From NCBI GenBank assembly GCA_965203275.1, contig OZ241865.1, positions 2,304,001 to 2,368,000 on the forward strand: a stretch of 64,000 nt of DNA. The letters are read 5' to 3'. Positions 1 to 64,000 of the stretch are shown here, in pieces. The notes below the pieces were generated by a model. It searched no databases and was not told the DNA's origin. It saw only the letters and a program-made list of their open reading frames with translations. The position numbers were made by a program, and so were the translations under genes. Position 1 is the stretch's first letter. Each line of letters starts with the position of its first letter. Source of the DNA: Bdellovibrionales bacterium (lineage in GTDB: Bacteria > Bdellovibrionota > Bdellovibrionia > Bdellovibrionales > JAUICD01).

Positions 1-230
1 ATTTTTTTTAACAAAAATATAAAGTTTTATGTCATAATAAACGATAAGAATTGTGTTAGACGAAAAATTAGAAATTTCTAAAGTCGACCTAAAAAAGTCT
101 AACAATTACAAACACTTAATACTGTAACTTTTATACAAAAGTCACAATACTAACTTATTGGAATCACTGAAAATCTAATTTTTAAACCCAAATTCTCTAC
201 CTTTTCAAAGAAATCCAGAGAAACGAACAC
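1..230 (-). repeat. Dispersed repeat, inverted copy of ~51055-51284; runs off the window start
   Basis: Near-identical reverse complement by eye; contains the TGTAACTTTTATACAAAAGTCACA palindrome at 123-146. Confidence 0.9.
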
Positions 231-670
231 CTTGTTTCCCTAACATGGTATTAAAAAAAGAAGGGATCCTCCTTACTAAAAGTAAACGGACTTTTGAGGT
301 AGCCAGCCTTTGATCGACGGCGTGAGCCAAAAGGTGTAAGAAAGAACTTTTTCCTTAACATGAAGTAAAAAGAAACGAAGAGATCCTCCTACTAAAAGTG
401 GTCAAGCTTTCTAGGTTGCCATTGGTGATGAAGGAATTTTTCCTTAACATCATGTTAAAGGACGAAGAGATCCTTCCCTACTAAAAATAAACGGATTTTT
501 GAGGCATTGCTCTTTTTGGACAGCGATAGCTGTCAGAGCAATGCCCAAAAACAGCCAGAGGCTGGTTTATTTTTAGTGAAAAAGATAAGAAGGCGACAGC
601 CTTCGGCTGGCAACCAGAAAGTGACCAGAGGTCAGACCACTTTTAGTGAAACAACCACTTTTAGTGAAAC
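231..670 (+). repeat. Cluster of family A hairpin repeats: one partial copy, and one full copy (437-582) nested in another
   Basis: Shared motifs TTCCTTAACAT, GATCCT, ACTAAAAGT...CCAGAGG...TTTTAGTGAAA. Confidence 0.85.
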
Positions 671-1476
671 AACTCATCAAACCAACGCCTTAGAGTGCTG
701 ACAGAAATCTTTGTTTGTTTTGCTACTTCTGCAAAGGCTTTTTCAACTCCCATTTCTTTCTTTTTTTCAATAACTAGAGCAATGGTTTCTTCATGATGTT
801 CTTGATAAAACAAACGTGTCAAATCGTCGACAGAGAACCCTGTTTTCTCTGCTACCTCTGCAATAGCTTTATCAAATGATTCCAGCTCTTTCTTTCTTTC
901 AATAACTAGAGCTATGGCTTTACTTTTATATTTATAAAACCAATTCCTCAGAGTTCTGGCATGAATCCCTGTTTGCTCTGCTATTTCTGCAATAGCTTTC
1001 ATAATTCCTATCTTTTTATTTATTTTTTCCATCATTAGAGCAACGCCCTCTGCTTTTTGTTCTTTAGAATAATAATTGCGTTTTTTCTTTTTTGAAAAAT
1101 TCCAAAAAGATCGCTTAGCTTGATCTATCAATGGATAGAGTGTACCTTTAATCTGAGCCGGTGTCTTACCATCAAAATACTCTGATAGAAAATGAAAAAT
1201 AGGCGAATGAGTACCCGAGGAAGCTAAAAAGAAATGTTCTGGAAATGTGGGAATCCGAAAAGTCTTATCATATCGTTTTGTCTTATCTCTAATATTTATG
1301 TACCTGACTGCTTTTTCTGTATTACTAAGTTGTAAAATCCGACCATTTTGACGATGTATGTTTCTGATCTCTTCTTCTTTCTCACGAATAGCTAAATTCC
1401 ATAAACGATCAAATCCTTTGTCATAGCCGATCATTCTCAATGTCGATACAGTTTCATTTACATGTAGAAGAAGCAA
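661..1476 (-). CDS. Protein with three C-terminal HTH-like repeats (IS3 OrfA-like HTH); probably the 3' part of a disrupted gene 661-1921
   Basis: IAEQTGIHARTLRNW, VAEKTGFSVDDLTRLF, VAKQTKISVSTLRRW; in frame with ORF 1486-1689 across a single TAG. Confidence 0.6.
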   Translation of the reverse strand: MLLLHVNETVSTLRMIGYDKGFDRLWNLAIREKEEEIRNIHRQNGRILQLSNTEKAVRYINIRDKTKRYDKTFRIPTFPEHFFLASSGTHSPIFHFLSEYFDGKTPAQIKGTLYPLIDQAKRSFWNFSKKKKRNYYSKEQKAEGVALMMEKINKKIGIMKAIAEIAEQTGIHARTLRNWFYKYKSKAIALVIERKKELESFDKAIAEVAEKTGFSVDDLTRLFYQEHHEETIALVIEKKKEMGVEKAFAEVAKQTKISVSTLRRWFDELFH

Positions 1477-1485
1477 TCCATCTGA

Positions 1486-1921
1486 CTAGAATTCAAAAGG
1501 CTCTGGGTCGCTACTATTTAAACCTATTTTTTCTAAAAGAAATCCTTGAAAATCCCTTAAAATCCCTAGATTTTCTAAAACAACAAACAATGCACTTTTA
1601 TTTTCACCATCACCATCTATATCCATTAAATTTAAACGATAGATGGCTTCATCGGCTGATTGGATTTTTGTCAAAGCTGCAAAGGACATGATAAATATTT
1701 ACTTTTGGGTTTACGCTATTGTTATGTGTCACTTGAGCAATGATTGAAGCTATCTGGAGCATGTTTTGAGCTTCTGGTGAAAGTTCTCTGAACCTTTGAT
1801 GATCTTTATCCAGAGTGGTAAGTAAAACGCCAGGGCAGTCTTCTTGCGGGAGGGCAAATGCCTCACCAACATTGACTACATTGACTACAAAAAATAAACA
1901 TAAAAAATATTTTTTCATCAT
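1486..1921 (-). pseudogene. Signal-peptide-bearing 5' part of the HTH-repeat gene (frameshift plus nonsense codon)
   Basis: MKKYFLCLFFVVNVVNVGEAFA signal peptide; overlapping ORFs 1649-1921 and 1486-1689; TAG at 1486-1488. Confidence 0.5.
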
Positions 1922-2073
1922 AAGTGAGTTATATTATATTTTTCCTCTATTGCAAGTTAAGAGAAGACATATTTGTAAAAAAAACATGTTTGTAAAAAAG
2001 ATATGCCCTTTGCAAGGGTTTATATAAATAAATTACACGGCATTTGACAATTGATTCTTGATTTGGTTTTCCC

Positions 2074-2497
2074 TCCGGGATCCGGGATCCGGCATCAGAA
2101 AGATTTGTTTCCTTAACATCGTGTAAAGAGACGAGAGGATCCTTCCTACTAAAAGTAAACGGACTTTTGAGACATTGCTCTTTTTGGACAGCGTAAGCTG
2201 TCAGAGCAATGTCCAAAAGTAGCCAGAGGCTAGTTTACTTTTAGTGCAAATCAAATGAGGCAATGACCATTTTGTCAACGTGAAGTAAACATCTTGTTTC
2301 CTTAACATCGTGTAAAGAGACAAGAGGATTCTTCCTACTAAAAATAAACGGATTTTTGAGGCAATCAGCCTTTGATCGACGGCGACAGCCGTCGGGCTGA
2401 TTGCCCAAAAAGAGCCAGAGGCTGGTTTATTTTTAGTGAAACAAACGCGGTCATTGTCCAAAAACATGCCAGAGGCATGATGCATTTTGAGTGAAAG
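2074..2497 (+). repeat. GGGATCC heptamer run followed by two full family A copies (2104-2250, 2292-2442) and a 3' fragment
   Basis: Same motifs and stem-loop architecture as the other copies. Confidence 0.85.
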
Positions 2498-2509
2498 TAA
2501 CAAGCAAAG

Positions 2510-3646
2510 TTAGCTGGAAATGAGCTGATCAAAATAATGAAAGACGGCAGGTGTTGCCCAATTTTCTGTAGAAGCAACCTTTTTAATGAGTTTATGTTCT
2601 CTATTTAAAATATAACTTTCTGGTAATCTCCAAGTTCCCCAACTTTCTGCAATTTGCTTATTTCCATGCAGAATAATAAAATCAGAGGAGTCCATTTCAA
2701 AAGCCTTCATAAAATGAATGATATCTGATTTGTTTTCATCCATAGATATTGCTAAAATTTTTACCTGCCCTTGAAATTTATCCACAAGCTTCAACATAGA
2801 ATCTATCTCTTCTATACAGGGGGAACACCATGTTGCCCAAAAATTTACAATAGTGATAGTCCCTCTCAAATCAGACAAGGACACCAAACGATCATCATCT
2901 GCTATAACAGAAGGTAAACTGAAATTCGATGCCCCTACTTCTTCTAATTGAGATAAAATATTCTGATCTTGAGTGACTGCTTGATCCTTATAACCAACAC
3001 AGTTGCGTGCAACAAAAGCAATAGTTGCCAATAAAACAATCAGAATAAAGGCTATTAAAAGGCCCTTTGTCTTTGGAGTTAAGAAAGACTTTAATCGAGA
3101 CCATAAAGATGGCTTTGTGATCACCTGAGCCTTTACAGGAGTCTTATCTTCTGGCGTTTGATCAGGAGGAAGAGCCTTACCCTTGCTTTCTGGTTGCACT
3201 GGAGGTTTTGCCTTTTTAGCTGGTTTCAACTTGACGACCTCTTTCTGCATGAGCTTGATTCTATCTTCCTTACTTAAAATCAAACCAGGCTCAACCCATT
3301 CAATCAAAGCCATATTGGCATTGTCTCCCATACGACAACCAGACTTAATAATACGTGTATAACCTCCTTTGCGATCCACAAACTGAGGAGCTAAACGATT
3401 AAAAACATCTGCAATGAGTTTCTTGTTAGGATACCTAGCTAAGAGTAACCTTCGTTCATGCAAACCACCTTTCTTAGCTAGAGTGATAAGCTTTTCTGCA
3501 TGTCTTCTGAGTTCTTTGGCCTTCGCTAAAGTAGTTGTGATACGTCCATATTGAATCAAATCAAAGACTAAGTTCCTTAATAAAGACTTCTTATGATTAT
3601 CACTACGGCCAAAACTCTTGCGTTGGACTTTGACTCTATGTCTCAT
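2510..3646 (-). CDS. rplQ: 50S ribosomal protein bL17 fused to a linker, TM helix and TlpA/ResA-like thioredoxin domain
   Basis: N-terminal MRHR...GRITTTLAKAKELRR...GGYTRIIK; position after rpoA; hydrophobic GLLIAFILIVLLATIAFVA; NFWATWCSPC. Confidence 0.9.
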   Translation of the reverse strand: MRHRVKVQRKSFGRSDNHKKSLLRNLVFDLIQYGRITTTLAKAKELRRHAEKLITLAKKGGLHERRLLLARYPNKKLIADVFNRLAPQFVDRKGGYTRIIKSGCRMGDNANMALIEWVEPGLILSKEDRIKLMQKEVVKLKPAKKAKPPVQPESKGKALPPDQTPEDKTPVKAQVITKPSLWSRLKSFLTPKTKGLLIAFILIVLLATIAFVARNCVGYKDQAVTQDQNILSQLEEVGASNFSLPSVIADDDRLVSLSDLRGTITIVNFWATWCSPCIEEIDSMLKLVDKFQGQVKILAISMDENKSDIIHFMKAFEMDSSDFIILHGNKQIAESWGTWRLPESYILNREHKLIKKVASTENWATPAVFHYFDQLISS

Positions 3647-3667
3647 AAACTTACCTTTATAAATGCT

Positions 3668-5290
3668 CTAATTACTTTGGCCTGTTGATCCCCCACCTTT
3701 CTGATCAGTGGGATCATGTTGATCTGTTGCAGGGTCATAACCATCAGAATGTTCTACAGATCCTTGATCTGTTGGATCTGTTGTGTATCCAGTGGCTCCC
3801 CCTTGACCATATCCACCTTGTCCACCCTGTTGACCATATCCACCTTGTCCACCCTGTTGACCATATCCACCTTGTCCACCTTGTTGACCATATCCACCTT
3901 GTCCACCCTGTTGACCATATCCACCTTGTCCACCTTGTCCTTGACCATGTCCACCCTGCCTTGGATGTCTATATGAAGGATCCTGTCCTCCTTGTTGATT
4001 ATAAGGATCTTGTTGTCCGTACCCACCTTGTCCAGTAGAGGATCTGTACGGATGACCCTCTTGTTGACCATACCCTTCTTGTGCTGGAGCTTCTCCCCCA
4101 TAACCACCTTGTTGCATTGCTCCATATCCACCACCCTGCCCTTGACCATGTCCTCCTACTGGCCCGCCTTCATAAGGTGGCCCAGCAGGTCCACCAGGTC
4201 CAGCAGGTCCACCAGGTCCAGCAGGTCCACCAGAGCCTTGTTGCTGATATCCTGCCCTCATAGCCATGTTTTCATTGTTGTTATCCATCATTTCAATAGA
4301 AGAAGGAGGCCATCCATCAACTCTCATCCCTAAACTCAAATTCATACTTGTAAGTATTTCTTTAATTTCATTTAAGGACTTCCTTCCAAAGTTTTTTGTT
4401 TTGAGCATATCAGCTTCTGTCTTTGTAACAAGCTCTCCAATATAACGAATATTTGCATTTTTTAAACAGTTAGCACTTCTAACTGATAACTCCAAGTCAT
4501 CCACAGATCGAAATAAATTATCATTCAGTTGTGGCATAGCAGCTTCTTTTGCTACCTCTTGTACTTCTACAACTTCATCAAAATTAATAAAGACTTGAAC
4601 TTGCTCTTTGATAATCTTAGCAGCTAGAGTACATGCCTCATCTGGCTTTAAAGATTCATCTGTCCAGATTTCTAAGACAAGTCGATCATAGTCTGTTCTC
4701 TGTCCCACACGAGCATTCCCTACATGGTAATTGACTTTTCGAACAGGACTATACAAACTATCTACAGCAATAAAATCTACTGGTAAATCAGTCTTTTGAT
4801 CAGAATAAAGCACATAACCTCTACCAAACCGGCATATAATTTCAGCATGAAATTTACCATTTTCTCCTAGTGTACATATATGCTGATGAGGATTGATCAC
4901 AGAGATTTTATCATTGACCTGAATATCAGCTGCTGTCACTGGACCTTGCCCTTCTTTAACGATTGTGAGAGTGACAGGCTCTGGAGTAAACTGACGAAAA
5001 CGTACTTCTTTAAGGTTTAAAATAATATCAGTCACATCCTCTAACACATCAGGAATAGTCGTAAACTCATGGAGTACCCCTTCAAAACGCACGGCAGCCA
5101 CTGCCGACCCCATCATAGAACTGAGCAAAACTCTCCGAAGGGAGTTGCCTAAAGTTGTCCCATAACCCCTCTCTAAAGGTGCAATGGTAAACTTCCCATA
5201 ACCATCTGTTAAAGAGTCTTGATCTATGTCAAAAGACTTAGGCTTAATTAGCTTTTGCCAAAATTGATTGTAATGCTTTTGAATTTCCAT
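3668..5290 (-). CDS. rpoA: RNA polymerase alpha subunit with ~200-aa low-complexity C-terminal extension
   Basis: [44 protein letters not shown]. Confidence 0.97.
3803..3937 (-). repeat. Five 27-bp tandem repeats encoding GGQGGYGQQ within rpoA
   Basis: TTGACCATATCCACCTTGTCCACCYTG x5 on the plus strand. Confidence 0.9.
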
Positions 5291-5436
5291 TGATTTATCT
5301 CCTTTTGTTGTCAGTATTTTGTTGTCACCATTTTGTTGTCACTCATTGTTGTTAGTTAAAATGACAGTTTATAATAAAATCTAATGATTAATCTTAATCA
5401 ATTTTTATATTTATTACCCTTTTACCTAGAATATTT

Positions 5437-6063
5437 TTACCTAGAATAAAATTCTACAATCATATTTTCTTCTACCGATAAAGTAATTTGGTTTCTCGCA
5501 GGTAAGCTATTAACTTTGCCTTTAAAGTTTTTATGTTCTGCTAATAGCCAATTAGGTATTTCACGTTTTTGTGAGAGTTCTATTGCTGTTACAATTTTAG
5601 TCTTATCACGACTTTTTTCTCGTACCTCTAAAATATCTCCCACACTTAATAAATAGCTTGGAATATTTACACGTTTTGCATTCACTAAAAAATGATTATG
5701 TCGAATCATTTGCTTAGCTTCTCTCCGACTAGCGGCATAGCCTAAGCTGTAAACTACATTATCTAATCTCATCTCTAACTGCCTTAAAAAATTCAAGCCT
5801 GTATCACCTTTCATTCTGTTTGCATTATAATAATATATCCTAAATTGCCGTTCAAACACCCCGTAATATCTACGTGCTTTTTGTTTCTCTCGAAGTTGTA
5901 ACGAAAATTCAGAAAATTTTAATCTCTTTTGTCCAGCTTGGCCAGGAGGATAAGAACGTCTTTCATATCCACATTTATCTGTATGACAGCGTGTTCCTTT
6001 AAGGTAAAGCTTCTGCCCTTCTCTCCGGCAAAGCCTGCACACACTCTCCATAATCTTACTCAT
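5437..6063 (-). CDS. rpsD: 30S ribosomal protein uS4
   Basis: CRLCRREG, QLREKQK, LEMRLDNVVY, IVEFYSR; ATG at 6063. Confidence 0.97.
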   Translation of the reverse strand: MSKIMESVCRLCRREGQKLYLKGTRCHTDKCGYERRSYPPGQAGQKRLKFSEFSLQLREKQKARRYYGVFERQFRIYYYNANRMKGDTGLNFLRQLEMRLDNVVYSLGYAASRREAKQMIRHNHFLVNAKRVNIPSYLLSVGDILEVREKSRDKTKIVTAIELSQKREIPNWLLAEHKNFKGKVNSLPARNQITLSVEENMIVEFYSR

Positions 6064-6095
6064 TTTTATTTCTCCATTACTTAAATCATCAATCA

Positions 6096-6485
6096 TTAAA
6101 CCCGTCTACGCTTAGGCGGACGACATCCATTGTGAGGCACAGGTGTCACATCTCGGAAGCTCATTACTTTTAATCCTAAATTAGCAATAGATCGCACAGC
6201 CGGCTCCCGTCCTGCCCCTGGACCCTTCACTATAATATCTACTGACTGCATGCCACGATCCATAGCTAATTTAATAGCATCTTCAGCAGCCATTTGAGCA
6301 GCAAAGGCTGTTCCCTTACGACTTCCTTTAAACCCTAACTTACCTGCACTTGACCAACAAACTGTCCCACCATCTGGATTGGTCACAGTGATTATAGTGT
6401 TGGAAAAACCAGATTGAATATAAACCTTTCCAATAGGTATTGCTACTTTTTTAGCTTTTTTCTTATGTACTGCTTTACTAGCCAT
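6096..6485 (-). CDS. rpsK: 30S ribosomal protein uS11
   Basis: [25 protein letters not shown]. Confidence 0.98.
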
Positions 6486-6496
6486 AACTTACCTGA

Positions 6497-6874
6497 TTAT
6501 TTTGTTGCCTGTTTTTTATTTGCGACAGTCTTTTTAGGACCCTTACGAGTTCTACAGTTAGTTCTTGTATTTTGACCTCTCACAGGCATTCCTTGTTTAT
6601 GACGTATACCTCGATAACAATTTAAGTCCATTAAACGTTTTTTAGCCATAGAAGTTTCACGCCTTAAATCCCCTTCAACTTTATAGGAATCTTGAAGTAA
6701 ATCTCTAATCTTAGCCACATCATGATCTGTTAAGTCTTCTGTACGAAATGAAGGCTTAAAATTAAGCTGACGGCATATCTTTTCAGATGTCTTTCTACCT
6801 ATTCCATATAAATAAGTCAATGCTACGACAATTCTTTTATTTTTAGGTAAGTCCACACCACTCACTCTAGCCAT
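6497..6874 (-). CDS. rpsM: 30S ribosomal protein uS13
   Basis: [26 protein letters not shown]. Confidence 0.98.
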
Positions 6875-6883
6875 ATTTTCTAC

Positions 6884-6997
6884 CTACCCTTGTCTTTGTT
6901 TATGTTTAGGGTTTTCACAAATGACTCGGATCACACCCGATCTTTTAATGATTTTACACTTATTGCATATTTTTTTGACAGAAGGTCTTACTTTCAT
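6884..6997 (-). CDS. rpmJ: 50S ribosomal protein bL36 (not in the ORF track)
   Basis: Manual translation [37 protein letters not shown]. Confidence 0.97.
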
Positions 6998-7114
6998 TGT
7001 ATATCCCTTTCATTTATTTTTTTCTGCTTTTCATTTAAAAATGATTTAAAAATATTAAGCCTTCGTTACTTTAACAAAATATTAAAGGAAAAGTCAAATA
7101 ACAAACATCATTCC

Positions 7115-7762
7115 TTAATCACCTTTGTTAAAAAATGACTCAATTTGAGTAAATACCTCGTCTTCACTCCCTTGTCCATCAATTTCCAGCAAAATGCCCT
7201 TTTCTTTATAATAAGCAATCAAAGGAACTGTATTTTGAGCATACACATCTAATCGTGTTTTGACAACTGATTCGCTATCATCAGCCCTCTGAAAAAGCTC
7301 TCCTCCACAATAACGACAGCGTTTAGAGTCCGGAGAATTTATATCAAAATGGAAAATACTCTTGCACTTCTTACAAATACGACGACTTGTAAGTCTTTCA
7401 ATCAATACATTTTGAGGAGTCGTTAAAAAAATGGCTTTTTCTAATTGAATATGCTTTTTTTCAAGCAAATCAGATAAACCCTCTGCCTGTCTAATAGTAC
7501 GAGGGAAGCCATCTAAAACAAACCCTTTAGATAAGTCTAAATGGTCAAAAACATCATAAAATAACTCTAAAACAATAGGGTCAGGGACATATTGTCCTAC
7601 ATTAATATAGCCCCTAGCTTTTTGACTCCATGGAGATTGCTCTTTGAGATGCTTACGAAATAAATCTCCTGTCGAAATATGATGTATACCATATTTTTTT
7701 TTTAATCTTGCAGATTGTGTGCCTTTACCTGCACCGGGTGGGCCAAATAATAATATATTCAA
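7115..7762 (-). CDS. adk: Adenylate kinase
   Basis: GPPGAGKGTQ, HISTGDLFR, LDGFPRT, Zn-binding lid. Confidence 0.97.
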   Translation of the reverse strand: MNILLFGPPGAGKGTQSARLKKKYGIHHISTGDLFRKHLKEQSPWSQKARGYINVGQYVPDPIVLELFYDVFDHLDLSKGFVLDGFPRTIRQAEGLSDLLEKKHIQLEKAIFLTTPQNVLIERLTSRRICKKCKSIFHFDINSPDSKRCRYCGGELFQRADDSESVVKTRLDVYAQNTVPLIAYYKEKGILLEIDGQGSEDEVFTQIESFFNKGD

Positions 7763-7776
7763 TATTACATCCTTGC

Positions 7777-9093
7777 TTAATATTGTACTCTTCTACTTTT
7801 AATCTTGTATCCTTTGACAAAGCCATCATATTGGATATTTAAAAGGTGAGATTGCACCTGTTGCATAAAATCCAGGGCCACACCTACTAAAATTAACAAG
7901 CTTGTTCCTCCAAAAAAGAATGGCACTCTAGCTTGCTCCATTAAAAAGCCTGGCAAAATACACACAGCACTTAAATAAATAGCTCCTACTGTATTAATGC
8001 GGTTGAGAACCCTTTGGATATATTCCGAAGTGTGTTGACCTGCTCGAATCCCTGGAATAAAACCCCCATGCTTTTTTAAATTTTCTGCCACGTCATCAGG
8101 CTTAAATACAATTTCTGCATAGAAAAAGCAAAAGAAAATAATTAAAGTCACAAATAAAATATTGTAAATAGCTCCTGTAGGCTGAAAAGAATCTCTCAAA
8201 CTTGCTAACCACTGGCTACTTGTAAATTGAGCTAGGGTAGCAGGCAACATCAATAGACTACTGGCAAAAATAGGAGGAATAACTCCTGAAAAATTAATTT
8301 TAAGAGGCAAATGTGTACTTTGAGTAGCTCCCATACGGCTAGCTCTCTGTGAATACTGAATAGTGATGCGTCTTTGAGCAACCTCCATCCAAATAATATA
8401 AGCAATCACCCCTAACATAAATATCAAAAGCAATAATACAAATAAAGAACTCATCTGACCTTGCCTGATCATGCTGATCATACTGGTGGTAGCACTTGGC
8501 ATACCTGCTGCAATCCCTGCAAAAATAATCAAAGAAGCTCCATTGCCAATGCCTCTTTCTGTGATTTGCTCACCTAACCACATAATAAAACAAGTGCCAG
8601 CTGTGAGAGTAATAATGGTCATTAATTCAAAAGGAATAATTCCTACATAAGGGGAATTGACCAATGGCACTCCTGCTGCTGTCGTGGAGTTTTTTAAGAA
8701 GGTACTCATGCCATAACCTTGGATAATAGCTAAGATCACAGTACCATAACGTGTGTATTGATTGATTTTCTTCTGGCCTTGTTGGCCTTCTTTTTTAAGT
8801 TGTTCTAAGTAAGGAACTGTTGCCCCTAAAAGTTGAAAAATAATCGAACTAGAAATATAAGGCATAATCCCAAGGGCAAAAACAGAAAACTGCTCTAATG
8901 CCCCACCAGTAAAGGTATTAAATAAACCAAAGATACCATCGCTTTGAGCTACAAAGAATTCTTGAACTGCGTCATTATCAACGCCAGGTGCTGGTACATG
9001 AACACCAATCCTGTAGATCACTAAAATCCATAGCGTAAAAAGCAGGCGGTTTCTCAAAGCCTCATTTTTAATTAATCCTTCTACGGCCGACAT
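7777..9093 (-). CDS. secY: Preprotein translocase SecY
   Basis: FALGIMPYISSSII, GIGNGASLIIFAGI, FGGTSLLILVGV. Confidence 0.98.
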   Translation of the reverse strand: MSAVEGLIKNEALRNRLLFTLWILVIYRIGVHVPAPGVDNDAVQEFFVAQSDGIFGLFNTFTGGALEQFSVFALGIMPYISSSIIFQLLGATVPYLEQLKKEGQQGQKKINQYTRYGTVILAIIQGYGMSTFLKNSTTAAGVPLVNSPYVGIIPFELMTIITLTAGTCFIMWLGEQITERGIGNGASLIIFAGIAAGMPSATTSMISMIRQGQMSSLFVLLLLIFMLGVIAYIIWMEVAQRRITIQYSQRASRMGATQSTHLPLKINFSGVIPPIFASSLLMLPATLAQFTSSQWLASLRDSFQPTGAIYNILFVTLIIFFCFFYAEIVFKPDDVAENLKKHGGFIPGIRAGQHTSEYIQRVLNRINTVGAIYLSAVCILPGFLMEQARVPFFFGGTSLLILVGVALDFMQQVQSHLLNIQYDGFVKGYKIKSRRVQY

Positions 9094-9135
9094 AGCTCTC
9101 CTTGCCTCAAAAATATGTTATTTTCTTTCACTTAT

Positions 9136-9615
9136 TTATGAATTTATAATTTCTATTTTACCACCTGCTTTTTCAATAGCTACTCTTGCAGATCGACTTA
9201 AGGCATGCACCTTAGCATGAAAAGCCTGTTGAACAGGTTGCAAACCACAGAGAATTTTAATAGGTTTATTTTGTTTTCGAATAAGTCCAAATTTTTGCAA
9301 AACATCAGGGGTGATCTGGTAAATGCCTTGCTCATTTTTATCTAAAGATTGATGTGGTAATTTGATGATGCGATCTAAAGATACAATATGAAACTTCACT
9401 TTGTTCAAAGGAGTAAAGCCAAACTTAGGTAACCTTTGCCATAGAGGCATTTGACCGCCCTCAAAAGTAGCCCTTTGTTTGCTACCAGAGCGAGCTTTCT
9501 GCCCCTTATAACCTCTAGCTGCCGTTGTCCCCCATCCAGAGCTATTCCCACGGCCTATGCGTTTTTTACTAGATGTAGATTTTAGAATGGGTTTGAGTTC
9601 TGAAAGCAACGACAT
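9136..9615 (-). CDS. rplO: 50S ribosomal protein uL15
   Basis: RIGRG, KGQKARSG, FEGGQMPL.RLPKFGF. Confidence 0.97.
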   Translation of the reverse strand: MSLLSELKPILKSTSSKKRIGRGNSSGWGTTAARGYKGQKARSGSKQRATFEGGQMPLWQRLPKFGFTPLNKVKFHIVSLDRIIKLPHQSLDKNEQGIYQITPDVLQKFGLIRKQNKPIKILCGLQPVQQAFHAKVHALSRSARVAIEKAGGKIEIINS

Positions 9616-9624
9616 TTTTATCCT

Positions 9625-9825
9625 TTATTTGTTATTTGTTTGTACCTGTACATCTAAAAGATGTTGCATTTTAAATATTTTCCCCTTCACAGAAGGGCTA
9701 TCTGCAAAAACTTTTTCTGAACCAATTTTCTTCAAACCTAAGCATCTAATAGTTTCTTTTTGTCTCTTAGTACAACCAATTGTGCTTTTTTTGAGTCTGA
9801 CTTTAAAAAATTTTATATCTGCCAT
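9625..9825 (-). CDS. rpmD: 50S ribosomal protein uL30
   Basis: KVRLKKSTIG...TIRCLGLKKI; position between rpsE and rplO. Confidence 0.93.
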   Translation of the reverse strand: MADIKFFKVRLKKSTIGCTKRQKETIRCLGLKKIGSEKVFADSPSVKGKIFKMQHLLDVQVQTNNK

Positions 9826-9836
9826 AATATTATTCC

Positions 9837-10310
9837 CTATATGCCACGTTCTGCTTTGACAATACTATCTGTTTTGAGTTGTTGAAGCCCTTGAAATGTA
9901 GCACGAACAGCTGTATGAGAATTCCTAGTACCAACACATTTTGTGAGGATGTTTTTTATACCCGCTACTTCTAATACAGATCGTACAGCACCTCCTGCAA
10001 TCACACCAGTTCCTGACATTGCAGGGAACATAATGATCTTACCTACACCGTATTTGCCAATCACTTCATGCGGGATAGTGCCTTTTTCAATAATGATTTT
10101 AGAGATGTTGTTTTTAGCAGCTCGACCTGCTTTGCCAATAGCTATAGGTACTTCATTGGCTTTGCCAAGACCAAAACCTATCTCGCCGTTTTTATTGCCT
10201 ATAACCACTAAAGCCGAAAAAGAAAACCTTCGTCCACCTTTCACAACCTTAGCTACTCGATTGACACTCACAACTCGCTCTTCAAACTCTTGCATTGTTT
10301 CTTCTTCCAC
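9837..10310 (-). CDS. rpsE: 30S ribosomal protein uS5
   Basis: [21 protein letters not shown]; probable GTG start after GGGAG (ORF track start is 10322). Confidence 0.97.
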
Positions 10311-10322
10311 AAACACTCCCAA

Positions 10323-10680
10323 TTCGTTCGTTCTTGGGTAAGTCGCAAGGCGACTTACCTGTCATCCCTCTGTGTTCCTTCGTTCATCATCGTCACATAG
10401 GACCCTTACTTAGACTGCTCATTCATTTGTTTGTTGGGCAATCCGCAAGGCGGCTTGCCTGTCATTCCTCTGTGTTCCTTCGCTTATCATCGTCATATAG
10501 AACCCTTACTTAGACTGCTCATTCATTCTACTATTCGTTCGTTCTTGGGTAAGTCGCAAGGCGGCTTGCCTGTCATTCTCCTGTGTTCCTTCGTTCATCA
10601 TCGTCACATAGGACCCTTACTTAGACTGCTCATTTTGTGTTCCTTCGTTCATCATCGTCATATAGGACCTTTGCTCATTC
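10323..10680. repeat. Family B ~96-100-bp repeats, three full and one partial
   Basis: TTGGGYAA..CGCAAGGCG.CTTRCCTGTCAT...GTGTTCCTTCG.TYATCATCGTCAYATAG repeated. Confidence 0.92.
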
Positions 10681-10691
10681 TCATTTCATTT

Positions 10692-10898
10692 TTAAAATTG
10701 TAATCCCTTTTCACGAGCAGCATCTGCCAAGGACTTGATACGACCATGATATAAATAGCCACTGCGATCAAATTTGACAGATTTAATGTTTTTCTCTAAA
10801 GCTATTTGGGCTATTTTAAACCCAAGAGACTTAGCTGTCTCTTTATTATTTTTAGCTTCCTTAAGTGAGGAAGCAAAAGCTAATGTTTTTTTCATTTG
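10692..10898 (-). pseudogene. Duplicated 3' two-thirds of rplR
   Basis: Near-identical to 10999-11205 (offset 307 bp); lacks the 5' end. Confidence 0.9.
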
Positions 10899-10990
10899 TT
10901 TCTTGGGCAATCCTCAAAGAGGCTTGCCTGTCATTCTCCTGTGTTCCTTCGTTCATCATCGTCACATAGGACCCTTGCTTAGACTGCTCA
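10899..10990. repeat. Family B repeat, one unit
   Basis: Same unit as 10323-10680. Confidence 0.9.
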
Positions 10991-10998
10991 TTTCATTT

Positions 10999-11361
10999 TT
11001 AAAATTGTAATCCCTTTTCACGAGCAGCATCTGCCAAGGATTTGATACGACCATGATATAGATAGCCACTGCGGTCAAATTTGACAGATTTAATGTTTTT
11101 CTCTAAAGCTATTTGGGCTATTTTAAACCCAAGAGACTTAGCTGTCTCTTTATTATTTTTAGCTTCCTTAAGTGAGGAAGCAAAAGCTAATGTTTTTTTC
11201 ATTTGATCGTCAATAACTTGGGCATAAATGTATTTATTGGACCGAAATACAGCCAATCGAGGTCTTTCACTAGTACCCTCTAGCTTCTTTCTAATATGAA
11301 CTCGATTTTTTAACCGAGATATGACTTTTTTTGCAGTGGATTTATGTATTTGTAATCTCAT
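10999..11361 (-). CDS. rplR: 50S ribosomal protein uL18
   Basis: [41 protein letters not shown]. Confidence 0.97.
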
Positions 11362-11446
11362 TTCTTTCCTTCTTTGGACAATTTGCTAAAACAACTGACT
11401 TGTCATTTTCTCACACCTATAAGCTTGCCTATCATAGAAAACCTGC

Positions 11447-11995
11447 TTACTTACTTCCTGTCTTCCCTGCTTTACGTTTGATCGTTTCATCTGAGTATTT
11501 AACTCCTTTGCCTAAGTAAGGCTCTGGTGGTCTAAAAGATCGTATCTTTGCTGCTAGTTGCCCTACGACTTGTTTATTTGATCCCTTAATATGTACAGTG
11601 GTTTGTTTGTCAACTTTCACTTCAATATTTGATGGTAACTTTAAAACAATAGGATGACTATAACCTAAACTTAATTCTAAAGCACTTCCTTTGACAGTGG
11701 CCCTATAACCTACACCTTTCATTTCCAATGTTTTTGTCCAACCATCTGTGACACCCTTGACAGCATTGTAAACCAAAGACCTATAAAGTCCATGCAGAGA
11801 TCGACTTGTCTTTGAATCATCTTTTCTAGTTAATAAAATAGCGTTATCTTTAATAGAAGCCGATATTGCAGGTTTCATACAAATCACTTGAGCCAATCCA
11901 GAGGCTCCTTTGATCTTGACCTCACGGCCATTATCAAGAATGTCTACTTGGATATTTGATCCAAACATAATCGGAAGTTTACCAATTCTAGACAT
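11447..11995 (-). CDS. rplF: 50S ribosomal protein uL6
   Basis: MSRIGKLPI, GVGYRA, RPPEPYLGKGVKY. Confidence 0.97.
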   Translation of the reverse strand: MSRIGKLPIMFGSNIQVDILDNGREVKIKGASGLAQVICMKPAISASIKDNAILLTRKDDSKTSRSLHGLYRSLVYNAVKGVTDGWTKTLEMKGVGYRATVKGSALELSLGYSHPIVLKLPSNIEVKVDKQTTVHIKGSNKQVVGQLAAKIRSFRPPEPYLGKGVKYSDETIKRKAGKTGSK

Positions 11996-12009
11996 CATCT
12001 AAACCCTTT

Positions 12010-12410
12010 GTTTGTTCGTTCTTGGGTAAGTCGCAAGGCGACTTACCTGTCATTATCCTGTGTTCCTTCGTTCATCATCGTCATATAGGACCCTTGCTTA
12101 GACTGCTCATTTGTTTCTTGGGCAATCCGCAAGGCGGCTTGCCTGTCATTCTTTTGTATTCCTTCGTCCATCATCGTCATATAGGACATTTGCTCAAACT
12201 GCTCATTCATTTGTTCTTGGGCAATCCGCAGGGTGGCTTGCCTGTCATTCTTTTGTGTTCCTTCGCTTATCATCGTCACATAGGACCCTTGCTTAGACTG
12301 CTCATTTGTTTCTTGGGCAATCCGCAGGGTGGCTTGCCTGTCATTCTTTTGTGTTCCTTCGCCTATCATCGTCATATAGGACCCTTGCGTTCGTCGTTGG
12401 GCAATCCGCA
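12010..12410. repeat. Family B repeats, four full and one partial
   Basis: Tandem 96-99-bp units between rpsH and rplF. Confidence 0.92.
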
Positions 12411-12422
12411 GTTAGTTTATTT

Positions 12423-12806
12423 TTACCAAACTTGAATGAGGACCTCTCCGCCCACGTTATGCTTTTTAGCTTCTTCCCCTGACATCACGCCTTTACTCGT
12501 ACTTAAAATTGAAAGCCCATAACCTGATCGCACCTGAGGTATTTGTTCTACGCCTACATATTTTCTCAAACTTGGTTTACTCACTAAACGGATAGTATTT
12601 ATTAAAGGCTTTTGTTGCTGTGTGTACTTAAGATCAATCTGTAAAACATCCTGCTTAGAATCTTTATAAACCATAAAGTTTTTGATAAAACCATTTTTCT
12701 TTAAAACAACAGCAATAGCTTTCTTTATATGTGAGTATGGTACATCTACTTGAGTGTGATTTGCCATTTGGGCATTTCTTATACGGGTAATAAAATCAGC
12801 AATCAT
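12423..12806 (-). CDS. rpsH: 30S ribosomal protein uS8
   Basis: IADFITRIRNA, SKPSLRKY, ILSTSKGVM, GGEVL. Confidence 0.97.
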   Translation of the reverse strand: MIADFITRIRNAQMANHTQVDVPYSHIKKAIAVVLKKNGFIKNFMVYKDSKQDVLQIDLKYTQQQKPLINTIRLVSKPSLRKYVGVEQIPQVRSGYGLSILSTSKGVMSGEEAKKHNVGGEVLIQVW

Positions 12807-12830
12807 TGATTGAACTCCTTTTAATCTGTA

Positions 12831-13016
12831 TTACCAACTAGCTTTGATCACTCCAGGAATTAAACCATTACCTGCTCTCTGTCTGAAGCAAATACGGCAC
12901 ATTGCAAATTTTCGCATATAGCTACGTGGCCTTCCACAAATAAGACAACGATTATATTTTCTGACTTTAAATCTTGGCTTTTTTTGAGCCTTAGCAATCA
13001 TTGCTTTTTTAGCCAT
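12831..13016 (-). CDS. rpsN: 30S ribosomal protein uS14, short zinc-binding type
   Basis: 61 aa, [25 protein letters not shown]. Confidence 0.97.
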
Positions 13017-13046
13017 ATCTCTACTTTTTCCTTTTAGGCTTTCTGT

Positions 13047-13180
13047 TCATTCGTTCGTTCTTGGGCAATCCTCAAAGAGGCTTGCCTGTCATTCTCCTGT
13101 GTTCCTTCGCCCATCATCGTCATATAGGACCTTTGCTTTTGATTTGTTCTTGGGCAATCCTCAAAGAGGCTTGCCTGTTA
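13047..13180. repeat. Family B repeats, one full and one partial
   Basis: Same unit, between rplE and rpsN. Confidence 0.88.
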
Positions 13181-13183
13181 TTG

Positions 13184-13729
13184 TTATTTCTTCTTAAAAG
13201 GCATGCCCAGAGAATCCAATAAAGCTAATCCTTCTTTATTTGTTTTTGCTGATGTGCAAATAGAAATATTCATCCCTCTAATCTGATCAATTTTATCATA
13301 ATTAATTTCAGGGAAAACAATTTGCTCTCTAAGTCCCATATTAAAATTGCCTCTGCCATCAAAGCCTTGTGGGGAAATACCTCTAAAGTCCCTTACACGT
13401 GGAAGAGCTAAACAAATTAAACGATCTAAAAAAGCCCACATTTTTTCCCTTCTCAGAGTGACATAAGCCCCTAATGCCATACCTTTCCTTAATTTAAAAT
13501 TAGCAATAGCTTTTTTTGCCCTCGCTGTGCAAGCTTTTTGTCCTGTCACTTGAGCTAGTTCTGCTTCTATCACATTGACAATTTTAGAATTTTTAACAGC
13601 TTCTTTGCCAGCACACACACTCACTACAATTTTTTTAAGCTTAGGTACCTGCATAACAGAGCCACAAGCAAGTTGCTCCTTAAGCTTTAATTTAACTTCT
13701 GAATGATACTTTTTTTGTAGTCTTTGCAT
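13184..13729 (-). CDS. rplE: 50S ribosomal protein uL5
   Basis: LPRVRDFRG, FDGRGN, EQIVFPEI. Confidence 0.98.
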   Translation of the reverse strand: MQRLQKKYHSEVKLKLKEQLACGSVMQVPKLKKIVVSVCAGKEAVKNSKIVNVIEAELAQVTGQKACTARAKKAIANFKLRKGMALGAYVTLRREKMWAFLDRLICLALPRVRDFRGISPQGFDGRGNFNMGLREQIVFPEINYDKIDQIRGMNISICTSAKTNKEGLALLDSLGMPFKKK

Positions 13730-13763
13730 TGTTTCCCTTACATGTTCCCTTTTTATGTTATGT

Positions 13764-13793
13764 ATTATGATATAGCCCTATATGAAGAGTCAA
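13764..13793 (-). promoter_or_regulatory. Possible sigma70 promoter for the rplE half-operon
   Basis: TTGACT-N18-CATAAT ending 35 bp upstream of the rplE start; AT-rich background. Confidence 0.4.
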
Positions 13794-13875
13794 GATACTT
13801 TTAAAAAGTATAAAAAACCAATTTATATCACTTTATAAAAGGAGTCAAGAAAGCCATTTAAATCATAACAAATAC

Positions 13876-13907
13876 AAAAAGGCAAGCAAATTTTGCTTAC
13901 CCTTTTT
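13876..13907 (-). terminator. Intrinsic terminator downstream of the lipoprotein pseudogene
   Basis: Minus-strand GGTAAGCAAAATTTGCTTGCC hairpin followed by TTTTT. Confidence 0.6.
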
Positions 13908-13938
13908 GTTCAAACAACTCAATATTAAAATATTATTT

Positions 13939-14567
13939 CTATTTTGCTTCTTCCGGATTGGCCTGATTGGTATTATTGTTATCATCATTGGTAGCTTCTT
14001 GAGGATTGTCCTGAGCGTCTCCATTATCACCTTCTGCTTCATCTATTTCAGCAGGGAAATTACGTACCACTTCCGAATTATCTTCATCTGTGATCTGATC
14101 TAGTAAATCCTGTGGTAGGACTCCTCCTTGAGGATTATTGTTTCGAAAGGCTTCAATAGCATCTAATACATCTTCATTAACTACTTTATAAAGTGTAAGA
14201 TGGCCTGTTTCTTCACTTTCTCTTTCGCCTATAAGAACAAATCCTTCTTCAACTGCTACCTCATCTTCAGTCTCTTCTACTGGAGGGGTTGCTCCATCTG
14301 AAGTATCTGCTACTGGACTGGATCAGGTTTAGTAACATCGCTATAAAAATAAACTGCCGTTTGATCATTATCTGCAACATCATGTCTTATATTAAAATTA
14401 TAATCAACGTCAACTGTCGTATTCGTATATGTATAACCTTTATCGTTGGTATTGTTTTTTAATTTATGTTCTGTTCCATTTTGTTTGTTAGGCTTACCAC
14501 AACCTATTAAAAATATTGTAGTTAAAGCCGTTGTAAATAACAGTGTATTTTTAAGTGCGTTTTTCAT
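13939..14567 (-). pseudogene. Acidic lipoprotein frameshifted by a 5-bp duplication
   Basis: Lipobox FLIGC; ACTGG duplicated at 14312-14321; removing one copy gives a continuous 207-aa ORF to TAG at 13939. Confidence 0.75.
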
Positions 14568-14796
14568 TTTAACCCCCTCTAATGGTTTTAATTATTTTTA
14601 TTAATGACTTTTTTAAAGCTTATCTTTAAGGATAAAAAAATAAAAAATACTTTGTCTATTGTTTTTTATTTTTTACCTATATATTATTATTACATAAGTT
14701 TAAGGTCTAAATTGTCAAACCTCATATCTTTAGTCCTGACTTTAGGTATAACGCACCGCATCAACGCCCCTTTTATTTAAGTAAAATGAAATAACT

Positions 14797-16146
14797 ATGA
14801 AGATAAAAAAAGGAGAAAATGATCTGGAAAATAAATATAGTTTTCAAGAAATACAAAATTTAATGAACCAACGCAATCTTATGCCTTGCAAGCTACCTAC
14901 ACTTAAGGCTATGCAAAGAGGATTTGATCATCTCATACAAAATAATCCATCTATATCTTCTAATTTAACAAAATCAAAAGTTATTTTAATTGCAGGGACA
15001 AATGGCAAAGGCACAGTTGCAAAAACTTTACAAACCCTTCTGACTGAAAATAATCAATACGTAGGTCTTTTTACTTCACCACACCTTATGTCTATTTGTG
15101 AAAGCATACAAATTGACGGACAACCTCTTAGTGAAGATTTGTTTGTTAAATGTTTCCACTTGCTTTTTGATATTTATCAAAAGTGGCATTTAAGTCATTT
15201 TGAAATGCTTACATTAATGACTACAGAGTTATTTTTTGGTCATCGTATTTCACCCTCTGTTAAATATGCTATTTTTGAAGTAGGTATGGGAGGTAAGTTA
15301 GATGCTACAAACGTTATTCCACATGACTTATCTATCATTACACAAATAAGTTATGATCACCAACATTTATTAGGATATAACTTAGAAGATATTGCAAAAC
15401 ATAAGTTAGGTATTATTTCCAAAAACAATCAAGTGGTTGCTGCTAGCTGTTTTTGGCAAAATCCTCGATTGGCTTCTCTTAAAAAAAACATACAAAAACA
15501 AACACAATCTCAATGGCATACAGTTGATTCTTTCAGTTATCAAACTCAGTACTCTCCACCAGAAGGTTTTATTTCTATCTATGGTCAAAAGCAGAAGATG
15601 GGTTTATTAGGAAGAAGATCTGCTGAAAATACAGCTATGGCATTAAAGGCTTATCAGTTATTAGGTTTTAACCCACAAGCCCATTTGAAAACTCTTGCTA
15701 AGGTGCAGTGGAAAGGACGCATGCATCAAGAAAACATAACTTTCTGCCCTTGCTCTGTTTATTTTTCAGGAGATCATAATAAGCAAGGTATTGAAAGCTT
15801 GATTGAAATTTTAAAAGACTTTCATTACAAAAATATTTATTTTTTAGTCAGTGTGGGGCAAGCAAAAGATCCAGAAGATATTTTGTCAGACCTTTTCAAT
15901 GTTAAGAATGCATTTATTTATTTAACAACAGCCCATTTTAGAGGAATGCAAAAATCTGAATATAGACAGTGGCTTTCAAAGGTTTCTGGTTATATTGCAA
16001 AACCACAAGAAGCTTTTTTGCAGATATGTAAAAAATGTCAAAAAGATGATTTGTTTGTTGTAACAGGTTCTCTTTATTTAGTAGGAGAACTCATGTCTTA
16101 TCTCAAGTCAAAGGAATCTATTCCAAGTGGATGTGAATCTAAATAA
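14797..16146 (+). CDS. folC: Folylpolyglutamate synthase/dihydrofolate synthase
   Basis: IAGTNGKG, FTSPHL, EVGMGGKLDATN, TGSLYLVG. Confidence 0.93.
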   Translation: MKIKKGENDLENKYSFQEIQNLMNQRNLMPCKLPTLKAMQRGFDHLIQNNPSISSNLTKSKVILIAGTNGKGTVAKTLQTLLTENNQYVGLFTSPHLMSICESIQIDGQPLSEDLFVKCFHLLFDIYQKWHLSHFEMLTLMTTELFFGHRISPSVKYAIFEVGMGGKLDATNVIPHDLSIITQISYDHQHLLGYNLEDIAKHKLGIISKNNQVVAASCFWQNPRLASLKKNIQKQTQSQWHTVDSFSYQTQYSPPEGFISIYGQKQKMGLLGRRSAENTAMALKAYQLLGFNPQAHLKTLAKVQWKGRMHQENITFCPCSVYFSGDHNKQGIESLIEILKDFHYKNIYFLVSVGQAKDPEDILSDLFNVKNAFIYLTTAHFRGMQKSEYRQWLSKVSGYIAKPQEAFLQICKKCQKDDLFVVTGSLYLVGELMSYLKSKESIPSGCESK

Positions 16147-19100
16147 ATAATAAATAATTTAATTTTTTGTTGTGGATATTTTTCAGCTAAAGCTTCCCCA
16201 TAATATCTTAACTGCTTGCGTTCTTTTTGATGATCCGTCTTCTGGCCTGTCTTATAATCCACAATGTAAAGCACATCTCCTATAATACCCCATAGATCAA
16301 TCTTCCCTTCAATAATTTGCTTCTCCGAATGGTGATAGTGTAAAAAAGACCACTCTGAATACCCTTTCATTAAAAGTTGTTTGATAGGAGGTTCCTCTAA
16401 AGATAATAAAGATACAATAGATTGAATGATCTGCTGATGTGTGTTCTTTTGAAAATAACATGAAAAGTGTTTCTCAATGATGTCTTGTGGCTTTTCTTCT
16501 ATAAAGTGTGGATTTAAACAAAATGCTTGAAGTAATCTATGAAAAGCACTGCCTAAGTGCATTTTTTCTACCTTTTTTAAAAGCATATATTTGTTACTTT
16601 TTTGTTTTGTTAGCTCTACTGATGGTTTTTTCTCTTGGAGTAGCTCTGTCACACTCATTCGCTGTATATTTGTTTTGTGATCGAGATCTAGTTGTAATTT
16701 TTCTTTGGTGGATTGACTTTCTGCATTTTGTTTTATATTCAAAGGAGGCATTTGACCATCAAAATCTTTGATTGCATAGCTATAATGCGTACAGATTTGT
16801 TTCCCTATAATTTCTGGAGGTATCCACAAATGACATTTGCTACGATCTTGCCAACTATCTTTGGCAATCTTCTGACTGTGACAAAAAAGATGAACTGACT
16901 TTTTAGCTCTTGTCATAGCTACATACAATAACCTGTCGGATTCCATTTGTTCTCTTTTTTTGATCTCCTCTACTGCAAGATCACCTAATAAAGAGTGTTT
17001 TTTTGTGTCATCTTTATTTTTAAGGCCGATGCCCCATAAATGATCACGTTGTGATCCCTCTCTTTCTAAAACAAAAAAAGGCTTTGCTGTAGTTGTGTAC
17101 TCAGGAGCTTCATTGACATGAGGGATTAAGACATGTTGAAATTCTAAACCTTTTGATTTATGCACTGTCATCAATTGCAAGCGATGGGATTGTAAGGAAG
17201 GTACAGCATCAGATTGCAAGTCATTAGGGGATAAAAAATCTAAAGTAAACTTTAAATAGTTAAACCCTGGTTGTTGTTCTTCTGATTGTATTTGTATAAA
17301 GTACTTCCAAATATGAGCTTCAAGATCACCTGAGCCATCATACATCTTACAAAAATCAATCATACCTAAACTTATGCAAGCTTTTTTAAGAGCTTCAGTT
17401 ATGCCTAGTGTATCGGCATCTTGAATCCATTTTTTTAACTTTGTTTTTAAAGATTCCCAATCTTGATTTTGCAAAGATAAAAGTGTTTGCCAAAGAGAAT
17501 TTAGCTTTTTGTTTTGATATTCATTCATTAAAATATGAAGGTCTGATATAGATAGTCTAATCCAAATAGACCTTAAAACCTCTATTAAATTCAAATCATT
17601 GTAAGGATTGAGGATAAATTTTAAAATGTTATTAATGGACCTTATATATTTAGGAGGAGTTTTTTCTGATGTGAATAAATGATAAGGAATAGAATATTGT
17701 GTCAGCTTTTTAGCTATGCGAGAAAGATGGTGATTCTTTCTACAAATAATAGATATGTCAGAGTAAGAAGCTCCTTTGTTTAACAATTCAATCACCTCTG
17801 CTACCACTCCTTGATCGTGTATTTCATTTTTATTGTGTCTTATGTTGTATTTTGAGGATTCTTTAGAAGTATCAAAGGTTTGTGTGTCTTGATAGCGGGT
17901 GAATAAAGCCACAGGGTGAATCGTTTGAAAGTCTAAAGATTTTGGTTTGATCACTGCAAAAGGACTTTGCATATTTTGAAAGAAATCATTAAAAAAACAA
18001 ACAAGACTTGGTTGAGCTCTGTAGTTTGTATCAAGTTTTTGTGTGTTTTGTATGGACTTTTGTTTATCTTCAAAAACTTCAGATCTTGCTCCTCTGAAAA
18101 GATAAATACTTTGTTGAGGATCTCCTACGATAAATTCTTGGGAGGAACCCTTCAAATGATTTAAAATTTTTGCTTGTATAGGTGTAGTGTCTTGATATTC
18201 GTCAATCAGCCAATAATCCCATTCTTTAGAAAAAGATTGAATAGTGTTAGGATGGTTTTTTAAAATTTTTAATATGACAAACTCTAAGTCTCTTATGGAC
18301 ATCAACCCATGGGCTTGTTTGACACTTTCAAAAACAAGGACAAACTGTTGAGCTAAATGATCAAAAAGTGAAAAATATTCAGCATATTGTTTTAAGTATT
18401 TTGTCTGATAAAGATGTTCTTTTTCAAAAAAGCTTTTCCAATCTTTGAATGCAGGTATTTTGAAATATTTTTTTGTATCTTTATGTGCTTTAAGGCTATC
18501 AAAGTTTTTATTAATAAATTTTAGAGAGTCTAAAAGAGTTTCATAAGATTGATTTTGAGTTTCATCAGAGTTATTAAAATATTGATGAAGATGAGAACTT
18601 ATGTTGAGGTTTTTGTAAAAATCAAGACAATACAAGTTCTGCCAGAGGCTTTTGATTTTATGGATGTTCATAGCTATAAGGTCTTCTGTGGATGGTGGTT
18701 TAAGATTTTGAAAAGTATAAAAAGATGATAAGTAATACAAACAGAGAGATTGCATTTGTGAAAAACTGTAATGATCAAATAACTTTTGATACTCTGCATT
18801 TTTTTTAATTAAATTTCTTAAAGTATTTAAGGCCCATTTTTTATTATTTGTAGATTCTATGATCTGAAAGCCAGGGTCATATCCTGTTTCAAAAGCATAT
18901 TGTTTTAAAAATAAGGATAATAAACCATCAATTGTAGAAACATGTATTTGACGCGTAAGGATAAAATCTTTTAAAAAATCAAATTGATTTTGAGAGTGTT
19001 TTGAATGAGAAATTTCTTGAATAGCTCTAAGGATGAGGCGTTCTTTAAGCTCTTGTGTGGCCTTTCTAGTAAAAGTTGTGACAATAACTCTGGGCCAGCG

Positions 19101-19211
19101 TTCATTTTGTTGATAAAAATGAAAAGCATAGTTTTGGATTTGTTGAATCAATTGAGTTGTTTTGCCTGCACCTGCCCCTGCTCTATAAATAGCAGATTGA
19201 TTAAGATTCAT
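16098..19211 (-). CDS. addA: AddA/RecB-like UvrD helicase with C-terminal PD-(D/E)xK nuclease
   Basis: AGAGAGKT, TFTRKATQELKERL, DEYQDT, VGDPQQSIYLFRGA, YVAMTRAK, GKIDL...VDYKTG. Confidence 0.85.
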   Translation of the reverse strand: MNLNQSAIYRAGAGAGKTTQLIQQIQNYAFHFYQQNERWPRVIVTTFTRKATQELKERLILRAIQEISHSKHSQNQFDFLKDFILTRQIHVSTIDGLLSLFLKQYAFETGYDPGFQIIESTNNKKWALNTLRNLIKKNAEYQKLFDHYSFSQMQSLCLYYLSSFYTFQNLKPPSTEDLIAMNIHKIKSLWQNLYCLDFYKNLNISSHLHQYFNNSDETQNQSYETLLDSLKFINKNFDSLKAHKDTKKYFKIPAFKDWKSFFEKEHLYQTKYLKQYAEYFSLFDHLAQQFVLVFESVKQAHGLMSIRDLEFVILKILKNHPNTIQSFSKEWDYWLIDEYQDTTPIQAKILNHLKGSSQEFIVGDPQQSIYLFRGARSEVFEDKQKSIQNTQKLDTNYRAQPSLVCFFNDFFQNMQSPFAVIKPKSLDFQTIHPVALFTRYQDTQTFDTSKESSKYNIRHNKNEIHDQGVVAEVIELLNKGASYSDISIICRKNHHLSRIAKKLTQYSIPYHLFTSEKTPPKYIRSINNILKFILNPYNDLNLIEVLRSIWIRLSISDLHILMNEYQNKKLNSLWQTLLSLQNQDWESLKTKLKKWIQDADTLGITEALKKACISLGMIDFCKMYDGSGDLEAHIWKYFIQIQSEEQQPGFNYLKFTLDFLSPNDLQSDAVPSLQSHRLQLMTVHKSKGLEFQHVLIPHVNEAPEYTTTAKPFFVLEREGSQRDHLWGIGLKNKDDTKKHSLLGDLAVEEIKKREQMESDRLLYVAMTRAKKSVHLFCHSQKIAKDSWQDRSKCHLWIPPEIIGKQICTHYSYAIKDFDGQMPPLNIKQNAESQSTKEKLQLDLDHKTNIQRMSVTELLQEKKPSVELTKQKSNKYMLLKKVEKMHLGSAFHRLLQAFCLNPHFIEEKPQDIIEKHFSCYFQKNTHQQIIQSIVSLLSLEEPPIKQLLMKGYSEWSFLHYHHSEKQIIEGKIDLWGIIGDVLYIVDYKTGQKTDHQKERKQLRYYGEALAEKYPQQKIKLFIIYLDSHPLGIDSFDLR

Positions 19212-19374
19212 AAAAGTACCTCTTTGTTGGAATCGTGATGGCTTTGACTTGCTTGTTATAGTATCTTTTGATAAATTTTACAATACTAACGTTTTATATC
19301 TTTTAACAATTTTGAGGTAAATTAAAACAACCCCATATAAAACAAGTTATTTACTTAAGTTATTATTGTTTTAG

Positions 19375-20271
19375 GTGAGCAGGCCCATGCAACATATACA
19401 CAATACATTTTTTCAACAAGTTCATCATCAGACAAGTTGTGTTTCAAGACAAACCAATACAGATATTTTAAAATGGCTAGATAAAATCTATTGTGGTGAT
19501 TGTTTGGAAGTCATGCAAAAGATACCAGCAGATTCCATAGATTTGATTGTCACATCACCACCATACGCAGATGCCCGTAAGCACACTTATGGTGGCATTC
19601 TCCCAGATCGATACACACAATGGTTTTGCCAGAGAGCAAAGCAGATGTTAAGGATTTTAAAACCTACAGGTTCCTTTGTGTTGAATATTAAAGAGAAGGC
19701 CATTGATGGAGAACGTCACCCTTATGTATTAGAGTTAATTCTTGCACTTAAGAAACAAGTAGGGTTTAGATGGGTAGAAGAGTACATTTGGCATAAAACA
19801 ACATCTGCTCCTGGAAAATGGAAGTATCGTTTTAGGGATTCTTGGGAACGCATTTTACATTTTTCAAAAACAAAAAACATTAAAATGAGACAGGAGGCTG
19901 TTAAAATTCCTGTTGGTGATTGGACGAAGCAACGATTAAAAAATATGAGTCAGCGAGATTTGCTACGTCAAAATTCAGCTACCAATAGTAAAATGGGACG
20001 GCGGATTGCAGCTTGGAAGGGAAAGAAGTTAGTTTATCCAAGTAATGTTTTGCATCGCCCTCCTGTGTGCCACAATACAGGTCATAGTGCAGCTTTCCCT
20101 AAATGGTTACCAGAATTTTTTATTTTGTTGTTTACTGATCCTCAAGATATTGTACTGGATCCTTTTCTGGGGAGTGGTACAACATATCTAGTAGCTAAGA
20201 GATTAAATCGCAGACCTATTGGTATTGAGATCAATAAACTCTACATTGAAAAAATATCAGAGGATATTTAG
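19375..20271 (+). CDS. DNA methyltransferase, N4C/N6A, beta-class motif order
   Basis: IVTSPPY before HSAAFP and DPFLGSGTT; start uncertain. Confidence 0.9.
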   Translation: MSRPMQHIHNTFFQQVHHQTSCVSRQTNTDILKWLDKIYCGDCLEVMQKIPADSIDLIVTSPPYADARKHTYGGILPDRYTQWFCQRAKQMLRILKPTGSFVLNIKEKAIDGERHPYVLELILALKKQVGFRWVEEYIWHKTTSAPGKWKYRFRDSWERILHFSKTKNIKMRQEAVKIPVGDWTKQRLKNMSQRDLLRQNSATNSKMGRRIAAWKGKKLVYPSNVLHRPPVCHNTGHSAAFPKWLPEFFILLFTDPQDIVLDPFLGSGTTYLVAKRLNRRPIGIEINKLYIEKISEDI

Positions 20272-20293
20272 TGAAAATCAAAATAACCCCCCA

Positions 20294-21601
20294 ATGAATA
20301 TGAAATGGATGAATATGAAATGGATGAATATGAACACTATAGACAAAAAAACCATTCGCATTGAAGGTGATATCCCTGTACAATTACCTATTCACAATGG
20401 CAGTCGCTTTTTATTTATCAGTTATGATCAGAGTGCTTTAACACACGGTATTCATAAATATCCAGCAAAGTTTTTTCCTGAACTGCCTCGCTGGTTTATT
20501 CAAAGATATTCTCAACCTGGTGATATCATTCTTGATCCTTTCATGGGAAGTGGTACCACTAATTTGGAAGCTTCATTACTTGGACGTCACAGTGTAGGTG
20601 TAGATGTGGATCCGTTCTCTCGATTTATTGCAACAGTTAAGACAACCCCATTGCCAACACAGAGGCTTATAAAGGTTTATAATGAACTTAAAGCAAAAGT
20701 GAGCCTTTATGTTGAACCAAAGCATCTAAAAAATGTTCCTGATTTTCCTTATAGGGATAAATGGTTTAAGCCTTACATTCTCAAGGAATTAGCGTACATC
20801 AAGACATCTATTGAACGATTACAGACAGTTCAATCTATTAAAAATTTTTTTCTTGTTTGTTTTTCTTCTATCATTCGGCAAGTTTCTGAAGCAGACAATA
20901 ATTGTACAAGAACAGTTATAAGGAAGAAACTCAACAAGCAGGTTTTGCCATGTTATGCAATAAATTTGTTTTTGAAAAAGATAGAAGTACATGTAAAAAA
21001 TATGATTCTTTTTGCAAAAAAGAAACCAAAGGGAAGAGTCACCATTCCTCAAAATGTGGATGCAAGAGATATGTCTGTTTTTCAGGATGAAATTTTTAAT
21101 CTTGCTATCACCTCTCCTCCTTATTTGAATGCAGTAGATTATCCTCGTACACATCAGCTAGAGATATATTGGTTAGGCTTTGCTAGTGGTTCACTTAAGT
21201 CACTTAAAAGTCACCATGTAGGATCAGAGATTGTATCATCAAAAGAATACTCTCAGTTTCATAAAACAAATTGTCAGCTTGCCAATGATGTTATTGATAA
21301 AATTTATAAAATTGATCCACGCCGTGCTTATATTGCAACAAAATACATACAAGACATGATCATTAACTTACGTGAAGTTTATCGTGTGTTAAAATGTGGA
21401 TCTCCATACATCATTGTGGTTGGTAATAATTTGATTCGTGGTTTTCCATTTGAAACATGGCGTTATCTTCAAGAGGAAGCACTTAAAATAGGCTATAAAG
21501 TAGAGTCTTATTTTGTATCAGAAATCATCAATCACTTTATCAAAGTTCCACGTAAAGAACGCATTAACAATGATTATATTCTTATCTTAAGGAAGCCATA
21601 A
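20294..21601 (+). CDS. DNA methyltransferase, N4C-type, alpha-class motif order
   Basis: HKYPAKF, DPFMGSGTT before ITSPPY; several possible ATGs 20294-20330. Confidence 0.88.
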   Translation: MNMKWMNMKWMNMNTIDKKTIRIEGDIPVQLPIHNGSRFLFISYDQSALTHGIHKYPAKFFPELPRWFIQRYSQPGDIILDPFMGSGTTNLEASLLGRHSVGVDVDPFSRFIATVKTTPLPTQRLIKVYNELKAKVSLYVEPKHLKNVPDFPYRDKWFKPYILKELAYIKTSIERLQTVQSIKNFFLVCFSSIIRQVSEADNNCTRTVIRKKLNKQVLPCYAINLFLKKIEVHVKNMILFAKKKPKGRVTIPQNVDARDMSVFQDEIFNLAITSPPYLNAVDYPRTHQLEIYWLGFASGSLKSLKSHHVGSEIVSSKEYSQFHKTNCQLANDVIDKIYKIDPRRAYIATKYIQDMIINLREVYRVLKCGSPYIIVVGNNLIRGFPFETWRYLQEEALKIGYKVESYFVSEIINHFIKVPRKERINNDYILILRKP

Positions 21602-22459
21602 TGGATCATAAAAACTATTTTTGAGGTCGTCATTTGTTATTAATCTGCCTCCTGTTTGCTTAGCTAAAATATCCTTTTGTACTAATGTCTTTATATCAGA
21701 TAGCATCCTAGACTGACAGACAATCAAGAGCGTATCCATGCCCATAGCTCCACAACCTTTCACCACTGTTTTAGGAAAGTATTTTTTAATATGTTGTTTT
21801 AGTTTTTGTGTATTTTGACAACAAAATCTCTTTTCCTCTAAACATTGAGCAAATTCTTCTAAAGCCTTTAAAAATTCTGGTATGTTTTTTTGTAAGAGGG
21901 CCTTAATGGCTTTTTGGCTTTTTTGAGCAAGCAACTGACAAGCTTGTAAGTTAATATTTTCTTTAAGATGTTGATGTGTCAATATTTTATGACCTGTTGT
22001 GCAGATCACAAAACTTAAACCTTTAAAAAATTCTTTAAAAGGAAGAATCTTGAAAGTATTTTTTGGTATATCAATATAACACATTCCACCTAAGCATTGA
22101 GAGAGGACATCAACTCCACTAGGAGCAATGCCACCTTGACCCATATCTTTTTGATATTGGTTTTTAATTTTAGAAGCTAATTTTGCAGAGAGGTTATGAT
22201 GAAAGAGACATGTTTTTTCATATTCGCTAAGGTGATTGCCAGAAAGATATTGACAGAGCCATTTGGCACTTGAAGCTCCAAAGCCTCCTACTTTAGAGGC
22301 TTTTTGGGTTTTGTCGTTTTGATTTTGTTGGTATGGGTCTAAAAAGTGTCCATCTTGAAATTGAAAGTAGGGGAGGGTATTAAGGAGCAAAGCACCTCCT
22401 TCTTGTAGGACACCATATTCTCCTATGAGAAATGTTTTACTTGGAATTAAAAAAGGCAT
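21587..22459 (-). CDS. GHMP kinase, mevalonate/phosphomevalonate kinase-like
   Basis: PSKTFLIGEY, GFGASSA, PSGVD, KGCGAMGMD. Confidence 0.75.
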   Translation of the reverse strand: MPFLIPSKTFLIGEYGVLQEGGALLLNTLPYFQFQDGHFLDPYQQNQNDKTQKASKVGGFGASSAKWLCQYLSGNHLSEYEKTCLFHHNLSAKLASKIKNQYQKDMGQGGIAPSGVDVLSQCLGGMCYIDIPKNTFKILPFKEFFKGLSFVICTTGHKILTHQHLKENINLQACQLLAQKSQKAIKALLQKNIPEFLKALEEFAQCLEEKRFCCQNTQKLKQHIKKYFPKTVVKGCGAMGMDTLLIVCQSRMLSDIKTLVQKDILAKQTGGRLITNDDLKNSFYDPLWLP

Positions 22460-22573
22460 TTTCTTCCTTCTTAAGGCTTGATTTTTTTATTTATAGCTGT
22501 ATAGTGTTTAACTGTAAAGTAAGGTCACTTACAAATAATATTTTTATAGAACAACAAAACAAATTGATGAAAA

Positions 22574-22810
22574 ATGGCAGATAAAGATGAAAAATTTGAA
22601 GATAATGTACCGGGGAAGTACTATGTGGACACATCTTGTATTGCCTGCGACGCTTGCTCTGTGGCAGCCCCAGATAACTTTAAACTAAGTGAGGAGTTAG
22701 AACATGCCTTTGTTGCAAAACAACCCTCCTCACCGCAAGAAGAAGAAGAATGTCAAGAGGCCCTTGAAAGTTGCCCTGTCGAAGCCATTGGCAGTGATGG
22801 GGACAAATAA
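22574..22810 (+). CDS. Ferredoxin
   Basis: CIACDAC...CPVEAI, acidic. Confidence 0.92.
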   Translation: MADKDEKFEDNVPGKYYVDTSCIACDACSVAAPDNFKLSEELEHAFVAKQPSSPQEEEECQEALESCPVEAIGSDGDK

Positions 22811-23438
22811 AGCCAGTAGAAATCAACAAATTATTTTAAAGCTACTCAAAGAACATTATCAATCTTCTCGATGTGCTTTATCTTATAAAACGCCTTACCA
22901 ACTGCTTGTGGCAACTATTCTTTCAGCTCAATGTACAGATCAGAGAGTCAACCAAGTCACGCCTGCTCTTTTTAAGAAATATCCAGATGCTCAAAAAATG
23001 TCTCAAGCTCATCTGAAAGAGATAGAGACTCTCATTCGATCGACTGGTTTTTACAAAAACAAAGCTAAACATATTTTAGCTACCTCTCAGGAGGTGGTCA
23101 GGCAATATAAAGGGCAAGTTCCTTGTACAATGGAGGAGTTAAGTCGTTTACCAGGCGTAGGAAGGAAAACAGCTAATGTGGTTTTAGGTAATGCCTTTGG
23201 TATTCCTGGGATAGTGGTAGACACTCATGTCACAAGGCTCTCTAATCGACTGGGATTAGCTAGTGGGTTAAATGCTGTGAAGTTAGAAAAAGACTTAGAA
23301 AGAGTTGTGTGCCGAGAAGATTGGATTGACTTTTCACACTGGATGATTTGGCATGGTCGAAAGCTTTGCAAAGCTAGAAAACCTCTGTGTGGAGATTGCT
23401 TTCTACAACATGTATGTACTTTTTCTCACTTGAAATAA
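22797..23438 (+). CDS. nth: Endonuclease III
   Basis: ILSAQCTD, LPGVGRKTANVV, VDTHV, C-x6-C-x2-C-x5-C. Confidence 0.95.
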   Translation: MGTNKASRNQQIILKLLKEHYQSSRCALSYKTPYQLLVATILSAQCTDQRVNQVTPALFKKYPDAQKMSQAHLKEIETLIRSTGFYKNKAKHILATSQEVVRQYKGQVPCTMEELSRLPGVGRKTANVVLGNAFGIPGIVVDTHVTRLSNRLGLASGLNAVKLEKDLERVVCREDWIDFSHWMIWHGRKLCKARKPLCGDCFLQHVCTFSHLK

Positions 23439-23445
23439 GACACGT

Positions 23446-23982
23446 TTATGTTATGTGTTTTTGATTTGAATTTCTTTCATAGATGAGAAAGGTGAAAGAT
23501 GGGGTGATCTCCGGCGAATGAGTAGAAGGGCAAGCTGAAATAAGCTCAAAAGCTTTTTTATCAAAGTCAGGGAAAAAGGTATCTCCTTCATATACTTCAT
23601 CAATTAAAGTTAAATAAATACGATCTGCTATGTCCATTGTTTGCTCATAAATCTGACTTCCACCACAAATAAAAATTTCCTCTGGCCAAAGTTTCTGATC
23701 AATTTGTTTTTGACACAGTGCAATAGCGTCCTGAATAGAAGGTACAACGCAAACTTCTGCATAAGGGAATTTTAAATCTTTTTGCTGTGTGACTACCACA
23801 TTGAGGCGATCTTTTAAAGGTTTATTGGATATGGAGTTAAAAGTTTTTCGCCCCATCACAATGCAGTGTCCTTTTGTTTTTTCTTGGAAATAATGCATAT
23901 CTTCAGGGATATTCCAAGGGAGGTGATTTCCCTTACCAATCACCTTATTTTCAGACATAGCAACAATTTGAGAAATAATCAT
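23446..23982 (-). CDS. folA: Dihydrofolate reductase
   Basis: [28 protein letters not shown]. Confidence 0.95.
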
Positions 23983-24776
23983 ACAGACACCTCCGCTTTA
24001 ATTTTAGGGTAAGGATGATAATTGATCAACTGAAAATCCTCATACTTAAATGCATCAATGTTTTTAATATGACGATTAAGAATTAAAGTAGGTAAGGGAC
24101 GTGGTTGCCTAGAAAGTTGTAATTTAACCTGTGGTAAATGGTTAGAGTAAATATGGGCATCTCCTAGAGTATGTACAAACTCTCCTGGTGTTAAGTCACA
24201 TACTTGAGCAATCATCATAGTTAGCAAACTATAGCTGGCAATGTTAAAAGGCACACCTAAGAACAAATCGGCACTTCTTTGATAGAGTTGACAAGACAAT
24301 TGACCGAGGTCATCCACATAAAATTGAAAAAGCGTATGGCAAGGGGGCAAAGCCATTTGATCTAAATCTGATACATTCCATGCACTGACAATCAATCTTC
24401 TAGAAGTGGGGTCTTTTTTAATTTGGCTGATCACTTGAGCAACTTGATCCACACTTTTTTGAGAGGAAACCTTCCAAGATCGCCATTGTTGTCCATAAAT
24501 AGGACCTAGATACCCTTTTGAATCAGCCCATTCATTCCAAATACTCACTTTATTTTCTTGTAAATATTTGACATTGGTATCCCCTTTTAAAAACCAAAGT
24601 AACTCATAAATAATAGAACGTAAATGAACTTTTTTGGTGGTTAAGAGCGGGAATCCTTTTTGAAGGTTATATCTAGCTTGTAGACCAAATTTGCTTAAAG
24701 TCCCTGTACCAGTGCGGTCTTTACGCTCCTGGCCTGTCTCAATAACATCTTTTAAAATATCTAAATAAGATTTCAT
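23979..24776 (-). CDS. thyA: Thymidylate synthase
   Basis: DRTGTGT, MALPPCH, YQRSAD, PFNIASY. Confidence 0.98.
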
Positions 24777-25096
24777 TTTAAATCTACTATTATGTATTTT
24801 GTTTATTTTATTTAATGATTAAATTTTTTGATTTTTTTTTAAAACCATCACATTATTTTAAAAAGTTTATATTATATATAATGGGGTCTAGTCATTGGCA
24901 AAAAATTCTTAATAATTTAAATAAAAATATACTTAATTTTGACTTTGACAGTTTATATAGATTAAACTATACCTCTACAAATTAAGATAATCATATTTTT
25001 TTATTCTGGCTTTGACTTTGATACTCTCAATAGGGTATATTTTTTAGCTTTGTAATAAATGAATAATTATAATATATTAATAGAAGGAAAGTGTTT

Positions 25097-25130
25097 ATTT
25101 GGGATCCGGGATCCGGGATCCGGCAACAGA
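25097..25130 (+). repeat. GGGATCC heptamer run
   Basis: GGGATCCGGGATCCGGGATCCGGC. Confidence 0.8.
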
Positions 25131-25164
25131 AGGGAAGGCATTTTGTTTCTTTAACATGGAAATG

Positions 25165-25274
25165 TATGAGTGGAATGCGGGGGCAGGCTTCCGAAGTCCT
25201 CAACCTTCGCTTGCTCTTGAGGGAGCAAGCGGGTTTGCGGAAGATCTTCAGCCTACCCCCGCCTCCCACTCATA
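25165..25274. other. GC-rich long hairpin of unknown function
   Basis: TATGAGTGG/CCACTCATA, GCGGGGGCAGGCT/AGCCTACCCCCGC, CGCTTGCTC/GAGCAAGCG. Confidence 0.6.
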
Positions 25275-25312
25275 ATATTTATGTTTTTTAAGAATTATAA
25301 TTATAAAGATGT

Positions 25313-25472
25313 CTTGTTTCCTTAACTTAATCAGTTCACATGGTGTTAAGGAACGAAAGGATCCTCCTTACTCAAAGTGAACAGGCTTTCTAGGTTGCCA
25401 GCATTTGAGAAGGCGGTAGCCTTCGGCTGGCAACCAGAAAGTGGCCAGAGGCCAGTTCACTTTGAGTGAAAA
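25313..25472 (+). repeat. Family A hairpin repeat, full copy
   Basis: ACTCAAAGTGAAC/GTTCACTTTGAGT outer stem; GAAGGC-GGTA-GCCTTC apex. Confidence 0.85.
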
Positions 25473-25565
25473 AGACAATGAAAGTTTCAAAGAAAAGATT
25501 GAGAATGATATATACAACAAAGAGTGAACATATATGATGTTATGCAGTGAGTTTCTGACCGATTG

Positions 25566-25660
25566 CCTCAAAATTGACCTTCCGGTTCTCTGAAAGGGGC
25601 TTGATCTGGTGGATCTACGAAGTGAGATAATGATAGATTCAAGGAAGGGAAATTTTGAGG
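25566..25660 (+). promoter_or_regulatory. Candidate structured leader of the S10 operon
   Basis: CCTCAAAATT/AATTTTGAGG and CCTTCC/GGAAGG stems ending ~80 nt before rpsJ. Confidence 0.4.
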
Positions 25661-25741
25661 GGGACAGTTCACGTATTTCTAAAAGAGGTACGTACGGGTA
25701 GACGAAGATCAACGAAATTAGACAATGAAAGGTACATACGT

Positions 25742-26059
25742 ATGCAAAATCAAAAAATCCATATTTGTTTAAAGGCATTTGATCACAGGTTGTTAGATCA
25801 ATCTACAAAGGAGATCATTGAAACTGTGCGTAGGACAGGTGCGAAGATATCTGGACCTATTCCTTTACCGACTCGGATTAATCGCTATACTGTTTTAACA
25901 TCTCCTCATGTTGATAAAAAATCAAGAGAACAATTTGAGATACGCACACATAAGAGGATTTTAGACATCCTTGACTCCACAAAACAAACAGTTGATCAGC
26001 TCAGTAAATTAGACCTTTCTGCAGGAGTTAATGTTGAAATTAAGCTATCAGCAAATTAA
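25742..26059 (+). CDS. rpsJ: 30S ribosomal protein uS10
   Basis: [36 protein letters not shown]. Confidence 0.98.
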
Positions 26060-26159
26060 TTATTTATTTTAAATAAAATATGATACTTATAAAGAGGTAC
26101 ATAGAAGATACATACAGGGCAAGACAGTTAAATAACAATTAAACAACACAAGGTCTCTA

Positions 26160-27278
26160 ATGACTACAAACAAACCTATTGAAAAAAATACAGAAAGCAA
26201 CCTTCTAGTAGAAGATATTCCTAAAGGAGCTTCGTCTTCAGAAGATACGTCTATTCAAAAAGAAACTTCTATTCAAAAAGAATCTTCTACTCAAACAGAA
26301 ACTTCTTTACCTCAAAAACAATCCTCACAAAATGACATAAAACAAGACAAAAAAGAAAGCATATCAAAAGTCAAAGAAGATACAAAACCACCAAAAGTAC
26401 AAGTTCAAGAAAAAGATACAAACAAGCAAGAAGAAAAACCACAAGAAGTCAGCACTCAGAAAAAAGAAGATTCATCACAGGATGCTCCTAAAGAGCAAAA
26501 AGAATTACAAATAACAGATCAAAACCCAAACAAAACCCCAAAACAAAAACAAGAGGCTTTACCTCGTGAAGAAATAACAGTTCAAAAAGAACCTGATCTT
26601 CCTCATTTGCGTCTTAATGGTCTTTATGCGACAAAGTTGGGTATGTCTTCTATTTATAACGAACAAGGACAGGTTGTACCTGTTACAGTTTTGAGATTTG
26701 ACATTTGGAAGGTGACACAAATTAAAACAAAAGAAAAGGACGGATATACAGCTATTCAAATAGGTTCCATGCCTAAGTCTCAAAGAAAATCTAACAAAGC
26801 TCAAATAGGACATCTTAAAAAGTCAAGTTTTTCTAGTTCGGTGACTTTTCTGCGTGAAATTCGAGGTGATCTTCCCAAACAGCCAGATCATGTTGATGTA
26901 GCAGAAGATTCTCATGGCCAATTAGGTCAGACCATATCTATTGAAAGTCTTGCTAAAGGAGATCGAGTCCATCTTTCTTCTACTTCAAAAGGACGGGGCT
27001 TTACAGGAACAATGAAAAGATGGGGTTATGGTGGAGGGCCTTCTTCGCATGGTTCTCAATTTCACAGACAACCAGGTTCTGTGGGCATGTGTGAAGAACC
27101 TGCCAGGGTGATACCTGGTAAAGGGATGCCGGGTCGTCATGGAGGGAAGAGAGTAACTCTCAAACATGTTGAAGTTGTAGATATCCTACCAGATAAAGCT
27201 CTTATTTTAGTTAAGGGAGGTGTTCCTGGAGCTACAAACACTCTTGTACAGCTTATGAAGGAGGGGGTGTCGCAATGA
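26160..27278 (+). CDS. rplC: 50S ribosomal protein uL3 with ~150-aa N-terminal extension
   Basis: KLGMS, DGYTAIQ, SKGRGFTG, HRQPGSVG, GMPGRHG. Confidence 0.95.
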   Translation: MTTNKPIEKNTESNLLVEDIPKGASSSEDTSIQKETSIQKESSTQTETSLPQKQSSQNDIKQDKKESISKVKEDTKPPKVQVQEKDTNKQEEKPQEVSTQKKEDSSQDAPKEQKELQITDQNPNKTPKQKQEALPREEITVQKEPDLPHLRLNGLYATKLGMSSIYNEQGQVVPVTVLRFDIWKVTQIKTKEKDGYTAIQIGSMPKSQRKSNKAQIGHLKKSSFSSSVTFLREIRGDLPKQPDHVDVAEDSHGQLGQTISIESLAKGDRVHLSSTSKGRGFTGTMKRWGYGGGPSSHGSQFHRQPGSVGMCEEPARVIPGKGMPGRHGGKRVTLKHVEVVDILPDKALILVKGGVPGATNTLVQLMKEGVSQ

Positions 27279-27994
27279 CTCAAATCAATGTATTAGATTG
27301 GAATAAACAATCAATTAAAAGCATAGAACTTCCGGATAGCATTTTTGCACAGCCTGTTGCAAAGCATCTTTTACATGATGTGGTCAAATGGCAGTTAGCT
27401 AAGAAACGTAAAGGGAATCATCAAACAAAAACACGTGCTTTGGTCTCGGGAGGAGGTAAAAAACCTTTTAAACAAAAAGGTTCTGGCAGAGCTCGTCAAG
27501 GTTCTATTCGTTCTCCTTTAATGAGGGGAGGGGGTGTGATCTTTGGACCTTCTAAAAGGGATTATGATTATACTCTCCCTAGAAAAATCAAAAGGGCAGC
27601 CTTAAGGTCGGCTCTTTCTTATTTAGTGAAAGAAAAACGCTTTCATGTTGTGTCGGAGATGACCTCACAAGAAGGTAAAACAAAAGCTCTTTTCAAACAA
27701 CTGCAAAATTTTGGTATTTTGAAAACTGTCTTAATAGATCATCAAGAAAATATACAGTTTAAAAGAGCAGCTAGAAATATACCTAATATCTGTTATTACT
27801 CCACCCAAGGTCTTAATGTATATGACCTTCTCAAATATAATTCAGCTATTGTGACAGAAGGTAGCATTCAAAATATCATTACTAGATGTCAAATACCTCC
27901 TCCTGTTAAAAAGAAGACAAAACCAAAAGCACAACCTAGAGACACAAAGTCTCATAATCAAAACAACCCTCCCCATCAACAAAAGGATCATTAA
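27275..27994 (+). CDS. rplD: 50S ribosomal protein uL4
   Basis: GGGKKPFKQKGSGRARQGSIRSP. Confidence 0.97.
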   Translation: MTQINVLDWNKQSIKSIELPDSIFAQPVAKHLLHDVVKWQLAKKRKGNHQTKTRALVSGGGKKPFKQKGSGRARQGSIRSPLMRGGGVIFGPSKRDYDYTLPRKIKRAALRSALSYLVKEKRFHVVSEMTSQEGKTKALFKQLQNFGILKTVLIDHQENIQFKRAARNIPNICYYSTQGLNVYDLLKYNSAIVTEGSIQNIITRCQIPPPVKKKTKPKAQPRDTKSHNQNNPPHQQKDH

Positions 27995-27996
27995 TC

Positions 27997-28296
27997 ATGT
28001 ATCACATTATCAAAGCACCTTTAAGGACAGAAAAGAACACAGCTCTTCAAAACAACAATAATACTTATGTTTTTGAGGTGGACAGAAGGGCCAATAAAAA
28101 GCAAATTGCTAAGGCTGTTGAACAGCTTTTTGATGTCAAAGTGATGACTGTCAGGACTTTGATCAACAGATATCGGCAATACAAAAACCGGCAGTTTGGT
28201 CAGAAGATGAAAAATCAATCCAGAGTGCATTATTGGAAAAAGGCTTTTGTTCAATTATATCCAGGAAATAAAATCCGTCTTTTTGAGGGGGCTTAA
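27997..28296 (+). CDS. rplW: 50S ribosomal protein uL23
   Basis: [27 protein letters not shown]. Confidence 0.95.
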
Positions 28297-28298
28297 TT

Positions 28299-29135
28299 AT
28301 GAGCCTTAGAAACTACAAACCTTTTACATCTTCTCGACGTACAATGACCAAATCAGACTTTTCCTCAATCACAAAAGCCCATCCAGAAAAATCATTATTG
28401 ACTAAAAAAACTCAAAAAGCAGGCCGTAACAACACAGGTCGTATGACAGTGCGTTTCCGTGGAGGGGGTCATAAGAAACGCTATCGGGTGATAGATTTTA
28501 AACGCACAAAAATTGATATTCCAGCTGTTGTAGCTGCTATTGAATATGATCCTAACAGATCAGCTTTCATAGCCCTTCTGCATTATATTGATGGAGAAAA
28601 ATCTTATATTATTGCTCCATTAAACCTAAAGGTAGGTGATCAAGTTATTGCTTCTGAATCAGCAGATATCAAGCCTGGCAATAATATGACATTAGCTCAA
28701 GTGCCATTAGGTACATTGATTCACAATGTGGAAATAAAATCACACAAAGGGGGACAATTAGCTCTTTCAGCAGGTTCTTCGGCCACTCTTGTTGCTAAGG
28801 AGGGAAAATATGTTTTAGTGAAGTTACCTTCAGGAGAGGTGAGGAAAATTCTCACTGTATGTCGTGCTTCCATTGGTCAAGTAGGTAATCCAGAAAATGA
28901 AAATACCAAAATAGGTAAAGCAGGTCGGACAAGGTGGATGGGATGGAGACCGCATGTAAGAGGGATGTGTCAAAACCCTATTGATCATCCTATGGGAGGC
29001 GGTGAAGGTAAGGGTAAGGGTAATCACCCTCAGACTCCATGGGGTAAACCTTGTAAAGGACATAAAACACGTCATAACAAAAGGAACGATGATTTGATTG
29101 TGACCCGTAGAAAACCTAGAAAGAAAAAGAAATAA
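28299..29135 (+). CDS. rplB: 50S ribosomal protein uL2
   Basis: [25 protein letters not shown]. Confidence 0.98.
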
Positions 29136-29316
29136 TAAGAAAAAGAAATAAGGTGTTTTTCATTTGTGGTCAAATAGTTAGCAAAGACTTTGATTGTTAA
29201 ATTAAAAGAGCATAAGGAGACTGAGTGGGTTTTGTTGCTTATACAAAAACTTTTCAAATATTGGTGGTTTAATTTTTAAAAATAACAAATAATAATAAAT
29301 AAAAAAGGAGAACAAA

Positions 29317-29601
29317 ATGGGACGTTCCATTAAAAAGGGACCTTTTATAGACGATCATTTGTTAAAAAAGATACATAAAGCAAAATCTCAAGCAGATCGT
29401 AAAGTCATTAAAACATGGTCGAGGCGGTCTACAATTATTCCGGATGCTGTGGGGTTGACCTTTGCTATTCACAATGGTAAAAAGTTTGTTCCTGTCTATG
29501 TGACAGAAAATATGATTGGGCATAAGTTTGGTGAATTTGCCCCTACAAGAATTTTTACTGGTCACTCCGGAGATAAAAAAATGAATGTGACAAGAAAATA
29601 G
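29317..29601 (+). CDS. rpsS: 30S ribosomal protein uS19
   Basis: [25 protein letters not shown]. Confidence 0.98.
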
Positions 29602-29608
29602 GTGGTTT

Positions 29609-29941
29609 ATGGAATTAAAATCTTCTTTAAAATTTGTCAGGGTTGGAACACAAAAAGCCAGAGTTGTTGCTAACCTTGTAAGAGGACAGAATGTCAATAA
29701 TGCTTTGACACGACTGGCTTTTTTGAACCGCAAATCATCTCATATTATAAAAAAGCTTATTTTATCTACAGTGGAAAGGGCAAAACAAAGAGGTCATATT
29801 GATATAGATACACTTTTTATTTCAAAGATCACAGTGGATGAGGGTCCTCATTATAAGAGACATCTACCACGGGCTCAAGGACGGGCCTCTTTGATTAAAA
29901 AAAAATCAAGCCATATTTACATTGTATTAGATGAAAAATAA
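29609..29941 (+). CDS. rplV: 50S ribosomal protein uL22
   Basis: [23 protein letters not shown]. Confidence 0.96.
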
Positions 29942-29979
29942 TAAAAAAGATAAAAACAAACGCAAAAGGATCAAATAAA

Positions 29980-30648
29980 ATGGGACAAAAAGTTAATCCA
30001 ATTGGACTGAGATTAGGTGTTAATCGAACGTGGGATTCTCGTTGGTATACTAAAGGTCCTGGCTTTTCTAAAAACTTACATGAAGATTTTAAACTGCGAG
30101 CTTATGTGAAAAAGCAACTAAAGCATGCAGGTGTTTCTCGTGTAGAAATTGAACGGATAGCCAGTAAAATCAAAATTATTGTTTTTTCTGCTAGGCCGGG
30201 TGTAGTTATTGGAAAAAAGGGGACAGGCATTGATGCTCTCAAAGCTGACATACAACGTCTGACAAAAGATGAAGTTTTTATTAATATTCAAGAAATTAGA
30301 AAAGCTGATATAGATGCTTACTTAGTGGCTAAGAATATTGCCATTCAATTAGAAAAACGAGTTTCTTGGCGAAGAGCTTTAAAGAAAGCTTTAAAAGCAG
30401 CCATTTTAGGAGGTGTTAAGGGTATCAAGGTGCAAGTTTCAGGACGACTTGATGGAGCAGAAATTGCTAGAACAGAGTGGTATACTGAAAAAAGTGTGCC
30501 GCTACATACACTTAGAGCAGATATTGACTATCAAACAGCAGAAGCTTTAACTTCTTATGGGATCATTGGTGTGAAAGTATGGATTTATAAAGGAGATATT
30601 GTTTCTGCGAAATTGCCTCAAGCGTATAAGGAGACCATTGATGCTTAG
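29980..30648 (+). CDS. rpsC: 30S ribosomal protein uS3
   Basis: [36 protein letters not shown]. Confidence 0.98.
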
Positions 30649-31054
30649 CCCTAAAAAAATCAAATGGAGAAAGCAATTTCGTCCTTATTTAAGAGGTAAG
30701 GCTCATTCAGGTCATAAAATCTCTTTTGGTGATTTTGGCATCCAAGCTGTTACAGCCGGTAAGTTGACCTCTCGTCAAATAGAGGCTAGCCGTATTGCCA
30801 TTAGTCGTTCTGTAAAAAGAGGAGGCCGGATGTGGATTCGTGTTTTTCCTCATATTCCTGTAACAAAAAAGCCAGCAGAAACTCGTATGGGTAGCGGTAA
30901 AGGTAATCCTGAATATTGGATTGCCCACGTAAAGCCTGGAACAGTCATTTTTGAATTGACGGGTATTGCTATAGAACAAGCTAGAAGAGCTTTTCAGCTA
31001 GCAAGTTATAAGCTTCCTATCAAAACTAAATTTTTAAAAAGAGAGGCTTTATGA
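30641..31054 (+). CDS. rplP: 50S ribosomal protein uL16
   Basis: [25 protein letters not shown]. Confidence 0.97.
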
Positions 31055-31245
31055 AGTACAAAAATATAAAAAATTTAGAAAAAGAAGAAATTTTAAAAAA
31101 AATTACAGCATGTTTTTCTGAACTTTTCCAACTAAAGATGAACAAAAAACTCAATCAAATTAGCAATCCTCTTAAGATCAGAAACCTAAGAAGAGATATT
31201 GCCCGTTTAAAAACTTTATTAACTGAAAAACAATCACAAAGGTAA
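31051..31245 (+). CDS. rpmC: 50S ribosomal protein uL29
   Basis: [17 protein letters not shown]; position. Confidence 0.93.
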
Positions 31246-31250
31246 AATTT

Positions 31251-31613
31251 ATGGACTTAAATACTCAAACAACTCCACAAAAAGATAATGCCAATGTACT
31301 TACCGAAAGTACAGATCAAAAACCTTCTCCTGTAAAAAGTATTAAAAAACAAAAAAAGCGTGGGCGAAGAATTGAAGTCATTGGCCACGTGGTCAGCGAT
31401 CAAATGGATAAAACTATTACAGTAGAAGTTTATAGACAAGTACGTCACCCTCGCTTAGGTAAGTACATTAAGAAAAGTACAAAGTTCAAAGCCCATGACG
31501 AAAAAAATACAGCCAGTAGAGGTGATAAGGTTTTGATTCATGCCACTCGTGCTTTTAGCAAAACAAAGTTTTGGAAATTATCTAAGATTGTGGAGAAAAG
31601 TCAAAAATTATAA
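31251..31613 (+). CDS. rpsQ: 30S ribosomal protein uS17 with ~35-aa N-terminal extension
   Basis: GHVVSDQMDKTITV, KFKAHDE, SKTKFW. Confidence 0.95.
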   Translation: MDLNTQTTPQKDNANVLTESTDQKPSPVKSIKKQKKRGRRIEVIGHVVSDQMDKTITVEVYRQVRHPRLGKYIKKSTKFKAHDEKNTASRGDKVLIHATRAFSKTKFWKLSKIVEKSQKL

Positions 31614-31633
31614 TTTTCTAAGAGGTTTTGATA

Positions 31634-32002
31634 ATGATTCAAATGCAGTCATGGTTAAGGGTGGCAGATAATTCTGGAGCTAAAGAGCTTCAATGTATCA
31701 AAGTACTTGGAGGTTCTCAAAGGACCATAGCATCTATTGGTGATGTTATTGTGGTCTCAATTAAATCAGCTATTCCTAACTCTAAGGTCAAAAAAGGTGA
31801 AACAACTAAAGCTGTGATTGTCAGGACAATACATAAAATACGTCGAAGTGATGGCAGTTATATTCGTTTTGATGAAAATGCTGCTGTTTTAGTCAATGCC
31901 AATAAAGAGCCTATTGGTACTCGTATTTTTGGTCCTGTTGCAAGAGAGCTTCGAGCTAAAAAGTTCATTAAAATTATTTCTCTTGCTCCTGAAGTTCTAT
32001 AA
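31634..32002 (+). CDS. rplN: 50S ribosomal protein uL14
   Basis: [35 protein letters not shown]. Confidence 0.98.
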
Positions 32003-32028
32003 TTTTTGTTTTTTTCAGAGGGGGAAGG

Positions 32029-32048
32029 GCTGGTTAGGGAAAACCAGC
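32029..32048. terminator. Possible terminator hairpin between convergent rplN and the vWA gene
   Basis: GCTGGTT...AACCAGC stem. Confidence 0.35.
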
Positions 32049-32050
32049 AC

Positions 32051-33151
32051 TTAATTTCTACACCAATAACTATATGTCACTCTTGTGTCTTGCATAAGAG
32101 GAGGGTTGAAGATAATCTTGCTCCCTTCCACTTTGTATTCATCTTCTGTAAAGCCTTCCACACGGACAGGTCCACCACTAAGGTCAGGTGTACATTTCAA
32201 GTCAATAGAGCTTGTTGTGCGGACAAGGGTGCGAGAGATTTCTTCTAATTGTGTAGCATAGTCATCAGCACACACACTACCTACTCGACCACCTGTGACT
32301 CGAGCTGCTGCTGCATACTCATGTCCATAATAAGGTGTTGCATTTGTACCTTGTGCTGCTTGTTCTTGAAGGCATTTGCTGTCAACAGGAGGTCCAGGAT
32401 CAACCACAATAGCATGAACAGTCACTTGCTGATCGCCTTTAATACGTCTTGCTGTGTCTATGAGATCACTTGCACGATCTTTTCCTGCTTCTAAAGGATA
32501 ACCAAATGTGTTTCCATTACTTCGTTCATTTTCATCACTGATAATAATAATACCTAAATCAGCATCAGATCTTATGATACCATATTCATTATTGTTCAAG
32601 GCTGTGATGAGAGAATAAATACATCTTTCGTCACCATTTCCTACTTCAGGTCGTTGAATAGTATTTTTAAATTTATTGTTTTGACCTGAATCACCCGATC
32701 TCAATATGTAAGAACTAGTACCTGCAACTTTTAAAAGCTGTCCACCTTGTGTGGGACCATTACCTGACATATCTGAAGTGACAAAGCCAATTTGATAATC
32801 AAAATCTCTGATAGCACTAATGAAACTATTAAACCTTCGACCTAGACGTCTTTGTTCTTCAGACATAGAGGTAGAATTATCCACACAGAAAAGAATATCT
32901 AGCTTGGTCATGCTTCTAGGAGCTCTAAAAGTGTCATTGTAATATCTATAACGTGTTGCTGGCTCAACAGGAGGATCCTCGTTAGGAGGAGTTTCCGTTT
33001 CAGTAGTAGGAGGGGGAGTAGTAGGAGGGGGGGAAACTAAAGGTACTTGTTCGCTCATTGAGAGTTCTGCATTTTTGCAACCCACAATAAAGATTATTGT
33101 AAATAAAATAGCTAAAATTGTAGTAAAAAGCCTCATAATGTTATTCTCCAA
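32051..33151 (-). CDS. vWA-domain lipoprotein
   Basis: Lipobox FIVGC, Pro/Thr linker, DILFCVDNSTSM MIDAS motif, IIISDENE. Confidence 0.8.
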   Translation of the reverse strand: MENNIMRLFTTILAILFTIIFIVGCKNAELSMSEQVPLVSPPPTTPPPTTETETPPNEDPPVEPATRYRYYNDTFRAPRSMTKLDILFCVDNSTSMSEEQRRLGRRFNSFISAIRDFDYQIGFVTSDMSGNGPTQGGQLLKVAGTSSYILRSGDSGQNNKFKNTIQRPEVGNGDERCIYSLITALNNNEYGIIRSDADLGIIIISDENERSNGNTFGYPLEAGKDRASDLIDTARRIKGDQQVTVHAIVVDPGPPVDSKCLQEQAAQGTNATPYYGHEYAAAARVTGGRVGSVCADDYATQLEEISRTLVRTTSSIDLKCTPDLSGGPVRVEGFTEDEYKVEGSKIIFNPPLMQDTRVTYSYWCRN

Positions 33152-33653
33152 ATTTTCATTTATCTTTATACATATTTTTTACAGTTTCTTACTTATTGTT
33201 ACTTCAAAATCTATGCCAGATTGAGATCGGATACTTTAAGTTATTGAAATTAAAGCTTATTTTTAAAAACCCTTTGCTTTCTATCAAAAATAAATCAAAT
33301 GAAGTGAAATAATTGCTTTCAGTGGAAAATGAAATTATCTTAAATGATATCAATAGTTTATGTTAATTCTTCTTCTAAAGATAAGATTTCAATAAAATAA
33401 ACAGAAGTGACAAATAAGAGTCCTTATTTTGCCTCTCACTACACCTTTTTAATGTTTTTTATTCAATGCTAGATATTTCTTTTTATAATTTCTGATTATT
33501 ATGACGAGGGAAGATGAACTAGTGAGATAAAGGAAAGTTTGATTCTAAATTGTTCTAAGTCTAAGTGGTGTTGTTTTTTAAAGTACTTCAGTTTTGTTTT
33601 GTTTTTACCGATATTATTAACAGATATGTATCAATTTATTAGGTATTTAAAAA

Positions 33654-36600
33654 ATGACATTTCTAAAGACAGTGCAAGGTCATCAAAACAGTTTTATAAA
33701 GAAAAACTTTTTTAAGTTTAAAGGGTTATATATTATAGTTTTGGTTTGCATTGGCTTTTTTGTGGTTGTATTTCAAAACTGCAAGTCTGATACTGTATCC
33801 ACTAGCAAAACTTCACAGCCAGGAGATTCTGGATCTTCTTTGTCTTATGAAAGAGGTTATATTATTGCACACTTACCTTCAGAGGGCGAGGGTATGTCCA
33901 AAGATAAATTTGATCTCAATACAGATGTCCATCTTAAAATGAAGCATGTTCATCCTGATGCAAATAACTTTAAGTGGAGTGTGACAAGGGGTTTTGAAAG
34001 TATTGTCGATTCTCAAACTAAAAATCAAAATAAGTATCAGCATCGTTTCACACAGATAGGTAGCTACACTGTGCTTGCTACAGCATATCAAGGGGGGAGG
34101 TTATTAACCAGTTCTAATAAACAGATTGTGATTGGAGCAGAATGTCCATTAGATAATATATTAGAGATAGAGCTTCAATCAGGTTCTTTCACTAGTGATT
34201 CTTCTGTTACTTTGACTTTGAGAGATGCTTCTGATTTTACAGATATAGCATGGAAGGTGACCTTACCTTCTAGTCCATCAAAGCAAGATTTTAATGGTGC
34301 AACATTGACTGTCGACCTGACAGGAGAGTCATCAGGTTCTCTAATTATTGAAGTCTCTGCTGTGGATTCAGCAGGATGTCTTGTCTATAGAAAAAAAGAG
34401 CTTCAAGTTACAGAAAACTTACAACCCTATATCAATCCATTTCAAATAACAGATGATGGTCAAGAAGTGGCTGTAACACTAGAAAACAATGACATTTATA
34501 AATATAGAAGGCCTCAAGGAAATACTCAAATGTTGAATTTAGATATTAAAAATACTGACAGATGCGAGTTTCAGGTCGATAGGAAGGAGCGTTCTTCAAT
34601 AAGTTGTCAAGGTGCTATAGATATCAGTTTAAGTTCAAATACAGAGTGTCAAGAGACTCTTGTCAATATATTTTTAGAAGATCAGGCAGATTCGTCTTAT
34701 CAATCTTATCAATATTATAATTATTGTCCAGCTAACAATAAGATTTGTTATTTTGGTTCTATTGAAGGAAGAATGGGGCAGCATTTTTGTTCAAAGAGTC
34801 TTGCATTAGCTAGCAGAGGTGATCAGCGTCCAGATCTTGTGACAGATAGAAGTATAGATGGACAGTGTGACAATTCTCGCAAAAATGGGTGTGTGACAGG
34901 TGAGGCCAATGATGGTGCTATAGCAGATACAGAAGAATTTTATCTATGGCACTGTGTTGGGATCAACAAAGGAGAGACAGCTACAGATTGCCGTAAGAGA
35001 ATACCCATCAACGGGCAATGTGATAATTCAAAAAGGAATAGCTGTCTTGTGGGGCAGGTTAATGATGAGGCTTCAGCAGATACAATAGAATTTTATAAAT
35101 GGCATTGTGAAGGAGAGCATGGAGGGAGGACTGCTAGCAATTGTAAGAAAGGTAAACCCCTTAATGGGGTATGCAATAACAATGTTAAATATAGATGTTC
35201 TATTGGTACGCCTAACCCGACGGCTGTAAAAAATACAAAAACACATTATAAATGGAAGTGTAATGGGAAAAATGGAGGTCGAATTTCAGGGACTTGTCAA
35301 GTAGGCGTAGAAGTTAGAGGGGCGTGTGATAATTCTCGCAGGAATGGATGTCGTATAGGCACAGCCAATGCTGGAGCTGTTGCTGATACAAGTGCTTATT
35401 ATAGATGGAAGTGTAATGGGAAAAATGGAGGTGAGAGTTCAGGCACTTGTCAAATAAGCAAACCAGCCGATGGACAATGTGATAATACTCGTAGAAATGG
35501 CTGTCAGTCAGGTACAGCTAATGATGGGGTTGTTGCTGATACAAACGTTTATTATAGGTGGCGATGTGATGGAAATGGAGGTCAAAATTCAGGTACTTGT
35601 CAAATGAGAAAACAAGTCAGAGGGCAATGTGATAATACTCGTAGAAACGGATGCCAGGCAGGAACAGCCAATGCGAGAGCAGTTGCTGATACCACTGTTT
35701 ATTATAGGTGGAGGTGTGAAGGACAAAATGGAGGTGGCAATTCAGGTACATGCCAAATAAGAACATCAGTCAATGGGCAATGTGATAATTCTCGCAGAAA
35801 TGGCTGTCTTACAGGAACATCTAATGCTAGAGCAGTTGCTGATACCAGCACACATTATAAGTGGCATTGTGTGGGGTTGCGTGGTGGACAGACAGCTACC
35901 AGTTGTCAAAGACCCAGACAGATCAGAGGGCAGTGTGATAATTCTCGTAGAAATGGTTGCCGGACAGGTACAGCTAATGATGGGGTTGTTGCTGATACCA
36001 GCACTTATTATAGATGGCGGTGTGATGGAAGTGGAGGTCGAAACTCAGGCACTTGTCAAATAAATAAACCACCTCAACCACAACAGATCAGAGGACAGTG
36101 TAATAATTCTCTTAGAAATGGTTGCCAGGCAGGTACAGCCAATGCGGAGGTTATTGCTGATACAGGCACTTATTATAGATGGAGGTGTGATGGGCAAAAC
36201 GGAGGGCAAAACTCAGGCACTTGTCAAATAAGCAAACCACCAGTTTCTCAGTACCAAAAACACACACAGTCTATAACACAAAATAGTTTTGTTAGCCCAC
36301 AAACAGATATTTTGCTTGTACTTGATATATCAGGCAGTGTAAGTTCTCGTATGAAGGATATGGTCAAAAATGGTAATTTTATAGATCAATTTATAGCGGG
36401 CATATCTAATGTAGGAAGAAGAAATAATATGTCTGTTAGTATCAATATAGCCACTATTTTAGCTGTAGCAGATCATCCTTGGTCAGGAAAAATCTTTTTC
36501 AAAAAAGAACCAAAAGTACTTAAGTCTACTATACATTCTCTAAAAGAAATGCGAAGTACTTTAGGCGAAAGGTTTAAGAAAAGAAAAATAATCAGTAGTG

Positions 36601-37259
36601 AGGAAAGGGGGGAAAGATACAGAAATCAACGTGAAGAAATGAACCTTAAAGCCCTAATGGAAAGCGTTACAGGAACACATTTGACAGAAAATCAAAAATT
36701 AGACTTTTTCCGTCCTGATGCCTCACTAATTGTTATTTTTATTACTGATGAGACAGATGTCTGTGCTAGAGCAAATAGTGAATATGAACGAGAAGGTGCT
36801 AAGATGTTCTGTAGTGGTATCACACACCAAACTGTTCTAGCTACTTTAAGGAATTTAAAAGGTACTGCTTTAAGTATTCATGGCATTTTTGATAGCAATG
36901 TACATTCTAATCATCCAAGTAAGCCTAGTAAGGAATATGCTTATGGAATTCAAGAGCTTGTACGGGCAGTCAATGGAGTGGCTATACCTTTTAAAGCTTC
37001 TAATGCTAGAGTTAGAACTGGCATCGACAGTATTCTTCAACGAGTCAACAATAATAGATTATTTAAACCAACATTAGGAATCACTTTAAGACATCGCCCT
37101 GTTGCTGGTAAGACGAAAGTATTATTGACAAACCCTGGATCATCTCCTCGGGAGATACCTTTTGTATATGATAGTAGTGCAAATACTATCCGTATTGATG
37201 CTAGCAATGCAGGGACACGAAACGCTGTCATCACAGTGGAATATTATACTACAAGGTAA
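33654..37259 (+). CDS. Large lipoprotein: N-terminal beta-rich region, nine ~51-aa 4-Cys repeats, C-terminal vWA
   Basis: FQNC lipobox; GQCDN.RRNGC..GTAN...ADT..YYRW.C.G..GG..SGTC repeats; LDISGS MIDAS motif. Confidence 0.85.
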   Translation: MTFLKTVQGHQNSFIKKNFFKFKGLYIIVLVCIGFFVVVFQNCKSDTVSTSKTSQPGDSGSSLSYERGYIIAHLPSEGEGMSKDKFDLNTDVHLKMKHVHPDANNFKWSVTRGFESIVDSQTKNQNKYQHRFTQIGSYTVLATAYQGGRLLTSSNKQIVIGAECPLDNILEIELQSGSFTSDSSVTLTLRDASDFTDIAWKVTLPSSPSKQDFNGATLTVDLTGESSGSLIIEVSAVDSAGCLVYRKKELQVTENLQPYINPFQITDDGQEVAVTLENNDIYKYRRPQGNTQMLNLDIKNTDRCEFQVDRKERSSISCQGAIDISLSSNTECQETLVNIFLEDQADSSYQSYQYYNYCPANNKICYFGSIEGRMGQHFCSKSLALASRGDQRPDLVTDRSIDGQCDNSRKNGCVTGEANDGAIADTEEFYLWHCVGINKGETATDCRKRIPINGQCDNSKRNSCLVGQVNDEASADTIEFYKWHCEGEHGGRTASNCKKGKPLNGVCNNNVKYRCSIGTPNPTAVKNTKTHYKWKCNGKNGGRISGTCQVGVEVRGACDNSRRNGCRIGTANAGAVADTSAYYRWKCNGKNGGESSGTCQISKPADGQCDNTRRNGCQSGTANDGVVADTNVYYRWRCDGNGGQNSGTCQMRKQVRGQCDNTRRNGCQAGTANARAVADTTVYYRWRCEGQNGGGNSGTCQIRTSVNGQCDNSRRNGCLTGTSNARAVADTSTHYKWHCVGLRGGQTATSCQRPRQIRGQCDNSRRNGCRTGTANDGVVADTSTYYRWRCDGSGGRNSGTCQINKPPQPQQIRGQCNNSLRNGCQAGTANAEVIADTGTYYRWRCDGQNGGQNSGTCQISKPPVSQYQKHTQSITQNSFVSPQTDILLVLDISGSVSSRMKDMVKNGNFIDQFIAGISNVGRRNNMSVSINIATILAVADHPWSGKIFFKKEPKVLKSTIHSLKEMRSTLGERFKKRKIISSEERGERYRNQREEMNLKALMESVTGTHLTENQKLDFFRPDASLIVIFITDETDVCARANSEYEREGAKMFCSGITHQTVLATLRNLKGTALSIHGIFDSNVHSNHPSKPSKEYAYGIQELVRAVNGVAIPFKASNARVRTGIDSILQRVNNNRLFKPTLGITLRHRPVAGKTKVLLTNPGSSPREIPFVYDSSANTIRIDASNAGTRNAVITVEYYTTR

Positions 37260-37642
37260 ACATAGACTGGCTTTGAAATAAAATGAGTTAAAATAATTGC
37301 TTTCAGTGGAAAATGAAATTATCTTAAATGATATCAATAGTTTAGGTTGATTTTTCTTCTGAAGATAAGATTTCAATAAAATAAACAAAAGTGACAAATA
37401 AGAGTCTTTATTTTGCCTCTCACTACACTTTTTTAATGTTTTTTATTCAATGCTAGATATTTCTTTTTATAATTTCTGATTATATATGACGAGGGAAGAT
37501 GAACTAGTGAGATACAGGAAAGTTTTATCCTAAGTTGCTCTAAGTCTAAGTGTTGTTTTTTTAAATACTTAAGTTTTGTTTTGTTTTTACCGATATTATT
37601 AGCAGATATGTATCAATTTAAAACATTCTAGGTATTTTAAAA

Positions 37643-40600
37643 ATGATATTTTTAAAAACAGTGCAAAGCCATCAAAGCCATTTTATAAGGAAGAACTTTT
37701 TTAAGTTTAAAGGGTTGTATATTATAGGTTTAGTTTGCATTGGCTTTTTAGTGGTCGTATTTCAAAACTGCAAGTCTGATACTGTATCCACTAGCAAAAC
37801 TTCACAGCCAGGAGATGAAGCCTCTTTGTCTTATGAAAGAGGTTATATCATTGCTCACTTATCTTCAGAGGGCGAAGGTATGTCCAAAGATAGATTTGAG
37901 GTCAATACAGATGTCCATCTTAAAATGAAGCATGTTCATTCTGATGCAAATAACTTTAAGTGGAGTGTGACAAGAGGTTTTGAAAGTATTGTCGATTCTC
38001 AAACCACAGATCAAAATGAATATCAACATCGTTTCACACAGACGGGTAGCTACACTGTGCTTGCTACAGCATATCAAGGGGGGAGGTTATTAACTAGTTC
38101 TAATAAACAGATTGTGATTGGAGCAGAATGTCCATTAGATAATATATTAGAGATAAAGCTTCAATCAGGTTCTTTCACTAGTGATTCTTCTGTTACTTTG
38201 ACCTTAAGAGATGCTTCTGATTTTACAGATATAACATGGAAAGTTCAATTACCTTCTAGCCCATCAAAGCAAGATTTTAATGGTGCAACATTAAGTATAG
38301 ACCTAACAGAGGCGTTAGGTTCTCTGATCATTGAAGTTTCTGCTGTGGATTCAGCAGGATGTCTTGTTTATAGAAAAAAAGAGATTCAAGTTACAGAGGG
38401 CTTACAACCCTACATCAATCCATTTCAAATAACAGATGATGGTCAGGAAGTGGCTGTAGTGCTAGAAAACAATGACATTTATAAATATAGAAGGCCTCAA
38501 GGAAACACTCAAAGTTTGAATTTAGATATTAAAAATGCTGAAAGATGTGAGTTTCAGGTCGACAGGAAGGAGCGTTCTTCAATAAGTTGTCAAGGTGCTA
38601 TAGATATCAGTTTAAGTTCAAATACAGAGTGTCAAGAGACTCTTGTCAATATATTTTTAGAAGATCAGGCAGATTCGTCTTATCAATATTATAATTATTG
38701 TCCAGCTAACAATGAGATTTGTTATTTTGGTTCTATTGAAAAAAGAATGGGGCAGCATTTTTGCTCAAAGAATCTTGCATTAGCTAGCAGAGGTGATCAG
38801 CGTCCAGATCTTATGACAGATAGAAGTGTAGATGGAGAGTGTGACAATTCTCGCAAAAATGGATGTGTGACAGGTGAGGCCAATGATGGTGCCATAGCGG
38901 ATACAGAAGAATTTTATCTATGGCATTGTGTGGGAATCAACAATGGAGAAACTGCCACAGATTGCCGTAAGAGAATCCCTATCAACGGGCAATGTGATAA
39001 TTCAAAAAGAAACAGCTGTCTTGTGGGGCAAGTTAATGATGAGGCTGCAAGGGATACAGAAGAATTTTATAAGTGGCATTGTGAAGGAGAACATGGAGGG
39101 AGAACTGCTAGCAATTGTAAGAAGGGTAAAGCTTTTTGTGATAATACTCGTAGAAATGGATGCCAGGCAGGTACAGCTAATGATGAGGTTGTTGCTGATA
39201 CAAATATTTATTATAGATGGCGATGTGATGGAGATGGAGGTCAAAATTCAGGTACTTGTCAAATGAGAAAACAAGTCAGAGGGCAGTGTGATAATACTCG
39301 TAGAAATGGATGCCAGGCAGGCACAGCCAACGCGAGAGCAGTTGCTGATACCAGCACATATTATAGGTGGAGGTGTGAAGGACAAAATGGAGGTGGCAAT
39401 TCAGGTACATGTCAAATAAGAACATCAGTCAATGGGCAATGTGATAATACTCGTAGAAATGGCTGTCTTACAGGCACATCTAATGCGAGAGCAGTTGCTG
39501 ATACCAGCACACATTATAAGTGGCAATGTGTAGGAGAGCATGGTGGACGGACAGCTACCAATTGTCAAAGACCAAGACAGATCAGGGGGCAGTGTGATAA
39601 TTCTCTTAGAAATGGATGTCGTACAGGCACAGCCAATGCGAGGGCTATTGCTGATACAGGCAGACATTATAGATGGAGGTGTGATGGAGAAAATGGAGGT
39701 GGCAACTCAGGCACTTGTCAAATAAATAAACCACCTGAGTACCAAAAACACACACAATCTATAACACAAAGTAATGTTGTTAAACCACAAACAGATATTT
39801 TATTTGTACTTGATCCATCAGGCAGTATGAGTAATTTTATGCAGGTATTCACAAATAACGGTGCTATAAAGTGGTTTATAGATAGTTTACATAGAGAGGC
39901 TGATTTTAATATAGCCACTATTTTAGCTATAGTAGATGATGAGTTGTCAGGACGCATTTTTCCCACAGAAAATGCTCCAAAAGTGCTTAAGTCTAGAATA
40001 CATTCTCGAACACAAATACGGGATGGTTTACAGAAAAAGTTTAAGAAAAGAAAAATAAGCAACCAGAGAGATTGGACAGATCGTCATAGAAACCAACGTG
40101 AGGAAATGAACCTTAAAGCCCTAATGGAGAGCGTTACAACACGTTTGACAGAAAATCAAAGATTAGACTTTTTCCGTCCTGATGCCTCACTAATTGTTAT
40201 TTTTATCACTAATGAAGAAGATGTCTGTGCTAGATATCCCAGTTATGCTCGAACACTTTCTTATAAACCACCTAAAAATAATGACGAGCATAAATGGGAA
40301 CAAGAAGGTGCCGAGATGTTCTGTAGCGGTATCACACATCAAACTGTTTTAGCTACTTTAAAGAATTTAAAAGGCCCTGCTTTAAGTATTCATGGTATTT
40401 TTGATAGCAAAATACATTCTGGTCATCCAAGTGAACCTGATAAAGACTATGCTTATGGAATTCAAGAACTTGTACGTGCAGTCAATGGAGTTGCTATGCC
40501 TTTTAATCACAATTATCGAAGTAGCTTTCAAACTATTTTTAATCAAGTCAACACTAAATTATTTAAACCAACATTAGGGATCACTCTAAGATATCGCCCT

Positions 40601-40759
40601 GTTGAAAGTAAAACAAAAGTATTATTGACAAACCCTGGATCGTCTCCTCGAGAGATACCTTTTGTATATAATAGTAGTGCAAATACTATCCGTATTGATG
40701 CTAGCAATGCAGGGACACAAAACTCTGTCATCACAGTGGAATATTATACTATAAGGTAG
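37643..40759 (+). CDS. Paralogous lipoprotein with six Cys repeats and C-terminal vWA
   Basis: Same architecture; LDPSGSM MIDAS motif. Confidence 0.85.
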   Translation: MIFLKTVQSHQSHFIRKNFFKFKGLYIIGLVCIGFLVVVFQNCKSDTVSTSKTSQPGDEASLSYERGYIIAHLSSEGEGMSKDRFEVNTDVHLKMKHVHSDANNFKWSVTRGFESIVDSQTTDQNEYQHRFTQTGSYTVLATAYQGGRLLTSSNKQIVIGAECPLDNILEIKLQSGSFTSDSSVTLTLRDASDFTDITWKVQLPSSPSKQDFNGATLSIDLTEALGSLIIEVSAVDSAGCLVYRKKEIQVTEGLQPYINPFQITDDGQEVAVVLENNDIYKYRRPQGNTQSLNLDIKNAERCEFQVDRKERSSISCQGAIDISLSSNTECQETLVNIFLEDQADSSYQYYNYCPANNEICYFGSIEKRMGQHFCSKNLALASRGDQRPDLMTDRSVDGECDNSRKNGCVTGEANDGAIADTEEFYLWHCVGINNGETATDCRKRIPINGQCDNSKRNSCLVGQVNDEAARDTEEFYKWHCEGEHGGRTASNCKKGKAFCDNTRRNGCQAGTANDEVVADTNIYYRWRCDGDGGQNSGTCQMRKQVRGQCDNTRRNGCQAGTANARAVADTSTYYRWRCEGQNGGGNSGTCQIRTSVNGQCDNTRRNGCLTGTSNARAVADTSTHYKWQCVGEHGGRTATNCQRPRQIRGQCDNSLRNGCRTGTANARAIADTGRHYRWRCDGENGGGNSGTCQINKPPEYQKHTQSITQSNVVKPQTDILFVLDPSGSMSNFMQVFTNNGAIKWFIDSLHREADFNIATILAIVDDELSGRIFPTENAPKVLKSRIHSRTQIRDGLQKKFKKRKISNQRDWTDRHRNQREEMNLKALMESVTTRLTENQRLDFFRPDASLIVIFITNEEDVCARYPSYARTLSYKPPKNNDEHKWEQEGAEMFCSGITHQTVLATLKNLKGPALSIHGIFDSKIHSGHPSEPDKDYAYGIQELVRAVNGVAMPFNHNYRSSFQTIFNQVNTKLFKPTLGITLRYRPVESKTKVLLTNPGSSPREIPFVYNSSANTIRIDASNAGTQNSVITVEYYTIR

Positions 40760-40812
40760 TAGAGACCTGTCCTGAAATAAAATGATCTATGTACTTTTTA
40801 TCAAACTATGAG

Positions 40813-43335
40813 TCAGTTTAAATAATTAGAAGTAGCACTTTCCCCTAGAAGTTCTAAATGTGACGGGTGACCTCTTCCCACCAAATAACCGCCCTGTTCC
40901 CCTCCATCTGGCCCTAAATCAATCACATAGTCACTTGATTTGATCACATCTAAATTATGTTCAATTAAAATAACAGAATGTCCTTTATCCACAAGCTCCT
41001 GTAAAAGACAAATCAACTTACGAATATCCTCAAAATGCAGTCCTGTTGTAGGTTCATCTAATATATAAAGGTTTTTCCTACGGCCCGTCTTAGATAACTC
41101 CTTAGAAAGCTTAATCCTTTGGGCCTCTCCACCAGAAAGGGTCGGTGAGCTTTGACCTAAATGAATATAATCTAACCCTACAAGACTTAAAGTCCTGATT
41201 TTTTTTTGAATTTTGATATGATTTTTGAAAAACTCCATAGCTTGTGAAACAGACATATTTAAAACATCAGAAATATTTTTATCCTTATATTTGACTTCTA
41301 AAGTTTCAGAATTATACCGCTTACCCATACAGACTTCACACTGCACATAAAGGTCTGCCATAAAGTGCATTTCTATCTTTACTTGTCCAGCCCCTTGACA
41401 ATGTTCACAACGACCACCCTTCATATTAAAACTAAACCTTCCTGCTTTATACCCTCGCTTTCTAGACTCCGGTAATCCAGCAAATAAATCTCGAATAGGA
41501 GAAAATAACCCTGTGTAGGTAGATGGATTGGAACGAGGTGTCCTACCAATGGGCTTTTGTGTCACATTGATCACACCATCTAAAGCTCTAAACCCTGTGA
41601 TACTTTTAAAAGGTTTGACAAGGTATTGCGACGTATAAAAGTGATTGTGTAAATAACAAAAGAGAGTATCCATAATTAAAGTACTCTTTCCACTACCAGA
41701 TACACCTGTCACAGATACAAAAGCCCTCAAAGGTATATCCACGTGGATATCTTTGAGATTGTTGCCAGATGCACCTTTGATCCTTAACCAATGTGGTATT
41801 TTCCGGTAATTTCTGTTTTTGTTTTGGTAAGCTATTTTTTCTTTTTTAAGATACTGCCCTGTTAAACTTTGAGGTGTTTTTTGAATCTCTATAGGAGAAC
41901 CTACAGTGATCACTTCCCCTCCATCATCACCTGCTCCAGGTCCTAGATCAATAACATAATCCGATCGCAAAATTGTTTCTGCATCATGCTCTACAACTAA
42001 AATGGTATTCCCTCTATCTCTTAATTTATTTAAACTATTTAACAGCTTATTGTGATCTTTAGGGTGAAGACCAATAGAAGGTTCATCTAAAACATACGTT
42101 ATACCTATCAAGCTACTACCTAATTGATTAGCTAGACGTACTCTTTGGTATTCCCCACCTGAAAGTGAATTTGCAGGACGTAACAGATTCAAATAACCTA
42201 CACCTATATCACATAACGTAGTGACTTTTTGTTTAAGGTCTACTAAAGCCTTTTGAACAATTTGATAAGATCTTTGAGATAATTGCATTTCGTGATCTAA
42301 AAAATGTTTTAATTGAGTTAAGGTCATCCATGACAAATCTACAATAGATTTGCCATTGATAAAAACATTTCTAGCTTCTTTGTTGATGCGACTACCACCA
42401 CACTCGTCACATAAAAGAGATTGACTGTCCGTATCTACTTTTTCATCATCTAAGTCTAACATAAAATTTTTATAACCTGTTCCTGAGCATTTTTCACAAG
42501 CCCCTCTTGTATGATTAAAACTAAAACTACTAGGTTCTAGCTTATCAAAGGCAAAGTGACATTCAGGACATGCAGAGATCGCAGAGAAAAAATATTCTTT
42601 TGGAGGTGTAAGGACTTTAATTTTAAGATACCCTTCTGAGAGTTCTATAGCAGTTTGCATGCTTTTTTTGATTCTCTGATGTATTGATTTGTCCATTTCC
42701 ACTTGATCTATCTGCAAATCAATATTGTGCCTTTTATATCTTTGAAAAGGTGTAAAAAAAGGAGAATCCAAATATACGGGTTTAGCATCCACATAACATT
42801 TAAGATAACCTGCCTTTTGCCAATGATACATTTCTGTTGTAAAAGAACCTTTTTTGTTCCTCACTATAGGAGATAAGATTAAAAATCTTTGACCTTCTTT
42901 AAAATTTAACACCTTATCATAAATTGTTTCTATAGATTGACCTGCAACAGGAATTTTGTGTTCGGGACATTGAGCAATCCCTACTCTAGCATATAAAAGC
43001 CTTAAATAATCATAAATTTCTGTCAGAGTGCCTACAGTAGACTTAGAAGCAAAAGAAAGTGATTTTTGTTCAATGGCAATGGAAGGCGATAATCCTGATA
43101 TAAAATCTATATCTGGTTTTTTAAACTTCTCTAAGAAGTTCCTAGCATACGTGGAAAAGCTCTCTACATAACGTCTTTGGCCTTCAGCATAAATAGTATT
43201 AAAAACTAATGAAGATTTTCCGCTACCAGATAGTCCAGTGACCACAATCATTTTGTTCCTAGGAAGAGTGACATGGATATCTTTGAGATTATGCTCTCTA
43301 GCTCCTGAAACCACAATACCTTTATCATTTGTCAT
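40813..43335 (-). CDS. uvrA: Excinuclease ABC subunit A (short form)
   Basis: GAREHNLK, GLSGSGKSSL, two LSGGE signatures, PIGRTPRSNP. Confidence 0.96.
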   Translation of the reverse strand: MTNDKGIVVSGAREHNLKDIHVTLPRNKMIVVTGLSGSGKSSLVFNTIYAEGQRRYVESFSTYARNFLEKFKKPDIDFISGLSPSIAIEQKSLSFASKSTVGTLTEIYDYLRLLYARVGIAQCPEHKIPVAGQSIETIYDKVLNFKEGQRFLILSPIVRNKKGSFTTEMYHWQKAGYLKCYVDAKPVYLDSPFFTPFQRYKRHNIDLQIDQVEMDKSIHQRIKKSMQTAIELSEGYLKIKVLTPPKEYFFSAISACPECHFAFDKLEPSSFSFNHTRGACEKCSGTGYKNFMLDLDDEKVDTDSQSLLCDECGGSRINKEARNVFINGKSIVDLSWMTLTQLKHFLDHEMQLSQRSYQIVQKALVDLKQKVTTLCDIGVGYLNLLRPANSLSGGEYQRVRLANQLGSSLIGITYVLDEPSIGLHPKDHNKLLNSLNKLRDRGNTILVVEHDAETILRSDYVIDLGPGAGDDGGEVITVGSPIEIQKTPQSLTGQYLKKEKIAYQNKNRNYRKIPHWLRIKGASGNNLKDIHVDIPLRAFVSVTGVSGSGKSTLIMDTLFCYLHNHFYTSQYLVKPFKSITGFRALDGVINVTQKPIGRTPRSNPSTYTGLFSPIRDLFAGLPESRKRGYKAGRFSFNMKGGRCEHCQGAGQVKIEMHFMADLYVQCEVCMGKRYNSETLEVKYKDKNISDVLNMSVSQAMEFFKNHIKIQKKIRTLSLVGLDYIHLGQSSPTLSGGEAQRIKLSKELSKTGRRKNLYILDEPTTGLHFEDIRKLICLLQELVDKGHSVILIEHNLDVIKSSDYVIDLGPDGGEQGGYLVGRGHPSHLELLGESATSNYLN

Positions 43336-44686
43336 TTTGTCTTATCATCTCCTTTATATTGAGTTTCATTTTTTCAAAAGCTTTTTGAGATTTGGCTTCA
43401 TATCTTATCACAACTTGAGGTTGAGTATTAGAAGCCCTTACTAAAATCCATCCATCTTCGTGACTGACCCTCACACCATCTATTTGATTGATCTGCATTT
43501 GGCTATATTTATTTTTTATAAAAGAGATCATTTTATCTCTCTTTTCTGGTGAGGTGTCAATACGTATTTCAGGAGTGGTGAAAACTTGAGGAATATCTTT
43601 GAGAAAATAAGAGAGAGGCTTTTTATACCGACTGACTATCTCAATTAAACGCAGGCTAGCATAAATAGCATCATCAAACCCATAATTCCTGTCATTAAAA
43701 TAAATATGACCACTCATTTCACCACCAAATAGGGCCTTTTCTTGTCGCATTTTTTCTTTGATCAAAGAATGCCCTGTTTTCCACATTAACGGTTGACCTC
43801 CATTTTGCTGTATATCTTGATAAAATCGATCAGAGCATTTAACATCCCCTATAATCAAAGCTCCTGGATGAACTTTTAAAATTTCTCTGCTAAAAATCAT
43901 CATGAGATCATCTCCTAGAATTATTTGACCATTCTCATCCACAACTCCTATGCGATCAGCATCTCCATCATATCCAATACCCATATAGGATTTTGTTTGT
44001 ACAACTCTCTGACTTAAAGCTTTTATATTTTCTTTAATAGATGGGTCAGGGTGATGGTGAGGGAAATTTCCATCTGGATCTTCATATAAAATATCACATT
44101 CAAAACCAATGGCTTCAAGCATCTGACGTAAGATAGGCCCAGCAGATCCATTTCCACAATCTATCACAACAGGAATATATGATAAGTTTTTAAACTCTTG
44201 AGTATATCTTTTAACGTAAGCTTCTGAAATGTTAAATGTCTGAAGATTTTCTTTTGGTTTGATTTGTGGGTTACGGTATTTTTCATTTAAAATAATATGT
44301 TTGAGTTTTTGAATTTTTTCTCCAAAAAGAGCTTGATGCCCTTGTGTGAGCTTAAAACCATTATATGAGGGTGGATTGTGACTCCCTGTGACCATAATAG
44401 CACCTGTGAGATTTTCAATGATCCGTGTAGAATAATAAGACATAGGTGTTGTGATCAACCCTAGTTCATAGACAATGGCTCCACTGGCTTGAAGACCTTC
44501 TATAAGTTTTTGAGTTATAGGCTTGCTAGAAAGCCTTGCATCGTAACCCACAGAAACCAGTGGGTTGCTTATATGAGTTGTTTCTGTAAGATAAGAAATA
44601 AAAGCTCTACCTAGTTGAAAGGCAAAATGAACATCCAATTGCTGAGGATAAAGACCTCGAATGTCATACTCTTTAAAAATTTGCAT
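43325..44686 (-). CDS. Phosphomannomutase/phosphoglucomutase (AlgC-like)
   Basis: FKEYDIRG, TGSHNP, DGDADR, GEMSGH, RASNT. Confidence 0.93.
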   Translation of the reverse strand: MQIFKEYDIRGLYPQQLDVHFAFQLGRAFISYLTETTHISNPLVSVGYDARLSSKPITQKLIEGLQASGAIVYELGLITTPMSYYSTRIIENLTGAIMVTGSHNPPSYNGFKLTQGHQALFGEKIQKLKHIILNEKYRNPQIKPKENLQTFNISEAYVKRYTQEFKNLSYIPVVIDCGNGSAGPILRQMLEAIGFECDILYEDPDGNFPHHHPDPSIKENIKALSQRVVQTKSYMGIGYDGDADRIGVVDENGQIILGDDLMMIFSREILKVHPGALIIGDVKCSDRFYQDIQQNGGQPLMWKTGHSLIKEKMRQEKALFGGEMSGHIYFNDRNYGFDDAIYASLRLIEIVSRYKKPLSYFLKDIPQVFTTPEIRIDTSPEKRDKMISFIKNKYSQMQINQIDGVRVSHEDGWILVRASNTQPQVVIRYEAKSQKAFEKMKLNIKEMIRQNDK

Positions 44687-44847
44687 GGTTTATTTGTATA
44701 TTTTATTTGTGGAGATAAGATATTTTAATTAAAAACAATCTCAAAAATAAGTTTTATATTATGCAATGCTTTACTTTCTTTATTGTACATGATTTGTACT
44801 ATAATATTTTGATATGGCTTTAAAATTTTTGTGATCACATTATAGCT

Positions 44848-45429
44848 TTAGTCAATATGGGTTAGTTCTGCTTCCTTTTTCTCTGCAAGGTCATCGATGA
44901 TTTTAATGTATTTATCTGTCAGTTCTTGTGTTTTGTCTTTTTCTTGTTTGCTTTCGTCTTCACTAATGGATTTAGCTTGAAGAAGACTCTTAATATATTC
45001 ATTAGTATCTTTACGACTTTGCCGAATAGAAATTTTAGCATCCTCTATAATCTTTTTGACTTGTTTGGTTAGTTCTTTACGTCGATCTTCTGTAATTTCT
45101 GGCAATTTGAGGCGGATCACTTTACCATCATTGATAGGAGTTAAGCCCATATTACTCTTATTGATAGCCACTTCAATATCTTTGAGAATGCTTGCCTCCC
45201 AAGGAGCAATGAGAAAAGACTTAGCATCAGGACAACTAATAGCTGCAACCTGTGAAAGAGGGCTTAAAACACCATAATAATCTACGCGAATAGGATCTAA
45301 CATAGAGGCATTGGCTCTGCCTGTCCTAATGCGAGCTATTTGATTTTGAAGACTTTCAATTGTTTTATCCATTTGAGCTTTTGCCTTTTCTCTATGTTGG
45401 ATAATATCTCCCATATCATGTTCTACCAT
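44848..45429 (-). CDS. frr: Ribosome recycling factor
   Basis: RTGRAN, VDYYG, TEDRRKEL; AGGAGG before ATG 45429. Confidence 0.95.
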   Translation of the reverse strand: MVEHDMGDIIQHREKAKAQMDKTIESLQNQIARIRTGRANASMLDPIRVDYYGVLSPLSQVAAISCPDAKSFLIAPWEASILKDIEVAINKSNMGLTPINDGKVIRLKLPEITEDRRKELTKQVKKIIEDAKISIRQSRKDTNEYIKSLLQAKSISEDESKQEKDKTQELTDKYIKIIDDLAEKKEAELTHID

Positions 45430-45659
45430 TTTGACCTCCTTTTTAAAATATATTGATGAAACACAATCAATGATATCCTTATCATCTCTAAAGAAAATAC
45501 TTCTAAATTTAAAAATATTCAATAAAAAAATTATAGAGATATAAAAGTAAGCTTTAAGCTATTATAGGATATTTCATTCTATTTGTATAGAATGAAACCA
45601 TGCATTTGCAAAAACATTTAATATATTTCTTGAAAGACCTTTCAGCTAGCTTTAAGTTT

Positions 45660-46520
45660 TTATTGATTGATGATATCTACAAAATCCACTTGTTTGACTT
45701 GATCACCTTCTTTGAGTCCAGCTACAATTTCAAAATAAGAATCATTTTGCACTCCTACTTGAATCGCCTTTTTTTGATTTTCTTCTGTTATGACAAAAAA
45801 GTCATTATCCTTCTTAAAAATAAACTGATGAGGTAACGTTAAAACTTGCTCTTTTCTAAATGTTTCAATATCAATGACCGCAGACATACCTGGCTTAATA
45901 CGATCATCAATATCAAGTATTTCCATACGAGAGAGGAACTCTACATTAGTGTTATTTCTCCAGTTGACTTGATGGTTAGCAGCTAGAAAGACACTTTTTA
46001 TAATCCCTTCATACTGTTGATCTAGGATAGCAGAAAGCTTAATAATAGCCTTCTGCCCTGTTTTAATTTTAAGTCGATAAATTTCTGGTACATTAAACTC
46101 TATAAAAAGTTTATCTAACTTATCAATTCTGACTAGGTAATTTTCTGTATTGCTTTCTTGTACAAATTCTCCTTCTTCCTTAAGTATTTGGACTACAGTG
46201 CCAGCAAACAAGGCTCGAATAGGATAAACAGGATTAAAAGATTGTAGAGATTCTGTGACAGAGATAATAGGATCATTTTTTTTAACTTGATCTCCTATTT
46301 TGACATAAAGCTTTTGAACATAGCCATTAAAGGGGGCTGTGATGATATTTTTCTTTTCTGGTTCGACATTGCCTGCAATAGTGATCTTCTGCACCAAATC
46401 CATACGAGTAACCGATGCTATCTGAAAGTGTTTCAAAGAATTTTGGCTCACAAAAAAATAAATCAATAAAGTCAATGCCAATAAGATAATAAAGATTTTA
46501 ATAATTGATAATATTTTCAT
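45660..46520 (-). CDS. Efflux periplasmic adaptor (MacA/HlyD-like)
   Basis: N-terminal TM helix, lipoyl-like half motifs, IKPGMSA, GLKEGD. Confidence 0.8.
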   Translation of the reverse strand: MKILSIIKIFIILLALTLLIYFFVSQNSLKHFQIASVTRMDLVQKITIAGNVEPEKKNIITAPFNGYVQKLYVKIGDQVKKNDPIISVTESLQSFNPVYPIRALFAGTVVQILKEEGEFVQESNTENYLVRIDKLDKLFIEFNVPEIYRLKIKTGQKAIIKLSAILDQQYEGIIKSVFLAANHQVNWRNNTNVEFLSRMEILDIDDRIKPGMSAVIDIETFRKEQVLTLPHQFIFKKDNDFFVITEENQKKAIQVGVQNDSYFEIVAGLKEGDQVKQVDFVDIINQ

Positions 46521-47820
46521 ATAATTTCCCTTGATGATATTGATACTCTGAAAGAAAATTTTGCAATTGAAAAAAATTAATATAATAGGATTCTTGTGCT
46601 GTTTTGTAATTATTAAAAGCATTGATAAAATCTAAAAAAGTCAGCTTCCCATTGCGGTATTCATAAGTAATAGAGTCGTAGTTTTCTTTCTCTAAATCTA
46701 CAAGCTCTTTGCTTAATTTGAGGTTATCCATTTGCTTTTGAATATCTAAAAAAACTTTTTCGATTTGTGTTTTGAGAGTTAATAAGTTGGCATGGATCTG
46801 ATTATTACTGATTTGTTCTGTAAGCCTTGAAATAGAAAGCTCTCTACGCCTGATCCCTCCATCCCATAAATTATACTTTAATGTGATAAAAGCTGATACA
46901 TCAATAGGAGATACACCTGTCTGGCTTGTTCGTGATAAATAATTAGGATTAACATAAGACATACTTGCATCTAAAGTGATGGCTGGCCAGTATCTTCTTT
47001 GAACAAGTTGTACTTGGGCTTTATTGATATTTTTGCTATAGTTGGCCATTTTATATTCATAATGATTGTGCAGAATATTTTCAATTTCATCTCTATTGAT
47101 AGATGGATAATTTCTTTCTGTGACTTCCATAGAACTGATCTTCAAATGCTCTTCTTGAAATCCTATGATTTGTTTTATTTGTTCTATGGATTGATGAATA
47201 TTGGTTTGAGCATCAGCTAAGGAAATTTGGCTTCTTTGAAGTTGTGATTTAAGACGTAAAAAGTCTATTCTTTTTCTAGCTCCATGTTTGTATTCTTGTT
47301 CAATGGATTTCATTTGCCTGGAAAGGAGTTCATGTTGAAAGGTTTGCACCTCTAGCAAATGAGTTAAAAGAGAATAATTATGATATTCTTTTAAAATATC
47401 TAAACATATTTGATTTTGATCTCTTGTGTATTCTACATAAGATCTGCTATTTTCTTGTTGGGCTATGCGGTAGTTGGTCAAATAAGCACCATTGTTGTAG
47501 AGAGTTTCGCTAAGAGTTAAATTGAGTCCAGCAAAAATAGGCGAGTCTTCTGGCATGATTTGATTCTTTCTATATCCTAAATCTGTTGAAATATCCAATG
47601 AAGGCAAAAAATTTGCAAAAGCATTTTGCAATCTAAAATGGTTGATCTTCAATCTATTAGAAGCATTGATGATTTGAGGGGAATGCATAAGACCATATTT
47701 AATTAAATCTTTCAATACAAACTCTTTTGCATACACCTGATGAATTATAAAAGTTATATGAAAAAAATGTATGCATAGCACAAAATAAAAAAAAGTCATC
47801 TTAGTATTATAATGATTCAT
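46498..47820 (-). CDS. TolC-family outer membrane protein
   Basis: Signal peptide, FLPSLD, YEYRNGKLTFLD; adjacent to the adaptor gene. Confidence 0.82.
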   Translation of the reverse strand: MNHYNTKMTFFYFVLCIHFFHITFIIHQVYAKEFVLKDLIKYGLMHSPQIINASNRLKINHFRLQNAFANFLPSLDISTDLGYRKNQIMPEDSPIFAGLNLTLSETLYNNGAYLTNYRIAQQENSRSYVEYTRDQNQICLDILKEYHNYSLLTHLLEVQTFQHELLSRQMKSIEQEYKHGARKRIDFLRLKSQLQRSQISLADAQTNIHQSIEQIKQIIGFQEEHLKISSMEVTERNYPSINRDEIENILHNHYEYKMANYSKNINKAQVQLVQRRYWPAITLDASMSYVNPNYLSRTSQTGVSPIDVSAFITLKYNLWDGGIRRRELSISRLTEQISNNQIHANLLTLKTQIEKVFLDIQKQMDNLKLSKELVDLEKENYDSITYEYRNGKLTFLDFINAFNNYKTAQESYYINFFQLQNFLSEYQYHQGKLYENIINY

Positions 47821-47826
47821 TTGTTT

Positions 47827-49473
47827 TCACCTTTTTGTATTGATCAAGCACTTTGACTTAAAGTGTTGAGTAGCTACTAATTGTTCTTTATAAACTCTGA
47901 TCATTATAATTAAGATAAGTAAAAGTATTTGAAGCCATGAGATGTATTTACCAAAACGTGCAAAAAAAGTTATATGATTTTTACTACTATAAGGGATAGC
48001 AAAATGCTGTGTCCACTTTTCTTTTTGTGGGCCTTGTTTTAAAAGGTCTCCATTAGCTAAGACGGCTGAAGTAATTCCTGTATTGGTCACTCTTATAACA
48101 GGTCGCCTCACTTCAATAGCTCTTGCCAGTGTCATATAGAGATGTTGGTAAGGTTCAAAAGTATGACCAAACCAAGAATCATTTGTCACATTAATAATAA
48201 GATGAGCATTTTGTTTTGCAAGATTGATGGAAAAATTAGAATCAAGCCCTTCATAGCAAATTTGTAAACCAAAATTTATGTCTTTCCATGTCCAAGTACT
48301 TGGACCTTTTTGACCTGCGGCAAAATGACTGATTTGTGGAATCCAGTTTTTCAGAAAGGGAAACCAATGCACTCCAGGGAAATATTCTCCAAAAGCAAGT
48401 AATGTGGATTTTCTGTATCGTTCTAAAAGTAAGCCCTCTGGATTGAAAAAAAACAGAGCATTATAATATTTATTATCTTGTGGATTGCTTGAATAAGACC
48501 CTGTGAGAAGAGGGGTTTTGTGCTGAGAAATAAAATGCTGGAGTCTATATTTATGTGAGCTATCAATATGATGATCCAATTGACCTGGAAAAGCTGTTTC
48601 TGGCCAAATAATGAGGTCTAAGTTTTCTACACTTAGATTGTTGAGTAAAGATTGAGTCAAGTCAAAATACTGTTCATAAATTGCTGGATAATAAAATGTA
48701 TTGTGGTAGGCCATATATTTATCAAAGTTACCTATATTCGCTTGAACTGCCCCTATATGAAAAACTTTATTTGTATCAGACCATGTATTTTGTTTCATTT
48801 TCCCTGTGATGTTTAATATTATGAAAAAGATCAGTAAAGCCATAATGTGACCACACGCTACTTTTTGATTTTTTAAAAAAGCCATCACATTTGAGATGAG
48901 GGTTGGATGTTTTATATTAGACCTTGGACCTGTTTTTTTAATAGTTATAAAAATCCATAAAATATATGCATTAATGAGTATAGTTAAGAAGCTTAAGCCC
49001 TCAAAGCCAATGGTATCAGCCCATTGATAGGCAGGCCAATGGCTCCAGAACCAAGGGTAACCTAAATTCCAATGAAAGATCATAGGACTTAGCTTTTCAA
49101 ATAGTGCAGTAGCAACAGCTAAAAAAAGCAAAGAGCTTTGAAAATGAAAGTGAAATCTTTTATGGGTATAATGCCAAAGTAGACCTGCGAGAGGAATATG
49201 TAAATTTTGTGTGGCACAAAACAAAAATAAAATCAAATATCCTACAATGAATGGAAGTCTTCCAAATTCTATAGCTGTATGAGCTATCCAATGAAAGCCT
49301 ATTAAGGCCAAAGTAAATTGAGTCAACCACCCGTAGAAAAAAACCTTCCAAGCTGGTAGATTATGGAATAGCCATGTAAACCAAAGTGGGACAAAACAAA
49401 AAAATAAAGCCCATGGAATAAATGGAATATAACTTGTGCCAATAAAAATTCCTGATAAAATAGATAGTAGCAT
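47827..49473 (-). CDS. lnt: Apolipoprotein N-acyltransferase
   Basis: WPETA, LLAFGEYFP, QICYE, NVTNDSWFG, RVTNTGIT. Confidence 0.93.
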   Translation of the reverse strand: MLLSILSGIFIGTSYIPFIPWALFFCFVPLWFTWLFHNLPAWKVFFYGWLTQFTLALIGFHWIAHTAIEFGRLPFIVGYLILFLFCATQNLHIPLAGLLWHYTHKRFHFHFQSSLLFLAVATALFEKLSPMIFHWNLGYPWFWSHWPAYQWADTIGFEGLSFLTILINAYILWIFITIKKTGPRSNIKHPTLISNVMAFLKNQKVACGHIMALLIFFIILNITGKMKQNTWSDTNKVFHIGAVQANIGNFDKYMAYHNTFYYPAIYEQYFDLTQSLLNNLSVENLDLIIWPETAFPGQLDHHIDSSHKYRLQHFISQHKTPLLTGSYSSNPQDNKYYNALFFFNPEGLLLERYRKSTLLAFGEYFPGVHWFPFLKNWIPQISHFAAGQKGPSTWTWKDINFGLQICYEGLDSNFSINLAKQNAHLIINVTNDSWFGHTFEPYQHLYMTLARAIEVRRPVIRVTNTGITSAVLANGDLLKQGPQKEKWTQHFAIPYSSKNHITFFARFGKYISWLQILLLILIIMIRVYKEQLVATQHFKSKCLINTKR

Positions 49474-49540
49474 ATTTATATTGGACTTCCTTAAAAAATA
49501 AGCTTATATAATATAAGGTTTGATTTTGTGAGGTTTCACT

Positions 49541-50236
49541 TTGGAAAATACATTTACCTGTCCTAAATGTCAAGCAACTAATGTTAAGGGTGCTGTGGAT
49601 TGCGAAGTTTGTGGGATTATCTTTGCAAAGTATTCTGCTAAGCAGTCGAATGTTCAACAAATTTCGCAACAAGCGTCACAGCAAATGCCAAGGCAAGTGT
49701 CTCAGCAAATGTCACAGCAAGTGCCTCAGCAAGTGTCACAGCAAGTGCCTCAGCAACAGGAAAAAATCAATAATCCTGCAAAATCAAAGAAAATACCAAA
49801 TCCTGTTTCAAAGCTTAGCGACGCAAATCTTCAACAATTATGGGAGCAAGTTATGAGCAATTATGATAATATGGATATGCATGAAGATTTTATTAATCAA
49901 GCAATGCAAAGTAATAATTTAGCATTTGCTTCTCAGCAATATCGTAATATTTTAAGCAGTCATCCTAACGAAGATATAGCACAAAAGATGCAAAGTCGTA
50001 TCACTCAAATGGCTATGAATCTCTTTACTCCTGAACATATTCCAGAAGTGCGTCGGTTTCATTTTGGTATTTCTGGTACAATTATTACGTTAGGTATTAT
50101 GCTTATGGGGATGGCTTATTTGTTCTCTGAACTATTTGTAAAGATGTCTTTTAACCCTAAGCCTATTGAAATTACAGGGTCTGTTATGGTGATTGCAGGA
50201 TTTATGATGCGTTTTGCAAAAAGAAAAACCCGTTAA
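49541..50236 (+). CDS. Zinc-ribbon membrane protein with Gln-rich 4-aa repeats
   Basis: CPKC...CEVC, QQVS/QQVP repeats, two C-terminal hydrophobic helices. Confidence 0.7.
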   Translation: MENTFTCPKCQATNVKGAVDCEVCGIIFAKYSAKQSNVQQISQQASQQMPRQVSQQMSQQVPQQVSQQVPQQQEKINNPAKSKKIPNPVSKLSDANLQQLWEQVMSNYDNMDMHEDFINQAMQSNNLAFASQQYRNILSSHPNEDIAQKMQSRITQMAMNLFTPEHIPEVRRFHFGISGTIITLGIMLMGMAYLFSELFVKMSFNPKPIEITGSVMVIAGFMMRFAKRKTR

Positions 50237-50270
50237 TGCTTTAGAAATAAATATCTTGTTCTCTTAACAT

Positions 50271-50580
50271 TTCCCTCAAAATAAATCATGCCTCTGGCAT
50301 GTTTTCTGGCAGTTAGCCCGACGGCTACCGCCGTCGATCAAAGGCTAACTGCCTCAAAAGTCCGTTTACTTTTAGTAGGAAGGATCTCCTTGCTTTTAAC
50401 ACAATGTTAGGGAAACAAGATATTCGCTTCATCCTTGCCTGTCTGTTTGATGCCAGGGTGCCAGATCACGGATCCCGGAAAAATATCCTTTCATTTCTTT
50501 ATACCATGTTAAGGAAAAAGTCAATTCTGGGATCTGATGCCGGGTTGCCGGATCCCGGATCCCGGATCCCGGATAAATAC
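50271..50580 (-). repeat. Family A copy (50271-50421) plus GGATCCC heptamer runs
   Basis: Reverse complement of the family A motifs; CCGGATCCCGGATCCCGGATCCCGG at ~50549-50573. Confidence 0.85.
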
Positions 50581-50647
50581 CAACAAGAGGTTTGTTTTTT
50601 AGGAATTTTTTCTAAAAGATGGGAAAAGGGTATTTGAAAATTGGAAA

Positions 50648-51130
50648 TTCAGTGATTTCAGCTAGTTTGGTTCACTCAAAATAAATCATGCCTCTGGCAT
50701 GTTTTCTGGCAGTTAGCCCGACGACTATCGTCGTCGATCAAAGGCTAACTGCCTAGAAAATCCATTTATTTTGAGTAGGGGAGAATCCTTTCGTTTTTTA
50801 ACACAATGTTAAGGGAACAAGAAGTTCGTTTCTCTGGATTTCTTTGAAAAGGTAGAGAATTTGGGTTTAAAAATTAGATTTTCAGTGATTTCAGCTAGTT
50901 TGGTTCACTCAAAATAAATCATGCCTCTGGCATGTTTTCTGGCAGTTAGCCCGACGACTATCGTCGTCGATCAAAGGCTAACTGCCTAGAAAATCCATTT
51001 ATTTTGAGTAGGGGAGAATCCTTTCGTTTTTTAACACAATGTTAAGGGAACAAGAAGTTCGTTTCTCTGGATTTCTTTGAAAAGGTAGAGAATTTGGGTT
51101 TAAAAATTAGATTTTCAGTGATTTCAGCTA
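50648..51130 (-). repeat. 233-bp tandem duplication, each unit carrying a family A copy
   Basis: TTCAGTGATTTCAGCTA recurs at 50648, 50881 and 51114; the two full units look identical. Confidence 0.92.
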
Positions 51131-51529
51131 CTTAATACTGTGACTTTTGTATAAAAGTTACAGTATTAAGTGTTTGTAATTGTTAGACTTTTTTAGGTCA
51201 ACTTTAGAAATTTCTAATTTTTCGTCTAACACAATTCTTATCGTTTATTATGACATAAAACTTTATATTTTTGTTAAAAAAAATCAAAAAAAGTGACATT
51301 TTGTATCAAAAAGAATCACTTTTTTGAATTTTTGTATCATCTTGAAACACTTTACTAATCTTAAAGACATAAGATAAGAAAAATAAGTAGCGATTTTTAA
51401 TTCTTGTTTTATAACTTTTGCTTTGTTTGATTTTTCAAAACAATTTTCTTGCAAAAATTTGCCTGTTTTTTGCTCTTTCAAATTGTAACTTTTATACAAA
51501 AGTTACAGTGCTAAGTCATTGAAATCACT
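51117..51529. mobile_element. Non-coding segment bounded by 46-bp inverted repeats (MITE-like or invertible)
   Basis: 51117-51162 versus reverse complement of 51484-51529: 40/46 identical by manual alignment. Confidence 0.6.
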
Positions 51530-51584
51530 AGGTCGTTTAGGTTTGTTTCACTAAAAGTGGTTGTTTCACTTTGAATGAAACAGA

Positions 51585-51763
51585 AGGAACTTTTTCCTTA
51601 ACATGGTGTTAAGAGACAAGGAGATCCTTTCTACTAAAAGTAAACGGACTTTTGAGGTAGCCAGCCTTTGATCGACGGCGAAAGCCGTCGGGCTGGCTAT
51701 CCAAAAGTAGCCAGAGGCTAGTTTACTTTTAGTGAACCAGAGGTCAGTTCATTTTGAGTGAAA
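51585..51763 (+). repeat. Family A full copy plus an extra 3' end, just upstream of the pilin
   Basis: CGACGGC-GAAA-GCCGTCG apex; TAGCCAGAGGCTA side hairpin. Confidence 0.88.
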
Positions 51764-51795
51764 TGTTAAGGAAATAAGGTGTTTAAAAGGATATT

Positions 51796-52425
51796 ATGGA
51801 CAGATCAAGTCAAAAGGGATTTTCTCTTATAGAGTTAATGGTGGCAGTAGCCATCATTGGTCTTTTAAGTGTTGTGGCCATCCCACAATATCAAAAGTAT
51901 AAAATGAAGGCTAGACAGGGAGAGGCTAAACTTTCCTTATCGACACTTTACACAATGGAAAAGGTATTTATCACCAATTATGGATGGGGTACGGCTAACT
52001 TTTCACAGTTAGGATATAAGCCAAAGGGGCATTATGTATATCAATCAGGATGGTACCAGCATTACACCGGCTATCCATACAATGTAAATGCTACAAACAA
52101 ATCTCAAATAAATGTACCAGTGCCGTATACAGGCCCACTTGCAACTAATAGGTCTGTAAACACCCGCATGGCATGCAATGGCCCCGCTGCTCCAAATAAC
52201 AAAACACCACTTCCCTGTTTTCTTCATTGGAGAGGCAATAAGGGATACACTGCCGCTAGTTTTTTAGCGGCCGCCGTAAGAGAGTTAGGTGAAAGTCCTC
52301 CGAGAACAAGTAGTAGAGTTAATAATATAGGTTATAGAAATGTAAAATTTTTAATTCGATCCTTCAACGCACAAGGAGATCTTTGGTTTATAACCGAAAA
52401 AAAGAAAATGATTAATGTTCCTTAA
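51796..52425 (+). CDS. Type IVa pilin-like protein
   Basis: QKG|FSLIELMVAVAIIGLLSVVAIPQY prepilin site; KARQGEAK. Confidence 0.92.
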   Translation: MDRSSQKGFSLIELMVAVAIIGLLSVVAIPQYQKYKMKARQGEAKLSLSTLYTMEKVFITNYGWGTANFSQLGYKPKGHYVYQSGWYQHYTGYPYNVNATNKSQINVPVPYTGPLATNRSVNTRMACNGPAAPNNKTPLPCFLHWRGNKGYTAASFLAAAVRELGESPPRTSSRVNNIGYRNVKFLIRSFNAQGDLWFITEKKKMINVP

Positions 52426-52487
52426 TCATATTTGACTTTCTTAAAGCTGTGTTGCACTTTGAAGTAAACCAGAGTGGGAGACACAGC

Positions 52488-52598
52488 TTGAATATCAAAA
52501 AATATGTGGCTTATTATCGGCTATCAACACTTAAACAAACCATTGGCTTAAAAGCTCAAGAGACAATGGTCAAAGCCTATCTTTTTCACTCAAAATAA
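52488..52598 (+). pseudogene. N-terminal remnant of a serine recombinase (resolvase-like)
   Basis: Manual translation LNIKKYVAYYRLSTLKQTIGLKAQETMVKAYL then FHSK* from a family A end; Y-x-R-x-S-T-x-x-Q motif. Confidence 0.65.
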
Positions 52599-52721
52599 AT
52601 CATGCCTTTGTTTCCCTAAAATTGAACTAGCTTTTGAGGGAATTAGCCTTTGATGATCGACGACGACAGCCTTCGGCTGGCTACCCAAAAGTGACCAGAG
52701 GTCAGTTTACTTTTAGTGAAA
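52584..52721. repeat. Degenerate family A copies abutting the lon stop codon
   Basis: TTCACTCAAAATAAATCATGCC and ...GTGACCAGAGGTCAGTTTACTTTTAGTGAAA. Confidence 0.8.
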
Positions 52722-55289
52722 CTATTGTAAAACATGACCTGTGTATTGAGCTTTTAAACCCTTTACAGCAGAGGAAGAAGTAGACTTAAACAATGTACTT
52801 GGCTTTTTAATAAATAAAGCATTAACTAGAACCTGATCAACATGATCTACTAAAACAATTTTTAGTTCTTTCATCACTTCCTTTGGAATATCTTTTAAAT
52901 CTTTTTCATTTTCCTTTGGGCAAATGACATCGGTGATCTCTCCTCTGTGAGCTGCTAAAACTTTCTCTTTTAACCCACCAATAGGCAATACACGACCTCT
53001 TAAAGTGATTTCCCCTGTCATAGCTACCACCTTTCTCACAGGAATTTTTGTAATAGCAGAAACCATGCTCGTCACAATAGCCACACCCGCAGAAGGACCA
53101 TCTTTCGGAATAGCCCCTTCAGGTACATGAACATGTACGTCTATGTCTTGATAAAAATCTTTTTCAAACCCAAATAAGGACCCTCGAGACCTCACATAAC
53201 TCATAGCTGCACTGCAAGATTCCTTCATAATATCCCCTAACTGTCCAGTGATCGTCAAATTACCTTTGCCAGGGACAATACTAACTTCAACCACTAAAAG
53301 ATCGCCACCTACCTCTGTCCAAGCCATTCCATTTGTTAGTCCAATTTCATTCTGCTCCTCTGCCCTTGTATGCTTGAATTTTTGAGGTCCTAGAAATTCT
53401 TTCATTTTCTTAGGCGTTACAATATATGATTTTATTTGCTTCTTAGATTCTATATTTTTTGCATCTTCTTTTTGTTGAGGTTTCTGTACATTTTTGTCAG
53501 ATGTCTCTGAAACAGCCATAGATTTTTCTTTATCCGCTAAGAATTCCCTTGCTAACTTTCTGCATATTGTACCAATCTGACGCTCTAAGTTTCTCACCCC
53601 TGCCTCCCTTGTATAATCTCGAATCACTAACTTCAAGGTAGGATCTGCAATTTTCATTTTAAGATTCTTTAATCCATGAGCCTTCATCTGTTTAGGTATC
53701 AAATATTGTCTAGCAATATAAAACTTCTCTGTTTCTGTATAACCTTCTAAATGAATGATCTCCATTCGATCCATCAAAGGACGAGGAATAGTGTGCAAAG
53801 AGTTTGCTGTTGTAATGAACATAATTTTAGATAAATCATATTCAACCTCTAAATAATGATCTTGAAAAGTGGTATTTTGTTCGGGATCTAACACCTCTAA
53901 TAATGCAGAAGAAGGATCACCTCGAAAATCTGTACTCATCTTATCTATTTCATCTAATAAAAAGAGAGGATTGCTCGTGCCTGCCTTCTTTAAAGCTTGA
54001 ATCATTTTACCTGGCATAGCTCCTACATACGTTCTACGATGTCCGCGAATTTCTGCTTCATCTCTCACTCCACCTAATGAAATTCTCACAAACTTTCGAG
54101 CTAACGCCTTCGCAATAGAAGCCCCTAAACTGGTCTTACCTACACCCGGAGGTCCTACAAAACAAAGAATAGGCCCCTTGCACTCTCCAGTCAAAGCCTG
54201 TACAGCTAAATGTTCTACAATACGCTCTTTGACTTTCTCTAAAGCATAGTGATCTTCTTCTAAAACCTTTTGAGCATTGCTAAGATTGTTTTGAGACTTA
54301 GAATATTCATACCAAGGGAGAGTCAATATCCAATCTATGTAATGTCGTACCACAGCAGCTTCTGCACTTGTCGGGGTCATCATTTTGAGTTTGCGAATTT
54401 CTTTTCTTACTTTTGTAGAAGCCTCCTTACTCATCTTTTTTTGACTTAAAAGCTTTTCTAATTCTACAATTTCATCTTGAAAATCATCTTTTTCTCCTAA
54501 CTCCTTTTGAATTGCCTGCATTTGTTCATTGAGATAATATTCTTTTTGAGATCTCTCCATTTGCTTGCGAACTCGTGTGCGAATCTTTTTTTCTACTTCT
54601 AGTATTTCAATCTCACCAACCACCATATTTAAAAGCTTTTCTAATCGTCGACCGGGATCAAAAATTTCTAGTATTTTTTGCTTATCCTCAATCTTAAGGT
54701 TTAACTGAGCTGCAATAATATCAGCAAGTTCCCCTGCATGGTCTATGGTAGAAAGCCTCATTAAAATTTCTGGTGGAATACCTTTGTTTAAACGCACATA
54801 ATTTTCAAAAGTAGACTTTACAGATCTCACTAGAGCTTGAGTCTCTAAAGGAGCTTCATCTTCCTCTTCCATTTCCTCTGAACATACAATAAAGTATTCA
54901 TCAGTTTGAACATATTCCTTAATTTTCGTTCGAGATTTACCTTCAATTAAAACTTTTACAGTGCCATCTGGAAGACGCAAAAGCTGAATAATACTTCCCC
55001 TGGTACCTACTTGATAAATCTCATCAGGTTCAGGTTTATTGATTTTTGCATCCTTCTGGGCAGCTAAGATAATATTGACTCGATTATTCATGGCATGCTC
55101 AAGAGCGTTGATGCTTTTATCTCTACCTACAAAAAGTGGAATCATCATGTGTGGAAACACAATTAAGTCACGTAATGGCAATAAAGGAAGTCGCTGAGAA
55201 TCTTCATTTTGAACAGAAGGAACTGAACTTGATGCATCATCTGATAATGGGTTAGAAGATGGATTGTCTTTCTCTTCTTTATCTCCCAT
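52722..55289 (-). CDS. lon: ATP-dependent Lon protease
   Basis: [29 protein letters not shown]. Confidence 0.98.
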
Positions 55290-55316
55290 ACTATATCCCC
55301 CCTTTTATTAAATAAA

Positions 55317-56612
55317 TTAAGCTGACTCCTCTTTAATACTTTCAATATCTTCATCTTCTTTTTCAGTTTCAGTAGCTTTGATAATCATTTTAGGTTTTTT
55401 ACGCGTAGTGATCACATCCTTGCTAATAATCACCTTTTTAATATTAGGTTGTGAAGGCATTTCATACATGACGTCTAACATAGCTTCTTCCATAACACTT
55501 CTTAGGCCTCTTGCCTCTACCTTACGTTTTGTAGCTTCTTTAGCAATAGCCTTAATAGCACCGTCTGTAAAATCTAAATCTACTTGCTCAAAGCTAAAAA
55601 GCTTTTTAAATTGTTTAGTGAGGGCATTTTTAGGTTTAACTAAAATATCAATAAGAGCCTTCTCACTTAAAGGAGAAAGTGTGGCTACAACAGGTAGACG
55701 GCCTATGAACTCTGGGATTAAACCAAAGTGGGTTAGGTCATCTGATTGAACTTTTGCAAGTAGCTTGTCTGTTTCTTCTTCAGATCTTTTTTCACTCCTC
55801 ACATCAGCTGCTAACCCCATTGTTTTATTTGTTGTACGTCTTTCAATAATTTTATCTAGTCCAACAAAGGCTCCACCACAAATGAATAAAATGTTTGTTG
55901 TATCTAATTGGATAAAATCTTGTTGGGGATGCTTTCGACCTCCTTTAGGAGGTAGGTTGGCAATTGTCCCTTCTAAAATTTTTAGAAGAGCTTGTTGTAC
56001 GCCCTCTCCACTCACATCTCTTGTGATCGAAGGATTTTCAGATTTACGAGTTATTTTATCTATTTCGTCAATGTAGATCACGCCGTGCTGAGCTCTATCT
56101 ACATTATAATCAGCAGCTTGCAAAAGATTCAATACAATATTTTCCACATCTTCGCCTACATAACCTGCTTCTGTGAGAGTTGTAGCATCGGCCATAGCAA
56201 AAGGCACTTTTAAAAATCTAGCAATAGTTTGAGCAAGTAAAGTTTTGCCAGAACCTGTTGGGCCAATTAAAAGGATATTGCTTTTAGAAAGCTCAATGTC
56301 GTCGTTTCTTCTAATTTTTTTGTTGACGGCATTGATTCTTTTGTAATGATTATGCACAGCGACAGAAAGCACTTTCTTTGCTTTTTCTTGACCAATCACA
56401 TAATCATCTAAAAATCTTTTAATTTCTATAGGCTTAGGGATAGAAGAGGAAATATCAGATTCTTTTTCCTTTTCTTCTGCAATGATCTCATTGCAAAGCT
56501 CAATACACTCATCGCATATATAGACACCTGCTCCTGCAATGAGCTTTTTCACATCTTTTTGTGTTTTATCACAAAAACTACAAGCTAGTTTATAATTTGC
56601 ATTATTTGCCAT
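55317..56612 (-). CDS. clpX: ClpX ATPase
   Basis: CSFC...ICDEC Zn finger, [20 protein letters not shown]. Confidence 0.98.
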
Positions 56613-56614
56613 TT

Positions 56615-57223
56615 TCAATTCCCTTTTTTCTTACGGTTTTGAATTACTGAATCAATAAGCCCAAAGCCTTTAGCCTGCTCTGGTGATAGAAAAAAATCTC
56701 TATCCATGCATTTTTCTAGTTCCTTAAAATTTTTACCTGTATGCTTAACATAAATTTGAGTCAAAGCTTTTTTGGTTTCAATTAATTCTTTTGTATGAAT
56801 TTCTATATCACTTGCTTGACCTGAAAGTCCAGAACCACCAATTAAAGGCTGATGGAGCATAATTTTAGAATGAGGCAAGGCATAACGTTTACCTTGAGTC
56901 CCTGCTGCTAAAAGTAACGACCCCATACTTGCTGAAAGTCCAATGCAATAAGTCGCAATATCACATTTAACAAACTGCATAATATCATAAATAGCTAATC
57001 CATCAGACACACTCCCTCCTGGAGAGTTGATGTACATCTGTACGTCTTTTTCAGGACTTTCCATTTCTAAGAAAAGTATCTGTGCAATCACTAAATTGGC
57101 TACATGATGATCAATAGCTGTACCAATAAATACAATGCGATCTTTTAATAACCTTGAATAAATATCATAACTACGCTCTCCCTTAGAAGTCTGCTCTATC
57201 ACAAAAGGTACTAATGTCGTCAA
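56615..57223 (-). CDS. clpP: ClpP protease
   Basis: [29 protein letters not shown] start after AGGAGG. Confidence 0.98.
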
Positions 57224-57571
57224 AATAAACCTCCTTGTCTTAGTATATTTTCATTACAATTTCTGTCTTTATAAGTTGATATATCTTTATAATTAAAATT
57301 CTCTTTGCCTGTTGCCTGTATTATGAGTTTTTACTTAACCTTGATATTTTAATATAAATAAACACAACAATCAAGCAATCAAGATAAAAAAAATATCTTT
57401 GTATTCTTATCGGTCTTTATTTAAGAATTCATAATTTTGATTTGGACTTGTTTTTAAGTATTTTTACATAATTTGTGAAAATTCTATATAAAAGTATCTC
57501 ATTTTGAGACATTCTATTTTATTTTCGCTAAAAAGCCATAGACTTTTTATTTGATCAGTGGTAATTAATAG

Positions 57572-58465
57572 GTGATGAATATTCAAAAAGCACTCATTCC
57601 TGTTGCAGGCTTTGGTACTCGTATGCTACCTGCCACAAAGTCTATCCCTAAAGAAATGCTTCCTATAGCTGGTAGACCGGCTATATCTTATATTATAGAG
57701 GAGATCATCGATGCGGGCATCACAACAGTGATCTTAGTGCAAGGACGAGGGAAAACAGCAATAGAAGACTTTTTTGATATATCTTTTGAGCTTGAAACTC
57801 ACCTTAAGTCAAAGAACAATACACAAATTCTTCAATCCGCAGAAAAACTTCAAGAACAAATCAATGTTTTTTCTGTCCGGCAAAAAAAGCCCCTTGGATT
57901 AGGTCATGCCATTTTTTGTGGAGAACCTCTCTTAAAGAATGAACCTTTTGTTGTCCTACTACCTGATGAGATTATTTTAGGAAAGGGCAATCAAAATCCC
58001 ACAAAAATTTTAATAGATCATTTTAAATGTGTTAGAAAGTCTTTAGTTGGTCTTATGTCTGTACCTAAAGATGATGTGGAAAAATATGGCATAGCCTCTT
58101 TAGAGGATCAGAAACCTTCAGAATCTTCGAACTTATATAAAGTGAGGTCTATTGTAGAAAAACCTAAAAAAGAGCATGCACCTAGCACTCTTTCTTGTTG
58201 TGGACGTTATATTTTTGAGCCTTCTTCTCTTTTTAAATATTTTTCAGATAACACATTTGAGGGTCAGGAAGAAATAGGCTTAACCAATGCTATGAATCAA
58301 CTTGCTAAAAAAGATGCACTTATAGGAGCAGAATTTTTAACACAAAAAAGATACGACATAGGACATCCTTGGGGTTGGCTACATGCTAATATAGAACTCG
58401 CTTTTAATCAACCAGAACTAGTCGGTCCTCTTAAAAAGTATCTTTCTACTTTGACATTAAAATAA
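57572..58465 (+). CDS. galU: UTP-glucose-1-phosphate uridylyltransferase
   Basis: PVAGFGTRMLPATKSIPKEMLP, LGLGHA, VEKP. Confidence 0.93.
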   Translation: MMNIQKALIPVAGFGTRMLPATKSIPKEMLPIAGRPAISYIIEEIIDAGITTVILVQGRGKTAIEDFFDISFELETHLKSKNNTQILQSAEKLQEQINVFSVRQKKPLGLGHAIFCGEPLLKNEPFVVLLPDEIILGKGNQNPTKILIDHFKCVRKSLVGLMSVPKDDVEKYGIASLEDQKPSESSNLYKVRSIVEKPKKEHAPSTLSCCGRYIFEPSSLFKYFSDNTFEGQEEIGLTNAMNQLAKKDALIGAEFLTQKRYDIGHPWGWLHANIELAFNQPELVGPLKKYLSTLTLK

Positions 58466-58497
58466 TAAAAAATTATTGAGCATAAATCTAAGAAGGT

Positions 58498-59853
58498 CTA
58501 CTGACTTTTTAAAATATTATATCGTTTATACACAATGTCTAAATATCTTTCTTTTAATTTTGTTGACAAAAGGGAATGCTTCACAAAATCTTCAGTGACT
58601 GTCCACCAATGTTGCAAATCCTCAAATGGTTTCTGTATTGCCCTTTCTGACAATCTAATTTTTTGACCAAACTTTTTAAAATAACTGCCTTGTAAGTTTT
58701 TATTTTTTCCTAATATTGTTAAAGCAATATCAACAGATTCATTTGGAATAGCAACTCTTGTGTTTAATAAATCATAACAAGGTGCTAGCTGATATTTGCC
58801 AGGATCTCTATAAGATTCTATTAATGACCAATTTTTTAAATGCATATCTGCATTGGCAATAAAATAACAAAATACAAGCCTTCTATAAAATATTTCTAAG
58901 TCTATTTGAGGAGCTGAGGAAAATAAAACTAAAGCTTTTGCTACTTTTTCACAGCTGCCTGTATATTTATCTGAGCTGTTCATTTTAAGGATTTGTCCCA
59001 TATCCTCCATCATAAGTGGTTGACTGTTGTGTTGATCAAACCGCTTAATAACAAAAATAAGCCCTAAAGGATCAATATTCAGTATTGAAAAACTAGGTAC
59101 TTCAAATCCAACTTTCTTTGCTATAGCCATTGTGACATGTTCATTAGCAGGAAGTTCTGGATAGTTACCAGAAGGTTTTAAAATGTACTTTGCGTTGATA
59201 GCGGTTGGAGTTAGAATACTTTTGTTAGTAAGGCGAAAGACACCTTTTCTTTGAGCTCCAGAAATAGACCCGCCATAAATAACTCTAGCAAAAGCAGTCT
59301 CCGGTGATTGAGAATCTAACTCTATAGAAATATTTCGAGTTGTTCCCCATAAAGTCTTTACGCATTTTAAGTGTATGGTCTGAGGAGCTATCGTATTGAA
59401 ACAGGATGGACATCTTTTTAATTGAGAAAGTGTCTTATGAGGGTAGTTTTTTAAATTTTGCTCTCCTAAAAATTCTTCAAAAATATTAAGCTGAATTTCT
59501 TGGTTATTTGAATAATCAAGTGGCTGTAGGCAAACAGCACCTAAAGGACATTGACCAGTTGCCATAAGCATTGCAAACCGATTAATTTTGCTAATATGCA
59601 GTACTTTTTCTGCATGCCCAAGAAGCCAGCCCTCTAATATGAGATTATCAAAAAAAGGATGTAGTTGCTTAGAGATGTAAGGCTCTTTCCTTATAGGAAA
59701 GGAGGTAGCTATTGGTAATGCATTGGAATTGATGTAATTTTTATGATAGACAAAACTGTACTCTCCTTGTTTGAGATCTTGTTTTAAAGTACCTGCAAGT
59801 TGATCTTTCAAATAAACATGTGCTCTGTTGATTTTTGCAAAGTCTATACTCAT
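58498..59853 (-). CDS. hipA: HipA-family kinase toxin (HipA N-terminal domain plus kinase)
   Basis: PFFDNLILEGW, SISGAQRK, YILKP, NADMHLKNWS, LAPCYD. Confidence 0.9.
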   Translation of the reverse strand: MSIDFAKINRAHVYLKDQLAGTLKQDLKQGEYSFVYHKNYINSNALPIATSFPIRKEPYISKQLHPFFDNLILEGWLLGHAEKVLHISKINRFAMLMATGQCPLGAVCLQPLDYSNNQEIQLNIFEEFLGEQNLKNYPHKTLSQLKRCPSCFNTIAPQTIHLKCVKTLWGTTRNISIELDSQSPETAFARVIYGGSISGAQRKGVFRLTNKSILTPTAINAKYILKPSGNYPELPANEHVTMAIAKKVGFEVPSFSILNIDPLGLIFVIKRFDQHNSQPLMMEDMGQILKMNSSDKYTGSCEKVAKALVLFSSAPQIDLEIFYRRLVFCYFIANADMHLKNWSLIESYRDPGKYQLAPCYDLLNTRVAIPNESVDIALTILGKNKNLQGSYFKKFGQKIRLSERAIQKPFEDLQHWWTVTEDFVKHSLLSTKLKERYLDIVYKRYNILKSQ

Positions 59854-59857
59854 TATT

Positions 59858-60076
59858 CTATCCTATTTTTTTGTTTTGCATTGAAACAATCCCTGTACGA
59901 TAGCCAAAAACATTTAGGATTTTATTTAATGTGACCAGTCTGAGATTTTGATCTCCTTTCTCAATACGATTAATTAATGTGCGACTCACTTGGGCATAAT
60001 TGGCTAACTGCCTCTGAGTGATTCTTCTTGCCTCTCGTTTTTTTTTCACGAAAACTCCTATTTTCATAAGAACCAT
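59858..60076 (-). CDS. hipB: HipB-like XRE HTH antitoxin
   Basis: ITQRQLANYAQVSRTLINRIEKG; directly upstream of hipA. Confidence 0.85.
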   Translation of the reverse strand: MVLMKIGVFVKKKREARRITQRQLANYAQVSRTLINRIEKGDQNLRLVTLNKILNVFGYRTGIVSMQNKKIG

Positions 60077-60181
60077 CCTTTTTTGTTTGTTTTATTTATT
60101 CGTATCCTGTCTTTAAATGTCTTAAAGAAATATAAAAATATTTTTGCTTGTTTATTTTTATTTTATCTTTGATTTGAAAAT

Positions 60182-60390
60182 ATTTCTATCATTTTGTTCG
60201 TATTTTGTCCTTAAAAGAGGACATTTCTATCGTTTTGTTCGCATTTTGTCCTTAAAAAAGGACATTTCTATCATTTTGTTCGCATTTTGTCCTTAAAAAA
60301 GGACTTTTTTATCATTTTGTTCGTATTTTGTCCTTAAAAAAGGACACTTTTATCATTTTATTCGTATTTTGTCCTTAAAAAAGGACTTTT
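60182..60390. promoter_or_regulatory. Five 41-bp tandem repeats, each with a TGTCC-N8-GGACW palindrome (HipB-operator-like)
   Basis: Palindromes start at 60206, 60247, 60288, 60329 and 60370, upstream of hipB. Confidence 0.75.
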
Positions 60391-60878
60391 CTCTATAAAA
60401 AAGAACATTTCTCTATAAAAACATTGTTTCAGGTGTAAAGTTTAAAGAGGAAGTATTTATTTCAAAATCTTTTGTTACAAAAGATGCCTTAAATATAGTT
60501 GTTTAATTATTTGATGCTAAATACAAAAAACAAGAAATAACTCATTATATAAAAATAAAAAGAACAATGGTGACACGCTGCTCCAAAAACAGGTGAAAGA
60601 TGAGATAAGATTAAAAACTCTCAATATTATATATAATTTAAGATATATTCTCTGGTGTATATTAGGGTGTTATTTATAAGAAATTTTAAATTTGAAGTAT
60701 ATGAACTATGTATTTGTATAAAAATAGGTTACAATGCACTTTAAAAATTTAATAAATCAGGATTTATTAAATCAGGATGAAGGTACGGAGGTTGTGTAAG
60801 CTGAGCTTAAGCATTTTACATGACCTTTAAATAAAGAAGTTAAACAAATAACATTACAAAGATTCCAGGAGGTACATT

Positions 60879-61895
60879 ATGATTAAAAAACGTTTCACAA
60901 TATTATCTTTATTTTTTGTTCTTACTTTTGGTATTTATAGTTTAACTGCTTATAGTCAAGGTAAAAAAGCAGTAAAAACACAGTTTATTACAATTGGAAC
61001 AGGTGGAATCACAGGAGTTTACTATCCGACAGGTGGAGCCATCTCTAAAATCATTAATAAAAACAGATCTAAACATGGAGTGCGAGCCAGTGTGGAATCC
61101 ACTGCTGGATCTGTCTTTAATATTAATGCAGTTGTTGCTAATGACTTAGAGTTTGGTATTGTGCAGTCTGATAGGCAATATCAAGCAGTGAAAGGATTAG
61201 CAGAATGGAAAAGGCTAGGCCCACAAAAGAATATTCGATCTGTTTTTAGTTTGTATACGGAGGTTGTAACCATTGTAGCTGCTGTGGACAGTAAAATTCG
61301 TAATATAAAAGACTTTAAAGGGAAAAGAATTAATATTGGCAATTTTGGTTCAGGGCAACGTCAAAATGCTCTAGACATTGTAAAAACATCTGGCTTAAAT
61401 TGGGATAAAGATTTTAGGGCTGAGAGTCTTAAGTCCGCTGAAGCTCCTAAAATGTTGCAAGACAATCGCATAGATGCTTTTTTCTTTACAGTAGGACATC
61501 CTAGTGGAACAATTACAGAAGCTACTTCAGGTCGCCGTAAAGTGCGTTTTATTCCTGCTGTAGGTATGGATAAGCTTTTGAAGAAAAATCCATATTATGG
61601 TCGAGCGACTATTCCTCATGATCTTTATCCAATGGCTCAAAATAAAAGAGATGTTCCTTCTATTGGTGTGGCAGCTCTTCTTATAACATCTTCAGATGTT
61701 TCAGAAGATGTTGTTTACAATCTTACAAAAGAAATTTTTAACAACTTAGATGATTTTAAAAAAAGCCATCCAGCACTATCTGCTTTCACGCGAGAGAATA
61801 TGTTTTTAGGTTTGTCTGCTCCACTGCATCCCGGTGCATTAAAGTATTACAAAGAAGCTAAACTTGATCAGGGTATTCCTAAAAGACTTTTATAA
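60879..61895 (+). CDS. TAXI-family TRAP solute-binding protein
   Basis: Signal peptide, IGTGGITGVYYPTG, STAGSVFN, PLHPGALKYY. Confidence 0.93.
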   Translation: MIKKRFTILSLFFVLTFGIYSLTAYSQGKKAVKTQFITIGTGGITGVYYPTGGAISKIINKNRSKHGVRASVESTAGSVFNINAVVANDLEFGIVQSDRQYQAVKGLAEWKRLGPQKNIRSVFSLYTEVVTIVAAVDSKIRNIKDFKGKRINIGNFGSGQRQNALDIVKTSGLNWDKDFRAESLKSAEAPKMLQDNRIDAFFFTVGHPSGTITEATSGRRKVRFIPAVGMDKLLKKNPYYGRATIPHDLYPMAQNKRDVPSIGVAALLITSSDVSEDVVYNLTKEIFNNLDDFKKSHPALSAFTRENMFLGLSAPLHPGALKYYKEAKLDQGIPKRLL

Positions 61896-62491
61896 TGTTT
61901 TTTGACTTTCATGCTCTAACCATTGTAGTTTTGTTAATGAAATAAAATTAATGAAACATCAATGGTTATAGTAGCTTTGCCTATGAAGTTATTTGCATTA
62001 AAATCAATGTCAAAAATGCAAACATCACTATATTTTAGGGTCTTATCTATTGATCAAGATTCTTTGAATTGAAGTAGAAAATCATTAAAATATTGTGATA
62101 GAAAATAATTATCAGGTATACTAACTGATCATAATGATTAGACATAAAAGTAAAATGTACAAAGAAGCTAAGGTAAACGTTAAGCCTAGCAATGAGCTTC
62201 CAGTCGATCACTCACTTTAAATATAATAAATTTTTAGGTGTAGCCTGTGTTGAGCTACGGATCTTTAAATACTTTTTTATTTTCAATATTCATGAGGCCA
62301 TCTCTTTTCCATTTTGACATTGGTTTTGATGGTTTTTTCTTCTTTGACTTTAAACATCTTGTTCTTGTTCTTGCAAATATAAAAATTATATGCAAATGAT
62401 AATATCAAGAGCAAATTTCATTTTAAGGATACAAATAAATAGTCATTTCTATATAATTTTGTTTTACTTAGAGTAATGTTTAACAACAAAG

Positions 62492-64000
62492 ATGGGTGGT
62501 CACTTGGCTAGTAATGTAATAAACTCAAGCAATGTAACACATTCAAAAGACACTTTGTCTTTTAAGCTTGGAAACTCTATAAACAAGTTTTTGATCCCTC
62601 TTGTTGCAGGGTGTTGGTCATTATTTCAACTGGCCTTACCTCAATTTATCCTTTTAAATTCAGAATATACTCGTAGCATTCACTTAGGTTTTGCTATTTT
62701 TTTAGTTTATTTAAGCTTCCCATTTATTAAGAATACTTTTTTAGTTAAACAGCTTAAAAAGGCTCCTCGTTTTCTACAATTTTTATATACAAAACAACCT
62801 GGACTTATTCAACTTTTGTTAGCTATTGTATCATCTGCTTGTGCTTTGTATTTGGCTTATGATTATGTAGGTATTGGAGGGCGATCAGGGATTCCAAGCC
62901 AAACAGATATGATTGTAGGCACTTTATTGATTATTCTACTCTTAGAAGCAGCTAGAAGGTCATTGGGTCCGCCTTTAGCTATTATTGCTTCACTTTTTTT
63001 AGTTTATTGTTTTTTTAGCGAGTATATGCCTGATGTGCTGGCCTTTAAAAATGCTACTTTGTCAAAGGTGATCTCTAAAATTGTAATGAGTACTGAAGGT
63101 ATTTATGGTGTTCCTTTAGATGTGTCTGCTTCGACTGTGTTTTTGTTTGTTCTTTTTGGAACTATGTTAGAAAAGACAGGCGGTGGTCAATACTTTATAC
63201 AAATTGCTTTTAGCTTGTTGGGTGGATTTAGGGGAGGACCTGCTAAAGCTGCGGTATTAGCTAGTGGTTTTACAGGGATGGTTTCTGGCTCAAGTATTGC
63301 AAATACAGTCACAACAGGAACCTTTACTATTCCTCTGATGAAAAAGGTAGGATTCCCTGGGTATAAGGCTGCTGCTGTGGAAGTGGCAGCTAGCACAAAT
63401 GGTCAGCTCATGCCTCCGATTATGGGTGCTGCTGCTTTTATTATAGCTGAATATTGTAATATTTCTTATTTTGAGGTTTTAAGGGCTGCTGCTGTACCAG
63501 CTTTTGTTTCTTACATGGCTCTTATTTATATCATTGACTTGGAATCTAAAAAAATGCGACTACAACCTGTTCCTAAGGATGAACTTCCAAAGTTTTGGCC
63601 AACCTTTGTATCAGGTATGCACTTTTTTATTCCACTAGGATTTCTTATTTACCAATTAATGATTTTAAGAAGATCTGCTTCTTTATCAGCTTATTACGCC
63701 ATAGTTGCATTAATGGTTTTAATCCTTGTACGCAATTTGATTGTAGATCATCGAAATAATCAATCCATGCTTTTATCTGTTCGTCAGACTTTTGTGCAAA
63801 TATGGAATAGTTTAGTGGCAGGTGGTCGCAATATGATGAGTATTAGTGTCGCTGTAGCAGCTGCGGGTATTATTGTAGGAGTTGTGACTTTTGGATTGGG
63901 CAATGCTGTAACAGAAGTGATTGATATGATAGCAGGTGATCGATTGATGGTTATGTTATTAATTACAGCTATGGTTAGTTTGTTATTAGGATTAGGATTA
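62492..64000 (+). CDS. TRAP fused 4TM/12TM permease, truncated by the window end
   Basis: Manual translation RSIHLGFA, EGIYGVPL, GGPAKAAV, SGSSIANTVTTG, GQLMPPIMGAAAF. Confidence 0.9.
   Translation, partial: MGGHLASNVINSSNVTHSKDTLSFKLGNSINKFLIPLVAGCWSLFQLALPQFILLNSEYTRSIHLGFAIFLVYLSFPFIKNTFLVKQLKKAPRFLQFLYTKQPGLIQLLLAIVSSACALYLAYDYVGIGGRSGIPSQTDMIVGTLLIILLLEAARRSLGPPLAIIASLFLVYCFFSEYMPDVLAFKNATLSKVISKIVMSTEGIYGVPLDVSASTVFLFVLFGTMLEKTGGGQYFIQIAFSLLGGFRGGPAKAAVLASGFTGMVSGSSIANTVTTGTFTIPLMKKVGFPGYKAAAVEVAASTNGQLMPPIMGAAAFIIAEYCNISYFEVLRAAAVPAFVSYMALIYIIDLESKKMRLQPVPKDELPKFWPTFVSGMHFFIPLGFLIYQLMILRRSASLSAYYAIVALMVLILVRNLIVDHRNNQSMLLSVRQTFVQIWNSLVAGGRNMMSISVAVAAAGIIVGVVTFGLGNAVTEVIDMIAGDRLMVMLLITAMVSLLLGLGL

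What the first reader, a model, noticed from the sequence alone, without database searches (positions are those of the whole stretch)
2510..3646. Ribosomal protein bL17 fused to a membrane anchor and a thioredoxin domain: a possibly membrane-tethered ribosome
Seen: one 378-aa ORF at the canonical rplQ position with a full bL17 (~120 aa), a K/P-rich linker, one hydrophobic helix preceded by basic residues, and a TlpA/ResA-like WCSPC domain. I see no internal stop and no convincing internal RBS. Known: bL17 lies on the exit-tunnel face of the 50S, and TlpA/ResA proteins are membrane-anchored periplasmic thiol oxidoreductases. Inference: the topology would put bL17 in the cytoplasm and the CxxC domain in the periplasm. 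That would tie 50S subunits to the inner membrane and place a redox catalyst near Sec-exported chains, which fits the Cys-rich exported proteins encoded here.
Basis: partly seen in the sequence, partly recalled or inferred. Interest (0 to 1): 0.85.

Follow-up and report, generated by a model that had tools for sequence, protein, structure and literature searches.

The report
Ribosomal protein bL17 fused to membrane redoxin
In one small group of Bdellovibrio-like bacteria the only gene for the essential ribosomal protein bL17 has merged with its neighbour, a membrane-anchored periplasmic thiol-disulfide enzyme, so bL17 is made with a membrane anchor attached and the ribosomes may be physically tied to the cell membrane.

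Summary
Window 2510-3646 (minus strand) is one 378-aa ORF: complete bL17, a 75-aa K/P/E-rich disordered linker, one strong TM helix, and a ResA/TlpA-like WCSPC redoxin. It is not an assembly artefact: contigs from two independent studies span it with 0 differences and 0 gaps. Ten further full-length homologues (54-58 % identity) keep the same open architecture.

It is the only bL17 gene in the genome. In the order (Bdellovibrionales-like), rplQ is normally followed by this redoxin as a separate gene: 32 of 34 inspected loci are split. Of 384 genomes, only the two of this genus are fused. The fused proteins form one clade, so the fusion happened once. No other bL17+redoxin protein appeared among the best 150 of 1.84 billion representatives.

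No conserved internal start exists, so bL17 must be translated with the anchor attached. Untested: whether mature 50S subunits stay tethered (my estimate about 0.45) or the linker is cut. The tethered-ribosome function is plausible but unproven. The Cys-rich-protein link is not supported.

The parts
2510..3646 (-). Fused rplQ-redoxin ORF, 378 aa plus stop (P0001)
   Evidence: Confirmed base-for-base by independent contigs X1 and X2 spanning 2473-3832.
3290..3646 (-). bL17 core, residues 1-119
   Evidence: PF01196 at 22-118, E 1.5e-34. TIGR00059 124 bits, above the cut-off of 70. PDB bL17 chains at E about 1e-29 to 1e-30 over residues 1-120. Mean pairwise identity 79 % among 11 fused homologues.
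3065..3289 (-). Linker, residues 120-194: K/P/E-rich, predicted disordered, hypervariable in sequence and length but always open
   Evidence: AF2 pLDDT below 50 over 140-190. Mean pairwise identity 34 %, linker length 53-77 aa in 11 homologues. The alternative frames carry 8-11 stops here.
3122..3124 (-). In-frame GTG (codon 175) with a weak AAGG 5 nt upstream: the only candidate internal start before the TM in G000; not conserved in G001
2999..3064 (-). Transmembrane helix, residues 195-216 (signal-anchor, N-in/C-out)
   Evidence: Kyte-Doolittle mean 3.01 over 195-213. The N-flank is more positive than the C-flank in 11 of 11 homologues. AF2 helix 193-216.
2513..2932 (-). ResA/TlpA-like thioredoxin-fold domain, residues 239-378
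   Evidence: Pfam AhpC-TSA/Redoxin/Thioredoxin_8. PDB 3kcm E 4.9e-22 and B. subtilis ResA 1st9 E 1.1e-17. AF2 beta-alpha fold at pLDDT 64-86 by 10-residue block. Mean pairwise identity 73 %.
2816..2827 (-). Active-site C-S-P-C (C274, C277) inside the invariant F-W-A-T-W-C-x-P-C
   Evidence: Read from the sequence. Invariant columns in alignment A1.
2465..2479 (-). Terminator-like hairpin plus T-run about 30 nt after the stop; built from a REP-like palindrome
3654..3657 (-). Weak SD-like AAGG 8 nt upstream of the rplQ ATG
   Evidence: (upstream sequence)
3668..5290 (-). rpoA immediately upstream (operon context)
   Evidence: Pfam RNA_pol_A_bac, RNA_pol_L and RNA_pol_A_CTD

Best explanation
SHOWN: an ancestor of this genus-level clade lost the stop codon(s) and short spacer between rplQ and the next gene. 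That next gene is a signal-anchored ResA/TlpA-like thiol:disulfide oxidoreductase and is the conserved downstream neighbour of rplQ across the order. The result is the genome's only bL17 gene, and it cannot be translated to its stop without also making the linker, the TM helix and the redoxin. INFERRED (topology): the basic linker stays in the cytoplasm. The hydrophobic helix acts as an internal signal-anchor inserted via SRP/Sec/YidC. The CxxC domain is exported to the periplasm, where a DsbD-type transporter encoded elsewhere in the genome would keep it reduced, so that it can reduce periplasmic substrates such as apocytochromes c. INFERRED (consequence, my preferred reading): the fusion stays intact. 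bL17 assembles into the 50S subunit next to the tunnel exit while its C-terminal tail (53-77 residues, roughly 19-29 nm fully extended) leashes the subunit to the inner membrane. Ribosomes of this clade would then be constitutively membrane-proximal, and every ribosome would bring one periplasmic redoxin with it.
For: The ORF is real and independently assembled: X1 (study P1) and X2 (study P2) each have one contig over 2473-3832 with 0 other letters and 0 gaps. It is the sole bL17 gene: 1 PF01196 hit above cut-off in G000, with 3 noise hits at E > 0.1. G001 likewise shows no second L17 match. The fusion is retained through long divergence: 10 further full-length homologues at 54-58 % identity, monophyletic at 100/100 support. 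Both domains are under strong constraint (79 % and 73 % mean pairwise identity), whereas the linker (34 %, 53-77 aa) never acquires a stop. There is no conserved internal start: 6 of 11 proteins have no Met at all between residues 113 and 230, and G001 has no ATG/GTG/TTG in codons 140-197. No A-run of 6 or more occurs in the G000 ORF, and no promoter-like site lies upstream of the TM (2 sites found against 4.2 expected, both inside the redoxin domain). Topology: strong TM helix with the positive-inside pattern in 11 of 11 and AF2 helix 193-216. No A-x-A type signal-peptidase motif follows the TM in the aligned sequences (read). C-terminal tails on bL17 are tolerated: the 32 split loci inspected encode bL17 of 119-271 aa, 141-271 aa in the 30 from this order. 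Solved mycobacterial ribosomes carry 180-199-aa bL17 chains that match only through their first ~118 residues. bL17 belongs to the ring of proteins around the E. coli tunnel exit (bioRxiv 10.1101/312850, Introduction passage). Redox partners exist: DsbD_TM (191 bits) and a CcsA-type cytochrome c assembly protein (106 bits) are found in G000.
Against: There is no protein-level or RNA-level evidence of any kind. Many relatives are only one to four in-frame stop codons away from the same fusion: 31 of 384 genomes, 11 of them with a single stop. Yet only 1 of 121 genera has fixed it. This suggests the fused state usually carries a cost, and that this clade may have evolved a way around it, such as cleavage. 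A short segment just before the TM (near-invariant P179, a following W, invariant K194) is conserved only in the fused clade. It could be a processing site rather than a membrane-interface element. Leashing every 50S subunit to the membrane would constrain ribosome assembly and diffusion. The AF2 model is of modest confidence (mean pLDDT 61.9, 11-sequence alignment). The position of the bL17 C-terminus relative to the membrane-facing surface was not measured here.
Confidence: 0.45

Rival explanations
1. Polyprotein: the fusion is translated as one chain, but an endoprotease cuts the cytoplasmic linker. This releases ordinary soluble bL17 (with a K-rich tail like that of its relatives) and leaves a normal membrane-anchored redoxin. 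The fusion then only enforces 1:1 co-synthesis.
For: The fusion is fixed in only 1 of 121 genera although 31 of 384 genomes are in-frame and 1-4 stops away. That fits a need for an extra adaptation. A clade-specific conserved P-x(1-4)-W / basic segment lies 10-20 residues before the TM. The long disordered linker would be protease-accessible. Recalled, not from a call: eukaryotic ubiquitin-eL40 and ubiquitin-eS31 show that ribosomal proteins can be made as fusions and then cleaved.
Against: No recognisable protease site or protease partner was identified. Apart from the juxtamembrane motif, the linker is hypervariable (34 % identity). The first stop-loss mutant must have been viable before any dedicated processing evolved. 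From general knowledge, bacterial proteins with long disordered linkers next to a TM anchor are commonly stable.
Confidence: 0.33
2. Two products from one ORF by translational tricks. Most ribosomes would end translation early in the linker (frameshift, sliding or drop-off) to give free bL17. The redoxin would be made separately from an internal, possibly non-AUG, start. The full-length fusion would be a minor species.
For: G000 has an in-frame GTG at codon 175 with AAGG 5 nt upstream, no weaker than the SD of rplQ itself. Both alternative frames hit stops quickly in the linker. In 11 of 32 split loci the redoxin start (picked by my start-codon heuristic) lies within 11 nt of the rplQ stop, which suggests ancestral translational coupling.
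Against: The candidate start is not conserved: G001 has no ATG/GTG/TTG in codons 140-197, and 6 of 11 proteins have no Met at 113-230. G000 has no A-run of 6 or more anywhere in the ORF. G001 has only two A6 runs in the linker, at non-homologous positions. No shared slippery site is visible. DNA is available for only 2 of the 11 fused genes, so non-AUG starts in the others could not be checked.
Confidence: 0.12
3. Artefact or decaying gene: a sequencing or assembly error, or a recent neutral stop loss on its way to pseudogenisation.
For: Two fragmentary database homologues (P0012 261 aa, P0013 213 aa) start inside the L17 domain. P0013 also shows apparent frameshifts, so some assemblies of this clade are error-prone.
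Against: Independent contigs from two studies are identical. Eleven full-length versions come from different assemblies. Both domains are highly conserved. It is the only bL17 gene in the genome.
Confidence: 0.02

Closest known systems
bL17 (rplQ) with C-terminal extensions: the 141-271-aa bL17 of this order's split relatives, the 180-199-aa mycobacterial bL17 in solved ribosomes, and the NCBIfam 'L17, sunset domain variant' NF051448
   Same: Complete bL17 core, encoded after rpoA at the end of the alpha operon, followed by a basic low-complexity C-terminal tail.
   Different: Those tails end free in the cytoplasm. Here the tail runs on into a TM helix and an exported enzyme. NF051448 scores 130 bits against a cut-off of 280, so this is not that variant.
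ResA / TlpA / CcmG(DsbE)-type membrane-anchored periplasmic thiol:disulfide oxidoreductases
   Same: A single N-terminal signal-anchor helix followed by a thioredoxin fold with W-C-x-P-C. Best solved matches are 3kcm (E 4.9e-22) and B. subtilis ResA (E 1.1e-17). DsbD-type and CcsA-type partners are present in the genome.
   Different: The anchor is preceded by about 194 cytoplasmic residues that form a ribosomal protein, not the 0-21 residues seen in the split orthologues (start codons chosen by heuristic). Scores are below every curated equivalog or subfamily cut-off: ResA 73.9 vs 170, DsbE 45 vs 123, TlpA 42 vs 230. The substrate is therefore unknown.
Membrane-bound mitochondrial ribosomes (Mba1/mL45, Mrx15 ribosome receptors)
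   Same: The large subunit is held at the membrane by a protein near the tunnel exit. This is what the fusion would achieve if it stays intact. Source: PMC6233058, abstract only, from the listing; further detail is recalled.
   Different: There the tether is non-covalent, through separate receptor proteins or a dedicated mitoribosomal protein. Here it would be a covalent extension of a core bacterial r-protein and would carry a periplasmic enzyme. No homology is involved.
Eukaryotic ubiquitin-ribosomal protein fusions (Ub-eL40, Ub-eS31): recalled, not from a call
   Same: An essential ribosomal protein is synthesised as a fusion with an unrelated domain.
   Different: Ubiquitin sits at the N-terminus, is soluble and is removed. 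Here the partner sits at the C-terminus, spans the membrane, and any removal is unknown.

Membership tests
bL17 (TIGR00059 / PF01196) | Sequence match above the curated cut-offs over the whole domain | tested here: met
   PF01196 119.2 bits (cut-off 27), profile positions 1-97 of 97. TIGR00059 124.1 bits (cut-off 70.05). PDB bL17 chains at E about 1e-29 to 1e-30.
bL17 (TIGR00059 / PF01196) | Encoded as the last r-protein gene of the alpha operon, after rpoA | tested here: met
   Order rpsM-rpsK-rpsD-rpoA-ORF on the minus strand. Only rpoA was confirmed by Pfam; I named the three rps genes from their translations and did not scan them.
bL17 (TIGR00059 / PF01196) | It is the functional copy (no other rplQ in the genome) | tested here: met
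   1 hit above cut-off in G000; 3 others at E 0.16-0.33 lie inside open frames of 573-1151 aa.
bL17 (TIGR00059 / PF01196) | Incorporated into the 50S subunit | not testable with these tools
   Needs ribosome purification and mass spectrometry, or cryo-EM.
ResA/TlpA/DsbE-type periplasmic thiol:disulfide oxidoreductase | Thioredoxin fold with a CxxC active site | tested here: met
   Pfam AhpC-TSA, Redoxin, Thioredoxin_8 and Thioredoxin. Invariant W273-C274-x-P276-C277. AF2 beta-alpha-beta fold. Residue-level alignment to 3kcm.
ResA/TlpA/DsbE-type periplasmic thiol:disulfide oxidoreductase | Membrane anchor or export signal that places the domain outside the cytoplasm | tested here: met
   In silico only: TM 195-213, KD 3.01, and a flank-charge difference favouring N-in in 11 of 11; AF2 helix 193-216. 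Split orthologues have the same helix 0-21 residues from their N-terminus.
ResA/TlpA/DsbE-type periplasmic thiol:disulfide oxidoreductase | Score above a curated equivalog or subfamily cut-off (ResA, DsbE/CcmG, TlpA, StoA) | tested here: not met
   ResA 73.9 vs 170; DsbE 45 vs 123.15; TlpA 42 vs 230; StoA 42 vs 210. I therefore call it 'ResA/TlpA-like' and assign no specific subfamily.
ResA/TlpA/DsbE-type periplasmic thiol:disulfide oxidoreductase | A membrane electron donor (DsbD/CcdA) is present in the genome | tested here: met
   PF02683 DsbD_TM, 191 bits, at G000:C1:1525152-1525787. No genomic linkage to this locus.
ResA/TlpA/DsbE-type periplasmic thiol:disulfide oxidoreductase | Thiol-disulfide exchange activity and a defined substrate | not testable with these tools
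   Needs biochemistry or genetics.
NCBIfam NF051448 '50S L17, sunset domain variant' | Score above the curated cut-off, including the C-terminal domain | tested here: not met
   130.3 bits vs cut-off 280. The match covers profile positions 10-140 of 229 only.
Constitutively membrane-tethered ribosome (functional class, cf. mitoribosomes) | The mature large subunit is physically attached to the membrane independently of nascent chains | not testable with these tools
   Only the coding potential for a covalent tether is shown.

The most novel reading that the evidence does not exclude
In this Bdellovibrionales genus every 50S subunit is covalently leashed to the inner membrane through its own bL17, beside the tunnel exit, and each carries a periplasmic CxxC reductase on the far side of the membrane. 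This would be a bacterial counterpart of the permanently membrane-bound mitoribosome. It would couple translation and secretion spatially to periplasmic thiol redox chemistry.
Probability: 0.4. Interest if true: 0.92.

Novelty: new variant of a known kind. Interest (0 to 1): 0.77.

Why it matters
Bacterial ribosomes are regarded as freely diffusing particles that reach the membrane only transiently, through SRP, FtsY and SecYEG. Here an essential, single-copy core ribosomal protein cannot be synthesised without a transmembrane anchor and a periplasmic enzyme attached, and this state has been kept through long divergence.

If the protein stays intact, it is a natural experiment in obligatory membrane tethering of bacterial ribosomes. 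The questions it opens are directly testable: how such cells assemble 50S subunits, how they translate cytosolic proteins, and how they organise the nucleoid. If the protein is cleaved instead, it is a rare bacterial case of a ribosomal protein made as a polyprotein.

The order-wide rplQ-redoxin gene pair is also unexplained. Its start lies within a few bases of the rplQ stop in 11 of 32 split loci, by my start-codon heuristic.

Tried and rejected
(1) I first read the 'open_frame_aa' column as showing fusions in six or seven more genomes. Direct ORF inspection showed this was wrong: all of those loci are split.

(2) Codon-usage test, asking whether the redoxin half is as 'ribosomal' as the L17 half. 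Codon bias in this genome is too weak to tell (background sd 0.015). The L17 part scored 0.000 and the TM+redoxin part -0.000, both about the 84th percentile, and 19.6 % of random 184-codon windows score as high. Uninformative.

(3) RNA evidence: no RNA holder was listed by the look-up of sequencing runs. All four runs laid were contigs, so they say nothing on transcripts or 5' ends.

(4) More DNA of fused genes. A clade-specific degenerate motif found 0 matches in metagenome contigs. The alignment-based scan kept 80 loci, of which I examined the 5 whose match covered both halves; all 5 are split. The genome-contig scan returned mostly generic redoxins. Its two loci covering both halves (L013, L049) are split. 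So DNA-level junction analysis rests on 2 genomes only.

(5) Downstream gene conservation: the gene after the redoxin differs between relatives and is often on the other strand. No wider operon gives a functional hint.

(6) Literature. Searches for L17 + thioredoxin + fusion + transmembrane, bL17 + membrane + tether, 'sunset domain', and ribosomal protein + gene fusion + membrane-anchored gave no paper describing this architecture, judging from listings and abstracts only. The review PMC10931766 (bL17 passages only) mentions operon regulation and DNA binding but nothing membrane-related.

(7) Earlier findings of this scan: three look-ups returned nothing.

(8) A lipobox or signal-peptidase reading of the near-invariant Cys216 after the TM. 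I rejected it by eye: the residues before the Cys (R-N or R-S) do not fit the lipobox consensus as I recall it, P0007 lacks the Cys, and no A-x-A motif is present.
Full report
OBSERVATION. On the minus strand, window 2510-3646 is a single ATG-initiated ORF of 378 codons with no internal stop. It lies directly after rpsM-rpsK-rpsD-rpoA (only rpoA was confirmed by Pfam; I named the three rps genes from their translations).
- Residues 22-118 match Pfam Ribosomal_L17 end to end (E 1.5e-34).
- Residues 239-360 match AhpC-TSA, Redoxin and Thioredoxin_8 (E 4.6e-16 to 9e-9).
- NCBIfam's L17 equivalog is passed (124 bits vs 70).
- The ResA, DsbE and TlpA models match only below their cut-offs (73.9 vs 170; 45 vs 123; 42 vs 230).
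- Between the two domains lie 75 residues rich in K, P and E. A 19-residue window of Kyte-Doolittle mean 3.01 follows at 195-213.
- The active site is W-C-S-P-C (window 2816-2827).

NOT AN ARTEFACT. The index lists 11 runs from 4 studies that hold the stretch or part of it, 6 of them with half its sampled words or more.
- I laid four runs. X1 (study P1) and X2 (study P2) each contain one contig covering 2473-3832, the whole ORF, with 0 other letters and 0 gaps.
- X5 and X7 cover parts of the ORF. They show no insertion or deletion and only 5 substitutions within the ORF between them.
- A search of 5.8 billion clustered proteins found ten other full-length proteins (P0002-P0011, 359-378 aa, 54-58 % identity, 99-100 % coverage). 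All carry both Pfam domains and come from different assemblies.
- Two fragments also turned up (P0012, P0013). They begin inside the L17 domain, and P0013 shows signs of frameshift errors.

HOW IT IS DISTRIBUTED. RpoA homologues that carry names are labelled Bdellovibrio, Bdellovibrionaceae, Bdellovibrionales, Pseudobdellovibrionaceae, Bdellovibrionota or, once, 'Proteobacteria', at about 70-74 % identity. The organism therefore belongs to Bdellovibrionota, most likely Bdellovibrionales.
- In 41 genomes of the order, the L17 and redoxin matches lie on the same contig and strand within about 1 kb in 33. The other 8 comprise 2 at contig ends, 2 on different contigs, 2 on the opposite strand, and 2 lying 4-40 kb apart.
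- I inspected the ORFs of 34 loci directly. Only G000 and its congener G001 are fused. The other 32 have a stop after bL17 and a separate redoxin ORF whose TM helix begins 0-21 residues from its start. Those 32 encode bL17 of 119-271 aa (141-271 aa in the 30 from this order).
- By my start-codon heuristic the spacer has a median of 53.5 nt and a minimum of -1 nt. It is 11 nt or less in 11 of 32 loci.
- A census of 384 genomes of the order found a stop-free spanning match only in G000 and G001 (genus g1, 2 of 2). In 31 other genomes the two genes are in the same frame, separated by 1-4 stops, and 11 of these have a single stop. Examples were read.
- The adjacency also occurs outside the order, always split: MAGs labelled Myxococcota and Pseudobdellovibrionaceae (L013, L049), and 5 metagenome loci.
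- An exhaustive HMMER pass over 1.84 billion 50 %-identity representatives listed its best 150. Only one protein (P0009, representing the query's own cluster) matches full length. All 11 multi-stretch hits were checked: three are L17 duplications and eight are tandem redoxins without PF01196.
- A maximum-likelihood tree of the L17 core plus TM-redoxin (43 rows, linker omitted) puts the 11 fused proteins in one clade with 100/100 support. That clade is nested in the family next to the split genomes G002, G003 and G004.
The conclusion is one fusion event, by loss of the stop(s) and spacer, retained through substantial divergence.

IS ONE POLYPEPTIDE REALLY MADE?
- G000 has a single L17 hit above cut-off, and G001 shows no second L17 match. 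The fused gene must therefore supply bL17.
- Among the 11 fused proteins, the L17 core and the redoxin domain are conserved (mean pairwise identity 79 % and 73 %). The linker is not (34 %; length 53-77 aa), yet it never contains a stop. At this base composition a random 75-codon stretch stays open with probability about 0.004. The two other frames carry 8-11 stops in this region.
- Six of the 11 proteins have no Met between residues 113 and 230.
- At the DNA level, G001 has no ATG, GTG or TTG in codons 140-197. G000 has ATG133 without an SD, and GTG175 with AAGG 5 nt upstream. That SD is weak, but the SD of rplQ itself is no stronger. An extra internal start in G000 is therefore not excluded, but it is not a conserved feature.
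- G000 has no A-run of 6 or more in the ORF. The A6 runs in G001's linker are not at shared positions.
- Promoter-like sites number 2 against 4.2 expected, and both lie inside the redoxin domain. A terminator-like hairpin follows the stop at 2479-2465.
Whatever happens to the redoxin, bL17 cannot reach a stop codon without the TM helix and redoxin being translated behind it.

STRUCTURE, TOPOLOGY, REDOX CONTEXT.
- AF2 on the 11-sequence alignment is of modest confidence (mean pLDDT 61.9). It gives an alpha/beta L17 core (16-118), no confident structure at 140-190, a helix at 193-216, and a thioredoxin fold at 257-377 with block-mean pLDDT 64-86.
- The 15 residues before the TM carry net charge 0 to +5. 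The 15 after carry 0 to -3. The N-side is the more positive in all 11. This predicts bL17 and the linker inside and the CxxC domain outside, the same orientation as in the split orthologues.
- No A-x-A motif follows the helix (read), so the redoxin probably remains anchored.
- The closest solved sequences are 3kcm (E 4.9e-22) and B. subtilis ResA (E 1.1e-17).
- The genome encodes a DsbD-type electron transporter and a CcsA-type cytochrome c assembly protein elsewhere. It also has a second, distant TlpA-like paralogue. A reductive periplasmic role is therefore plausible, but the substrate is unknown.

MECHANISTIC READING. Shown: a clade-fixed fusion, the sole bL17 gene, co-linear translation, and a predicted N-in/C-out anchor. 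Inferred: what happens afterwards.
- I favour persistence of the intact protein (0.45).
  - C-terminal tails on bL17 are evidently tolerated. The split relatives in this order encode bL17 of 141-271 aa, and solved mycobacterial ribosomes carry 180-199-aa chains.
  - A 53-77-residue disordered tail spans up to about 19-29 nm (my arithmetic at 0.36-0.38 nm per residue).
  - The very first stop-loss mutant had to be viable without any dedicated processing.
- The main rival is cleavage of the linker (0.33).
  - Many lineages sit only one to four stop codons from the same fusion, 11 of them a single stop, yet only 1 of 121 genera fixed it.
  - A P-x(1-4)-W / basic segment just before the TM is conserved only in the fused clade.
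- A translational two-product scheme (0.12) and an artefact (0.02) are less likely, for the reasons given above.

COMPARISON WITH THE KNOWN.
- The parts are ordinary: a bona fide bL17 and a ResA/TlpA-like redoxin that meets no equivalog cut-off.
- The combination was not found in the proteins outside this clade that I could examine.
- It was not found in four literature searches, judged from listings and abstracts only. The bL17 passages of a 2024 review of extraribosomal r-protein functions (PMC10931766) do not mention it either.
- Functionally the nearest analogue is the receptor-mediated membrane binding of mitoribosomes (PMC6233058, abstract).
- Formally the nearest precedents for an r-protein made as a fusion are the eukaryotic ubiquitin fusions (recalled, not from a call).
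I rate it a new variant of known kinds. It would become categorically new only if tethering is demonstrated.

Eight of 48 window ORFs of at least 120 aa reach the genome's 90th percentile of Cys content, against about 5 expected. The two notable ones are paralogues of 1201 and 1038 aa with 3.5-4 % Cys at 33.6-40.8 kb, about 30 kb away. Nothing links them to this gene.

LIMITS.
- There is no RNA or protein evidence.
- DNA is available for only two fused genes.
- Start codons of the split redoxin genes were chosen by a heuristic.
- The AF2 model is of modest confidence.
- The geometry of the bL17 C-terminus on the ribosome was not measured.
- Literature claims of absence rest on the four searches named above.

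Noticed in passing
window 3668-5290 (-), especially about 3668-4300: RpoA is 540 aa. After the normal N-terminal, insert and CTD domains (Pfam matches to residue 314), it carries a tail of about 200 aa rich in G, Q and Y, with tandem [13 protein letters not shown] repeats. The closest relatives' RpoA are 339-396 aa, so the long low-complexity tail looks specific to this genome. Read depth rises over its repeats.
   Followed up: partly
window 2200-2500; motif at 554, 2222, 2414, 2468, 18641, 25444, 50290, 50690, 50923, 51710: A REP-like palindromic element with core GCCAGAGGC / GCCTCTGGC occurs 554 times in the 2.57-Mb genome, against about 2.8 expected. Three copies sit just downstream of the fused gene, form the terminator-like hairpins, and give contig depths in the thousands.
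   Followed up: partly
window 33654-37259 (+) and 37643-40759 (+): Two adjacent paralogous large ORFs (1201 and 1038 aa), with near-identical N-termini that include a hydrophobic stretch and 3.5-4 % Cys. No family search was run.
   Followed up: no
L013, L049, L125, L126, L147, L154, L199: The rplQ followed by TlpA-like redoxin gene pair also occurs, always split, outside this order. Examples are MAGs labelled Myxococcota and Pseudobdellovibrionaceae and several GC-rich metagenome contigs. Some have only one in-frame stop between the genes. The reason for this widespread linkage is unknown.
   Followed up: partly
window 661-1476 (-): A 271-aa ORF whose C-terminal half contains three tandem copies of a ~35-aa module (K-A-I-A-E-I/V-A-E-x-T-G ... 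L-R-x-W-F). It looks like a repeated helix-turn-helix unit (seen in the translation).
   Followed up: no
P0012, P0013 (database proteins): Two shorter homologues of the fused protein begin inside the L17 domain although they sit on long contigs (125 kb and 91 kb). P0013 shows a locally scrambled stretch and a premature end in the redoxin domain, suggesting indel errors in that assembly. Their DNA could not be fetched.
   Followed up: no
alignment A1, P0001 residues 179-216: These features are conserved only in the fused clade: near-invariant P179 followed by W, invariant K194 before the TM, invariant R214, and near-invariant C216 just after the TM (absent in P0007). Their roles are unknown. 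They could form a membrane-interface segment, a processing site, or an extra redox-active Cys.
   Followed up: partly

Follow-up and report, generated by a model that had tools for sequence, protein, structure and literature searches.

Clustering of bacterial RNA polymerase is still attributed mainly to NusA, and the alpha subunit of the enzyme is among the most length-conserved of bacterial proteins. The N-terminal domain (NTD) of alpha is described as assembling the enzyme, with the C-terminal domain (CTD), carried on a flexible linker, reaching DNA and activators (PMC13374769); low-complexity regions are said to be fast and short-lived, and as a rule to be removed by purifying selection (PMC10120016). 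Atypical Rho factors, as in B. thetaiotaomicron and C. botulinum, are essential transcription proteins with lineage-specific and diverse low-complexity additions, a minority of them prion-like (PMC11347177), and the delta subunit of Firmicutes polymerase has a long disordered C-terminal tail (PMC9674986). Full-text literature searches yielded no paper on long tails of alpha itself; supplements such as prion or low-complexity proteome tables could list such proteins. Likewise, a term search of a 2026 review of alpha subunits found no passage on such tails (PMC13374769).

The window analyzed here is a stretch of 64,000 nucleotides from the genome of an uncultured Bdellovibrio-like bacterium (2.57 Mb, one contig). 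At 3668-5290 it holds a stop-free ORF of 540 aa, rpoA, located between the gene for L17 and one that we take, from its sequence, to encode S4. The features of this locus are as follows.

3668..5290, minus strand: rpoA, RNA polymerase alpha subunit, 540 aa, the only copy (ORF, Pfam, genome search)
4601..5179, minus strand: alpha N-terminal dimerization domain and insert domain, together residues 38-230 (PF01193 and PF01000 both pass the cut-off; folded in the model)
4349..4528, minus strand: alpha C-terminal domain, residues 255-314, DNA-contact residues unchanged (PF03118, E 5e-27)
4256..4315, minus strand: start of the tail, a conserved GWPP and then a short predicted helix (residues 331-345) common to close relatives, helix pLDDT under 50-60
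4182..4233, minus strand: 18-bp tandem unit encoding GPAGPG twice and GPAGPP, with one allele lacking one unit (TRF; a single contig from run X5 has an 18-base gap)
3956..4181, minus strand: degenerate G/Q/Y segment with GGYG, YGQQ and QDP motifs
3803..3955, minus strand: 27-bp tandem array encoding GGQGGYGQQ four times, with flanking partial units (TRF)
3671..3784, minus strand: acidic end, in which DP..Q motifs number three and the final 30 residues carry a net charge of -5
3647..3667, minus strand: gap of 21 bases separating the stop of rpoA from the start of rplQ
2510..3646, minus strand: rplQ, downstream of rpoA and outside the tail, 378 aa, in which L17 continues by way of a linker and a hydrophobic segment into a thioredoxin-like domain (Pfam)

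A second full copy of rpoA is absent from the genome and, because the gene is single-copy, every polymerase should bear its C-terminal extension unless this is cleaved. The dimerization, insert and C-terminal domains of the protein all passed the Pfam cut-offs, the last of them ending at residue 314. Solved alpha chains (PDB) aligned to it up to residue 332-336, including the WPP motif, and in a listing of 60 such solved chains none exceeded 368 aa. E. coli RpoA (329 aa) aligned end to end through NTD, linker and CTD, WPP included, but some 205 residues of the source protein lie beyond the E. coli end. CTD residues R271, N274, C275, N300, G302, K304 and S305, aligned to the solved chains, were invariant across 45 sequences; these match the residues that contact UP-element DNA in E. 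coli alpha. An alignment-based structure model had both NTD and CTD folded, with pLDDT mostly 80-95. This RpoA is a genuine alpha subunit with an added low-complexity region, and the long G/Q/Y tail proposed in the original prediction is present.

Beyond the conserved end of the CTD, the tail comprises residues 326-540 (215 aa, window 4315-3671), among which are 73 G, 37 Q, 18 P, 16 Y, 5 K/R and 3 I/L/V. G, Q and Y together make up 59% (34%, 17% and 7%), N accounts for 3% and I/L/V for 1%. The tyrosines have a median spacing of 9 residues and GGYG occurs eight times, giving evenly spaced aromatic stickers within a polar spacer as in FET/FUS proteins; the 4 Arg among the 215 residues do not amount to an Arg/RGG-rich partner region. 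Net charge is nearly neutral, at -0.06 per residue, and so not that of a highly acidic tail. Repeated 12-mers cover 241 of the 645 tail bases, compared with none in the core. The two repeats originally counted as GPAGPG x3 and GGQGGYGQQ x5 are indeed there, with fewer exact copies: two of GPAGPG plus GPAGPP (18-bp unit, 2.9 copies, TRF score 104) and four of GGQGGYGQQ plus GGQGGYGQG (27-bp unit, 5.6 copies, TRF score 258). DPTDQ, described originally for the acidic end, is found twice.

Among 1851 ORFs of the genome, the RpoA tail contains the 60-residue window with the highest G/Q/Y/N/S content (0.92). It also has the highest PLAAC-like log-likelihood (38.3, the next being 22.4), as computed with approximate PLAAC frequencies and not with the PLAAC program itself; by this approximate score the tail holds a 60-residue window of yeast-prion-like composition. 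Hydrophobicity is low, no folded domain was seen and no Pfam family was found within the tail, so that it is predicted to be intrinsically disordered, as had been supposed. In the structure model pLDDT was below 50 over residues 331-535, with a tentative helix at 331-345, values that are weak since the tail lacks alignment depth. An alignment-free fold of residues 241-540 left the CTD unfolded too and is uninformative on the tail. Disorder is better supported by the composition of the tail.

The tail codons behave as coding sequence: GC at the three codon positions is 0.76/0.57/0.18 in a genome of 35% GC, and the frame is open although a single change would turn 98 of the 215 codons into a stop. 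An early stop or a shifted frame where CTD and tail meet was considered and ruled out: the other two tail frames hold 4 and 11 stops, and contigs in all four public runs aligned (three studies; one run possibly the source sample) bridge the junction at position 4315 with 0-3 differing letters and without the true stop that would have ended the protein after the CTD. The rpoA stop is bridged by a contig in three of the four runs. The 27-bp array is spanned by no single contig, and its exact copy number is that of the assembly only. Run X5 held two alleles, one contig each, at about equal depth near 4106-4250; one lacks an 18-bp unit and the other has a 3-base insertion, and the frame is kept in both. 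The suggestion of a tunable repeat number is supported as strain variation, by a one-unit-shorter allele in one run, and not as regulated switching. Run X7, a sponge metagenome, yielded pieces about 97-99% identical, suggesting, from one study, that a near relative lives in sponges. In these pieces 5 of 7 changed tail codons were non-silent, compared with 0 of 6 in the core, some of the changes being near a contig end inside the repeat. One strain variant replaces a tail Tyr by His and Gly by Glu/Asp.

Several other observations were made in the window. The gap between rpoA and rplQ, previously given as 22 bp, measures 21. The fusion of L17 to a thioredoxin-like domain was also seen in a genome of the same genus; the two are separate genes in other relatives where both were seen. 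An ORF of 271 aa at 661-1476 (minus strand) has several helix-turn-helix matches (MerR, ISL3-type). Dispersed intergenic repeats have copies at about 240-660, 2100-2500 and 50633-51130, and at 10322-10634 and 12019-12388, some of them between ribosomal protein genes. Two large ORFs at 33654-37259 and 37643-40759 (plus strand) contain a Cys-containing 153-bp (51-aa) tandem unit. At 14310-29135 the S10-spc ribosomal cluster appears split by about 14 kb of other ORFs.

The six closest relatives of the source alpha (one genome and five database proteins, 82-87% core identity) have tails of 48-71 aa that share this helix, contain a stretch of Q/H/N/Y and runs of QG, and finish in QDP(N/D)Q. These tails are a quarter to a third of the length seen here, retain the Q/G/H/Y bias and, where scored, have prion-like scores of at most 11.4. 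The source tail retains five DP..Q-type motifs, two GGHGQGQGG blocks and the two tandem arrays. From this shared seed and the repeated motifs and arrays, we infer that the tail probably grew through internal duplication of a genus-level Q/G seed.

The relatives found by the search were Bdellovibrionales. Among 80 named loci, some of which repeat genomes of the order-wide count, 76 had a complete tail; 6 of these exceed 65 aa and the others are 15-57 aa. The CTD was matched in 354 of 384 genomes of the order, and frame length was read for 263, with three partial frames dropped and the unread genomes belonging mostly to the largest family. The median alpha frame in these 263 was 360 aa; 38 frames were at least 400 aa and 30 at least 410 aa. 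Flagellin was absent from 36 of the 38 genomes with a frame of at least 400 aa, including all 30 of the longest. Tails longer than 65 aa were found in 34 of 50 genomes without flagellin as against 0 of 35 with it, in a set partly picked by small size and long frame. In a tool-picked sample of 40 genomes (the source included, one split gene excluded) the figures were 4 of 8 and 0 of 32, and the one long frame in 80 further genomes was likewise in a genome without flagellin. The other 16 of the 50 flagellin-less genomes have tails of at most 65 aa, the smallest genomes among them having 10-13 aa. Small genome size was rejected as the predictor: genomes of 1.2-1.6 Mb have 10-13-aa tails and one of 3.1 Mb has a tail of 164 aa. 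Sponge-associated Bdellovibrionota are reported to have lost flagella and to have smaller genomes (PMC9944714); by analogy, the other long-tail genomes may also be host-associated.

Long tails form separate groups, one in the source genus, another in a second genus of a different family and a third in a 29-genome clade of a third family, all of whose genomes have tails of at least 58 aa. Two trees were built by a quick method; 7 changes are required on them to account for the long tail, and long alpha tails appear to have arisen in at least three lineages. A paired tree test found 2 well-supported pairs, none opposite in direction, and was underpowered, significance being unreachable. The long tails cannot be aligned with one another; they range from 58 to 475 aa and from -0.29 to +0.12 in net charge per residue. 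Acidic, S/T/P-rich, P/T-repeat and, once, K-rich types occur, mostly with private tandem units. Of 36 tails of at least 55 aa, 34 are net negative and 33 have an acidic final 30-mer (median net -0.10 per residue). The comparison of RpoA lengths proposed in the original prediction reveals long tails that recur across the Bdellovibrionales with unrelated sequences. The prion-like label holds for the source tail, by approximate score, and does not generalize: among 35 long tails scored only that of the source is strongly prion-like (38.3), the next reaching 11.5. What recurs is a tail that is long and disordered; a prion-like composition is a local variation on it. A search for alpha proteins of 567-2000 aa gave 91 matches, 8 of them Bdellovibrionales-like (583-695 aa) with polar tails, none of which was prion-like; the other matches inspected resemble fusions or read-throughs.

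Other genomes encode proteins with a signal-peptide-like N-terminus, as judged by eye, followed by one to four copies of the alpha CTD (PF03118). Examples are L153:994-2481, L154:2650-3432, L155:1586-3532, L156:1715-2947, L157 and L158 (genomes G302, G349, G365, G359 and G297). Up to 14 matches occur per genome, in genera g102, g114 and g115, with none in the source genome. One extra copy is 70% identical to the source alpha CTD and keeps the GWPP motif. It is possible that these proteins are exported mimics of the alpha CTD.

Lengthening was found to be selective. In 14 of 14 long-tail genomes, RpoA exceeded the flagellated reference by 48-455 aa. In the same genomes (five of which gave just 5-8 genes), 28 ribosomal-cluster neighbours were mostly within 30 aa of the reference, the exceptions being one gene in one genome (+73) and L17 in four (+37 to +202). 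In genus g3 (L009, L019; G003, G004), alpha tails of 12-13 aa occur with Lys-rich L17 tails of 144-155 aa. Median frames without versus with flagellin, from a comparison in which six truncated frames were dropped and kin are not independent, were 445 versus 358 aa for RpoA, 521 versus 485 for NusA, 322 versus 323 for S2, 87 versus 94 for S16, 626 versus 620 for MutL and, shorter without flagellin, 365 versus 384 for RecA; RpoA and NusA alone lengthen among the six, S2, S16 and MutL showing no difference. The gain in NusA is a repeat-rich tail of mixed charge. Such C-terminal tails reach about 205 aa in flagellin-less genomes, including some with short alpha tails (L241-L258). One NusA tail (L247, G359) has its repeat in a shifted frame, basic and Cys-containing, with an acidic neighbouring frame, possibly an assembly indel. 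Genome-wide protein lengthening was rejected, as the median C-terminal difference was 0 in 90 and 102 orthologue pairs (20 regions per reference, some antisense-frame pairs included). The source genome is itself more repeat-prone: its S16 frame (356 aa) exceeds all others in a set of 73, and its S2 frame (435 aa) all others in a set of 74. Tandem repeats were seen there in S16 (15-aa unit, L217) and S2 (10-aa unit, L218), with a short N/G/S/T repeat in RecA (L219) and an N-terminal R/D repeat in Rho (L263). A sigma-54 activator and Rho were both found in 5 genomes searched and suggest no mechanism.

The reading that we prefer, and to which we give an even chance, is that alpha bears a long, translated and tolerated disordered appendage, grown by slippage under weak selection. 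Each polymerase would have two tails hanging from its mobile CTDs, a flexible brush of weak stickiness that probably plays no part in assembly or promoter contact, and replication slippage would have lengthened them. The C-terminus of alpha, and of NusA, would have become permissive once lineages lost motility and entered hosts, where selection against additional residues may be weak; selection would hold the frame open and the residues polar without fixing sequence, charge or length, and the G/Q/Y make-up would be whatever the seed of the source genus encoded. We favour this reading because sequence, charge and length appear free, a long tail is absent from 16 of 50 non-motile genomes and the variation seen is mostly non-silent. 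The short seed in close relatives, the long repeat-bearing S16 and S2 frames of the source genome and the coding-type constraint on the tail codons also fit it. It is weakened by the selective growth of RpoA and NusA, since general drift should not spare other tails, by the orthologue samples without genome-wide lengthening, by the retention of the tail throughout the 29-genome clade and by the negative charge of nearly all long tails. Loss of mismatch repair, as judged by MutL, was rejected as the cause of slippage, MutL being found in 78 of 80 genomes. Selection for generic disorder is possible, if on balance doubtful: alpha and NusA tails would have been favoured repeatedly in host-associated lineages for solubility or transcription condensates, with length and disorder mattering and sequence not. 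Such selection would fit the confinement of lengthening to two proteins that are both on the polymerase and the three or more origins (7 changes). Phase separation in vitro and binding to polymerase subunits are both reported for NusA (PMC7414142), the extra regions of atypical Rho are diverse and disordered, one of them driving phase separation and gut fitness (PMC11347177), and D/E is enriched in low-complexity regions of RNA polymerase proteins (PMC6821194, Table 3). Yet the 16 non-flagellated genomes with short alpha tails speak against it, RpoA and NusA lengths correlate weakly in flagellin-less genomes (rho 0.28, p 0.06, n 46), and the paired tree test, with its two pairs, lends it no significance.

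The tail could instead be a sequence-specific prion- or FUS-like domain: tyrosines placed evenly along a G/Q spacer would make alpha associate with itself, as droplets or amyloid, above a threshold that depends on the number of repeats. The top PLAAC-like score (with approximate parameters), the regular tyrosines and GGYG motifs with hardly any aliphatics, the bias held in six close relatives and the two repeat-number alleles of run X5 are in its favour, but this length is found in one species, the relatives' tails being shorter and lower-scoring, and copying of a 27-bp unit suffices to space tyrosines evenly. With 34% Gly, 17% Gln and 3% Asn, the tail seems unlike the Q/N-dominated cores of amyloids. 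A strain variant loses a tail Tyr, and amyloid of the sole alpha subunit would probably be costly; we consider this domain improbable. Very improbable, in our estimate, is that the tail is missing from the working enzyme, either as an assembly artefact or because it is translated for the ribosome's run into rplQ and then trimmed by a protease. The short gap to rplQ in long-tail genomes (median 23 bases, 19 of 34 measurable) fits translational coupling, and the 27-bp array is unspanned; however, genomes with short tails have gaps that are just as short (median 26, n=32), the operon tolerates gaps of 120-216 bases, contigs bridge the junction in all four runs, and long tails were seen in 34 genomes and in a further 8 proteins from databases. 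Besides the tolerated appendage, we entertain as a speculative and rather unlikely extension that the alpha and NusA tails of non-motile host-associated Bdellovibrionales evolved repeatedly to form a multivalent brush organizing transcription condensates. Such a brush would be the bacterial equivalent of the CTD of polymerase II, written in the source species in a FUS-like Tyr/Gly/Gln code.

The lineage-wide pattern of alpha and NusA is more interesting than the prion label. A lineage has repeatedly gained 60-475 disordered residues on alpha, together with NusA and not with most ribosomal proteins or RecA. The tails (G/Q/Y, acidic, P/T, K-rich) offer a natural series on one scaffold for asking whether they promote clustering or are merely tolerated and, if tolerated, they would be a clear case of proteins growing while genomes shrink. 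Low-complexity domains of the FET/FUS type have tyrosines spaced along a G/Q-rich polar chain, and the polymerase II CTD consists of tandem repeats on a polymerase subunit. The alpha tail resembles the former in its spaced Tyr and the latter in its repeats on a subunit, but has neither homology to them nor an RGG/RRM partner or Ser/Pro heptads, and its repeat is not conserved beyond the source species. Closest in kind are the atypical Rho factors, from which the present case differs in that the addition is C-terminal and is on a core polymerase subunit; more loosely, the delta tail is comparable, as most long alpha tails of the order are net acidic, although delta is an accessory subunit in its own right, its tail is strongly acidic (PMC9674986) and the alpha tail of the source is nearly neutral and G/Q/Y-rich.
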